Below are positions 1 to 64,000 of a stretch of 64,000 nucleotides of DNA, piece after piece. Position numbers and translations under genes: made by a program. Numbering within the stretch: the stretch's first letter is position 1; each line of letters starts with the position of its first letter. This stretch comes from Octopus bimaculoides (taxonomy: Eukaryota), in the NCBI RefSeq assembly GCF_001194135.2, contig NC_069001.1, forward strand, positions 1,814,374 to 1,878,373. The letters are read 5' to 3'. The notes under the pieces are model-generated. The model searched no databases. It was given only the letters and a program-made list of their open reading frames with translations, and had not been told where the DNA came from.

Positions 1-49
1 TATATATATATATATATGAATATGCACGTATATATGTCAAGGTCATCAC

Positions 50-283
50 TGGTGACGAAAGCTGGTGCTAAGGAATTTGTAGATCTTGAAGAAGTGAATA
101 GAAAAAAAATGGAGGCATTCAAAGGCATCAATTTGCAAGAGTTCCAGGACAGCTTTGAACAGCAGACAATGCAGGGCTTCGAATGGAGAGAATATTTTGA
201 AGGTGATAAAAGTGTAAACATGTAAAACTAAGTGAGAAAAAGAATATTGCAAAATTCTGGTTTCTTTTGGGTACTCCCTTGTA
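50..283 (+). mobile_element. Tc1/mariner relic: transposase C-terminus and probable 3' terminal repeat
   Basis: Translation EFVDLEEVNRKKMEAFKGINLQEFQDSFEQ...EYFEGD resembles the mariner C-terminal motif ending (G)EYFEGD; followed by ...TTTTGGGTACTCCCTTGTA, resembling a mariner end. Confidence 0.75.
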
Positions 284-360
284 CATACATACATACATAC
301 ATACATACATACATACATACATACATACGTACGTATGTACATACGTATGTACATACATCA

Positions 361-520
361 TCGTCATCATCATCGTTTAACGTCCGCTTTCCATGCTAGC
401 ATGGGTTGGACGATTTGACTGAGGACTGGTGAAACCGGATGGCAACACCAGGCTCCAATCTGATTTGGCAGAGTTTCTACAGCTGGATGCCCTTCCTAAC
501 GCCAACCACTCTGAGAGTAC
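361..520 (-). mobile_element. SINE family B copy with (ATG)n tail; related copies near 2100-2330, 3505-3600, 13060-13370, 15850-16030, 19780-19960, 47800-48040, 49880-50040, 63410-63610
   Basis: Recurring block tttaacgtccgctttccatgctagcatgggttggacg...ggatgcccttcctaacgccaaccac next to (CAT)n runs; boundaries approximate. Confidence 0.7.
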
Positions 521-583
521 ATACATACATATTTTTATGCATACATATGAAGAAGGATGAAAGATGCTGAAACTAGTGCTTAC

Positions 584-719
584 ATTGTAGAATTCTTCAC
601 CTTGACGATGGAATTCTTCAGAATCATATTCTGCAATAAACATTTTAATGACACGGTTTCTGTTGAACTTGATTATGTTCTTTGTCAAAAATGCAGGACT
701 GATTTGCTGGGCAGACTCT
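584..719 (-). CDS. AFMID: Kynurenine formamidase exon 9 (gene continues off the left edge)
   Basis: tacag|A GAG TCT...TAC AAT|gtaag; ESAQQISPAFLTKNIIKFNRNRVIKMFIAEYDSEEFHRQGEEFYN matches AFMID DSPEFHRQS with the catalytic Asp; 136 nt, phase 2 to 0. Confidence 0.9.
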
Positions 720-1354
720 CTGTACAAATAAACGAATAAACAAAAAAAATAATGAACTTAAAAAAAAAATAATAATTAGAAATGTTGATTGAGTAGACAC
801 TCAGCGGGGTTCACAGAGGAAGGTTGTAGGGGTGCTGTAGCATGGCCACAGTTCATTAGCTGAAACTAGATCGAATCAAATGAATCCTTTTTGAGTTTGG
901 ACATTAAAAATCTGCTAAAAACTTGATGTATGCAACTGAAACAAAACTAAATTGTAATACCATTTATGTATCATATTTGATGTTTACACACCATTGAAAG
1001 ATTTGATACTGTAGTTTTTGTCTGAGAGAAAATCATTTCATAAGCATATTGTGTCTATGAATATTTTGGTGTGCCAGTGTCTTTAGACAGCACAGCTCCT
1101 TGTCCACATGCTTTTACCTTGGACTATAGTGTGCCACAACCTTGTCTTACTGGAGTGTGGCACATCCCCTACAGTGTGCCACAAACCTATCCTACTACAG
1201 TGTGACAATAGACCCAGGGTGATACACGTTCACCTTACACTAGTGTGCCAGTAGACAAAATGTAGCGTCACACTTCCGCCCCACCCACCCCCGCCTCACC
1301 CATTCCCACCCCAGTAATAGATACAAAACTTTAAATAACAGCTTTCGTACTTAC

Positions 1355-1433
1355 TCAGTCATTTTAAGAGGTTTGTTGACGCTTGTTTGCACAAGAGGTC
1401 GAAGGTCATAGACACCGCTCACTGGGAAGACAC
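1355..1433 (-). CDS. AFMID: AFMID exon 8
   Basis: ttcag|GT...ACT GA|gtaag; (G)VFPVSGVYDLRPLVQTSVNKPLKMT(E), matching SGVFDLEP; 79 nt. Confidence 0.92.
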
Positions 1434-1789
1434 CTGAAATATTGGATCATAGTCGTTGTCATCTTCACCATCATCATCACCACTACCATCATCATCATCA
1501 TCACTAGCATTTTCTAAGTTTCTCAAATTAATGGCTATAGGAGTAGCACTACAGCTCTAGCCTACCATTCCTGTAAAAGCCTGTATCTAGTGTTTAAGAT
1601 TTTGTTTCAAGTATGTCAGGTATGTAAATAGTAACAAGCTCTCCTACTTTAGCTCTCCCATCATAAGTACCCACCATGCTGACATTAAATGTGTCGTAAA
1701 TACTTTTCACATAAACAGATTGTCAGTGTTGAAGCCATTGTCATCATCACTGTTTTAACACTTACTTTTCCATTCCATTGTATACTCAA

Positions 1790-1935
1790 GCACAGTGGTT
1801 AAGAAGCTTGCTTCACAAACGTGTTTTGGTGTTCAATTCCACCACGTGGCACCTTGAGCAAGTGTTGTCTGTTATTGCCCTGGGCCAACTAAAGCATTGT
1901 GAATGGAGTTCGTAGACAAAAACTGATTGAAGCCC
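1790..1935 (+). mobile_element. tRNA-headed SINE family A; other copies near 8660-9060(-), 9415-9610, 19560-19690, 22150-22300, 27170-27525(-), 30575-30700, 39970-40110, 41340-41765(-), 46690-46985, 55400-55560, 58645-59050, 61880-62090(-)
   Basis: A-box-like TGGTTAAG and B-box-like GGTTCAGTCC head followed by conserved cgtggcaccttgggcaagtgtcttct body, repeated many times in both orientations; boundaries approximate. Confidence 0.8.
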
Positions 1936-2388
1936 ATCATACATGTATGGTTTTGCATATGTGTGTATGTGTGATGTGGTGTGGTGTGTGTGTGTGTGTT
2001 TGTGAGTATGTGTGTGTCTATGCTTGTGCATGTGTGTGTGTGTTTATATGCGTGTATATGTATATATGCGTGCTCTTTTGTCCTGACATTGTCTTGGCAT
2101 TGCATAATGGCAGCAAACAAGCTTGGCTCATTTCCAATCTTGCATGGAAAACATGTGTGGCCAGGGGAAAATCTGAGCAAACTTGAAAACAAGTAAGAGT
2201 TGGCAATTGAAAGGGCATCTGGCAGTAAAAAAATCTGCCTCAAAGAATTCCATCTAACCTGTGCAAGTTTTGGAAGGTGGACATTAGAATGGTGACAACA
2301 ATGATGATGATGATGATGATGACAACAATGACTCCTTTTATGAACTGTCATAAAAGTAAGGGGACAAAATAAAAATCCCTTCTCTTAC

Positions 2389-2489
2389 CCTTGAATAAAG
2401 AAGAATCAACACCTTCTGCTTGCCAGTCGACAGTGAGCATCATGGCTGCCAAGTGACCTCCTGCAGAATGTCCACACACATACACACCT
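2389..2489 (-). CDS. AFMID: AFMID exon 7 (nucleophile elbow)
   Basis: ttcag|A GGT...AAG G|gtaag; GVYVCGHSAGGHLAAMMLTVDWQAEGVDSSLFK with GHSAG catalytic Ser; 101 nt. Confidence 0.95.
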
Positions 2490-2847
2490 CTGAAATTACG
2501 GATATTAACAATTCTATTAATTCATGAAAGATTTAAATAACTGGATGCGTACACTCACAACCTGAACCAGTTGAGTGGTACAATGTCTAGATGTTATGGC
2601 ACACAAAATAAAAAAAAATAAAAGATATTCATATGTCCACTGATGTAATGATTCTTGCGATCCATGAGCAGGGAAGAATGTGTGTGTGTGGTGGGGGGTG
2701 TCACTGTGTGTGTGTGTGTGTGTGGTTGCATATATTTAGAGATAGATAGATAGATACATACATGCATAGACAAATAGATTGATACATATGTAAGTATGTG
2801 TGAAATATGTCCAACGTTAAATGCTGGATTCACCAGAATGAACCCAC

Positions 2848-2926
2848 CTTGATCCACGATCCTTGGCCAATTTCAAGACATAAGCGACGCTCTTCTTCAC
2901 CTCTTCAACAATTTGCTCCATGGTTC
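2848..2926 (-). CDS. AFMID: AFMID exon 6
   Basis: ttaag|GA ACC...TCA AG|gtggg; (G)TMEQIVEEVKKSVAYVLKLAKDRGS(R); 79 nt, phases fit both neighbours. Confidence 0.9.
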
Positions 2927-3189
2927 CTTAATAAACATTTCAAATATTAAATTATCCATTAGACATAACAGCAATTTCGCGAGTGATACATGTTTTACAC
3001 ACACACACACACACGTTCCTGCTCCCTCCCCTACTCACATCATTTCTAAATGCAGTGAACCAGTGGTTCGTCCATGGAACCCTTTATGAAACAATGTTTT
3101 TATTTTAAAAAAAACAAAATTCCTGACCTTCCTCACCCCCGTCCTCATCAAAGAAAAAAAAAAAAGAAATTAAAAGTCTGATTACTTAC

Positions 3190-3275
3190 CATGAGGTGCA
3201 ATGCTGTAACCGATTGGACATACGATTCCACCCATTTTCACGATAGGCTTAACCATATATGATGATAATTCACGT
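3190..3275 (-). CDS. AFMID: AFMID exon 5
   Basis: tccag|A CGT...CAT G|gtaag; RELSSYMVKPIVKMGGIVCPIGYSIAPH; 86 nt. Confidence 0.9.
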
Positions 3276-3400
3276 CTGGAATAATTAGATAACTCTAATT
3301 AATTACTTTATTTATTTTATTAAAATTCAATTGGTTTATCTCTCTTTCTCTCTTTCTCTCTCTCTCTCTATATATATATATGTGTGTATCTACCTATCTG

Positions 3401-3446
<46 letters not shown>

Positions 3447-3777
3447 TACATACGTACATACATACATACATACATACACACACATATATATATATATATA
3501 TATAATTAGATTGGAGCCTGGTGTAGCCATCTGGTTGCACCAGTCCTCAGTCAAATCGTCCATGGAAAGCGGACGTTAATCGATTATGAGGATGATGATG
3601 ATATATATATATATAAAGAAATTTAGATTCAAGGTGAATATGGTACTTAAGTTTAGGCACCAGAATTAAGTACGGTATTATCCATACAGTTTAAAATGAG
3701 GTGATTAAAGTCAAAATAAGCAACAAAGATATCCAAAGTTAATGCAGAAAGATAAACATAAATAAAACATTACTCAC

Positions 3778-3826
3778 CCTAAAAGTTGCCAGTAACCGCC
3801 ATGGATATAGACTAAGATAGGGGCCA
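3778..3826 (-). CDS. AFMID: AFMID exon 4 (oxyanion motif)
   Basis: tgcag|TG GCC...TTA GG|gtgag; APILVYIHGGYWQLL with HGGYW; 49 nt. Confidence 0.93.
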
Positions 3827-4059
3827 CTGCAAAGAAAAGGGTAAAATAAATTATGTTTTTAGGGTGTTTATTAGGAAAAAGAGAGACTAAGACAAGTTTT
3901 TGATGTGTGTGTGAGAGTGAGAGAGAGAGAAAGAAAGAGAAAGAGAGAGAGAGAGAGAGAGAAGGAGAGAGAGAGAGTGAGAAATTGTGTTCTTAGACAG
4001 AATCTCACATTTTTTTTTTTTTTACCATTCTAGAATAAGATGAGAAAAGGTTGTCATAC

Positions 4060-4164
4060 CCTTGGCGGCAGTCTTCTGGCCGAATATGTCCAGCTTGTGT
4101 CTCTCGGCATCACCAATCTTTATTCCCAACTCGCAATCAATACAAGATTTTGCCTCAGCACTTT
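4060..4164 (-). CDS. AFMID: AFMID exon 3 (first exon shared by both 5' cassettes)
   Basis: ttctag|AA AGT...AAG G|gtatg; SAEAKSCIDCELGIKIGDAERHKLDIFGQKTAAK; 105 nt, phase 1 to 1. Confidence 0.88.
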
Positions 4165-4873
4165 CTAGAAAAACAGAAAATGTCCAAAATGATCATCATC
4201 ATCATCATCATCATCATCAATACCATTGCCATTGTTATCATTGTTGTCATCGTCATCATCATTCTCATCATCGTCGTCGTCGTCGTCGTCATCATCAATG
4301 ACAATAATAATATAGCAAGGCTTAGATTCGAAACCGTGTTGGTTTTGTAACTAGGTTGATGTTACATCAGATCAGATGATTTGCTCATCTCATTAGCAAT
4401 GTCGTCCAGTGTTATCAGAAGTTTCTATGTTCCCATGTAAATGGTGGCTATAAGGACAGCAGTGTGACCAAAGACACGAGAGAGGAGGGAGAGGCAGACA
4501 CAGAGAGCATGTCCTGAAGAAGATGGGTTCCTTGGTTTGCTATTTGACCTTTGGTTAAAGGAATCACAGACTATGAAGGACAAGGTAGTTTCCTGCCCCT
4601 CTCATGAAGCCGTTCTTATCTAACATGAACTCATCTATGAATTCCATTTACAATTGGCAGACTGCAATACGACCCTGGGAAGCATCTGGATGATTATCTC
4701 AATTCTGTGACGTGCTTCTCGAACAGCATTAGGAGTTGGTTCTAAGATAAGATGGTGTCTTAGAAATGGTGACAAGGACGACAACAATAACAACTATGGC
4801 CGCAGCAACAAGAATGACATCCCCACTGATACCACCAACAAGAATGACAACAACAATATTCTGTGGATCTTAC

Positions 4874-4964
4874 GTTCTTTAATGAATTCTACATGTGAGG
4901 TCAACACCTCGGATGCTGTCATTCGGTGGTTCCATTGACTGGGAGAATATTGTCTTTCAAGTTC
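4874..4964 (-). CDS. AFMID: AFMID exon 2A
   Basis: ttcag|GAA...GAA C|gtaag; ELERQYSPSQWNHRMTASEVLTSHVEFIKE, matching ELENQYCPSRW; 91 nt. Confidence 0.92.
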
Positions 4965-5014
4965 CTGAATGCAAGAAAAGAGATTATTGAAATAATGAAA
5001 GAGAGGGAGAGAAA

Positions 5015-5067
<53 letters not shown>

Positions 5068-5373
5068 GGAGAGAGTTTACATCTGTATCCATGTTTCCGT
5101 ACATCATTTTTGACCTAAAATAGTCCTGTTCCTGTCACGGACATTACCTTCAACTTAATTAATACAACTATTTAGATTTCTATACATGGGTACAACATTG
5201 TCATCATCATCATCACCATCATCATTTTCACTTCCCTTTTTTCCATGTTTGCATGGATTGGATGGAATTTATTAAGACAGAGTTTCTACAGTGAGATGAT
5301 TTTTCTACAACCAGACACCCTTCTTGTTGTCAACCTTCACCAAGTTAGGTAATCTTTTCTCATGGTCAGACAC

Positions 5374-5441
<68 letters not shown>

Positions 5442-5795
5442 GTATACATGTATATATATGTATACATATATAAACAGGAGTTACACCACAGTCATTTTGT
5501 GATCTTTGCTACCCTCGAATCTATTAACCAATTTATTTTGTCCGAGTTATTTGTTAATTAGGAGAAAATAAATACATATAATAAAAAATATATATATATA
5601 TATATGTGTGTATGTAGATAGATAGATAGATAGGAAACAGTCATTTTTGCTTGTAAGAAATCAATGTAATTTTTTTTAACTTTAAAAAGTACCATCATAT
5701 CTTTTTTTAAAACAACATCAAATCAATGTCTGTTTGTAATGGGGCAAAAAACAAAAAAAGAAACCCAGAGTATTTTACAAAGTGCTTCCTCTTAC

Positions 5796-5831
5796 TTTCA
5801 AATCAAAACTCCTCCATTTTTCTGATTCCAT
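5796..5831 (-). CDS. AFMID: AFMID exon 1A (coding part)
   Basis: ATG GAA TCA GAA AAA TGG AGG AGT TTT GAT TTG AAA|gtaag = MESEKWRSFDLK; phase 0 joins exon 2A. Confidence 0.8.
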
Positions 5832-5880
5832 TGTTTGTATTCTGACAGTGAGAGTCACTGTGAATATAAATAATGTTGGG

Positions 5881-5945
5881 GGACGGCAGTTTGATAAAAC
5901 ACCAAACACCTTAGCTGTCCCTGTCTTATCAGAGATTGGCTGATG
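5881..5945 (-). promoter_or_regulatory. Putative AFMID promoter A: CCAAT box plus two GATA sites
   Basis: Minus strand cagCCAATctctGATAAGac and plus strand ttGATAAa, 50-110 nt upstream of the exon 1A ATG; block recurs near 9880-9910 and 11240-11300. Confidence 0.5.
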
Positions 5946-6173
5946 GACAGCAGCCACCTACACACCATGTCTGCTACCAGGCATGCATATATACACACAT
6001 ATACATACATATATATACACTAATTATGCTTTGTGTCATATGTGAATAGCCTTATTTGTACACACTAATATCCCTTCATTCACATATATATATACATACA
6101 CACACATACTATATATGTCCTGTCTTTCTCTCTCCTCTCTTTCCCTCTCACTTCTCTCTTTCTCCTCTCTATC

Positions 6174-6213
<40 letters not shown>

Positions 6214-6884
6214 TACACTGGTTTATATGCTTTTCACATATATACATACTATACACACATTAACTGTTTTATGTCACACACACACACACATTACACATCT
6301 CCTCACACATTAAGGTTTTAGTTATCTTATAAAAGGATTAACAAGAAGAAGAAGAAGAAGTACATGAATAAAAGATCCCATTATCACATGTTTTAGTTTT
6401 AAGTATCCTCCACTTATTCCTAACACATTCCCCATAATATGTTATTAACATTTTTTAAATTTATTTATTGTGAGGTCTTCTGTTGTTTTTTGCTTGTGTT
6501 TTTCGTTTTTGCTTTTAAATTTATTCTTCATTTTATTGTTGTTTTATTGTCTGCTTGCCATAAAGTTTCACCCTTTCAGATAACCAGCCGGCTTGGCCAC
6601 CTTAAGTACTGTTTAATTGTCTGTGTATGTGTGTATGTTTGTGTTGCTACATGCACATGTAACTGCATACATTTATACATACATACATACATACATACAT
6701 ACATACATACACACACATGATATCTAGGACTATAAAAATCTACAAAACTGTCTCAAGATTTGAAGGATGACAGTTAAATCCTGATACTTTCCTCCACAAC
6801 CTCGTTAGGAAATCGTTGGGCAGTCAAAATTGACCATAAATCAAAAAGGGAAAGAAAAGGCATGCATACCTACATACATGCCCA

Positions 6885-7050
6885 GCGGATGTTAGCATAA
6901 AGAGAATACCTTCGCTGAACTATTGAGAAATCTGCAGTTACTCTCTCCAGATTGCAAGTTCAGGTTTATACCTGTAATTATTGGGGTCCTGGGATGTGTA
7001 ACACACTGCCTGAATACCAATCTTGAGAAATGAGGCTTCTCAAAACCATG
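6885..7050 (+). mobile_element. Non-LTR retrotransposon fragment, restriction-enzyme-like endonuclease region
   Basis: KENTFAELLRNLQLLSPDCKFRFIPVIIGVLGCVTHCLNTNLEK* resembles the KxxKY...PxxIGxxG REL tail; in-frame stop. Confidence 0.5.
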
Positions 7051-7052
7051 AC

Positions 7053-7085
<33 letters not shown>

Positions 7086-7713
7086 ATAATAATAAAAAAA
7101 AAATAACATCAGCTTCAATAACAAAAACAATAATAATAATGGTTTCTAATTTAGGCACAAGGCCAGTAATTTTGTGGGGTTAGAGCTAATCAATTAAATC
7201 AACTAACGAAGTACTTGACTGGTACTTTATTTCATTAACTCTGGAGGAATGAAAGGCAAAGTTGACCTTGGTAGGAGTTGAACTCAGAAAGGAAAGAGAT
7301 GGAACAAAAACCACAAGGCATTTGTTCCAAAGCTCTAAATAAATAAATAAATATATAAATAAAATCATTAATAAAAACAATGAACAACCATAACAAGGAA
7401 TCTATAGAAAAATTGGTAGGAATTTATTGCCAGCAAAAACTACAAAAGACACACAAGGTTTCTAAGCGAAGCTATTAACAACATCAATTAATCTAAGAAC
7501 AAAGGCCAAGCTACGATAACAATGATGGCAAACAGCATCTCTACATATCAACAACAAAAGTTCAGTTACCAAACAATTAAATCACTGAAGTTAATTACTC
7601 AGAGATGCTGTCATTATTATTTTTGGTTTCTGTGTGTCATCATTGTCATCTTCATCACTGTCATCATTATTATCAGCATCATCATCGTTGTCATCCTCCT
7701 CTGCATTCCATTT

Positions 7714-7885
7714 TAACAAAGGATTTATGCATGTGGAGAGGGTCAGCAAATTTGTCCCTAAGGTGCTGGTGGAGCAGCAGACACAACTCCACATGGAAAT
7801 CATTGAGGACATGCTGGACTGTGCAAACCATGGCCCAGACTTCATAAAGACCATCATCACTAGTGACGAGACCTGGCTTTATGGT
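7714..7885 (+). mobile_element. Mariner transposase fragment (first catalytic Asp region)
   Basis: RVSKFVPKVLVEQQTQLHMEIIEDMLDCANHGPDFIKTIITSDETWLYG matches mariner WVP...IITGDETW. Confidence 0.85.
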
Positions 7886-7972
7886 CTCTGCTCGATGCGT
7901 TTGGTCATCTGGTGTGAAAATGAAAATTGAACAAACACAATAACAACAACAACAATATTGTACGTGTCTTAC

Positions 7973-8063
7973 TTTCTTTCAGAAATGCCATGTAAGTGGC
8001 CATCACATCAATTGTTGTCTTTCGGTGGCTCCATTCGAGCGAAGAATATTGTCTTTCAAGTTC
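7973..8063 (-). CDS. AFMID: AFMID exon 2B (duplicated alternative exon)
   Basis: tccag|GAA...GAA A|gtaag; ELERQYSSLEWSHRKTTIDVMATYMAFLKE; same length (91 nt) and phases as exon 2A, no stop. Confidence 0.8.
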
Positions 8064-8094
8064 CTGGATATAAGAAAAGATATTATTGAAACAA

Positions 8095-8380
8095 TGAGAG
8101 AGAGGGGGGGGAGTAAGTGAGAGAGACATAGAGAGAGTGAGTAAGAGAGAGAGAGGGGAGTAAGTGAGAGAGAGAATAAGAGAAAGAGTGAGTAAGAGAA
8201 AGAGTGGGGAGTAAGTGAGTGAGACAGAGAGAGAAAGAGAGTAAGAGAGAGTGGGGAGTAAGTGAGACAGAGAGAGAGTGAGTAAGAGAGACAGAAAGAA
8301 AGAGAGTAAGAGAGCGAGTGGAGAGTAAGTGAGAGAGAGAGAGGGAATAAAGGAGAGTGAGAGAGAGAGAGAGAGAGACT
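8095..8380. repeat. Purine-rich minisatellite (GAGAGAGTGGGGAGTAAGT-like units)
   Basis: Repeated AGTAAG/GAGAGA units; the homologous position in cassette A has a shorter (GA)n tract at about 5000-5070. Confidence 0.85.
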
Positions 8381-9763
8381 GTTTCCATTTGTATCCATGT
8401 TTCCATGAATTATTTTTTTGACCTTAAATATCCATGTTCCTGCCAGAGACCTCACCTTTAACTTAACTAAATGCAACTCTTTAGACTGCTAAACATCCAA
8501 ACACACGCACACACTCAAATACACATTCACACATACATACACACACACACACACACTCAAACACATTCACACAAACACACACACACCCACAAACACACAC
8601 ACTCAAGCACACACACACCATGTTAGCAGTACTATTAAATCACTTTTTAAGGTTATTTCTTTATTCTTTTACATGTTTCAGTTATTTGACTGTGGCCATG
8701 CTGGAGCACTGCTTTAATGGGTTTTATTCAAAGAAATCAACCCCAGGACTTATTTTTTAAGCCTAATACTTACTCTATCAGTCTCTTTTGCTGAACTATT
8801 AAGTTACAGAGATGTAAACACACCAACACCGGTTGTCAAGCAGTGATGGGGAACAAACACAGACACAAAGACTCACACACATAGATATATATACGTATAT
8901 ACACAAGCTTCTTTCAGTTTCCATCAACCAAATCCATTCACAAGGCTTTGGTCAGGCTGAGGGTGTAGAGAGAAGACACTTGCCCAAGGTGCAGCACAGC
9001 GGGTCTGAACCCAGAACCATGTGGTTGAAAAGCAAGCTTCTTATCTCACAGCTACACCTGCGGCTATCTCTACAAATTTTCTATAGAAATTAGAGTCAAC
9101 AGTGACTTGTTACAATGTTTTATATCTGAATGTGTCTCATGTAAATAATGTGATTGAAGATGGAAAGATAGGTAATGGGTGTATATGCATATTTCAGGAA
9201 TTCTTGCTCCATCATCAGTGCCAGAATCCAACTGCACATTCACCCATTACCGAATTTTCTATCTTCTCTTTTTTTTGTCTTTGCTTATATTTAATTTTGT
9301 TTGTGGCAACAGGAAAACTAATGTTTTTGTAACAGTAAGAAAGCAGTATCTTTTTTAAAATATCATAATAAGATTTTAGTTTTGAAACAGCAAAAAAATA
9401 TAAAAGCAAGACAGTATGCTTCCCAACCACATGGTTCCAGGTTCAGTCCCACTGCATGGCACCTTAAGCAAGTGTCTTCTTAGCAGTTCAGCAAAAGAAG
9501 CTGATAGAATAAGTACCAGGCTTAAAAAAAAAAAAGATAGATAGATACTGGAGTTGATTCCTTCTGTTAAAAATTCTTCAAGGCAGTGCACCAGTATGGC
9601 CACAGCCTAACAAATGGAACAAGTAAAAGATAAACAATAAAAACTATTATATCCTCTCTTTCTCATTTTATTTTAAATGCTCACAAGTCAATGCCTATTT
9701 GTAATAGGGGCCAAAGAAAATCCCTTCCAAAACCACTGCATTTTACAGCCTTCCTCTTCTTAC

Positions 9764-9811
9764 CTTTAAGTCAAAAAGTTTCCATTTTTCTGATTCTGCT
9801 GCCATTTTCAT
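9764..9811 (-). CDS. AFMID: AFMID exon 1B (coding part)
   Basis: ATG AAA ATG GCA GCA GAA TCA GAA AAA TGG AAA CTT TTT GAC TTA AAG|gtaag = MKMAAESEKWKLFDLK; phase 0. Confidence 0.78.
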
Positions 9812-11160
9812 TGAATATCTGTGTGGACGGACGACTGTACGTTTAACTGTAGCAGAAGATAGAAGTTGTAATACTTTTGAGTGTGTCCCTATCTTATCAG
9901 AGACTGGTTAATGACCTGCACCGTCCCACACACACACACACTTATATTTCATGTCATATGTAAAAACACTTGTCTACACACAACCACATCCATCCATTCA
10001 CATATACATACACATGACAGAACATATAAATATAAATATATACATATATGTCACTCTCTCTCTCTCACACACACAAACATCGACACATGCACACACATTG
10101 TCCTTCACTCCTAGACATTGAACTTTTATCTCACTCATAAAAAGATTAACAACAACAACAATAATAATGATGGTTTCAAATTTTGCTGCATCAATTTTGA
10201 GGCAAGGGGATAAATCAATTACTCAACCCCAGTGTTCAACTGGTACTTATTCTATTGACCCCAAAAGGATGAAAGGCACAGTCGACCTCGGTGGAATTTG
10301 AACTCAGAACATATAAGCATTTCATCCAGTGGGCTGCTACTGTTGATGATGATGATGATGATATAGCACCACTGATACATCGATGTATGAGATTCCCAAG
10401 TGATGGCAACACTGAAGAAGTGGGTGTTTTCACACTTTTTTTTACCATAAGAGAGATTTTTTTCACCACAGTAACTGCAGCATATTTGCTTTTAGCAGTT
10501 GAAATATGTGACAAACATATTTCAACTAATCTAAATTCTGGTGGTTAATAAAAGAATTAATTATCATTATTATTATCTTTTAAAACAGTGTAGAAAAATA
10601 GTCTTAATTTTGTTTTTAAACAGTTAGAAAGCGGTAAGATAGTATTTTTTTTTTAATTAAAAGATTCTAGTGTTTTCTTTTCCTTTTGCAACAAAGAAAA
10701 ACAATTGCTTTTGTAACAATAAGAAAACAGTGTAACAAAATGTAGTTCTTTAAATGGTGAAAAATAGTTAGAAAGTAGAGTAAGTTTTAATTGTAAGAAA
10801 TATGTGTGACCTTTTTAAAACTTCAAAAAATGAGACATCTTTGTTTTTAAACAGCTTCAAATCAATGTCTATTTGTAACAGGACAAAAAACCCCCAAATA
10901 ATCCAGAGAAACAGTGTCTTATGAACTGTCCCTTTAGCACTTGAAACATTTGATTTGGCCAAATCTGGCTCAAATATGTTCCAACTGACCAGACCGGGCC
11001 TCATACACCAACCCAATATTGTCATTCTTAAGATAAACAGTCACATCATGGTTATCTTGAAGCCACGAAAATAATGCATGATTAATTAAAATGCATGATT
11101 AATTGAAAACAATGTGAATAAATAAGCATCACGTTGACAGGATTATTTGAAGAGTGAAGG

Positions 11161-11310
11161 GTTAAATAAACAAAACTCTCCAATTTCTGATTCTGTCGTT
11201 GTCTGACAGTGAGAATGACTGTGAATATAATGTTGGGGAACGGCAGTTTGATAAAACATCAACTACCTTAACTGTCCCTGTCTTATCAGAGATTGGCTGA
11301 TGGTCAGCAA
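11161..11310 (-). pseudogene. Third, degenerate copy of AFMID promoter/exon 1
   Basis: Aligns by eye to 5800-5950 (ctgacagtgaga...ggcagtttgataaaaca...ctgtccctgtcttatcagagattggctgatgg) but has no ATG or splice donor, and the exon 1 frame is broken. Confidence 0.7.
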
Positions 11311-11594
11311 ACATCATCATCATCATCATCATCATCATCATAATCACCACCACCACCACCACCACCACCGCCATCATCATCATCACCACCACCACCATCA
11401 TTATTATCCTCATCAACATTTAACATCCATTTTCCATGCTGGCATGGGTTGGACAACTTGTCAATCAGTTAGTCGAATCTGGAATATTTAACGGGTAGGT
11501 ACATAAACTATGTCTACACCGTTACACCGTTTCTACTGCTATAATTGGCGCTAAAGAAATTATACGGTTTGTTGTTTCTATTAAGTGGAAGAAA

Positions 11595-11698
11595 ATGAAA
11601 CCCGTGGCCCCTGGTGAAGTGATCTATCGTGAATCGCCCTACGTCCATGTGGTGTCTGACAAAGAACTAAAGAACCATTGTAGTTCTTGTTTCAAAAG
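11595..11698 (+). CDS. SMYD3: SMYD3-like exon 1
   Basis: MKPVAPGEVIYRESPYVHVVSDKELKNHCSSCFK, S-sequence plus start of MYND; AG|gtaat; 104 nt. Confidence 0.85.
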
Positions 11699-11763
11699 GT
11701 AATCACAGACCGTCATCCGCATCATACACTGGTTTAATTACAGACTTCTGTTCCTCCCATCTA

Positions 11764-12100
11764 CCGACTTTGGTTTCCTATAACTTTCTTACAAATATAT
11801 ATCTTTTAATGAAATTTTCCAGATGTATATTCTAGGTATTGTAGATTGTGATTATATTAGAAAGAAAAAATAAAAATTTGAGATTTCATTTCCCCTCTCT
11901 GATCGGACTTTTGTTAAAGGCAATTATTTTGGTTAATGAAAATTTCCAGATACATTTTAGATGGTATAGATTACGAATGTATTTTTAAAACAGAGTTTTT
12001 ATCAAGATCACCGTACTGTACACCCACGAAAATGTATTTTGAGGAAATTTCATTAAAAAAATCTGCACTTTTGAGAAAGTTATAAGAAAACAAAGTCGGG
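11764..12100. mobile_element. MITE with long imperfect terminal inverted repeats; relatives at 28363-28557 and about 33750-33935
   Basis: ccgactttggtttcctataactttct ... agaaagttataagaaaacaaagtcgg. Confidence 0.7.
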
Positions 12101-12248
12101 AGGGGGGGAACACCTGTATCGTTATGGCCACACCCACGCAAACACCTGTTCATTAAGAGTTTATAAACCCCACCCCACTATCCTCACAACCATTGCCTCT
12201 TTACACTATAACATTATATTTTCTGCTTTCACCTCGTCTTCTTCACAG

Positions 12249-12312
12249 TGCTTCCAGCCTGAAACACTGTTCTCGATGTAAACTTCTGAGATACTGCAAT
12301 TTCAGCTGTCAG
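12249..12312 (+). CDS. SMYD3: SMYD3-like exon 2 (MYND finger)
   Basis: cacag|T GCT...CAG|gtaaa; ASSLKHCSRCKLLRYCNFSCQ; 64 nt. Confidence 0.92.
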
Positions 12313-12835
12313 GTAAATAATCCCTTAAAACTGTCCTTTGCTTTCATCTATTTTTTTGTTTTCATTAATTACTCTTATTTCATCATCATCATCATTGTAT
12401 AACACCTGTGTCCCATGCTGGTGTGGGTTAAATGGGTTGACAAGATCCAATCTATTGTTGGACTGCGTCAAATTCCAAATATGTTATTGCATAGTTTCTA
12501 TGGCTGGATGCCCTTCCCAGACACAATCCATCTTTTATGATAGAGGTACAGCCTGTCAAGTATATTAGTGGCTGAATATTCCACTAGCATCTCTACTCTT
12601 AATTCAACTCTCACATAGAATCTGCATAATGCAGAGAGTATAACGAAAGCCATGCCTTTGAATTAGATGTATAACCCACCAAATGGGCTTCTGTATAGTT
12701 TCCATGTAATTGAGTGGCACCCACCCACTAAAATTCCTGGGCCTGTCTCAAAATTTCAAAATGTTATTGTGATTTTATGAATTACAATGAATTAACATGA
12801 AACATTTCAACATGTTTGCTATCTTCCATTTCCAG

Positions 12836-12946
12836 AAAGCTGATTGGTCAATCCACAAGCAAGAATGTCCATTTTTCATTGATGTTGTACCTGAAGTCTT
12901 ATCTGAAAGTATACGAATGCTTCTGAGAATAATTATCAGGTACCAG
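12836..12946 (+). CDS. SMYD3: SMYD3-like exon 3
   Basis: tccag|AAA...CAG|gtagt; KADWSIHKQECPFFIDVVPEVLSESIRMLLRIIIRYQ; 111 nt. Confidence 0.92.
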
Positions 12947-13387
12947 GTAGTATGTTTCTATTGTCGTTTGTCTGCTAGCTGTTGTTGTTGTTGTTGTTGT
13001 GCCAAGCCAGCCCTCACTCGGCATGTGCAAACTGGGCTTATCTCCTCCTCCTCCTCCTCATCATCATTTAGCGTCCATTCTCCATGCTGATATGGGTTAG
13101 ATCAGTGATTCTCAACAGGGTCCATATAAAATTTTTGGGGGTCCACAATATGGGTTGGACGGTTTGACTGGGCTGTTTCGAAGGCTGCACCAGGCTCCAG
13201 TCTGATTTGGCATGGTTTTCTACGGCTGGATGCCCTTCCTACTGCGAACCACTCCAGGAGTGTAATGAGTGTTTTTATATGCGACAAGCATGACATAATG
13301 CCAAAGGTCTTGGTCATTGCCTCTGTAAGGTCCAACACTCGAAAGGAACTCAGCCACTTTACCCCCATGGGGCCCGTATATATATAT

Positions 13388-13588
13388 NNNNNNNNNNNNN
13401 NNNNNNNNNNNNNNNNNNNNNNNNNNNNNNNNNNNNNNNNNNNNNNNNNNNNNNNNNNNNNNNNNNNNNNNNNNNNNNNNNNNNNNNNNNNNNNNNNNNN
13501 NNNNNNNNNNNNNNNNNNNNNNNNNNNNNNNNNNNNNNNNNNNNNNNNNNNNNNNNNNNNNNNNNNNNNNNNNNNNNNNNNNNNNNNN
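13388..13588. other. Assembly gap (N run); other gaps at 20397-21048, 26549-26558, 36330-36405, 43255-43264, 45269-45574, 60894-60903
   Basis: Runs of n, mostly flanked by (TA)n or (CA)n microsatellites. Confidence 0.99.
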
Positions 13589-13627
<39 letters not shown>

Positions 13628-13700
13628 GGATGTCATCATCATTTACCGTTTGTCTTCCATGCTGGCATATGCTTATATTCTGAATTTCCTTTCTCTTCAG

Positions 13701-13770
13701 AATGGTGATCACACTAAAATGATTAGTACAGATCCTTACTGGAAGCGTTCCTTCTCAGACCTGATGTCAC
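13701..13770 (+). CDS. SMYD3: SMYD3-like exon 4
   Basis: ttcag|AAT...TCA C|gtaag; NGDHTKMISTDPYWKRSFSDLMS(H); 70 nt. Confidence 0.9.
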
Positions 13771-14071
13771 GTAAGACTGGTTTTCTCTTTGTTTTTCGTT
13801 ATTTATTCCTCCCAGTATTTCATATGCAGTGAGTGTTTGTGTTTATGTGAAATTGTGTCATTTGTTTGTATATCTGTGAGAGAAAGTGTATTACAGTGTG
13901 TGAGTGGGAATCGGAGAGTATCTGCTTATCATTGTTGTTGCTTTAATCCTTCAGCATTAAGCTCTGACATTAGGGGTGCCTGAGAAAACAAACAATTAGC
14001 AGACAGTAAGGTGAACGCAGGGGAAACAGAAGACATTAATAAACTTGTGTATTGTGTTGTCTGTCCAACAG

Positions 14072-14202
14072 ATTTAGAGAGAATGCAGCAAGACGAACTA
14101 CGATGTAAACAGTTTGCCCATGTGCTGAGTATTTTATCAAAAGTTCTGGAAGGTACTGAAGTTCTGCCACCGGTTCCACAGTTGTGGGAGTTCTTTGGTA
14201 AG
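14072..14202 (+). CDS. SMYD3: SMYD3-like exon 5
   Basis: aacag|AT TTA...AAG|gtagg; LERMQQDELRCKQFAHVLSILSKVLEGTEVLPPVPQLWEFFGK; 131 nt. Confidence 0.9.
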
Positions 14203-14874
14203 GTAGGTATTGCTGGATCCTCAGCAAAGCACATTCTCTGGTTCTCTCTCTTTCTCTCTTCCCCCTCTCTCTCTCCCTCTCTGTATGGCCTGGTGGTTAC
14301 ACTCATAATTGCTAGGTCATGGGTTTGATTCCCAGACTGAGAAACACATTATATTGTTAAGCAAGACCCTTCATTTCACATTGCTCCAGCACACAAAGTT
14401 ATTAGATAGGTAACCCTGTCTCAGAATATCCTTCCGATCAGAGGAAATTGTCTGCCTGCTCACCCAACCAACAAGGTGGTGTCATTCAAAAGCTAAAGCA
14501 CATTGTGATCAGCAATGTATAACCACATCCCATAACCTGGTCAATACCATTATATATATATATATATATATATGAAAAATTAAGATAAACACAAGCTTGT
14601 ATGTAAATCTGGTTGCTCAGAATCCTGTATTGGATGATCCAGGTGCATTTGGATGCTTAACTGGAACAGATTATCAGGAAACACTTTATTACATGAAGTT
14701 ACAGAGAGCTAATATCAATAGGACTACTATCACCACCACCACCATTACTACAGCTACTACCACCAGTGCTAATACTGCTATCACCACCACCATATCCTAT
14801 TACCACTACTACTGACCTTAATGCCTTATGTTGTTTCTGGAGCCCTTAAAACTGATGTGTCTTTTGTCTTACAG

Positions 14875-14945
14875 ATGGTCATCAACAGTTACAGCATTCA
14901 TGATGAGCTTCATGAAAATGTCATTGGATCTGGAGTTTATCTGGG
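14875..14945 (+). CDS. SMYD3: SMYD3-like exon 6
   Basis: tacag|ATG...CTG GG|gtgag; MVINSYSIHDELHENVIGSGVYL(G); 71 nt. Confidence 0.92.
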
Positions 14946-15409
14946 GTGAGTTTCGCCTCCGACCTCTTTCTGGTGGCTGTTTAGTTTATACTGTGTTTAT
15001 CTGGTTGATGAGGGTGGGGTGGGTGGGTGAGTGAGAGTGGAGGAATAAACCAACAACCTTCCTCCCTCAGATTTGTAAGTGACCCCTAAATCTTTTGCTC
15101 TCCAGAGCTCCAGACAATAATGCCCAGGCTGGAGTAATGTCATTTGTTTGAAACATTGCAATGTGTAAATGATATAAGTATTTTTTTTAAGAAAACCTTT
15201 AAGCAATTTAGGTGAGAAGTTAAGCAAAATATGATATTGTCCTACATAGGTTGTTTAATAATGCTTCTATTATATTTCGGGAAAGCTTCCCTTTATCAAA
15301 TATAAGCTACAAAATAATCCAAGAGATCAGAGAAAAAATGTTATTGGTGTGTTCTCAACTGCATTGCTTAAAGATCTTCCTACAAGTATCTGTATCATGG
15401 ATATTTATA

Positions 15410-15639
15410 TTAACCGTTTAGCATTCCGATTCCTCTGTCGAATGTAATGCTTATGTATTCACATTGCTTTGAATTAATCATGCATTATCTCTTAGCTTTG
15501 AGATTTCAATGATGTAATCGTTTATTTTTGAATTGCTGTTGTAAGAATTAGATGTAAGAAACTGGATCCAGCCAGTTTGAACATAAACCAGGTAAAACAT
15601 TTGGGCCAGGTATGGTTGGTTTAAATGCTAAAGGGTTAA
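15410..15639. mobile_element. piggyBac-like MITE with TTAA target duplication; relatives near 11010-11165, 22960-23090, 30820-31180
   Basis: TTAA-ccgtttagcatt ... aatgctaaaggg-TTAA. Confidence 0.7.
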
Positions 15640-15674
15640 ATCGATAACTAATCATATGATTTACTTGTTTCTAG

Positions 15675-15783
15675 GGCATCGTATTTGGATCACCAATGTT
15701 GTCCTAATGCTACTGTAAGCTTTAGTGGCACAAAACTTGCCATCAGGGCCCTGGAGCCCATAACACAACCGTTACCTAATCAG
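15675..15783 (+). CDS. SMYD3: SMYD3-like exon 7 (SET signature)
   Basis: tctag|G GCA...CAG|gtata; ASYLDHQCCPNATVSFSGTKLAIRALEPITQPLPNQ; 109 nt. Confidence 0.92.
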
Positions 15784-16848
15784 GTATACAACTTATATTT
15801 CTGTTTTACTATTTTTCTGCTGTCTTTTCTTTTTTTCCTCATTTCATCGTCCTCATCTTTTAACATCTGTTCTCCATACTGGCGTCGGTTGGATGGTTTG
15901 ACAGAAGATGGCCAGCTGCAGAGCTCCACTGGGCCCGAATTATCTGTTTTGGCCGGGTTTCTACAGCTGGATGCCCTTCCGAACACCAACCACTTTACAG
16001 AGTGTACTGGGTGCTTTTACGTGGCACTGGCACAAGTGCCTTTTTGTTGCAATGAATGTAAATCCAACAAATATCTTTGTTCATTTAACTCTGTTTTTGC
16101 CATGTTAGCATGAATTTGGATGAGGACATATTTCAGGTAGGAATTTCTTCTTTTTCTCTGCCTGGTTCCAACCCTTACTAGTTTCTCTTCCTGGTGCCAA
16201 CTCTTGCCAGTTTTTCAAGTAAAGAATTTCTAATCCACAAATTTTTAAAAGTGTGGTGTGACTGGTCACAATACCAACAAGGAACTATCATCATCATCAT
16301 CATCATCATTCAACGCCCATCTTCCATGCTGCCATGGGTGAATGGTCACCCACATACAACTTCTGCTCTTCTCTAAGTTATTCCCCTTGAACAAGATGTA
16401 GCCACTGTTACGTGTTGTGCGCTTAATTGAACCAGAACGATAGGTCTCATCTGTTTTCATTCAAGGGGGTGCAATCTTTGGAGACATCTTTGTTTATTAG
16501 ATATACACACACACTTATGCATAACATAAACACACTAACTCATACAACAGACACCTACATAGATGCATTCATTCACACACATACAGATACACATATACCC
16601 ATACATCGATAAATACACGACAGATCTTTGATTTGATGCACACTCACATAGACACACTCGTTCACACACCTACCTACATGCTCACGTTCACACACATACA
16701 GATACACATATACCCATACATGCATAGACAGACGCCCAAAAATCATTTGACTCGATGCACATCTACATACATGTTTATATACATCGAGACACCACAGATG
16801 TTTGGCCCAAACAATATATTTCACTTATTTGTTGTTGCTTTCTTTCAG

Positions 16849-16965
16849 GTTTTCATCAGTTACATCCAGAACGATGCCCCCAGCTGGGAAAGGAGAGAAG
16901 AATTGCTACAGCGATACTATTTCAGATGTATCTGTTCCATGTGTACCACAGATGCAGAGCAAACG
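16849..16965 (+). CDS. SMYD3: SMYD3-like exon 8 (catalytic Tyr and post-SET)
   Basis: ttcag|GTT...ACG|gtaaa; VFISYIQNDAPSWERREELLQRYYFRCICSMCTTDAEQT; 117 nt. Confidence 0.93.
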
Positions 16966-17090
16966 GTAAATACTTTGTTTCCACAGCTTTAGGGGTTTTC
17001 TTTCCTTGCAAAGTGATCTTTTAGACCACACGGCCACCCCTGTACCTAGACATGTATTTGCCTATAATTTGCTTCTACTTTCTTTTATAG

Positions 17091-17163
17091 GATAAACAAA
17101 TGACCAGTGTGAAGTGTTTTATGGCTAACTGTGATGGATTTACTGGGATTAAAGAAATTAACA
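17091..17163 (+). CDS. SMYD3: SMYD3-like exon 9
   Basis: tatag|GAT...AAC A|gtaag; DKQMTSVKCFMANCDGFTGIKEIN; 73 nt. Confidence 0.88.
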
Positions 17164-17209
17164 GTAAGTAATTAATGCTAAATTTGCAGTTGCTGGTATC
17201 ATCTTCAGC

Positions 17210-17640
17210 ATTTGATCCTCAGAGGAGGGGAGGGGGGGGTATAAAAAGAAAGCCAGACTTGCTATCTTCAGCTCAGTTTTCATCTTGGTCCATACGCATG
17301 ATCGTGAATGTTGTTTAACGACCGAAAGATTACGATCAGGAATACAAGCATTTGAAATGGGGATCCTCGAAAGGATCTCTGGTGTAATGTTACGGGACAA
17401 AGTGCATAGATTAGAGGTCAGGGAGTCTCTCCAGGTCGAACCGCCACTGCTCCACATTGAGAGGTCACACCTCTGGTATTATGGACAAGTGCTTAGAATG
17501 TCACAGGAAATAATCACAAAATGGATTCTTCAAGCCAAGCCAACCAACAAGACAGCTAGGGATAGTCCAAGAATGAGTTGGTTGGACAATATCCACAGTC
17601 TCAGTTGGTCATGTTTCGGAGTTCAAATAGAATGACTTCT
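17210..17640 (+). mobile_element. RTE-clade LINE fragment (region after the RT domain)
   Basis: IQAFEMGILERISGVMLRDKVHRLEVRESLQVEPPLLHIERSHLWYYGQVLRM...ARDSPRMSWLD matches RTE AFEM...LRWFGHVxRM...RGRPxxxW. Confidence 0.85.
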
Positions 17641-17789
17641 GAGTAGAAAAGATAAATAGATGGAATTTTAAAAAGGGAACCTATAAGACATGAGTTGTGG
17701 CACATTGTTATAAATGTCATCATGGAGCAGTTAAGGGTGACAGCATTTGTGTAAATTAAATCTTTGTAATTTATGATGTTTCACCACAG

Positions 17790-18170
17790 GGTGCAGTCTT
17801 TGTTGCACTGTGGTGGCTTGTGTGCATTGATGACCCCTGAGAGCTATGCCAGGGGAGTGCAAGCCCCTTGTAGATCCTCCTCCCTTGCTGGACAGGTCAA
17901 AGGATAGGGGCTAAACTAATATGGACCACCTCTTCCCAGAGGTAAAAATAGGCTTACCTATGGCCAACTTTGCTACCTAGAAAGGCAAAAACAAAGTTAT
18001 GGAAACCTCGATGGCAATCTAAGACCACCAAGACCTGGAAGAGGAAGGCCTTCCTTCAGGAAGATCGGGTACTGAAAAAGTAGGGATCCAACTGCTCAGA
18101 GTTACAAACAGTGGAGAAATGTCATTGATGCCCTTTGCTCCATAAGGAGCAAAGAGCTTAAGCAAGTTTC
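17790..18170 (+). mobile_element. Short RTE-derived element: 5'UTR-like segment joined to RTE 3' end
   Basis: ggtggcttgtgtgcattgatgacccctgagagctatgcc...ggacaggtcaaagg resembles RTE/Expander 5' ends; ...tggagaaatgtcattgatgccctttgctccataaggagcaaagagcttaagcaag resembles an RTE 3' end. Confidence 0.55.
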
Positions 18171-18223
18171 TTATCTTAAGCATCACAGTTTTTCTATAAG
18201 ATTCCTCAAATACTTTCTTTCAG

Positions 18224-18364
18224 ATGATGGCTACTGTCAGTTGTGGCCCTGTGTGAAGTGTAAAGTGACGGAATTGCCTACTGAATATGTTGATGAGGTT
18301 TGCCAGTTGTGGTTGGAAACCAGGAAATTTGTGAAGGATTTAAACAAGATGTTTGAGAGTGGAG
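18224..18364 (+). CDS. SMYD3: SMYD3-like exon 10
   Basis: ttcag|AT GAT...GGA G|gtcag; DGYCQLWPCVKCKVTELPTEYVDEVCQLWLETRKFVKDLNKMFESG; 141 nt. Confidence 0.85.
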
Positions 18365-18557
18365 GTCAGTATTTCCATTATTTGTTGTCTCTAACTACCG
18401 TCCCTCATCACTTACCATTCCTTTCTTGAGAACCACTTTATCACCACTTCCAAACATTGTGCCCTGCTGGATCTCATTGGACAAGTCTTGAAAACATGGT
18501 TGTGTCTGTTGTACAAACTCTTTGATGAGCACCAATTTTCTCTCTCTCTCTCTCCAG

Positions 18558-18735
18558 AAATCCAAAATGCCTTGGACTCTGCTGAAGAAAACTTGAAGAA
18601 AGTTGAAAATAGTTTATTCCATGAATCTAATCTGAATATTGTCAGTACCGTGGCAATTGCCAAAGATGCTTGCATTTCCCTGCAGTTATGGGAGAAAGCA
18701 GCAGTTTACAGCGAGAAGCTCTTAAAACAAGTGCC
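18558..18735 (+). CDS. SMYD3: SMYD3-like exon 11 (TPR-like C-terminal domain)
   Basis: tccag|AA ATC...GTG CC|gtaag; IQNALDSAEENLKKVENSLFHESNLNIVSTVAIAKDACISLQLWEKAAVYSEKLLKQV; 178 nt. Confidence 0.88.
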
Positions 18736-19166
18736 GTAAGTCGAAGCTCTCTTTCCTTTGTTTTCTCTTCTTCATAATAGAATCTTTTAATACAAAGGAT
18801 AATAATTGGATCAAATTTAGGTCCAAAACCAGCAATTCTGAAGGGAAGGGGTCAGTTGATATCATTGACTCCGGTAGTTAGCTGCTGCTATATTTTATTG
18901 GTCCTTTGAGGAAGAAAGGCAGAGTTGACCATGGCAGAATTTGAACTTAGAATGTGAAAAGCTGCAGCAAATACTGTCAAGTATTTTCTCTGATGTCTTA
19001 ATGATTCTGCCAGCTTGCTGTTTTATCATTATTAATAATAATAATAATAATAATTTCGTTTTTGTATCTGGTTTGCAAGATTCTTTAAATGAATTTGTGT
19101 GTCGGCCACATTCAATAATGTTAAATACATCAACTGTTATTTTTTTTTTCCTTTTTCCCTTTAAAG

Positions 19167-19275
19167 ACAATACTCTTCCTGCATCAACATCATGGACAGT
19201 CTGTCTCTACTGAAGTTAGCAAAGCTGTACATATATCTCGACCGGCCGACAGAAGCTGTCCAGATTTTGAACAAG
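19167..19275 (+). CDS. SMYD3: SMYD3-like exon 12
   Basis: taaag|A CAA...AAG|gtgag; QYSSCINIMDSLSLLKLAKLYIYLDRPTEAVQILNK; 109 nt. Confidence 0.88.
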
Positions 19276-20031
19276 GTGAGACTTGATATTTGAAATGTCT
19301 TTATACATCTGAGACAACAAGTTGCCTAATGATTAGGCAGCTGTGTTCCTGATCATAAGGTTCCAGGTTCATATTGTAGGTTGGGAGGCTTGTTGTGTCT
19401 GTGAGTAAAACTGCGTTACCTCATGTTGTCCAATTTTCAGAGCTGGCAAAAATTAGTGTCCTGTTAGTGCAGCAGTGTTGACAATTCAATGGTGCTGCTA
19501 AAAACCTCAGGGCATAAAGAGGAATATGTATAGATGCAGGCACAGCAGGGTGTGTTAAGTTTACCTCCCAACATGGTTTTGGGTTCAGTTCCACTGAGTG
19601 GAAACGTGGTAAAGTGACTTCTACCATAGCCTTGAACCAAATAAAACCTTGTAAGTGGATCTGGTAGATGGAAACTGAAAGAAGCTTGTGTGTATGTATG
19701 TGTATGTATATATGTGTGTGTGTGTGTATGTATGGTTAATCCTTTTCTTGACATTGCATTATAATTGTAAATGAGGATTGTTGTCATACAAGTAGTGTCA
19801 TTCATTTCCAAAGATGTCTGGCCATGGGGAAAAAATAACCTTGCTTGGAAATGCGTGAGGGTTGGTGACAGAAAAAACATCCAGCCATTGAAAATCTGCA
19901 TTAGGAAACTGTCTAACCCATGCAAGCATAAGAAAGTGGACATTAAAACGGGGATGATGTCTGCATACATTGCACACACACCTTTACGTGTGTCGTCACA
20001 GTTTCACATCTGATTTCTTTTTGTTTTCCAG

Positions 20032-20139
20032 TGTGAGAAAATGGTTCGTGTCACACATGGTGAAGACAGTGCGTTGCACCAACAAACGAGGACTTTGCAA
20101 CAACAGTGCAACATGCTGCTGTTGATGCACTGCAAATGA
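20032..20139 (+). CDS. SMYD3: SMYD3-like exon 13 (terminal)
   Basis: tccag|TGT...AAA TGA; CEKMVRVTHGEDSALHQQTRTLQQQCNMLLLMHCK*, with THG matching the SMYD C-terminus; the 13 exons sum to 1386 nt = 461 aa. Confidence 0.9.
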   Translation, partial: CEKMVRVTHGEDSALHQQTRTLQQQCNMLLLMHCK

Positions 20140-21184
20140 AACTCAACCTACCTCCCCTTTTTTTTTTAACAAAAGATGGCACCAGTCCAATTCTGTAGAT
20201 GCAAGTGACTTCTTGGACTCAGTCCCAGGACTTGAGCCAACCTCAATAAGCTGTATTTGATTTGAATCCAAAACATAAAAGGAATACAACTTTAATCACT
20301 CTGGCGTTTGTAACACTTCTTCTGTTCACTGTCCTTAACAACAATCCTTTCTGCTCAAGGTACACGACCTCAAGTTTTAGGGGAGTGGGCAAGTCANNNN
20401 NNNNNNNNNNNNNNNNNNNNNNNNNNNNNNNNNNNNNNNNNNNNNNNNNNNNNNNNNNNNNNNNNNNNNNNNNNNNNNNNNNNNNNNNNNNNNNNNNNNN
20501 NNNNNNNNNNNNNNNNNNNNNNNNNNNNNNNNNNNNNNNNNNNNNNNNNNNNNNNNNNNNNNNNNNNNNNNNNNNNNNNNNNNNNNNNNNNNNNNNNNNN
20601 NNNNNNNNNNNNNNNNNNNNNNNNNNNNNNNNNNNNNNNNNNNNNNNNNNNNNNNNNNNNNNNNNNNNNNNNNNNNNNNNNNNNNNNNNNNNNNNNNNNN
20701 NNNNNNNNNNNNNNNNNNNNNNNNNNNNNNNNNNNNNNNNNNNNNNNNNNNNNNNNNNNNNNNNNNNNNNNNNNNNNNNNNNNNNNNNNNNNNNNNNNNN
20801 NNNNNNNNNNNNNNNNNNNNNNNNNNNNNNNNNNNNNNNNNNNNNNNNNNNNNNNNNNNNNNNNNNNNNNNNNNNNNNNNNNNNNNNNNNNNNNNNNNNN
20901 NNNNNNNNNNNNNNNNNNNNNNNNNNNNNNNNNNNNNNNNNNNNNNNNNNNNNNNNNNNNNNNNNNNNNNNNNNNNNNNNNNNNNNNNNNNNNNNNNNNN
21001 NNNNNNNNNNNNNNNNNNNNNNNNNNNNNNNNNNNNNNNNNNNNNNNNCAATTAATTTGATTAAGTCACCTGGAAAATGTGATTGGAACACCAGGTCATG
21101 GCTTTTTTTTTTTTTTTTTCCCAAAGTTGAATGAAGTTTGAACTGAAATATTAAAAAAACTTAAACATACATAGAATGACAAGA

Positions 21185-21610
21185 AATAATAATGGTTTCA
21201 AATTTTGGCTCAAGGCCAGCAATTTAGAAAGGAAAGGGGACTAAGTTGATTACATCAAACCCCAGTATGTAACTGGTTATTAATTTATCGACCCCCAAAA
21301 GGATGAAAGGCAAAGTTGACCTTGGCGGCATTTGAATTCAGAATGTAAAAAAGCCAAAAGAAATGTTGCAGAATATTTTATCCAACATCCTAACAATTCT
21401 AGCAGTCATAGAAAATAATTCTAATTTTGGCACAAGACCAGCAATTTTGGGCTTGCAGGGAGGGGGGGGGAAGGTTATGTCATCCCCAGAACTTGACTGG
21501 TCTTTATTTTATCAACCCCAAAAGGATTTGAACTCAGAACGTAGAGTTGGAAGAAATGTTTGCTGCTAAGCATTTTGTCCGACATGTTAACCATTCTGCC
21601 AGTTGACTGC
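21185..21610 (-). mobile_element. Cluster of SINE family C copies; others near 7130-7340, 10165-10320, 23330-24000, 28570-29170, 35010-35150, 45900-46075
   Basis: Recurring gagttcaaattccgccgaggtcgactttgcctttcatcct...gtaccag body with (ATT)n tail; boundaries approximate. Confidence 0.75.
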
Positions 21611-24600
21611 CTCAGGGGGACAGTGAAAGTTAAAGCCCCCAGATTTATGTGAAGGAGAGGAAGAAAGTAACTATGAAATGTTACATTTGAAGGAATTAAG
21701 CAGTGTTAGAGAAGAGAGAGGCCTGGGTAAGGTGGAGGGTCCTACAAACGCCTTTTGACAAGGACTGCAAAATTTTGGTCTCTACACCTTACACCCACAG
21801 ATGATGATGATGACAATGATGGTTTTCACATGATAGTAATAACTACACCCTTGCACAACACTGTTTGGCTGCAGTTGTTGAACATATGCACATACAAAGG
21901 GCTACATACAATATTTGGTTAGGGACGGGTTCCATTGATTAATTATATCAACTCCCAAGTATATGACTGGTACTTATATTTTTTTCATCAACCCTAAGAT
22001 GAAACTTGCAAAATGTAAAGAAACATAACTTCTTGATATTTCCATCCACTAACAGCCACCAGTTTGGGAGTTGGGGAGAGAAAGAGAGGGTGAGCAATTA
22101 ATTACATTCCCCTCGTTATTTCAGTGGGACAAAAGAACTATAAATAAGCATGGTTGTGTGGTTGAGAAGCTGACTTTGTAACCATGGCTGCGTAGTTTTG
22201 GGTTCATTCCCACTATGTGGCATCTTGGACAAGTGTCTTCTCTAGCCCCAGACTACCCAATGCCTTAAGTGAATTTGGCAGATAGAAACTGTCTGGAAGC
22301 CTGCTGTATCTATGTGTCCATGTGTATATTTATTCTATATAAAATACACACGTATATCTATACATTCATACAAACAATGTATTTTATGGCATATAAGACT
22401 CATTTTCCCCCAAAAGATATCTCAGTTATTCCAGGTCCTATATGCAAAGTTGCTGTAAATATTGTATGCTTTCATGCACTAAAACCCTCTCCCGAATATA
22501 TGCTGCAGAAACTCAAGTGCATCTTTGATGCCATCAAGTACGATACATGTGTATATGTTTGTCCTCCCCCCTTGACAACTGATGTTGGTTTGTTCACATC
22601 CCTGTAACTTCGCAGTTAGACGTAAGAGTGATAGCATAAATACCAGACTTAGAAAGAAAAAGAAAAAAGCAGTAGTCAATTACTTTGACAAAGCTCTTGA
22701 AAGTAGCAAGTGCCCCAGCATGGCCAACGTCCAGTGACTGAAACAAGTGAAAGATAAATACCTTGCTCTACCAATCCACCACCCTCGGCCCAAGGTCAGA
22801 AATCTGAGTGGGGAGGGGGTCTTGATTAAACTGCCCCAATGGCATGAAAAAGAAAAATATTGGTCAAGCACAGACGTTGATTTAAACCAGGACAAATATT
22901 GTAGCTTGTTTTATGCTCAAACTGACCAGATCTCATCTTTCACACTTACCCAACAATGTCATTCCAAACATAAATAATCACATCACTGAAAGCCACCAGA
23001 TAATGCAGGATTAATTCAAAACAAAGTGAATAAATATAAGTATTACCTTTGATAGAATAATCTGAATACCAAAGGATTAATCAACTGTTTAATCTCTGTC
23101 CAAGTTTCAGACTGTACCTAGGTTAAGAAACGATTATTAGCATTTCTGGCACAGGCATATAGGGTCAGAAATTTGAGCAGAGACGGGCAGTCAAAACTGC
23201 TCAACCCCTTAGCGTTCAGATTCTTCTGTTAAATGTAATCTTATTTATTTACATTGCTTTGGATTAATTAGGAATTACCTTGTAGCTTCAGGAAGCTGGC
23301 TACATTGACTCCCAGTACTTGACCCTGATGGAAAGCAAATGTGATCTCAGCACAATTTGAGCCCAGATGAAATGGCCCGAAGCATTTTGTCCAGCATGCT
23401 AAGATTCTTCCAGCTCACTCAATAATAATAGTTTCAAATTCAACTGCAACTTATTTTATCGACCACGAAATGATAAAAGGTATGGTTAACTTCGGTGGAA
23501 TTTGAACCCAGAACATAAAGACAGATGAAATGCTGCTAAGCATTTTGTCTGGCATGCTAACAATTCTGCCAGCTCACCGCCTTAATAATAATAATAATCC
23601 TTTCTATTATAGGCACAAGGCCTGAAATTTTTGGGGCAGGAGACAGGTCGATTTAAAGATCTTAGAACTCTGCCAGTTTGCAGCTGCCTTATAATGGTTT
23701 GTGATTAGGTACAAAACAGCAGCTCTAGAAGGCCTCAGTCGATACTTTCGACCCTGGTACTTTATTTTCTGAAGCCTAAATGGGTGAAAGACAAAAATGA
23801 CCTAATCGGGATTTGAACTCAGAGCCAGCAATTTTATAGGAGGAAGGTTTAGCTGATGCCATCGATCCCAGTACGTGACTGATACTCCGATTGATCGATC
23901 GCTATCAGAGGGATGAAAGGCAACGTTGACATCAGTGGGATTTGATCTCAGAACGTGAAGAGCTCGAAGTAATATTTGTCCGATACTCTAACGATTCTGC
24001 AAAAGCGCCACCCTCTCGAAAACGATGAAATGGTTAGAAAAAAAAAACCAAATGTAGGAATATACGCAGTTCTTTTCTTCTTTTCAATTGTCTGGCAACA
24101 CATACATACACACGTTACAGACAATCTTTCGCAGAAAGCATTCGTTCGGCAAATACTTTCACTTCTTTGAATCGCTAATGTTTAAGTGCTTTTTGTGTAT
24201 GTATGTCTGTACACATACAAATATTCATACACAAGAACACATATACACACGCAGAAAATACAAGCGATTCAGCTGAAGAGAAAATTAAAAGATTTTTTTT
24301 TTTGCGCAATTTACAGAACAAATATTTTCACTTCTTATATTTTTTCACCGAAAGATTGCTCCCACTGGGCTCTGTTGAGTGGTTTAATAAGTTCTAAAGT
24401 CGTGAGTAGTCGAAACTTCTCTTCTACAGTTTAAAGGTGCTTGCATCATCAATATAAACATTTGTTGTCAGGGAAAGGAAGAGAGAGGGAGGTGATATAA
24501 GCGGTCTAATAGCGACCATCCCTCATAACACACGTCATTTTTTGTTTTCATCGGACTTTGTATGTTTTGGTTTGAAATAACATCGTTCTCGTACAGACTG

Positions 24601-25165
24601 CACCCGCCACACGAAAGGGGGAAATTCACCCACCCAACATGTAAATTTACAGCGCTTACAAGGTAGGTACATGTTTGTTTGTAGGCTTCCAGGTCGACCA
24701 CTCACCTATGAATATTTTGGCATTTAAAACAAAGATGTGAGGCGGAACAGGAACTTGTAATTTTAAAATAAGGCTCAAGGGAGCTATAAACACACACACA
24801 CATATATATACATATGCATATACACACAGTACCACATTATATATCACTTAAAAATAAAATCTTTCTTTCAATAATATATCTGCTGTACAACATCAACAAA
24901 ATACAAAAAGAAAAAAAAATGCAAGACAGAAAACTGAGAAGAGAGCGAGGTTCGAAACCCAACAAAGTAGTTATTTTCGAGTCCCGTTATATATATATAT
25001 ATGTACCACATCATTATTAATAAAATTAGATTAAAAAAAAAAATTCTCTCACTGTTTTTAGCAAACCAAAATTCTACATCAAAATAAAGATCTTTTTTTT
25101 TTTTTTAAAGTTTTTTTTTTTTTTTTTTTTGCTTTACCAAGTCCTGCCATAAAGTTTTAAGAGTT

Positions 25166-26110
25166 TTACTGGGTGGGTAGCAAGTCTATAGGGGTAGCGA
25201 ACTTAAATTCCGGAGGGAATAGATCTCGTGCTCTGGGGTACATCAGTTTATAAGACTGCCGTATAGTTACCTCGGCCACACCCGTCACCACACTAATTTC
25301 TCGTTGGGTTTTCTTGTTCTCAGAGGCCTGAGATGCCATATATATTGCGGCAGCGGCGACAGTGACGGGGCTTTTCCCCGGTACCAGGTCCAAATCAACA
25401 GCAGTTTTGGCGATGTGAGTAGCGGCTTTCTGTACTTGGTTTGTCATGTTTAGACTGGAACAGAACCGAGACATGAAGTCCCCGGTGGTAATTAAGTCAA
25501 CATTGGTCTCCAGTGTCTTTAGAATCAGCTTGAACGTTCGTCCGATCTCCTTCTTGGATACTTTCGAAACGGCACATATTTCTTTGAAAGTCCTCGGAAC
25601 CCCTTCCTGTCGACAGGCGATGTACATACATGCTGAAGCGATCGCATCGTTCGCCCTTCCTTTCAAGGATTTGCTCTCGTGGACCTGTTTAAACAAAGTG
25701 TTGGCTTGATCGGCAATCATCGTGGGGAGATTGAGCCGTTCGGACATTTGGCTGATTTCACGGAAAGCTGTTAACAGTGTTCGGTCAGATACGCTGAGGT
25801 TCCTTCGACTGTGGTACATGGGTTTGCCGTTGTCGTCCAGCAGTGTATCGCCCGACGAAGTGGCTATCATCGTAGACAGGTCCCCGCCGTCCAGCAAAGG
25901 GTTTTCGGCGGCACCGACACGTGAGGCATCCTTGGTGTTCTTGTCGTTGTTGAAGGTACGCCATTCGGAACCGACATCGATGACTCGGTCACCGACCACC
26001 AGACCACACTCGGAACATATCATATCTCCGGCATGATAGTCCTCGATTAGAGGAGAATCCGGGTGAGCAGAACAATGCAAGCGAGCCATTCGCGAAGCCC
26101 TTAACGCCAT
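25166..26110 (-). CDS. GTF2B: Transcription initiation factor IIB, single-exon 314-aa ORF
   Basis: Zn ribbon C-x2-H...C-x2-C, B-reader [11 protein letters not shown], two cyclin repeats ([14 protein letters not shown]; [11 protein letters not shown]); full length, no introns, no frameshifts. Confidence 0.97.
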
Positions 26111-26299
26111 CGGTCAGGTTGTTTGTTTGGATTTGCTTAAACTTGAGACGATAAAGTAACAATTAATAAACTGTTATGAATGGCGCAGAGGTAGAAAGAC
26201 ATACATACACATATACACACAGATATATATACTATATAATGTGTATAGATATGCTTTAAACAGAGGAGAGAATATATTTAGTCAACTAATCCATAGACA

Positions 26300-26390
26300 A
26301 CTGATTTCTCGCAACTTGAAATGTCTCACTTATACATAATTCTACTTCCGATTCTGCGCACATGTTACAGAAATCGACCAATCAGCATTG
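26300..26390 (-). promoter_or_regulatory. Putative TFIIB promoter: ETS-like CGGAAG, TGCGCA and CCAAT box
   Basis: cttccg 26345-26350, tgcgca 26355-26360 and gaCCAATcag (CCAAT at 26378-26382), about 240-270 nt upstream of the ATG. Confidence 0.45.
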
Positions 26391-26502
26391 CTTTTACAAT
26401 TTCACTTTGATATTAATTATCTTCTTCGACGACGAATTTCTGTTTTTCTCAATTAGTTCCGTGAAGAGAAAGAGACAAGCACATACAGGGAAACACACAC
26501 AA

Positions 26503-26548
<46 letters not shown>

Positions 26549-26558
26549 NNNNNNNNNN

Positions 26559-26665
26559 ATAAATATATATATATTTATTTATAAATATATATATATTTAT
26601 AAATATATATATATTTATTTATAAATATATATATATTTATATATATATACATATATATATATTTA
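26559..26665. repeat. AT-only quasi-palindromic minisatellite
   Basis: Repeated ataaatatatatatatttattt units. Confidence 0.85.
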
Positions 26666-28362
26666 TATTCTCAATGCACACACTAATTTATATAAACTAA
26701 CACACAGGCACAGTCTTAGTACACATACACTAACACTTAATACGACCACACACACATACATACACTCTCAATGCACACATTTATAAACTCTTTATACAGA
26801 CATACAAATTCATACTTAATAGAAACACACTCAAATGCACTCTTAGTACACACACACACACACACACTTCATAGAACACACGAACACAAATGCACTCTTA
26901 ACACAAGCACGCACCTGAACACAAGTGCACTCTTATGATACACTCGCATCCACCTACCCTTTTAGATGATGAGTTCACGGAGTTAGTCTGACAGGATTGT
27001 GTTTTGTTTTTTTTTGTGGTTCTCAAACTGTCTGAATCTCAACTAAACACACACACACACAGCACTAATTTACTTTTGGGTTTCCTGAAGTTTGTCGTTT
27101 GAAATAAACCAACAATATTAAATCGGAAATAGAACGTCTGTTCGTTTGCCAATTGCACACGCAAAATGTATGCGCATGGATCTTTTTACCTGTATCTTGT
27201 TTCAGGCATTGGACTGCGGCCATGCTGGGGCAATGCATTAAAGGGATTCAAGTCGAACGAATCGACTTAATTGTTGGTTTTTTTTAAAGCCTGGTTCGTA
27301 TTTTAAGTTACGAGAACGTAAACAAAACAAATCCGGTTGTCAAGCAGTGGTGGTGGACAAACGCGCGCGCACTGGGTTTCTTTCAGTTTCCGTCTACCAA
27401 ATCCACTCAAGACTACAGTTGATCCGGGGCTATAGTTGAAAATACTTGCCCAAGCTGCCGTGCGGTGGGACTGAACCCTAGACCACATGATTGGTATGCA
27501 AACTTCTTAACCACACAGCCACGCTGTGTTGTAACTCTGTCTCACCTGGGTTAAACCATCCCAGATAGTTTGCTTCGTCCGGTAATAATAGTTGTGATAA
27601 GAGTTTAAGGCGATCTTTCGATACTAGTCCGAAATATCGGCCTTTTCCTAGTATCGAAAGATCGCCATCTAATGTACCTCTTTTTATTTTACGATGATCG
27701 GGTGTGATTTGAAAAGAAAAAAATGACTGCTATTTTTAGCAGGAGAGACACCGCGCAGAAGCTCCCTCGTTGGCAAATACATGACCATCACAAATGCAAC
27801 GCTTGACGGGTTTGTCAGAGAGAGCAAGCAGAGCCAACCAGGCTGGCAGCACTACTTAAAAAAAAAAAAGAGAAACGAAAGAAATTGAATGTAATTCTTC
27901 GCTTGGCGTGCCATTCAGAAAAGGCTCGCGGGCCGCAGGTTGCCTTTGTTTTTAGAGGTTGTCATTAAAAATTAAAATATTGCTTGAACAGGAAAAGACA
28001 ACCGAGTTATTTCCCTTTATACGTATATTGTCACGTTTACGTTTTGATGCGTCCAAACTGAGTTGGAGAAGCAGAACAATAAAAGAATTATATCCTGCAA
28101 TTAACTGACACATTTGTCCAATTCCAGGCAAAACCAAAAGTCGCGATTGTCCCCATTGTGACTTCATAGCAGGCAGCTTCTTTTATTTTTAAAATCCTTT
28201 CCTTCAGACTCATACGTTGAATTCGAGGAACCAACATTTTTTGGTTCATTTATAGTTCAAAGCCCGGTTACGAAAAACAAATAAAAAAAAAAAGCTAGCC
28301 TACTGGACGTAAAAAACGAAAATGGAAGCAAAAATTGCGCAATTTTCGGGGGTTTGTGGAGA

Positions 28363-28557
28363 GAGGACTTTCGGAAAATTCACAAAATCTGATATTTCCT
28401 TCAGAACTTTCAGGAAAATGGATATATATTAATGAAATTTTATAGAAATACCGTTCAAATGGCACAGATTACGATTATTAAGAAATTTGTGGGGAAAATG
28501 TTTTCCTGAAAGTTATAAGGGAAAAAATCGGATCATGTGAATTTTCCGAAAGTCCTC
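28363..28557. mobile_element. MITE with perfect 22-bp terminal inverted repeats
   Basis: gaggactttcggaaaattcaca (28363-28384) and tgtgaattttccgaaagtcctc (28536-28557). Confidence 0.8.
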
Positions 28558-30256
28558 ACCCCGCCCCCTTTACGTTCTGAGTTCAAATTCTGCCAAAGTT
28601 GACTTTGCCTTTCATTCTTTCAGGGTCAATAAATTAAGTACCAGTTGTGTACTGGGATCGATCTAATCGACTGGCTCCCTCCCCCAAATATTTCGGGCCT
28701 TGTGCCTAGGGTAGAAAAGAATAATCATTCTTTCTCATTTTGGTACAAGGCCAGCAATTAACAGGGGATGATGCTAGTCAAATACCCTGACCCCAGTACT
28801 TAACCGGTACTTATATTATTGACTTAAAAGAATGAAAGGCAAAGTTGACCTCAGTGGGATTTGAACTCAGAACATAAGGAACTGGAAATGACACCAACAA
28901 TTTTGTCCAAAGTGCTAATGATTCTGCCACCTCACTGCCTTAATGATAATTAAGTAACGATTTCAAAATTTTGGTATGAGTCCTGTAACTTTTTTAAGTG
29001 GGGACAGGTTAGTCAATTACTCCAGTACTCAAAGGGTACTTATTTTATTTAACCCCCACCGTGGTCCTAGAAAGGATGAAAGGCCAAGGCAAGCTAGACA
29101 GGATTTGAACTCAATGTAAAGAGCTGGAAAAAATGTCATTGTCTGATATACTAACAGTTCTGTCATCTCACCACCTTAATGAGAACAAGGATTGTGGTGG
29201 TGGTGATGACGATAAGAAGAAAATGATGACATGAAAAAACAAGACAGAATAGGAAGCAGATAAAGACAAATGATAGAAGCCATTAGAAAATGGCCGAAAG
29301 AAAGCAAAAATGAAGAAGAAAAATGGAAGACAAAAGAGAACAAGGAAAATAAAAATAATAAAAGGACAAAATACAAGAGTGACTTCAGTTAACAAATTTA
29401 CTTTCATTCATGTGGTCACATATCTACAGTCAATATTTTGGTAAAAGAGGCAGGATAGCACTAATATTCCAATATATATATATTTGATTAGTTTATGTTG
29501 CTGTGAAGTTCTTTCTTTGAGAGGAGCCATCAGTGTTAAGGCCATGTGAAGCAACTTTATTTATTTAGATATTTTTTGCTTTTTGGGTGGTTTTTTGCAT
29601 TTTTTTTTAAAGAAAATATAAATTTCATTTTATTTTATTTTATTTCTAAATTGTTTTATTTAATTTTAGAAAAACTGAAGCATGTCATTGACAATTCCAG
29701 AACATATTGAATTTTGTGTGTGACTTTTGGTTCATCCTGTATGTGTGTATATGTATGTGTGTGCGTGTATGTATATAAATATATATATGTATATGTATGT
29801 ATTTTGGCCTGCTGACTTAGTCAGTAGGGTGGCCTCATTAGAAAGCTAAAATGATGCAAAGTGCATTGTGACTAGCGATGTATAACAACATTCAACAGTC
29901 TGCTCAATCACATGATCATGTGATATATATATGAGTACGGGGCACTGCATTTGTGTGTGTGTGTGTGGTGGGAGGAAGAAGGAGCATACGGTTTAGGTGT
30001 ATATATGCAGGGTTGTTTGGGGAGCAAGAATGAAAACGTGTTTGCATGATTAAGTATGCGTGTGTGTGTGTGTGTGTGCATGTATTTGTGGGTGTGTTAG
30101 TCCATATTGATTGTCAGTGGGGTGGTTTATGTGAGTGTGTGTGTAAGTGCATGTGCTTGTTTGTGTCCCTGTGTATATGCCTCTACATGAAACCATGTGT
30201 GTGTGTGTGTATGAGAGACAGAGAGAGAAAGAGAGAGAGAGAAGGAGAAATATGTC

Positions 30257-30470
30257 TCAGTTCTTGGTCTCATCTCCATTCTTTTCTTCCTTATTATTCT
30301 TATTATATTGGCGGTGCCACTCAATGTTGGTCTTTGACACTCCTTCGCCCCGTTTCGCAGCCTGTCTCCCGCTGTACATCACAATGATGCAAAGGACAAT
30401 GGTGACAGCCACCATGCAGAGGCTGACATAGACACGGCTCCAGTCCTTGGCTTTGTTGATCACTGATATC
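30257..30470 (-). CDS. FAM162: FAM162 (UPF0389) exon 3, terminal, with transmembrane helix
   Basis: tttag|G ATA...TGA; ISVINKAKDWSRVYVSLCMVAVTIVLCIIVMYSGRQAAKRGEGVSKTNIEWHRQY...*; 214 nt. Confidence 0.9.
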
Positions 30471-31619
30471 CTAAAAGAGAGAGAGAGAGAGAAAAGAAAC
30501 AAATATCAGAACCGAATAATAATAATAATAATAATAAAAACAAACAAACAAAACAATAACATGCATTGTTGAGTGGTAAAGAAATTCATTTTGCAACCAT
30601 GTGGCTTTGGGTTCAGTCCCACTATATGACACCTTGGGAAAATGTTTTTGACTGTAGCCCAGGACAGATGCCTTGTGCAAATGAATTTGGAAGCCCCTTG
30701 ATATAAGTAGGATCAACAACAAAAAAAAAAAAGCACTCCATTCCAGTGAGAGATAAATATCATTGGTTATATGCTGTATTTAATTCTTTTGCTTTCAAAT
30801 TCTTCTGTCAAATTTAATAATTATCCATTCACAGTGTTTTGAATTAATTATGCATTATCTTGCAGCTTTGAGATTTTGATGATGTTATTGTTTATTGTTT
30901 ATTTTTGGAATGACATTGTAGGGTAAGTGTGAGAGGCCAGATCTGGCTGGTTTAACCCTTTAGCATTCAGATTATTCTGTCTAACATAATCCTTATTTAC
31001 GCACATTGTTTTGAACTAATCATGCATTATTTCATAGCTTCAAGATTTCAAAGATGTGATTGTATATTTTTAGAATGACATTGACAAGTAGGGGTGAGAA
31101 GCTGGATCTAACTGGTTTAAACATTAAACAGGTAGAATACTTGAGGCCAGACATGGCCAGTTTCAATGCTAAATGTTTAAATATAAGCTACTAATAGTTT
31201 CATGTCATGGAAACATACACAATTATTCAGCAGATTGATATATTGTGCCTTGTGTCTCCAAGTAATCTTCAGGCTCTCACCTGAAAGAATTGCTTGGAGA
31301 CACAAGGTAAAATATATAAATCTGCTGGATCATTGTGTTTCCAAAGCATGAAACTATTAGTTGCTCATATTTAAATACTGTGTATATTAAATGGTGTGTG
31401 TGTGTATGTGTGTACGTGCATGTGTTTGACATACAACACTACTTGATAACGGTGTTGGTTTGTTTACTTTCCTGTAACTAGTTGTTCAGCATAACAGACT
31501 AATAGTTCCAGACCAATGCCTTGTAAATGAATTTAGTAAACAGAAAATGTGTGGAAGCCTATCATATATGTGTCTGTGTGTAGCATGCATGTGCACAGGT
31601 GCACATGCACTGGATTCAA

Positions 31620-32130
31620 GGTTACCAGAAATGACGAAGAGGGGAATACTTGAATGAAATTAAAAGAACTTATGGAGAGGCTACCATGATGGGACTATAG
31701 AAAATTATGTGAGAGAGAGGGAGAGACAGGAGGGAGACAAAGAGAGAGGGAGAGGAGGGAGACAAAGAGAGAGAGACAGGAGGGAGACAAAGAGAGAGAG
31801 ACAGGAGGGAGACAAAGAGAGAGGGAGAGATAAAATCAATGAGGTATCCAGTTATGATGTATGGATGCTCTAAGAGCTGGACAGTTCAGAAACTGGTGCA
31901 TTTGGAAAATGGAGATGGAGAAGATTATTGAGACTATTATGGATGGAAAGAAAAGAACAAAGAAAAAAAAAACAGGTCAATACTGCAGCAAATGAAATCT
32001 GAGAGAACTTTGGCAGCTATTGATTGTGAAATTTTGAAATAAAGAATAAAAATATAAATAAAAATTTGGTCATGCTATGAGGGCAGATAGCATAGAACAA
32101 CACATTATTTTAAGAAAAACTGAGAATCCA
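31620..32130 (+). mobile_element. Decayed RTE-like LINE interrupted by a GAGAGAGGGAGACAGGAGG minisatellite (about 31713-31830)
   Basis: Remnants of PVMMYG..SW....AFExWRWRRLLRL motifs across frameshifts. Confidence 0.55.
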
Positions 32131-32139
32131 AGAAAAAAA

Positions 32140-32470
32140 AAGCTGACAATGCTATGAATATATCAACCAGATAAAGACTCGCCATCAGGCCTCAACCATA
32201 CTCTGAAAACCTTGCTTCCCTGGACATGGACACATTAAAGCTCATACATTTGGCAACTGATTTGGTAGACACCCACAAGATTATCCATTATTTTTCTAAT
32301 AACAACCATAGGCACCTTTTTGAATCCCATACACCTAACACTCATGGATACACTTACAAGATTAACTACCCACATCAGCTATTAGAAGTCAGGACACTAT
32401 ATCCTTCAAAACTTCCATAGCCATGCTTCCTGAAATTCGTCAACAGCACACCTGATGCTTTCACCCCAAT
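32140..32470 (+). mobile_element. CR1/L2-like LINE 3' fragment
   Basis: LASLDMDTLKLIHLATDLVDTHKII...FESHTPNTHGYTYKI resembles CR1 L..L..RR...DL...YKI...TRGH..KL. Confidence 0.6.
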
Positions 32471-46597: not shown

Positions 46598-47677
46598 GGT
46601 TGGGCTTTCAAAATTTCAACGACTTGTTTGCTGAGCTTCAAAATGACTGTATGAATAATTTAAAATTCAACAACAGACCATTATAATAGCCACAGTCTTG
46701 GTTGTGTGGTTAGAAGCTTGCTTCCCAATCACGTTTCAGGGTTCAGTCCCACTTCGGGCAAGTGTCTTCTACTATAGCCTTGGGCCAACCAAAGTCTTGA
46801 ATGGATTTGGTTAACATTCTCAACTATAAGTACAGGCATGGTTAATTGGTAAGAAGCTTGCTTCTCAACCACTTGGTTCAGGGTTCATTCCCACTGTATG
46901 GCACCTTGGGCAAGTGTCTTCTGCTATAGTCCTGAGCTGACCAAAGCCTTATGAGTGGGTTTGGTTAGACAAAAACTAAAAGAAGCTCGTTGTGTGCGTA
47001 CATACACGTGTGTGTGTGTGTGTGTATACATGTGTATGTATACATGTGTATGAATGTGTCTTTATGTTTGTCCCTCCGCACACACATGTTGGTTTGTTTA
47101 GACCCCCATAACTTAGTGGTTCAACAAAAGTGACTGATAGCATAAGTCCCTGCCCTAAAAAAAAAAGAAGGGGACTGTGGTTGATTTCTTCGATTATACT
47201 CTTTAACACTGTGCCCCATCATGGCTGCAGTCCAATGAGTGAAACCAGTAAAAGCTAGAAGATAAAAGATCTGTTTATCTCATTTTCTAATGCTGTTGTG
47301 TATTTGATAGCATTTCAGTGTGGTCTTCAGTTTTTGACTTCTGCCAGAAACTCTGTTGATTCGTCAGTTTAATATCAATTCACTGATTCACCGAGAGAAC
47401 AACTTGTTTATTTTGGCCAAACTTTACCCATCTATTGTATGATTGAGTGTGTGTCTGCTTATTGACATGTATAACTTTGTGTATGATGGTGTGTGTGAGT
47501 GTGTACGATTGTGTGTATATACGTACATGCATATGTGTGCATCTGTATGGTGTGTGTGTGACTGTATGTACATATATAAATATATGTGAGAGTGTGTGAT
47601 GAGTCATGTGTTTGCCATGTTATGTAAATCTGCTGAAGCTTGGATCAAATTCATGAACCTTCATTTCGCGCGCACGC

Positions 47678-47722
<45 letters not shown>

Positions 47723-48794
47723 CACACACACACTTAATTTAGTAGATGGAAGCTTTTAGACTACTGGTATGTGTATGTGTGTTTCTTCCTTCATTTTGAC
47801 ATCCGAATGATGATCTTAAACCAGACTCCCCATTCATACAAGCTGTGTCATTCATTTGCAATTTTTTATAAAAAATAAATGCAACCACTGAGCCAGTCAT
47901 TGCTTGAAGAACTAGCAGAATATCACCTTGCTTGGAATCTGGTGAGGACTGCTGAGAGCAAGTGCCTTTGGCCATAGAAACCCTGCTTCGACAAGTTTTC
48001 ACTGATTCATGCAAGCATAGAAAAGTGGACATGAAAACAATGACAGTATATATACTTCGTTTGTCTTCATGTCAAGTTGAAAAACTGTGTTCCTTTTTGT
48101 TGAACTGTATTATTGTGCATCTGTTTAATTTCTAAGGTTTTTTTTCCCACTCATATGTTGTGTTTGGCATGTTTTAAGTCTTCAGGCATTTTACTGAAAT
48201 GTATGCTACTTCAGTTATGTTTAAAATTACTGAAACATGCCAAACGAGTAGTATTATGGGTTAAATCCACTGAAACTACATTGATTCTGTACTCCATAGC
48301 TGATGAGAGTTGTTTGCCTTGTCCATTTATCTTCTTCCTTTTAACCATTTCCATGTTCTCTCACTGATATTTACACACAAACACACACACACAAGTAATA
48401 AAATAGTACATTGTTTTCTTTTTCTTTTTTATCTTTTACAGATCTCATAGCTGTTGAAACACAGTGTCTATTGTATACAGCAGATAGCAGATACTATGAT
48501 ATAAACTACAAAATCTATTTTACATTTGTTAAAATAGTATCTGCAGAAAAGAAAAAAGCAAAAAACAAAAAAAAAACAAGCAGATCATAAGATTACAACC
48601 AGAATCTTTTTGAAGACTATTTTTTGAATTGTTTTACAATTTTTTGTCTTTCTGCCATTCCTTCCTTCCCCAAGAGTCTTTATTTTTGGGAATGTCTGTA
48701 TGGTCCCATACAGTTTGATATCCCTGCCATTTCTTTCACCCTTGTGTCATTGTTATGTGTCTTATAAACACATTGGAGTTGCTGGGATTCATAA

Positions 48795-48975
48795 ACACAC
48801 CCCTTGGTGTCCTTAGCATTCATTGACGCAGTCAATGTTGCCATTAGCATTCACTAACACAGTCGATGGTGCCATTGACGTTCACTGCTATTGTTAGTAT
48901 TCACAGATACAGTCATCAGTCTCGTTAGTATTCACTGACATAGTCTTTGGTATTGTTGGTATGCACTGACAGTCT
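48795..48975. repeat. Degenerate minisatellite with about 31-bp period
   Basis: Five to six units of ttag(c/t)attcactgacacagtc... just upstream of the ZUP1 acceptor. Confidence 0.7.
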
Positions 48976-48988
48976 GAAGTCTAGGAAT

Positions 48989-49799
48989 ATGGCAGGCAAG
49001 AAAGAGACTGCTGCAGAGAAAGGCGGCAATGCTGACTTGTTGGATTTGGCCAGATCTGAGGAACTGCCACAAAGCTCTGAGATCAACAGTAACGAACTGT
49101 CTAATTCCTCAAAAAACAAGGTGGTCAGGCCAATGGACATTGATATCCAGAATGAGAGCAGTTACTATAATACATTACTTGACGCACACAGAAACAATGG
49201 TGCAAGATGCAAGACCAAAAAACTCAAACAGACACAGTTAATATGCACAAAAAAAGGGCTCTCTATAGCTATGCTTGATAACAATTCCAAGTTTGGCAAG
49301 GACCCTAATATAACCCTCCATTTCACCGACAGCAATTTGGCCAATGATAATTCTGTATGCAACACTCAGGAGAACGCCAATACATCTCTCAGAGCTAACA
49401 ACTGCCAACCGAAACTATTAATGCAATCTTCATCTTTAGACAACCGAGATAGTGACAAACCAGTCGACACAAACATTTCAGAATGGTTTGTGTGTTTCAT
49501 CTGTAATACTCCTAAAAATTCAGCTGAAGAACTTCAAATCCACATCAATAAAGATCATTTTGATTCTCGTTCAGAAGAAAAACGGCAAGACGACAATTTC
49601 ACAACTTGCTTTCTCTGCAACCGGCAGCTAAATTCTGTTCAAGAACTTCAAGTACATATCAATCGAGACCATTTTGATTCTCCAGTGAAACCGATTGGAA
49701 CTGATATTTCAGAGGCAATTGCTACAAAAGTGGCCGACAAAGACAACAAACTTGTTCGTATTGATTCAGATTTTGGACATTTTGCTTTAACCAAAGATG
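48989..49799 (+). CDS. ZUP1: ZUP1 first coding exon (two C2H2 fingers)
   Basis: ctag|gaatATG; CFICNTPKNSAEELQIHINKDH and CFLCNRQLNSVQELQVHINRDH; donor GAT G|gtaagg; start and donor inferred. Confidence 0.8.
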
Positions 49800-50368
49800 G
49801 TAAGGGATATTTTTGGTATCTTTTCTCCTCATTTAACACTTTCTAATTTGCTGCTGCTAAGCTCTGCATAAAACGGCAAGTTCCCAGTGGTCGACCAGGC
49901 TCCATTTGTCTGTCCTGGCTTGGTTTCCACAGCTGGATGCCTTCCTAATGCCAACCACTTTACAAAATGAACTGGGTGCTGTGTATGTGGCACCAGCACA
50001 CTGGTGTTTTTTACATGGCACCAACACCAGTGGGGTTGCCAAATAATTTGCAAGACGGAAACCTCTCTGTTGAAAGAAGGAGTGATACCACAGGAAGTGG
50101 CTTGGTGCCAGGTGAGAAATTAGTACATATAATAGAGGGATAGAGAGAGATGTGGTGAGAGGTTAGCATATAATAGAGGGATAGAGAGAGGTGTTTTGCT
50201 GTAGAGGAGATACTTGGCTACCCCAGTAAGAAAAGAGAGGAGAGAGATCCCTTTAATATATATGCATTATTTTTTGAGATAAGCAATATGGAATAGTGTG
50301 TATCTGTATGGACATGTTTCTCTTTATGTATGTATGTATATGATGCCAATCTTTTTATCCAAAAACAG

Positions 50369-50442
50369 AGCAGAATGACAGATTGATTGCAGAGATGCTT
50401 CAGAAAGAATTTGATGAAGAAATTGAATTTCGGAAATTGCAG
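50369..50442 (+). CDS. ZUP1: ZUP1 exon (MIU-like helix and start of ZHA)
   Basis: aacag|AG CAG...CAG|gtatg; EQNDRLIAEMLQKEFDEEIEFRKLQ; 74 nt. Confidence 0.88.
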
Positions 50443-51859
50443 GTATGTTATTGTTGTTGTATTTTTTGTGTTGACCATTCTATGCTTCCCATTGAAAATT
50501 CTTGGTATTTCTGCTGCAGTACAACCGCTCTGGTGCCATTGTACTTCAACTGAGGTAGTAGCAGAACTATGTTATTTAAAACAATTTCCACCTCATTCAC
50601 ATTTGTTAAATAAAAGAGGCCCTTCTTTGTGACATAATTCTTAATGAATTTATCCAGATTCTTGATTATTTTCAAATATATATTCTTAGAAATATGCTCA
50701 GAAAATGGTCAGTGAATGAGACAGAATTCTTCATAATGACTATTAAATCAGTGTGAAAAAAGGAAGACACAGAAGATATATTGAGATTTATGTAGGAATT
50801 ATTGCAACCATCATTTGGAATCAAGAGTGACTTAGCAGAGTGTACCATGCTCTCAATAATGATTATAGGTGTCTGTGTAGTCACAAAGGCCCCTTTGATT
50901 CCTATTTTATTCTAGTGGACCTCCCATTGCCATTCAAAGTTTAAAAATTACTTTCATAGATGCTTCTTTCAAAATTCCTATTTTATCTCTCATCTCTCAA
51001 ATATTCACTGATGTAGGTTTGTCATAACACTCTCTGAGAAAACATGTTTTTGTGACCAGAAACATGTTGAAGAGAAAGAAACCTAATCCTGTCTTGCAAT
51101 ACATACATCTAAAGCAAAAGTTTTTCCATGAACCCTTAAGATACTTCTGTGGATCCCCAATTTACTATTTTGTTTGTGTGGTGCTCCCAAAATCTTAGCT
51201 GAGAACCACTGCTTTATATAATAAGGTTAAGCCACTGGTCATTTCCGTGGTTACAACACACCATGTCAGAATTTCTAAATGCACTCAAGAACAGATAACA
51301 AACTAGGTCAGCGATTTATTTCAATACAGTGATTGGTTTTTGATTAAAAACTGGGAAGGAAAAGAACAAAAAGAACAAAAAATCTAAATGCTAACCCAAT
51401 ACATTTTTGAATCACCAATGTATTCAGTAAATATTTTTCACGAATCCATAATTTAATTATAAAGATATTTACTTAGAATGCTCTAGATCAGTGCTGAGAT
51501 AAGGCGAGATAATTATTCCTCTACAGTTTTATTCTTTTACTGGTTTCAATCATTTGGCTGTGGCCATGCTGGGGCACCCACCTCAATAGTTTCAATCAAT
51601 TCTATCTACTTTAGTGCTTATATTTTAATCTGGTTTTTATTTTAACAATGTTTCTCTTTAACAAATGGTTAAGATCCTCTTTTTGGCATTAAAAAAACAC
51701 AGCTCAATACAGTGGTATACACAAATCAAGAATTTCACACATACATACATATCCACACAGATACACGTGCATGTATACATACACGCATAAATGCACAGTC
51801 AGTAACTCCCAAGTTGGGTGGCCTCCATGTTTAATCTGTGAATATTGGTTTCTTTGAAG

Positions 51860-52028
51860 GACATGTATGGGATGACAGAGAGAGGTAACTACAAGAAACA
51901 GTTCCATTCGAACCTCAGCCAGGCTGTACAGAGAGGGCAGATCAGTAGCTACGAATATCACATGTATACATCACAGATGTCCGAGTCTCAGTTGACGGGC
52001 ATTGATGATGGAGTTTCTTGCACTAAAG
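51860..52028 (+). CDS. ZUP1: ZUP1 exon (ZHA and alpha2/3)
   Basis: tgaag|GAC...AAA G|gtaaa; DMYGMTERGNYKKQFHSNLSQAVQRGQISSYEYH...IDDGVSCTK; 169 nt. Confidence 0.9.
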
Positions 52029-52929
52029 GTAAAAACAAAAAGGACTACAGATTTACTGTTTTCCCTTTTGCTCACCTGTTGATTGTTGTTGTCTATATCA
52101 TACAGTACTGGATCAATTATATTGGCAAGACTGGAACCAGAAATGTCCCAGATTTCTAGATTTTCTGGTTTTCTGGAGACAGTCTAAATATATAATTAAA
52201 ATATAAGATAAACTGTGAAAAGTAAAGAACTAAATTGCATTTAACAGATTCAAATTCATACATTTCTAAAGCAGGATTTGTTTGATATTCATTAATCCAC
52301 TTAAAATTCATAGAATCTATCAAACTGTCCCATGTATACAAGATAATGTTTATAGGATGAAATTTAAATGAAGAAAAAAATATGATTTTACTTAACAGTT
52401 ACAGGTACAAATTAATACAATTCTAAAACAGATTATGTTTTAGTCTTTTTAATCTACTAAATTAAGCAACTTCAAAAACAGGGTCTCTTTACTCAATACG
52501 GAATTCCAGATTTCTGGAAGCCGGATAGGACGTCCGGTACTGTATCATTGTACTGGACTGTAATCTGTTGTGAGGTCTTCATTAGAAGTGGCAGATAACT
52601 CCTCTTATCCAGTTACTTTGGATAACAGGAGTTACCTGCCACTTCTGTAGTATATACTCAATAGAGCTCTGAGTATATCCACGACTAAAGGATTTTGGAT
52701 ATAATCAAAGGGTTTCTCTCTCTCATTGCTGTTTGCGACCTCTTCAATGACATGCTTTCGCTACTCCAGGTCAGCATCAGATCTGTCTTTCGATCTGTCT
52801 TTTAGTGTTAACATTTATATAAATCCCTGTGATACAACAAAGTCCGTTTCCACCCACAAGTTCACATCAAAAATCTTGTAAACCAAATATGAAAGCAAAA
52901 TGTTTTATTTTATTGTTATTTTTTTGTAG

Positions 52930-53127
52930 GGATCATCGTAGCACTACGGGAATATTACAAGCAACACAGCAAAAACAAAGATGTTTGGTTATGTTCAGAT
53001 GTCGACCATTATGGTGGTTCGTTTGGAGATACCGGATGGGGATGTGGCTACCGAAATCTGCAGATGATGCTTTCCAGCCTGGCCAAAGAGCCCGTTTATC
53101 GGAACTTGCTCTCCGATGACTACAAAT
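52930..53127 (+). CDS. ZUP1: ZUP1 exon (catalytic Cys)
   Basis: tgtag|GG ATC...; DHYGGSFGDTGWGCGYRNLQMMLSSL; 3' boundary uses a weak donor T|gtacct and is uncertain. Confidence 0.88.
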
Positions 53128-53193
53128 GTACCTACCTTGTTTTTTATATTTATTTATTGCCATTGATATTATTACAATTATTGTTATTATTAT

Positions 53194-53958
53194 GGGGGTG
53201 AGCTGGTAAAATTGTTAACACTCTGGACAAAATGCTTAGCAGCGTTTCGTTGATCTTTACGTTCTGAGTTCAAATTTCATGATGGTTGAATTTGCCTTTC
53301 ATCCTTTTGGGGTCAGTGAAATAATACCAGTCAAGTACTGGGCTCAATGTAATATAACTTCCCCAACACTTCAAAAACTGATGGCCCTATGCCAAAATTT
53401 CAAACTATTATTATTATTGTTAAGGCAGCGAACTGGCAGAATCGTTAGTACGCTGGACGAAATGCTTGGCGGTATTTCACCTGTCGCTACATTCTCAGCT
53501 CAAATTCCATTGAGGTAGACTTTGCCTTTCATCCTTTTGGAGTTGATAAAATAAATACCAGTTGAACACTGGGGTCAATGTAATCGACTCATTCCCTCCC
53601 CACCAAATGGCTGCCCTTGTGGCAAAATTTGAAACCATTATTATTATTATTATTATTATTGTTATTATCATGGTGGTGAGTTGGCAGAATGGTTAGCATG
53701 CTGGATGAAAAGCTTTGCAGTTTTTCACTCATCTTCACATTCTGAGTTCAAATTCCTCTGAGGTTGACTTTACCTTTTATCGTTTTGGAGTCGATAAAAT
53801 AAGTACCAGTGAACCAATGGGGTTGATGTAATTGACTTATCCCCTTCCCCAAATGGCTGCCCTTGTGGAAAAATTTGAAACCATTATTATTATTATTATC
53901 ATTATTATTATTATTGGTATTATTATTATTATTATTGGTATTATTATTATTATTATTG

Positions 53959-53999
<41 letters not shown>

Positions 54000-54220
54000 G
54001 GTATTATTATTAAGGCAGTGAGCTGGCAGGAGCATCAGCACACCAGACCAAATGCTTGGCAGCATTTCTTCTTGCCCTACGTTCTGAGTTCAAATTCCGC
54101 TTTGGTCCAATTTGCCTTTTATCCTTTTGGTGTCAATGAAATAAGTAGCACTCAAACACCGGGGTCAATGTAGTCGTCTCCTCCAAAATTGCTGGCCTTG
54201 TGCCTTTTGTAGAAAGATTC
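53194..54220 (+). mobile_element. Four head-to-tail SINE family C copies separated by (ATT)n
   Basis: Units start near 53194, 53423, 53672 and 54013, each preceded by an ATT run. Confidence 0.85.
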
Positions 54221-54524
54221 ATTATTGTTGTTGTTGCAAAAGTGTAACAAATTTCTTCAAACTTACTTTCCCATGACTGCAGCTGGGCAATTTTTGTCTG
54301 TCATTTATATATTCCCATGATATTTAATACAATACATCCACACATCCACACATATCATCCAGACATACGTATTTATATAACTCTATGTTTTTTGCTTGTT
54401 TCAGTCATCAGACTGCAGCCATCCTTCAAGAATTCTTTTTAAGTCAAACGAATCGACTCCAGTTCTTTTTTTATATCGGTTGCTTCATTTATTACAACCT
54501 CATGACTATTTCTGACATTTGCAG

Positions 54525-54696
54525 CAAAGAATGGTCTGGTGGCATCGATAAAACGGTTGCAACAGCTGATCGAAAGGGCTTGGCAGCATGGGTTTGACCA
54601 GCAAGGGGCTGAACAATTGGGCAATAAACTTGTGGACACAAGGAAATGGATTGGCGCCACAGAAATTGTTGCTATGCTGTCTTCATTGAAGTTCAA
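54525..54696 (+). CDS. ZUP1: ZUP1 exon
   Basis: tgcag|CA AAG...TTC AA|gtaag; KNGLVASIKRLQQLIERAWQHGFDQQGAEQLGNKLVDTRKWIGATEIVAMLSSLKF; 172 nt. Confidence 0.92.
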
Positions 54697-54911
54697 GTAA
54701 GTTAAATGGCTTAGACGTTGTTTTATCTTGTTCCAGTCATTGGAATTGGATGGTGGCCCTGCTGGAGCACCACCTTGGCATATTTAGTTGAACGAATCAA
54801 AAACAGTGCGTAATTTTGGTGTCTGGTGCTTATTCGTTTGGACTCTTTTGCCAAACTGCTATGCTACAGGGATGTAAACAAACCAATATCAATTGTCAAT
54901 TGGGGGACAAT

Positions 54912-54943
<32 letters not shown>

Positions 54944-55163
54944 AACACACACATGCACATGAACGCACACACACACACGAACGAATGCATGCACACACTA
55001 GTGTATGTACATACATGCAGACACAAATACACACACACACACACATATACACACACACTTGCATGCACATGTGTACAGACACACACATACACTCACAAAC
55101 ACACACACACATGCGTACAGACATAATGTATATTTGAACCGTTTCTGATTTTACCATGGACAG

Positions 55164-55297
55164 GTGCCGTTTGATAGACATCCATTCTCCAACTGGACAG
55201 CCAGAGACACACCCTAGAATGTTCCAGTGGATTCGAGATTTCTTCAAAAGGAAGGATTACCACGAGTTTCGCTCCCCCCTCTACTTACAGTATCAAG
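55164..55297 (+). CDS. ZUP1: ZUP1 exon
   Basis: gacag|G TGC...CAA G|gtaag; CRLIDIHSPTGQPETHPRMFQWIRDFFKRKDYHEFRSPLYLQYQ; 134 nt. Confidence 0.92.
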
Positions 55298-55859
55298 GTA
55301 AGCTGTGCGTCACCTTCCCCACCATCGTCATCAACTCCACCTCCGACTCCACAGCCTTGGATATAAGGGGGTCGTTGTGAGACTGATTAGCATAAGCAGA
55401 ATGCAGGTTGGCATGGCTGTGTGGTAAGAAGTTTACATGCCAACCATGTGGTTTTGGGCTCAGTTCTACTGAATGGCACAAGTTTAAAATTTTTTTTTTT
55501 TTTTATTATTGCTCCCGGCCAATTGTGAGTGGATTTGGTAGAGAGAAACTGAAAGAAGCCCTTCCTGCTATTACATCTTAGATGTAACCCTACGTTAAGG
55601 ATCGGCAGTATCTTTGCTCACAACTACATAGGCAACTAAGACAATTTTCAAAAGCATGCTCCATGTTTGCTTGTGAAAGTTTGAATTGAACCCATGACAT
55701 TTTGAGTGGTAGCCAAATAACCTAACCACTCAGCCACATTGATGGATTCAAGCTGCATCTGTTGGATGTGTGATGCACACACTCATACATACACACACAC
55801 ACGCATACACAAATATATATAGGTATATATACATACATACGCGCAGACATATACAGAAA

Positions 55860-55891
<32 letters not shown>

Positions 55892-56149
55892 TATCCAGCA
55901 TTAAAAGCAGTGCTCCAGCATGGCCACAGTCAAATGACTGAAACAAATAAGACTACACACATACATACATGATGGTGGGCTTCTTTCAGTCTCCCAAATC
56001 CGCCCACAGGGCAAGGTACTTGCCTAAAGGGCCTTACAGTAGAACTAAACTGAAAACCATGTGGTTGCAAACCACTGTCACCACCCCACTTTTCTTTGTT
56101 CATTGTTTTCTATTTTCTGAAGGTAATTCTCTTTGATCTCCATTTCCAG

Positions 56150-56370
56150 GTCATAGTCAGACAGTGATTGGTGCTGAGACTTCTCGACAAACAGGTGCCA
56201 TTACATTATTGATATTGGACCCGGCCAGTAGTAAGTCCCACATGAAGAAACTCAAAGCCCAGACGACGCCAGCCTTGATGCAGCCTCTACGCAAATACCT
56301 AAACAACATGACTAAAGACCAATACCAGATTGTCGCAGTTGTCGGAACCCTCACTGACCAAGAATGGCAC
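56150..56370 (+). CDS. ZUP1: ZUP1 exon (catalytic His and Asp)
   Basis: tccag|GT CAT...CAC|gttag; GHSQTVIG...LLILDP...QYQIVAVVGTLTDQEWH; 221 nt. Confidence 0.93.
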
Positions 56371-56470
56371 GTTAGTAGATTTATTTGTTCTTCTTTTTGT
56401 GAATGTGGGTGTGTGTTTGCATGTATGCACATACATGTACGTATATATGCATATACTCATTTATTATTTG

Positions 56471-56515
<45 letters not shown>

Positions 56516-56681
56516 TTTTGGTATATACACTTCTGAATTGAAGTTTCTTTTGTTGTGTTTTCATTTCTTATGCTCACCTTTGTCTGCTAACGAAATTAAT
56601 TACTGTGTAACAAGTTCCAACTGCAATTATGTTTAAATGAATACCTGTAAACACTTTTTTTATTATTATTCACTGTTGCAG

Positions 56682-56717
56682 GCTAGCAAGACTTTAAAAT
56701 CCGAGAAACTCACTTGA
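56682..56717 (+). CDS. ZUP1: ZUP1 terminal exon
   Basis: tgcag|GCT...ACT TGA; ASKTLKSEKLT*, resembling the human end ASQVFTAEKIP. Confidence 0.82.
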   Translation, partial: ASKTLKSEKLT

Positions 56718-57411
56718 AATTGTACATTGACCATCACGACTACCACCACCACCACCACCACCTCCTCCTCTAACACCAGCCAACACCAATGTCACTATGG
56801 CTAATAACTGCTAAAACCAACACCACCACCGACCTCCAACACCTTGTTATTGTTTTTGTTATGTTTTCCTTATTATTATTGTTGTTGTTTGTTCGTTTGT
56901 TTTTGACAACTTCTGCCTCTGCACACCGAATCTACAACTTTCCACCTATTTGCCTTCTCTTCGATGTCCGTCACCCAACACAAATAAAATGGATGGAACG
57001 AACTTAACATAAAAAAAAAAAAACTAAAATAAAACATATGGTTAACTTATTTTATATCTCTATTGCTGAACATTAGCAGCAGAAGCAGCAACCGTTTGTT
57101 TCAATGGAACTAATCACTGGTCTGGTTGACTGTGTTTTCAAATATGCCGAAAATTACAAGGGAGTGTCTGTAGCTCGGTGCAGAACAAATATCAACAGGA
57201 GACTTCATTAAAAAAAAATGGAAAAATGGAAAAAAACTAGTATATTATTTATATATAATTTTTGCATCTTGGTTTCTTGCTGATGTTTACATCCATTGCA
57301 TAAATATACATATGTATGTACAAATATATATATGTATATACATAGAAATAATTTATATTAACATATACGTGCATATGTATATGTGTTTGTACATACACAT
57401 ATATATGTAGA

Positions 57412-57514
<103 letters not shown>

Positions 57515-58322
57515 ATGCATGCATGTACATTGGACTTTTGCACTGTTCCCTTCTACCAAATTCCACATGCAAGACATTGGTAAACTCGCAAAGGTTACAT
57601 ATGGTAGAAGACACTTACCCAAGGTGCTGTGCAGTGAGATTGAATCTAAACCTGTAATGGTTGCAAAGAGAATTTTTAAACCAAAACAGCCATGTCTGCA
57701 CCCATTCCATTGTTTTTTTTGTTTTTTTTTCCTTTCTGACCCTCCCCCACCTCTCCTTGTGCTAATTATTCTGTGATAAAATCTGCAATTTACTTCTGAA
57801 CAATACATTTTACATTTTACCACATGTATTCATATTGTTGTTGTTGTTGTTATTCTGAAAGTTTTCGTTGGTTTTTTTTTTTCGGTTTTTTTTCCCATTA
57901 AATGAATAAAAGTTTATTCTTTACTTAAAACTATTTCTCTTTGTGTATTCTATGCTTCATCTTTTACTTATTTTATCCCCTCAACTCCCCTGCTTTTTTT
58001 TTTTTTACTATAGTTTTGTTTCTCCTCCATGCAAAACACCTGTTTCTGTCCCCAGCTAATCATACTCGAACCTCTCGTCACCCTAATATAAAGCCCACCT
58101 CTCTCAATACTACTCAGTCCTCAATCAAAGGATTTTGTCTTACAAGTGCCATCCACATCCTCTTGAATGACATGCCATCTCTCCACCAGATCGGTTTCAG
58201 GTCAAGCAATCAATTAGTTCGTTGGTTAAATAGCTAACCAATTAGTTCAATTTCACTTCATTATTTGTCAGTGGTGTGTTTATTTATATTGTACAAATAG
58301 GTGTCCTCACCTTTGTTGTTAC

Positions 58323-58364
58323 CACAATGTTTCGGCTGATGTACTCTCCAGCCTTCCTCAGGTG
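58323..58364 (-). ncRNA. Decayed Penelope-type minimal hammerhead ribozyme relic
   Basis: Minus strand cac-CUGAGGA-A-GGCUG gagaguacau CAGCC-GAAA-CAUU-gug; stem III palindrome ACGT appears mutated to ACAT. Confidence 0.5.
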
Positions 58365-60861
58365 TCCTGGTGGAATTTCAAACCAAACCTGTTATTTGAC
58401 TAATGGGGTATTTTGTTCTCATTCCTAAGGTATTTTTTGCTGATGTTATTATTTATTCAAGTCACTGCTTGGGATTGAACCTAGAATTTTAAGGTTAGTA
58501 ACCCACACTTTTAACCTATCTGTTTGATGTAAATAATTCTTCATCTCTAAAATATAGAACAGTGTGTTTACCATTGGCACAATGACCCTACTAAGATTTA
58601 AAAAAAAAAAGTGATAATTCATATAAGAATTATAGGCAAAGGCATGGCTGTTTGGTAAGAAGCTTGCATCCCAACCACATGGTTCTGGGTTCAGTCCTGC
58701 TGCATGGCAAGTGTTTTCTATAGTGTCAGGCCAACCAAAACCTTGGTACTTGCTCTGTTGGTCTATTTTGCTGAACTGCTGAGTTACAGGGACATAAACA
58801 TACCAACACCGGTTGTCAATGGTGGTCGGGGACAAAGACACACATACACAGCCACAGTCTAACCCATGCCAGCATGGAAAGCAGACATTAAATGATGATT
58901 TTATATATATATATATATAATGAGCTTCTTTCAGTTTACAAGGTTTTGGTCAGCTAGAGGCCATCGTAGAAGACGCTCATCCAAGATGCCATGCGGTGGG
59001 ACTGAACCCAAAAATATGCTTGGGAAGGAAACTTCTTACCACACAGCCACTAGTAAACAAAAAGGAAGAAACAATGAAATTTTAAATATATTTATTTAAA
59101 CCAATTCTAAGTGACAAACATTGAGATAATTAGCTGAGAAATTATTAAAAAAAAAAACAGCTAAAATGTTTCGTTAAAACAAAACCAGGTGAAATAGAAA
59201 TTCAGTGATGCTTATTATTATTATTATTATTATTATTATCATTGTCCAGTATGTTGTAGCCCTTGACAGCCATTGATATGTTTTATTTGCAAGATTTTGA
59301 GCCAATAATTGGTCTGTGAAGCACAACTCTGCAGCAGAGTGGACAGGAGCAATGGAAAATGAAGTGTCTTGCCCAAGGACATATTGCATAGATCAGCTAG
59401 TCCAGGAATTAGGCCCACGGCCTTATAAGTGTTAAGTCAGACAGCTTAACCACGGGGCTAAAATACCCCAAATAAGTACCCCAGATAACATTTGGAATAG
59501 AAACTCAATCTAAAGGTGATTCTTAATAAAATTATACCAAAACAACAAAACAAAAGGACTTCTTTGACCCTTTTGTTAACCATATTCTGTGCCATAGACT
59601 GCCTTTGTTTTAGATCAATTTGAAAATGGTGAAGAATTTAACAAAATAACTTTGCCAATATCAATGAGGTGTTTGAAACATAAATTAACATGAAATTTTA
59701 ATGGTAACTTTTAACTTTAGATTACTTTACATAGGAAGTTTCTGTTATTTAGAACCAAGGGTGGTAACAGCTTCATTGATATCAAAAGAGTTACAAGAGG
59801 TGTGTGTGTGTATAAATATATATACACATCCCAACATTTTCTGCATAGCCATTTATATATATGTGTGTGTGTGTGTGTATATTCGTTGTTAGTGATGGAA
59901 GCAATATTAGTTCAAAATAGCATTTTCTATATCTTACTTAATGTAGGTATACTGCAGAAAACAAAAATAGACTGCTGTATTCATTTTGAAAAAGCATCTC
60001 ATCTAGACATACAGTTCTAAAAGGCACAGAAGAATATCTGTGGAAGAGATGAAAAGTGCCCAGCAGCTGAAAGATTGGGTATTTACCCTTATAAGATGGA
60101 AAAAAAAGTTGCGAGCAGCTGGCTTATATATATATAAATATATATCCCAACATTTTCTGCAGGGCCATTTATTGGGCTTTTTTCTGTTTCCTTTCTCAAC
60201 AAGTTTTGTATGTCTCTGATGAGAATTGCTATAGCTTAACTAAGTTAAATAATTTCATTTAACAAAGAAAAAAAAAAACAACTCCATCCAAGCTCATCAT
60301 AATTGTCCACAAATGACATCTTTTGTGACCAAAACCTGTCTATATGTGTGATATAGAAAATAATTACAATTATATATCGTCATAAAACAATTGTATGGTT
60401 ATGATTGTATAAACGCAAAACCATTTCAGTAATGTCTGACATATATTTGAACCTGTAAAAGCTTTTCACAGCAGTTTGTCATGGAGAAAAAAATTATCCT
60501 TGCTTAAGACAAAAAAAGTGATAAAACACCATAGATTTAACAATATATTTCCTTCTAACTTTTGCATCCATTTTTCTAAGCTTTATATCAGAGATTTGGT
60601 TTTCTATTTTCTTTTTCTGTTTTGTGTGATGTTCGTTTTGTAAAGAAACAACTGGTTTTATAGCTGGACAATACCCATTATATGGCTACCAACCTGACTG
60701 AAGTGTGTTCATGTGTGCATGTGTGTCAGACAGGCAAATCTGGAGCAAACAAAGTGAGATTCTTTGCTCAGGAGCAGAACACAATGGCTGAAGTGTAAGT
60801 TCTGAGTGCATGACTCTATGGACAATGTTCTAGAAACTTTTGCTTCATACTCAATATATAT

Positions 60862-60893
<32 letters not shown>

Positions 60894-61214
60894 NNNNNNN
60901 NNNATATATACACACATACACACTCGTGTGTGTGTAATAAGCCAAGATAAAAATTGTTCAATCTAAATGATGCATGTACGTATGTATACATACACACATA
61001 CACAAATTTAAATATACATCTATATTTATACACACACACACACACATATATATATATTTAAATTTGTATGTATGTATGCATATCTATATATATATATATA
61101 TACATATAATATCAAGAGTTTCCATATGTAGCTGATATATATTCATTGTTAATGAAATACAGATGATGCAGCTAAATATATAAACAAGATCCTTTTTGTT
61201 TTACTACATATATA

Positions 61215-61246
<32 letters not shown>

Positions 61247-61738
61247 CGTATAAATATATATATATATATATGATGTATATATATATATATACACACATGC
61301 AAATACATGCACATTCAGACATAAAGAAGAAATAAAGACAAAATGTTTGTGCAGACCATGTGCAAAAATGTGGATAAAATTTTAAGATTTCCAATACAAA
61401 TTTACATCTAGTCTCTGAAAAAAAAAAAAAAAAAAAAAAAAAAAACAGTAAAAAAAAAATTGCTGGAAATGTACACAATTGCTTTTTCTATCTCCCAAAC
61501 ATTTAAATCAGAAAATTAATTACAATGATTTTAAAAAATAAAATAGTATTTCATTTCAGAAAAAACTTATTTTTTTTCTGGTTTGATATTCAATTTGAAC
61601 TCTTCGAAAAAAAATGCCTACTTCAAAGAAAAATGGAAATAATACTGTTTTTGATGTATTTCTGTGGTTTTTTCTTTCTTTCATTATTTGATGAAACTGT
61701 TGGAGTAGGACTTTGATGACAGAGTGACGGTACCAAAA

Positions 61739-61759
61739 TCACTTGAGTTTCTCAATGTC
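61739..61759 (-). CDS. GUK1: Guanylate kinase terminal exon (coding part)
   Basis: ctcag|GAC ATT GAG AAA CTC AAG TGA = DIEKLK*. Confidence 0.75.
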   Translation of the reverse strand, partial: DIEKLK

Positions 61760-62542
61760 CTGAGAAATAATGCAAAAGATTAGTGTGATTAATGAAAAAA
61801 TGATTAATAATTTAGAAGACAATGAAAATGTGGCAGTGAAGAACATGATAATTACAAATAATAAGTCCTGGGGTCGATTTGCTCGACTACAGGTGGTGCT
61901 CCAGCATGGCCGCAGTCAAATGACTGAAACAAATAAAAGAATATATACAATGAGCTTCTTTCAGTTTGCATCTACCATATTTACTAAGAAAGCTTTGGTC
62001 AGCTCAGAGAGCTATAGTAGATGCCATGCATTAGGATTGACCCCGGAACCATGTGGCTGGGAAGCAAACTTGCAAACACACAGCCAAGTGTTTGTGCTAT
62101 GTTGAATTTGATTGTCTTTTACATGTTCAGACTTGAAAAGACAGACACACTAGAAAGTGTCTGGAGAGAAAAACTCTCCTTACAGACAATATGTGAGAAT
62201 GGGCAATGAATGACATCATTAAAGCATTTCTGTGTCATTATATATCATCAGCAACAGATACCAAGTCATCCTTCATAGCCACTAAGAAGAGCAACTGGAA
62301 CATTCGCTGACACGCACAAAGCTTTGTCAAGCTGTAATTAATTAATTAGAGACACACCAAGCAGCTTTGAATGAAATGTGAGTACAACCATATTTAACAT
62401 GTGGGCACTCAGAGGCCCAATAAACCTATTGCAAGTTTTTCATCATCTGTAAAATAGTTAAAGAAAGACAAAGGACCCAAAGGAACACTTTACAAAACAG
62501 AGAATCCATTCTGTATGTTGAGGGTGAGTGCAGTTATCTTAC

Positions 62543-62628
62543 CTCTTGGACAACTTCTTTTAACTTTTGATAAGCTTCATCACATTTGTCATTTACAATG
62601 ATATGGTCATAGACATTGGGTTGCTTGG
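62543..62628 (-). CDS. GUK1: Guanylate kinase penultimate exon
   Basis: ttcag|CC AAG...GAG|gtaag; (S)KQPNVYDHIIVNDKCDEAYQKLKEVVQE matches FDxxIxND.L..AY..LK; 86 nt. Confidence 0.92.
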
Positions 62629-63227
62629 CTGAAAGAAAGAAGGAAGGGAAAATATTAAAAAAACCCTTATTACACAGGCATATCATGTGGGATTAAACTT
62701 GTGCAAGTATGACTATGGGGTTAAACAAGTGTATATATGACAGTATGATTAAGCAGGCATAGGGTATGGCTGGGGAGTTAAAAGATTGTAGCAAGTCTCC
62801 ATTTGAAGAGAAACCAGTTAAGAGCCACATATTAGGTAACACATCTCTATTTGGTAGAGATAAAGGCATCCCGAATATTATTTCAGCAAGTTTAAAGTGA
62901 TTTCTTTTGTGCCGTCAACCATTTACCATTTCTGTGGTGCCCCCCTCCTTCCCTTGATGCCCTAAGTACGTGCTTATGCTGTTTAATGGTTAATCCAGTG
63001 CTGTACACACATACACACACATGGTTGGTTTCCATCAACTAAGTTCCACTCATTAGTCAAACCAAGGCACTTGCTCAAGGTACCACTCATTGGAATTGAA
63101 CCCATGACCACATGGTTGCCTGGTGACACTTCTTAACTACACATCTATATTCCAATGCATTTATATTCCTGTGATCTTTCACAACAAGCTCCATCTGTAA
63201 CAAACAAACAATAGCCAAAATACTTAC

Positions 63228-63312
63228 AATATTCTAAGGCTTCATTTGCCGTATCCAACCGTTTCTGCAGGGATTCCTCAGTTTCGGTTTTTCTGTCTCT
63301 CAGTCTCTTTTC
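63228..63312 (-). CDS. GUK1: Guanylate kinase LID exon (upstream exons lie beyond the right edge)
   Basis: tccag|GAA...TAT T|gtaag; EKRLRDRKTETEESLQKRLDTANEALEY matches RLRxRxTETEESLxKRL; 85 nt. Confidence 0.93.
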
Positions 63313-64000
63313 CTGGAAATAGTCCAAACAATTTAAATCAGTAATTAATGATAGCATTGTGTGTGTGTGTGTGTGCATGCATGTGTATGTGTGTGTGATC
63401 GTCACCATTACCATCATTGTTGTTTTAACATCCACTTTTCCATGCTTGCATGGATCAGACAGGGTTTTATTGAAGCAGATTTCCTATGGCTGGATGCCCT
63501 TGCTGTAGCCAACCTTCACCTGTTTCCAACCAAGGTAATATTTCCACACGACCAGACATGTTTTCCATGGAAGATTGGAAACAAACGACCCTGCATTTAT
63601 GTCAGTGACTGTCATTTACAGCTGTCATACAACATCAACACAAACGGACACCAACACACAGCAAAAACAGCAAAAAGTACAACTGACCAGGACTTCTATA
63701 GACGGTGGCTGTACAAATATATATTTTGCATTCAGACCAGTGGTCTTGATGCTTTTCACACCATTGATTTCTACATCGAGAATACATATTCGTCCTGTCT
63801 TTTGGATTTCTTCAACTGCTGCTTTACTGAAACAAGGAAAGAAAGAAAAAAACAGAAATGAGAAAATTCAATTTCTTTATCTGGTGCAAAAAGGAGGAGC
63901 AGGAGGAGGAAGAAGAAGAATCAACCACCACCACCACCACCACCACCATCATTTTTATATGTCTGCTTTTGATGCTGACATGGCCTAGACGTTTGAAGGA

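What the first reader, a model, noticed from the sequence alone, without database searches (positions are those of the whole stretch)
4874..9910. Duplicated promoter+exon1+exon2 cassette gives kynurenine formamidase two possible N-termini
Seen: two complete 5' cassettes on the minus strand. A = exon 1A 5796-5831 plus exon 2A 4874-4964. B = exon 1B 9764-9811 plus exon 2B 7973-8063. Both have an ATG, canonical splice sites, 91-nt second exons and a phase-1 exit compatible with shared exon 3 (4060-4164). Flanking intron sequence is also duplicated (e.g. 5080-5180 vs 8385-8490). Established: AFMID converts N-formylkynurenine to kynurenine, a step toward the ommochromes that colour cephalopod chromatophores and eyes. 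Inference: alternative promoters could give tissue-specific isoforms (e.g. skin/eye vs digestive gland) with different N-terminal lids on one catalytic core.
Basis: partly seen in the sequence, partly recalled or inferred. Interest (0 to 1): 0.75.

Follow-up and report, generated by a model that had tools for sequence, protein, structure and literature searches.

The report
Duplicated 5' start cassette of octopus AFMID
The Octopus bimaculoides kynurenine formamidase gene really does carry two tandemly duplicated "promoter + exon 1 + exon 2" start modules (plus a third, dead one) that give two alternative N-termini, but both isoforms are already in the public annotation and this is an ordinary kind of gene architecture.

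Summary
The window is Octopus bimaculoides and is identical to assembly GCA_001194135.2. AFMID (kynurenine formamidase) lies on the minus strand, with one copy of exons 3-9 and two homologous 5' cassettes: A (1A 5831-5796, 2A 4964-4874) and B (1B 9811-9764, 2B 8063-7973). Homology is collinear from about 350 nt upstream of the ATG to about 35 nt past exon 2 (61-85% identity, E down to 1e-44), too diverged for an assembly artefact.

Both N-termini are already annotated. RefSeq isoform X2 uses A and X1 uses B. X3 uses B and skips exons 7-8.

New here:
- A third copy, C (about 11340-10764), has a dead exon 1 and lies beside the divergent zf-MYND gene.
- C has orthologues in O. vulgaris and O. sinensis; B does not.
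- Site patterns place the B duplication at or before that species split, so B was probably lost there.
- Including both 91-nt exons 2 gives a premature stop, as in mutually exclusive exons. A 1B-2A hybrid would be in frame.
- B replaces 3 of 7 near-invariant N-terminal residues. Its intactness is unlikely under neutral decay (1-10%).

Tissue specificity and a "lid" effect remain untested. It is a new member of a known kind, of low to moderate interest.

The parts
5832..5965 (-). Promoter-proximal region of cassette A, with the CCAAT and GATA motif CAGCCAATCTCTGATAAGACAGGGACAG starting at 5942
   Evidence: It is homologous to the regions upstream of exon 1B and of copy C. Promoter activity is inferred, not measured.
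5796..5831 (-). Exon 1A (36 nt, MESEKWRSFDLK), donor AAA|gtaaga
   Evidence: It matches the N-terminus of RefSeq isoform X2, P0001.
4874..4964 (-). Exon 2A (91 nt, phase 0 in, phase 1 out)
   Evidence: It has orthologues in O. vulgaris and O. sinensis.
9812..9933 (-). Promoter-proximal region of cassette B. The motif is TAACCAGTCTCTGATAAGATAGGGACAC at 9910: the CCAAT box is changed to CCAGT and the GATA site is kept.
   Evidence: Identity to promoter A is 61-66%.
9764..9811 (-). Exon 1B (48 nt, MKMAAESEKWKLFDLK), donor AAG|gtaaga. Its ATG is not homologous to the ATG of exon 1A.
   Evidence: The RefSeq X1 CDS starts here.
7973..8063 (-). Exon 2B (91 nt, same phases as 2A). It is 71% nt and 50% aa identical to 2A, and the first 21 nt are identical.
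   Evidence: It is present in RefSeq X1 and X3.
4060..4164 (-). Shared exon 3 (105 nt), the acceptor for both 2A and 2B
584..3826 (-). Shared exons 4-9: 3826-3778, 3275-3190, 2926-2848, 2489-2389 (GHSAG nucleophile), 1433-1355 and 719-584. Exons 10-11 lie 1.4-2.0 kb beyond the left end of the window.
10764..11340 (-). Copy C, a pseudo-cassette. Its promoter motif (starting at 11299) is 28/28 identical to that of A. The exon-1 remnant (about 11193-11164) has no ATG, a frameshift and no GT donor. A 240-nt insert follows, then intron-1 homology at 10891-10764.
   Evidence: Orthologues exist in O. sinensis (L004 2680-3112, 82-83%) and O. vulgaris (L001 2301-2377, 93.5%).
8660..9069 (-). SINE-type repeat inserted in intron 1 of cassette B. 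Together with an expanded CT-rich microsatellite at 8100-8380, it accounts for the longer B intron (1700 vs 831 nt).
   Evidence: Many copies occur in L001 and L004 at 77-82% identity.
7634..7930 (+). Antisense ORF fragment lying just past the 3' end of A/B homology (homology ends at about 7937, the ORF at 7930). By eye it looks transposase-like (…SDETW…).
   Evidence: There is no Pfam match and no other copy in the window or loci, so its identity is unconfirmed.
11436..11836 (+). 5' end of the divergently transcribed zf-MYND gene. It is 93% identical to O. vulgaris and lies about 140-300 nt from the promoter motif of copy C.

Best explanation
Serial tandem duplication of the 5' module of AFMID (upstream region, exon 1, intron 1, exon 2) produced three copies in the order C-B-A, upstream of one set of constant exons 3-11.

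Copy A is the conserved, canonical start. Copy B kept an ATG, both donors, its acceptor and the reading frame. It works as a second, promoter-linked 5' cassette: transcripts that start upstream of 9811 splice 1B>2B>exon 3, skipping 1A and 2A. The product is a full-length kynurenine formamidase whose first 46 residues replace the 42 residues of isoform A. Copy C lost its exon 1 before the O. bimaculoides / O. vulgaris split.

The two exons 2 behave as a mutually exclusive pair. Each is 91 nt, so including both, or neither, shifts the frame.

The duplication itself, the splice compatibility and the annotation of both isoforms are shown. Inferred points are that each copy has its own active promoter, that B mRNA is productive in vivo, and that the N-termini differ in function.
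For: - Collinear paralogy runs from about -350 nt to +35 nt past exon 2.
- Exons 3-9 are single copy.
- All splice sites are canonical and the phases match.
- RefSeq XP_014782304.1 (X1) is B plus the full enzyme, XP_014782305.1 (X2) is A, and XP_052831417.1 (X3) starts with B. The X1 CDS begins exactly at 9811.
- Double inclusion 1B-2B-2A-3 hits a stop two codons into 2A. Skipping exon 2 shifts the frame.
- The duplication is old. Outside the promoter, B shares 9 sites with A_bim only and 16 with A_vul only. In the wider alignments the counts are 36 vs 30, p=0.54. There are 126 B-unique sites.
- Under neutral decay at the observed non-coding divergence, the chance that splice sites, frame and ORF all survive is 0.4-10%. 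Copy C shows what unconstrained decay looks like.
- dN/dS between A_bim and B is 0.33, Fisher p=0.014.
- AlphaFold2 gives the same topology and confidence for both isoforms, pLDDT 94.3 vs 94.0.
- The best structural match of isoform B is Drosophila KFase, TM-score 0.84.
Against: - No RNA reads could be inspected here. Expression of B rests on automated annotation, whose evidence I could not see.
- B is absent from O. vulgaris and O. sinensis, so it is dispensable in close relatives.
- Exon 2B has diverged as fast as its flanking introns: B-unique sites are 21% vs 13-28%.
- The A_vul-B dN/dS of 0.53 is not significant, p=0.17.
- B replaces 3 of the 7 near-invariant N-terminal positions, P20S, S21L and H36Y in A numbering.
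- Exon 2A keeps a good acceptor, so B transcripts could splice unproductively as 2B>2A.
- The AlphaFold result is weak evidence, because the alignment imposes the family fold.
Confidence: 0.6

Rival explanations
1. Cassette B is a decaying, functionally irrelevant relic. It is transcribed at noise level and was picked up by annotation pipelines, and its open frame has survived by chance.
For: - B is absent from O. vulgaris and O. sinensis, which manage with A alone.
- Nucleotide divergence of exon 2B equals that of the flanking introns.
- Three near-invariant residues are replaced.
- The CCAAT box is lost in promoter B and the ancestral ATG is lost.
- Sister copy C is already dead.
- Survival by chance is not negligible, up to about 10%.
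Against: - All six splice-site bases, the frame and the ORF are intact after about 20-30% divergence, with P of 0.004-0.10.
- A_bim-B dN/dS is 0.33, p=0.014.
- Two in-frame replacement ATGs were gained.
- Isoform X1 kept the same protein accession alongside X3, whose much later accession number suggests a newer annotation build, and X3 also starts at B.
Confidence: 0.28
2. Transcription from the B (or C) start is mainly regulatory. It would interfere with promoter A or feed nonsense-mediated decay through 2B>2A splicing, rather than make a distinct enzyme.
For: - B transcription must run through promoter A.
- The 2B>2A product carries an immediate stop codon.
- RefSeq X3, which starts at B, lacks the catalytic-serine exon.
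Against: - This does not need, and does not explain, the intact 46-codon frame and the donor of exon 2B.
- RefSeq X1 is a complete enzyme.
Confidence: 0.08
3. The two cassettes are an assembly artefact: uncollapsed haplotypes or a misjoin.
For: None beyond the general risk in repeat-rich cephalopod assemblies.
Against: - The copies are only 61-85% identical, with different intron sizes and insertions.
- Protein accessions with 2015-era numbers (X1, X2) and one with a much later number (X3) all map to this locus, and the window equals the chromosome assembly.
- Copy C has orthologues in two other species.
Confidence: 0.01

Closest known systems
Multiple-variable-first-exon clusters (UGT1A, clustered protocadherins, GCNT2), as described in PMC1885805 and PMC3325998
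   Same: There is a tandem array of homologous 5' coding units. Each is preceded by its own duplicated upstream region, and each is joined to one common set of downstream constant exons. The result is proteins with alternative N-terminal parts on a shared core.
   Different: There are only two live units plus one dead one. The variable unit is two exons, not one. The internal exon 2A keeps an acceptor, so choice cannot rest on cap-proximal donor selection alone. The variable part is a 42-46-residue helical segment, not a whole substrate-binding or ectodomain.
Tandem-duplicated mutually exclusive exons (PMC9013439, PMC9741552, PMC5740500)
   Same: Exons 2A and 2B are homologous, of identical length (91 nt) and in the same phase. 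The length is not a multiple of three, so double inclusion or double skipping breaks the frame.
   Different: The choice is coupled to promoter use. Exon 2B is not even present in pre-mRNAs that start at promoter A. The pair is young and lineage-restricted (absent in O. vulgaris and O. sinensis), whereas most described events are ancient.
Kynurenine formamidase / arylformamidase (AFMID; Drosophila KFase, PDB 4E11)
   Same: The fold is alpha/beta-hydrolase fold-3, with the HGGYW oxyanion motif, the GHSAG nucleophile elbow and DHF histidine. PDB 4E11 matches at E 5e-21 and Foldseek gives TM 0.84.
   Different: From my own knowledge, not tested here: no described AFMID has a tandemly duplicated 5' cassette. 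Mouse Afmid is known for a bidirectional promoter shared with Tk1, whereas here the divergent neighbour is a zf-MYND gene.

Membership tests
Kynurenine formamidase (AFMID, alpha/beta-hydrolase fold-3) | HGGxW oxyanion-hole motif and GxSxG nucleophile elbow | tested here: met
   HGGYW lies in exon 4 and GHSAG in exon 7. These columns are invariant or nearly so in 37 homologues.
Kynurenine formamidase (AFMID, alpha/beta-hydrolase fold-3) | Closest solved and annotated relatives are kynurenine formamidases | tested here: met
   PDB 4E11 KFase matches at E 5.3e-21 over residues 12-251. Foldseek top hits are 4E15, 4E11 and 4E14 at TM 0.84. Homologues are named kynurenine formamidase across molluscs and vertebrates. 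Pfam gives BD-FAE and Abhydrolase_3.
Kynurenine formamidase (AFMID, alpha/beta-hydrolase fold-3) | Hydrolysis of N-formylkynurenine by each isoform | not testable with these tools
   This needs an enzyme assay of recombinant X1 and X2.
Multiple-variable-first-exon gene architecture | Tandem homologous 5' coding units, each with its own duplicated upstream region | tested here: met
   Collinear homology includes 100-350 nt upstream of each ATG and a shared CCAAT/GATA motif. Promoter activity itself was not tested.
Multiple-variable-first-exon gene architecture | Each variable unit splices to the same first constant exon | tested here: met
   Phases are compatible. RefSeq X1 and X2 both join exon 3. 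Junction reads were not inspected.
Multiple-variable-first-exon gene architecture | Downstream variable exons lack an acceptor, so only the cap-proximal donor is used | tested here: not met
   Exon 2A has a strong acceptor (tcttttcttgcattcag|G), so B transcripts face a 2B>2A versus 2B>3 choice.
Tandem-duplicated mutually exclusive exons | Adjacent homologous exons of similar length and identical phase | tested here: met
   Exons 2A and 2B are both 91 nt, phase 0 to 1, and 71% nt and 50% aa identical.
Tandem-duplicated mutually exclusive exons | Inclusion of both or neither disrupts the reading frame | tested here: met
   1B-2B-2A-3 gives a stop after two codons. 1B-3 and 1A-3 are frameshifted.
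Tandem-duplicated mutually exclusive exons | Exactly one of the pair is present in mature mRNAs, chosen by splicing from one pre-mRNA | tested here: inconclusive
   The three annotated isoforms each contain exactly one exon 2. However, choice is tied to the start site, and no reads were available to test for 1B-2A or 2B-2A products.
Decayed pseudo-exon (non-functional duplicate) | Loss of start codon, frame or splice sites | tested here: not met
   Not met for B, where all are intact. Met for copy C, which has no ATG, a 1-2 nt deletion and a deleted donor, defects shared with O. sinensis.

The most novel reading that the evidence does not exclude
Cassette B is a selectively maintained, lineage-specific second start of AFMID. 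Its rewired promoter (GATA kept, CCAAT lost) and altered N-terminal helices would give O. bimaculoides a separately regulated kynurenine formamidase isoform, for example for ommochrome-producing tissues. O. vulgaris and O. sinensis would have lost it and instead changed their single promoter. This would be a caught-in-the-act example of birth, death and hand-over of 5' modules (C dead beside zf-MYND, B alternative, A canonical).
Probability: 0.2. Interest if true: 0.45.

Novelty: new member of a known kind. Interest (0 to 1): 0.25.

Why it matters
If B is truly used, this is a compact and datable example of how tandem duplication of a promoter-plus-exons module creates alternative N-termini on a metabolic enzyme. 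It comes with a natural "knock-out" comparison, because O. vulgaris and O. sinensis lack B, and with a dead sister copy (C) as an internal control for neutral decay.

It touches the tryptophan-to-ommochrome pathway that colours cephalopod skin and eyes. However, nothing here links either isoform to pigmentation.

For annotation, it warns that a 1B-2A hybrid and a 2B-2A product with a premature stop are possible. It also shows that isoform X3 lacks the catalytic serine.

It changes no general principle, and the two isoforms have been in public databases since about 2015.

Tried and rejected
- **Short B-specific protein queries.** The 81-aa query and the 126-aa query returned nothing, although exact matches (P0004, P0121) exist in the same database. 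This is a limitation of the word index, not evidence of absence. It used two of the three searches, so no transcript-derived fragments could be sought.
- **Pfam on the N-terminal peptides alone** gave nothing useful.
- **The sigma-70 promoter and terminator scan** is meaningless for an animal gene and was discarded.
- **The Drosophila KFase structure paper** is not held, so the 'lid' role of the N-terminus rests on general knowledge of hormone-sensitive-lipase-family caps. It could not be measured, because model coordinates are not exposed.
- **Whole-gene tandem duplication** was rejected as a description of the present state, because exons 3-9 occur once.
- **Assembly artefact** was rejected, because the copies are 61-85% identical.
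- **A B orthologue** was sought in O. vulgaris, O. sinensis and Argonauta hians across the whole zf-MYND-AFMID intergenic region, by tblastn and by word-7 blastn. Only the paralogous A and C matches were found.
- **Recent gene conversion between A and C** in O. bimaculoides is suggested by the 28/28 identical motif. It is not supported overall, since A_bim-C_bim at 0.76 is about the same as A_vul-C_bim at 0.75.
- **The ORF after exon 2B** looked mariner-like by eye, but it has no Pfam match and no other copy.
All conclusions rest on database proteins retrieved later.

Full report
**What is there**

Reading the minus strand and extracting the claimed exons confirms every coordinate.
- Exon 1A is 5831-5796 (36 nt, ATG, donor AAA|gtaaga).
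- Exon 2A is 4964-4874 (91 nt).
- Exon 1B is 9811-9764 (48 nt, ATG, donor AAG|gtaaga).
- Exon 2B is 8063-7973 (91 nt).
- The shared exon 3 is 4164-4060 (105 nt).

All introns are GT-AG. Both exons 2 leave in phase 1, which is the phase exon 3 needs. The translations are MESEKWRSFDLK/ELERQYSPSQWNHRMTASEVLTSHVEFIKE/Q... for A and MKMAAESEKWKLFDLK/ELERQYSSLEWSHRKTTIDVMATYMAFLKE/K... for B.

A tblastn lead followed by manual splice-site reading gave the rest of the gene: exons 4-9 at 3826-3778, 3275-3190, 2926-2848, 2489-2389, 1433-1355 and 719-584. Each occurs only once in the window. The last two exons lie 1.4-2.0 kb beyond the left edge.

**Is the duplication real?**

Yes. blastn of 4000-7000 against 7001-11000 gives a collinear chain:
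- promoter region, 5965-5916 vs 9933-9884, 78%;
- exon 1 plus the start of the intron, 5828-5699 vs 9796-9665, 71%;
- distal intron 1, 5187-4994 vs 8496-8295, 77%, E 2e-36;
- exon 2 with flanks, 5074-4838 vs 8175-7937, 76%, E 2e-44;
- weaker matches out to 6359 vs 10167.

Homology stops about 35 nt after the exon 2 donor.

Unit B is about 2.2 kb and unit A about 1.5 kb. B is longer because of a SINE insertion (8660-9069) and an expanded CT-rich microsatellite.

At 61-85% identity per segment, the copies cannot be uncollapsed alleles or an assembly artefact.

**What gene and organism**

The spliced A protein matches Pfam BD-FAE and Abhydrolase_3 and the Drosophila kynurenine formamidase structure 4E11 at E 5e-21 over residues 12-251.

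It is 100% identical to 'kynurenine formamidase isoform X2 [Octopus bimaculoides]', XP_014782305.1. The window is base-identical to GCA_001194135.2, CM046621.1.

**The two N-termini are already annotated**

- XP_014782304.1, isoform X1 (P0121, 304 aa), is exactly 1B-2B plus the full enzyme. Its CDS starts at window position 9811.
- XP_052831417.1, isoform X3 (P0004, 244 aa), also starts with 1B-2B. It joins exon 6 to exon 9, an in-frame loss of 180 nt that removes the GHSAG serine.
- UniProt holds both X1 and X2 (A0A0L8GC20 and A0A0L8GC40).

So the central observation is correct but not new at the level of database records. I found no paper discussing it: only two papers contain both 'kynurenine formamidase' and 'octopus', and neither concerns isoforms. 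I could not see the RNA evidence behind the models. From my own knowledge, alternative variants in NCBI's pipeline normally need transcript support. That is an inference here.

**A third copy**

Comparison with O. vulgaris exposed copy C at about 11340-10764.
- Its promoter motif CAGCCAATCTCTGATAAGACAGGGACAG is 28/28 identical to that of A.
- Its exon-1 remnant has no ATG, is frameshifted and has lost the donor.
- After a 240-nt insert, intron-1 homology resumes (10891-10764 vs 5752-5626, 75%).

C has orthologues in O. sinensis (L004 2680-3112, 82-83%) and O. vulgaris (L001 2301-2377, 93.5%). The disabling deletions are shared with O. sinensis, so C died before these species split.

C lies about 140-300 nt from the 5' end of the divergent zf-MYND gene. 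It may now serve, or once have served, as a bidirectional promoter. This is inference.

**Distribution and age of B**

The synteny zf-MYND <> AFMID > DHHC is conserved in O. vulgaris and O. sinensis; the Argonauta hians locus shows zf-MYND and AFMID only.

The whole intergenic region is covered in each locus. B-specific pieces hit only the paralogous A and C sequences in O. vulgaris and O. sinensis, and nothing comparable in Argonauta.

Yet B is not a recent O. bimaculoides invention.
- Where A_bim and A_vul differ, B sides with each about equally: 36 vs 30, p=0.54. Outside the promoter the counts are 9 vs 16.
- B has 126 unique differences.
- A-B identity in introns (64-78%) is lower than A_bim-A_vul identity (about 82-83%).

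Under a rough clock, the duplication is at or before the species split, and B was lost in the O. vulgaris / O. sinensis lineage. In intron 1, B and C are similarly distant from A (71% and 75%). The promoter of B has diverged most (61-66%).

In the promoter, the asymmetry of 16 vs 1 reflects changes in the O. vulgaris A promoter. These include loss of the GATA core, TGATAAG to TGATATG.

**Is B maintained?**

The evidence is mixed.

For maintenance:
- All six splice-site bases, the frame and the ORF are intact. A neutral-decay simulation at the observed non-coding divergence and indel rate gives this a probability of 0.4-10%, depending on the branch length assumed.
- Nei-Gojobori dN/dS is 0.33 for A_bim-B (Fisher p=0.014). 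This is similar to 0.42 for A_bim-A_vul.
- The acceptor region and the first 21 nt of exon 2 (ELERQYS) are nearly or fully identical in A and B.
- The ancestral ATG is gone in B, but two in-frame ATGs lie 6 and 12 nt upstream of that position, where A_vul has ACA and ACG.

Against maintenance:
- Exon 2B has as many B-unique changes (21%) as its intronic flanks (13-28%).
- A_vul-B dN/dS is 0.53, p=0.17.
- B replaces three of the seven near-invariant N-terminal positions: P20S, S21L and H36Y in A numbering. P>S and H>Y also occur in other cephalopod sequences.
- Close relatives live without B.

AlphaFold2 predicts the same secondary-structure topology with equal confidence for both isoforms, pLDDT 94.3 and 94.0. 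The cassette encodes three short helices plus the first part of a long helix, H29-50 in A and H33-54 in B. The B model matches Drosophila KFase best, at TM 0.84. This is weak evidence, because the alignment drives the fold.

**How it most likely works**

Transcripts starting upstream of 9811 carry 1B and 2B and must skip the still-competent acceptor of 2A to reach exon 3.

Translating the alternatives gives:
- 1B-2B-3 is in frame.
- 1B-2B-2A-3 hits a stop two codons into 2A.
- Skipping exon 2 shifts the frame.

So exons 2A and 2B behave as a mutually exclusive pair policed by the reading frame, with the choice coupled to promoter choice. Transcripts starting at promoter A contain only 1A and 2A.

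The promoters differ in recognisable motifs: A has CCAAT plus GATA, while B has only GATA. That is compatible with different regulation but does not demonstrate it.

**Comparison with known systems**

The architecture is a small instance of the multiple-variable-first-exon design (UGT1A, clustered protocadherins, GCNT2; PMC1885805, PMC3325998). It is combined with a tandem-duplicated mutually exclusive exon pair (PMC9013439, PMC9741552, PMC5740500).

It differs from the first in having a two-exon unit whose downstream copy keeps an acceptor. It differs from the second in being promoter-coupled and evolutionarily young and patchy.

**Verdict**

The finding is a new member of a known kind whose isoforms are already in RefSeq and UniProt.

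The added value here is:
- the dead third copy;
- the evidence that B is old but lost in O. vulgaris and O. sinensis;
- the frame logic of the two exons 2;
- the mixed signal of constraint.

Interest is about 0.25.

Noticed in passing
window 10764-11340 (minus strand): A third, degenerate copy (C) of the AFMID promoter, exon 1 and start of intron 1. Its promoter motif is identical to that of A, but its exon 1 lacks an ATG, frame and donor. It lies about 140-300 nt from the 5' end of the divergent zf-MYND gene and has orthologues in O. vulgaris and O. sinensis. It may act as, or be a relic of, a bidirectional promoter.
   Followed up: yes
L002 (Argonauta hians) 10399-10477, 10662-10742, 12331-12411, 12527-12607; true exon 2 at 12726-12816: Intron 1 of Argonauta AFMID holds four extra copies (80-96% identical) of the acceptor plus the first ~51 nt of exon 2. 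They are embedded in a 'ccaccactatacta' satellite. This is an independent, young, partial duplication of the same exon, and the copies could act as decoy acceptors.
   Followed up: partly
window exons 7-8 (2489-2389, 1433-1355); protein P0004: RefSeq isoform X3 joins exon 6 directly to exon 9, an in-frame loss of 180 nt. This removes the GHSAG catalytic serine, so the annotated product would be an inactive enzyme. It is modelled with the B start.
   Followed up: partly
L001 9986 and L004 9890 (promoter A of O. vulgaris and O. sinensis): In the species that lack cassette B, the A promoter motif has changed: TGATAAG became TGATATG and GGGACAG became AGGGCC. Copies A, B and C in O. bimaculoides and copy C in O. 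vulgaris and O. sinensis keep the GATA core. In the promoter, B agrees with A_bim at 16 sites and with A_vul at 1.
   Followed up: partly
window 9793-9811 vs 5825-5831: The start codon of exon 1B is not homologous to that of exon 1A. The ancestral ATG position reads GCA in B, and two new in-frame ATGs lie 6 and 12 nt upstream of it, where O. vulgaris A has ACA and ACG.
   Followed up: partly
window 7634-7930 (+ strand): A 98-codon antisense ORF fragment (…DFIKTIITSDETWLYG…) lies just past the point where A/B homology ends. It looks transposase-like by eye, but has no Pfam match and no second copy in the window or in the three other loci.
   Followed up: partly
window 8660-9069, 9417-9634, 1795-2003, 339-518, 10190-10320; many sites in L001 and L004: Several families of short interspersed repeats, including tRNA-like SINEs ending in …ccaacccatgc(c/t)agcatggaaa…, pepper the introns and the intergenic region. 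One such tail overlaps the annotated CDS start of zf-MYND at 11436.
   Followed up: no
L001 (O. vulgaris) 2550-2870 and 10001-10132: A ~16-copy 20-bp minisatellite (gtgatctcatatcaagattg) truncates the O. vulgaris copy C. Separately, the O. vulgaris protein model starts with 'MTRAIK', although an intact exon 1A (MESEKWRSFDLK) is present at 10097-10132, as used in O. sinensis. This is probably an annotation difference.
   Followed up: no

What the first reader, a model, noticed from the sequence alone, without database searches (positions are those of the whole stretch)
25093..26110. Intronless, intact TFIIB: retrogene or intron-stripped orthologue
Seen: a full-length 945-nt single-exon ORF in a window where the other five genes are split into small exons. 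On the coding strand an A20 tract begins 35 nt after the stop (25111-25130), with A14 beyond it. No target-site duplication was found, and poly-A/T runs are common here, so this evidence is weak. Established: vertebrate GTF2B has multiple introns; tissue-specific paralogues are known for TBP (TRF2/TRF3), TAFs and TFIIA (ALF), and for TFIIB in plants, but I do not know of a well-described one in animals. Inference: if an intron-containing TFIIB exists elsewhere, this is a retained specialised basal factor, for example germline or neural.
Basis: partly seen in the sequence, partly recalled or inferred. Interest (0 to 1): 0.75.

Follow-up and report, generated by a model that had tools for sequence, protein, structure and literature searches.

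The report
Intronless TFIIB gene of coleoid cephalopods
This is the ordinary, apparently only TFIIB gene of an octopus; octopuses, argonauts and cuttlefish all carry it without the eight introns that other molluscs have and in a different gene neighbourhood, so it is most likely an old processed copy that replaced its parent rather than a specialised extra copy.

Summary
Window 25166-26110 (-) is an intact 314-aa TFIIB with a zinc ribbon and two cyclin repeats, and it aligns without gaps to human TFIIB. A20 and A14 runs follow the stop codon. The five neighbouring genes are split into exons.

The specialised-paralogue reading is not supported. The same single-exon gene is found in Octopus vulgaris and O. 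sinensis, Argonauta and Sepia, with a shared CCAAT/ETS promoter. dN/dS is about 0.03. No second cephalopod TFIIB appears among the best 120 database hits.

Chiton, oyster, abalone and a nemertean have TFIIB genes with about eight coding introns at matching positions. In each, the gene sits head-to-head with an EndoG-like gene. Cephalopods have none of the introns and no EndoG neighbour; in octopods the gene lies between a DUF1075 gene and a SMYD gene.

Best reading: a processed copy replaced the parent gene before coleoids diverged ("retrogene replacement", a known kind of event). Intron loss at the original site followed by rearrangement remains possible.

The A-run is weak evidence. No poly(A) signal precedes it, no target-site duplication is present, its length varies between Octopus species, and a Sepia contig reads through it.

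This is a new example of a known phenomenon and is of moderate to low interest.

The parts
25166..26110 (-). Single-exon coding sequence of TFIIB (314 aa, stop codon included). It encodes a zinc ribbon, the B-reader and B-linker, and two cyclin-like repeats.
   Evidence: Pfam PF08271 plus two copies of PF00382. Gapless alignment to human TFIIB, E 6.9e-145.
26111..26340 (-). Predicted unspliced 5' UTR of about 230 nt. The start site is inferred by analogy with Sepia transcripts.
   Evidence: Contigs L016-L018, from three different sequencing runs (L016 is from a Sepia esculenta transcriptome run), begin within 7 nt of each other directly 3' of the ETS motif. They are colinear with the S. pharaonis genome. 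Applying this to the octopus window is an inference.
26342..26350 (-). ETS-type motif CGGAAGTAG in the core promoter.
   Evidence: Conserved in three Octopus species, Argonauta (two copies) and Sepia.
26377..26385 (-). Inverted CCAAT box (CTGATTGGT, NF-Y type) 20-37 nt upstream of the ETS motif.
   Evidence: The 9-mer is identical in Octopus, Argonauta and Sepia, although synonymous sites are saturated between these genera.
26325..26334 (-). TATAAG-like element just 3' of the ETS motif (TATAAGTGAG).
   Evidence: Argonauta has TATAAATAAG and Sepia has TATAACAAGG at the same relative place. Its function is inferred.
25111..25130 (-). A20 run on the coding strand, 35 nt after the stop codon.
   Evidence: It is A10 in O. 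vulgaris and O. sinensis, interrupted in a third Octopus species, absent in Argonauta, and A15 at +52 in Sepia.
25093..25106 (-). A14 run in the context ACTTT-A14-GATC.
   Evidence: Sepia pharaonis has ACTTT-A15-GATC. The resemblance is unexplained and carries low weight.
30260..33508 (-). Upstream neighbour: the last two coding exons of a DUF1075 / UPF0389 gene (30260-30505 and 33371-33508).
   Evidence: PF06388, E 1e-11 and 8e-10. The splice sites were read. The gene holds the same position in O. vulgaris, O. sinensis and Argonauta.
11499..18736 (+). Downstream convergent neighbour: exons of a zf-MYND (SMYD-like) gene.
   Evidence: PF01753 at 12157-12399. Argonauta matches to window ORFs at 17078-18736. 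The gene is annotated as zf-MYND in the octopod loci.

Best explanation
This is the canonical, and as far as the databases show the only, TFIIB gene of coleoid cephalopods. It encodes the general RNA polymerase II initiation factor, with a zinc ribbon that contacts the polymerase, a B-reader and B-linker, and two cyclin folds that bind TBP and DNA.

Its intronless state is old. Before octopuses and cuttlefish diverged, a fully spliced TFIIB mRNA was reverse-transcribed. Most likely the copy inserted at a new site (in octopods, between a DUF1075 gene and a SMYD gene) and came under a CCAAT/ETS housekeeping-type promoter. The multi-exon parent next to EndoG was then lost. This is retrogene replacement, also called an orphan retrogene.

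Shown here:
- the intact protein;
- the single-exon structure in four genera;
- eight shared introns in the outgroups;
- the different neighbourhood;
- strong purifying selection;
- a conserved promoter;
- unspliced transcripts in Sepia.

Inferred:
- retroposition to a new site rather than intron loss at the original site;
- loss of the parent gene;
- broad expression.
For: - Identity.
- Single-exon coding sequence in O. vulgaris, O. sinensis, Argonauta hians and Sepia pharaonis.
- Multi-exon outgroups: chiton has 9 coding exons, abalone 10, oyster at least 7 aligned pieces, and the nemertean gene spans 2.5 kb for a 318-aa product.
- Matching intron positions: the exon ends map to the same window codons, about 42, 69, 105, 133, 176, 213, 245 and 270.
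- Ancestral neighbour: an Endonuclease_NS (EndoG-like) gene lies head-to-head with TFIIB in all four outgroups. It is absent from the 64-kb window and from the 20-kb cephalopod loci.
- No shared neighbours: nothing except the TFIIB coding sequence is shared between the outgroup and cephalopod loci.
- Selection: dN/dS is 0.016-0.028 between Octopus species. dN is 0.04-0.06 against Argonauta and Sepia, with dS saturated.
- No second cephalopod TFIIB.
- Placement: the coleoid sequences form a clade inside Mollusca.
- Promoter: the module CTGATTGGT...CGGAAGT...TATAA is conserved across coleoids.
- Transcripts: contigs L016-L018, L016 from a Sepia esculenta transcriptome run, start just after the ETS motif and are colinear with the genome.
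- Precedent: retrogene replacement is a described phenomenon with the same diagnostic criteria (PMC5803294; PMC3548309).
Against: - The classical marks of retroposition are missing. There is no target-site duplication and no poly(A) signal before the A-run. At this age neither would be expected to survive, so they cannot decide the question.
- The break in synteny could come from the extensive genome rearrangement known in coleoids (my own knowledge) rather than from retroposition.
- The empty-site test failed for lack of outgroup DUF1075 orthologues, and the octopus EndoG locus was not found.
- 'Only TFIIB' rests on the best 120 hits of a protein database, not on a whole-genome TBLASTN. A divergent paralogue below about 69% identity would not have been seen.
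- The Sepia flanks show no neighbouring genes within 10 kb. Orthology of the insertion site between octopods and decapodiforms therefore rests on the promoter motifs and the 3' A-run alone.
- Nautilus was not available.
Confidence: 0.6

Rival explanations
1. Intron loss at the original site. The ancestral gene was converted by recombination with its own full-length cDNA, which removed all eight introns while the gene kept its place and promoter. Later rearrangements in coleoids separated it from EndoG and gave it new neighbours. The gene is still the sole canonical TFIIB.
For: - The present state is the same as under retroposition: no introns, a single copy and strong constraint.
- There is no target-site duplication and no poly(A) signal before the A-run.
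- The promoter carries CCAAT and ETS motifs, which are typical of the bidirectional housekeeping promoters expected for an EndoG/TFIIB pair. A Tubulanus CCGGAAGT lies about 200 nt upstream of its TFIIB ATG.
- Coleoid genomes are heavily rearranged (my own knowledge).
Against: - This needs two separate events, complete intron loss and the break-up of a gene pair conserved from nemertean to molluscs, where retroposition needs one.
- cDNA-mediated loss usually removes 3' introns and spares 5' ones (my own knowledge). Here all eight are gone.
- No CCAAT/ETS module like the cephalopod one was found in the chiton, oyster or abalone intergenic regions.
- No ancestral neighbour is left within 64 kb.
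Confidence: 0.28
2. This is a retained, specialised retrocopy, for example germline or neural, that coexists with an intron-containing canonical TFIIB elsewhere in the genome.
For: - Only the best 120 of 1068 hits could be inspected, and no whole-genome search was possible.
- The coleoid stem branch is somewhat longer: about 5 percentage points lower identity to non-mollusc outgroups than other molluscs show.
- Tissue-specific paralogues of other basal factors are known (my own knowledge).
Against: - A canonical parent would be expected at about 75-85% identity to this protein and would therefore rank within the list shown. None is present from the annotated proteomes of O. vulgaris, O. sinensis, Argonauta or Sepia pharaonis, or from the Logan transcript assemblies.
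- dN/dS of about 0.03 and 70-75% identity to vertebrate TFIIB are those of a core factor.
- The exact cuttlefish protein is indexed in 50 blocks of the public assembly collection (sequencing runs, on my reading). These include a Sepia esculenta juvenile transcriptome.
Confidence: 0.05
3. Artefact. The ORF is a processed pseudogene that has recently gone silent, or an assembly or contamination artefact, rather than a working gene.
For: Its structure resembles that of processed pseudogenes: no introns and an A-run after the stop.
Against: - The reading frame is intact in six sequences spanning saturated synonymous divergence.
- Flanks are conserved and syntenic in four assemblies.
- The gene is transcribed.
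Confidence: 0.01

Closest known systems
Retrogene replacement / orphan retrogenes (e.g. amphioxus SYCP1, tetrapod Sowah; Krasnov 2005; Ciomborowska 2013; Garstang & Ferrier 2018, PMC5803294; PMC3548309)
   Same: A single-exon gene is the only copy in a clade. Its orthologues elsewhere are multi-exon and sit in a different, conserved neighbourhood. The copy is under purifying selection and does the parental job.
   Different: The gene replaced here is a core general transcription factor needed for all Pol II initiation, and the event predates the coleoid radiation. Proof from an empty target site or from a relic of the parent is lacking. The amphioxus case had its flanking synteny documented.
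Canonical metazoan TFIIB (human GTF2B; PDB 5IY6 and others)
   Same: The protein is about the same length and aligns without gaps over residues 4-312 (about 70% identity to a mammal). The zinc ribbon ligands, B-reader, both cyclin repeats and the C-terminal helix-turn-helix segment GVAxVTIRQSY are all present.
   Different: Gene structure only. There are no coding introns, against about 8 in other lophotrochozoans. Vertebrate GTF2B is also multi-exon (my own knowledge).
Tissue-specific basal-factor paralogues (TRF2/TRF3, ALF/TFIIA-like, plant pBrp and extra TFIIBs)
   Different: No coexisting canonical copy was detected, the sequence is not divergent, and the gene is conserved as the single orthologue across coleoids.
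Cephalopod intronless SP6-9b/c paralogues (PMC7661307)
   Same: These are intronless genes shared by cephalopods and attributed to retrotransposition early in the lineage.
   Different: They are extra copies kept beside an intron-containing SP6-9a. Here the intronless gene appears to be the only copy.

Membership tests
TFIIB (general transcription factor IIB) | N-terminal zinc ribbon with C-x2-C/H ... C-x2-C ligands | tested here: met
   PF08271, E 1.3e-12, residues 13-53. The sequence CSAH...CSEC aligns with human CPNH...CPEC.
TFIIB (general transcription factor IIB) | Two cyclin-like TFIIB repeats forming the core domain | tested here: met
   PF00382 matches two stretches, E 1.6e-58. Residues 105-312 align to human core-domain crystal structures at E about 1e-100.
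TFIIB (general transcription factor IIB) | Orthology to TFIIB rather than to BRF1, BRF2 or TAF1B | tested here: met
   The match to human TFIIB scores E 6.9e-145, against 2.7e-16 for Brf1 and 7.7e-09 for Brf2. The sequence groups inside the mollusc TFIIBs.
Processed retrocopy / retrogene | Lacks all introns of the parental or ancestral gene | tested here: met
   About eight intron positions are shared by chiton, oyster, abalone and nemertean. All are absent in the window and in four other cephalopod loci.
Processed retrocopy / retrogene | Lies at a locus unrelated to the ancestral one | tested here: met
   The EndoG head-to-head partner is present in all four outgroups and absent from the cephalopod loci. 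No other shared neighbour was found. Caveat: only 10-kb flanks of the outgroup loci were seen, and later rearrangement is not excluded.
Processed retrocopy / retrogene | 3' poly(A) tract that follows the parental polyadenylation signal | tested here: inconclusive
   A-runs follow the stop in Octopus and Sepia. But no AATAAA or ATTAAA precedes them, their length varies, Argonauta lacks them, and a Sepia contig reads through.
Processed retrocopy / retrogene | Flanking target-site duplication | tested here: not met
   Outside the AT microsatellite, only chance-level 8-mers are shared between the flanks. A duplication would not be expected to survive, given saturated dS.
Orphan retrogene (retrogene replacement) | Parental multi-exon copy absent from the genome | tested here: inconclusive
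   No second cephalopod TFIIB appears among the best 120 protein hits or in the cluster members. A whole-genome TBLASTN was not possible with these tools.
Tissue-specific basal-factor paralogue | Coexists with a canonical paralogue and shows divergence or restricted expression | tested here: not met
   No canonical partner was found. dN/dS is about 0.03. The gene is transcribed in a juvenile Sepia esculenta transcriptome. Tissue breadth was not tested.

The most novel reading that the evidence does not exclude
In the stem lineage of coleoid cephalopods the essential initiation factor TFIIB was replaced by its own retrocopy. This uncoupled it from an EndoG/TFIIB divergent gene pair shared by nemertean and molluscs and placed it under a new CCAAT/ETS promoter. 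The A-run that sits at about the same place after the stop codon in Octopus and Sepia would be the maintained remnant of the original poly(A) tail. If so, this is a datable, irreversible genomic character for Coleoidea and a case of a core Pol II factor surviving a complete change of regulatory context.
Probability: 0.35. Interest if true: 0.45.

Novelty: new member of a known kind. Interest (0 to 1): 0.33.

Why it matters
If confirmed, this adds a core, dosage-sensitive housekeeping factor to the short list of well-documented retrogene replacements. It also gives a clean rare genomic change, the loss of eight introns together with a new locus, that marks coleoid cephalopods. Checking it in Nautilus would date the event.

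It bears on how an essential gene can change its promoter and neighbourhood without harm. It is also a small data point for the large-scale genome reorganisation of coleoids.

It does not reveal a new kind of transcription machinery. The idea of an animal germline or neural TFIIB paralogue is not supported here.

Tried and rejected
1. I searched for the octopus EndoG orthologue in order to inspect the ancestral locus. The best 120 hits to oyster EndoG held no named cephalopod protein, so the test could not be made.
2. I tried an empty-site test through outgroup orthologues of the DUF1075 neighbour. The word-indexed search returned only O. sinensis and a fly. This was a dead end and used the last protein search.
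3. I searched for a target-site duplication between the promoter/start-site region and the sequence after the A-runs. The only notable match is GTAGAATT, which happens to lie at the predicted start site and 18 nt after the A14 run. 70% of shuffles also share an 8-mer, and Sepia shows nothing comparable. I rejected it as chance.
4. I looked for a poly(A) signal before the A-run and found none in any species. The first ATTAAA and AATAAA lie about 780 and 1400 nt downstream of the stop in Octopus.
5. I looked for the cephalopod CCAAT/ETS module in the outgroup EndoG-TFIIB intergenic regions, since its presence would have favoured promoter retention. No comparable module was found, and the motifs are too generic to decide.
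6. I considered taking the contig ends at the A-run as poly(A) sites. I rejected this because the longer contigs L009-L014, which carry 2.2 kb of upstream genomic sequence, stop at the same run, and L015 reads through it. These ends are probably assembly breaks at a homopolymer.
7. L001, an Octopus species contig, is colinear with the genome through both flanks and extends upstream of the promoter. It says nothing about splicing.
8. Scans of the window for tRNAs and Rfam families found nothing.
9. I did not run structure prediction or a fold search. The sequence match to solved TFIIB structures is already decisive.

Full report
**What is there.** Window 25166-26110 on the minus strand is one uninterrupted ORF of 314 codons. 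An in-frame TGA lies two codons upstream of its ATG. Pfam finds the TFIIB zinc ribbon (PF08271, E 1.3e-12) and two TFIIB cyclin-like repeats (PF00382, E 1.6e-58). Residues 4-312 align without a gap to residues 6-314 of human TFIIB from solved pre-initiation complexes (E 6.9e-145). The zinc ligands, the B-reader segment [11 protein letters not shown] and the C-terminal GVAxVTIRQSY segment are all kept. Brf1 and Brf2 score far lower, at 2.7e-16 and 7.7e-09. The A20 run (25111-25130) starts 35 nt after the stop, and the A14 run (25093-25106) follows it.

**Setting in the window.** The closest named proteins are 99% identical, from Octopus vulgaris and O. sinensis, so the window is from an Octopus species. 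My guess is O. bimaculoides; the source of the window's own protein is hidden. Exon-sized ORF fragments identify five other genes, and each fragment matches only a slice of its Pfam profile:
- an alpha/beta-hydrolase, a weak match, near 2.3-4.2 kb (-);
- a zf-MYND/SMYD-like gene from about 11.5 to 18.7 kb (+);
- a DUF1075/UPF0389 gene with its last exons at 33371-33508 and 30260-30505 (-);
- a Peptidase_C78 gene near 52.9-54.7 kb (+);
- a guanylate kinase near 63.1-63.9 kb (-).

Canonical AG and GT splice sites were read for the DUF1075 exons.

**The intronless state is shared by all coleoids sampled.** The coding sequence is a single exon in:
- O. vulgaris (L004) and O. sinensis (L005);
- Argonauta hians (L002);
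- the cuttlefish Sepia pharaonis (L003);
- a short contig from a third Octopus species (L001).

In the octopods the neighbours are the same as in the window: DUF1075 upstream on the same strand and zf-MYND downstream and convergent. The Sepia flanks show no recognisable gene within 10 kb.

A core-promoter module is nevertheless shared by every genus:
- an inverted CCAAT box, CTGATTGGT;
- an ETS motif, CGGAAGT, 20-37 nt downstream of it;
- a TATAA-like element after that.

In the window these lie at 26377-26385, 26342-26350 and 26325-26334. Synonymous sites are saturated between Octopus and both Argonauta and Sepia. These conserved non-coding words therefore indicate one orthologous locus and one origin before the octopod-decapodiform split.

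**Outgroups are multi-exon and have a different, conserved neighbour.** TFIIB spans 12.8 kb in the chiton Liolophura with 9 coding exons, 16.9 kb in abalone with 10, 6.4 kb in oyster with at least 7 aligned pieces, and 2.5 kb in the nemertean Tubulanus. Their exon ends map to the same places in the octopus coding sequence, near codons 42, 69, 105, 133, 176, 213, 245 and 270. About eight introns are therefore ancestral, and all are missing in coleoids.

In all four outgroups an Endonuclease_NS (EndoG-like) gene lies head-to-head with TFIIB. No EndoG sequence exists in the 64-kb window or in the 20-kb cephalopod loci. A six-frame comparison finds nothing shared between the outgroup and cephalopod loci except the TFIIB coding sequence itself.

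**It behaves as the canonical gene, not a specialised copy.**
- dN/dS is 0.016-0.028 between Octopus species. dN is only 0.04-0.06 against Argonauta and Sepia, where dS is saturated.
- The coleoid sequences form a clade inside Mollusca. Their stem branch is moderately longer: identity to non-mollusc outgroups is about 5 points lower than for other molluscs.
- Among the best 120 of 1068 hits, every cephalopod sequence belongs to this gene's clusters.
- No protein lies between 80% identity (chiton, a gastropod) and 88% (the cuttlefish and squid cluster). A retained canonical parent would be expected in that range.
- The exact cuttlefish protein is indexed in 50 blocks of the public assembly collection, which I read as separate sequencing runs.
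- One of those runs, SRR19578114, is a Sepia esculenta juvenile transcriptome.
- Contigs from three different runs (L016-L018; L016 is from SRR19578114) start within 7 nt of one another, directly 3' of the ETS motif. L016 is colinear with the S. pharaonis genome in a single block. The mRNA is therefore unspliced from its start site through the coding sequence.

**The A-run.** It is weak evidence for retroposition.
- It is A20 plus A14 in the window, A10 followed by T10 in O. vulgaris and O. sinensis, and interrupted in the third Octopus species. It is absent in Argonauta and is A15 at +52 in S. pharaonis.
- No AATAAA or ATTAAA lies between the stop and the run in any species. The first such hexamers in Octopus are about 780 and 1400 nt downstream.
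- Sepia contig L015 reads through the run. Contigs L009-L014, which carry 2.2 kb of upstream genomic sequence, end at the same run, so those ends are likely assembly breaks.
- No target-site duplication exceeds chance.
- One point is unexplained. The local context ACTTT-A14-GATC in the window resembles ACTTT-A15-GATC in Sepia. This could reflect slippage-maintained persistence, functional constraint or coincidence.

**Interpretation.** Loss of all eight introns at once points to a spliced RNA intermediate. Two routes fit.

The first is retroposition to a new site followed by loss of the parent gene, known as retrogene replacement or an orphan retrogene. The diagnostic criteria in the literature are a single-exon sole copy at a locus different from that of multi-exon orthologues (PMC5803294; PMC3548309).

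The second is conversion of the resident gene by its own cDNA, followed by rearrangement that removed EndoG.

I favour the first at about 0.6 against 0.28. One event then explains both the intron loss and the break-up of a gene pair conserved from nemertean to molluscs. Complete loss that includes the 5'-most introns is also less typical of cDNA conversion (my own knowledge). Coleoid genomes are known for extensive rearrangement (my own knowledge), so the synteny argument is not decisive.

**Novelty.** The paper library holds nothing on TFIIB gene structure in cephalopods. Intronless cephalopod SP6-9 paralogues attributed to early retrotransposition are described (PMC7661307). The case is a new example of a known kind of event, notable mainly because the gene is an essential general transcription factor and the change marks a whole clade.

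**Limits.**
- No whole-genome search of any cephalopod assembly was possible.
- No Nautilus data were available.
- No tissue-resolved expression data were available.
- The octopus EndoG locus and the outgroup DUF1075/SMYD loci could not be retrieved.

Noticed in passing
L006 1-4611, L007 9005-10307, L008 5494-8063, L019 8072-9374: An EndoG-like (Endonuclease_NS) gene lies head-to-head with TFIIB in chiton, oyster, abalone and a nemertean. This looks like an old lophotrochozoan divergent gene pair. In oyster the two annotated genes overlap at their 5' ends.
   Followed up: partly
window 26325-26385 (-): A CCAAT-box/ETS/TATAA-like promoter module upstream of the intronless TFIIB is conserved in Octopus, Argonauta and Sepia despite saturated synonymous divergence. 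Sepia RNA contigs start right after the ETS motif.
   Followed up: yes
L002 9400-10000 (Argonauta hians): In Argonauta the promoter module lies about 590-627 nt upstream of the ATG, against about 240-272 nt in Octopus. The extra sequence is mostly (AT)n and (AC)n simple repeats, so the 5' UTR is either expanded or contains an unrecognised intron.
   Followed up: no
window 25093-25106 vs L003 about 10975-11000: The context ACTTT-A14-GATC after the octopus stop codon resembles ACTTT-A15-GATC after the Sepia pharaonis stop codon, although the surrounding 3' sequence barely aligns. This is unexplained.
   Followed up: partly
window 25446-25709 (+) and 25722-26036 (+): Two ORFs of 87 and 104 aa lie antisense to the TFIIB coding sequence, and outgroup ORFs give antisense tblastn matches there. 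These are most simply by-products of the conserved sense frame, not genes.
   Followed up: partly
one search hit list (P0048/P0050; P0046/P0053; P0049/P0055): Some animals do carry more than one TFIIB gene. The snail Bradybaena similaris has two consecutively numbered genes on one contig, and Limulus has copies on separate contigs. For Tachypleus the two entries are labelled isoforms X1 and X2 on one contig. Animal TFIIB duplicates therefore exist, though not in cephalopods as far as seen.
   Followed up: no
window, whole; e.g. 53167-54172, 28568-28950, 23442-23641, 21196-21359: About 24% of the window matches other parts of itself. A dispersed element of about 100-190 nt recurs at many sites and also in the O. 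vulgaris and O. sinensis flanks, so it is probably a SINE-like repeat. ARAGORN finds no tRNA and Rfam finds nothing.
   Followed up: partly
window 13388-13588, 20397-21048, 26549-26558, 36330-36405, 43255-43264, 45269-45574, 60894-60903: There are seven assembly gaps (runs of N, 1265 bases in all). One 10-N gap sits inside the (AT)n microsatellite at 26503-26668, about 160 nt upstream of the TFIIB CCAAT box, so sequence there may be incomplete. The low-GC reading at 20-21 kb is due to a gap.
   Followed up: yes
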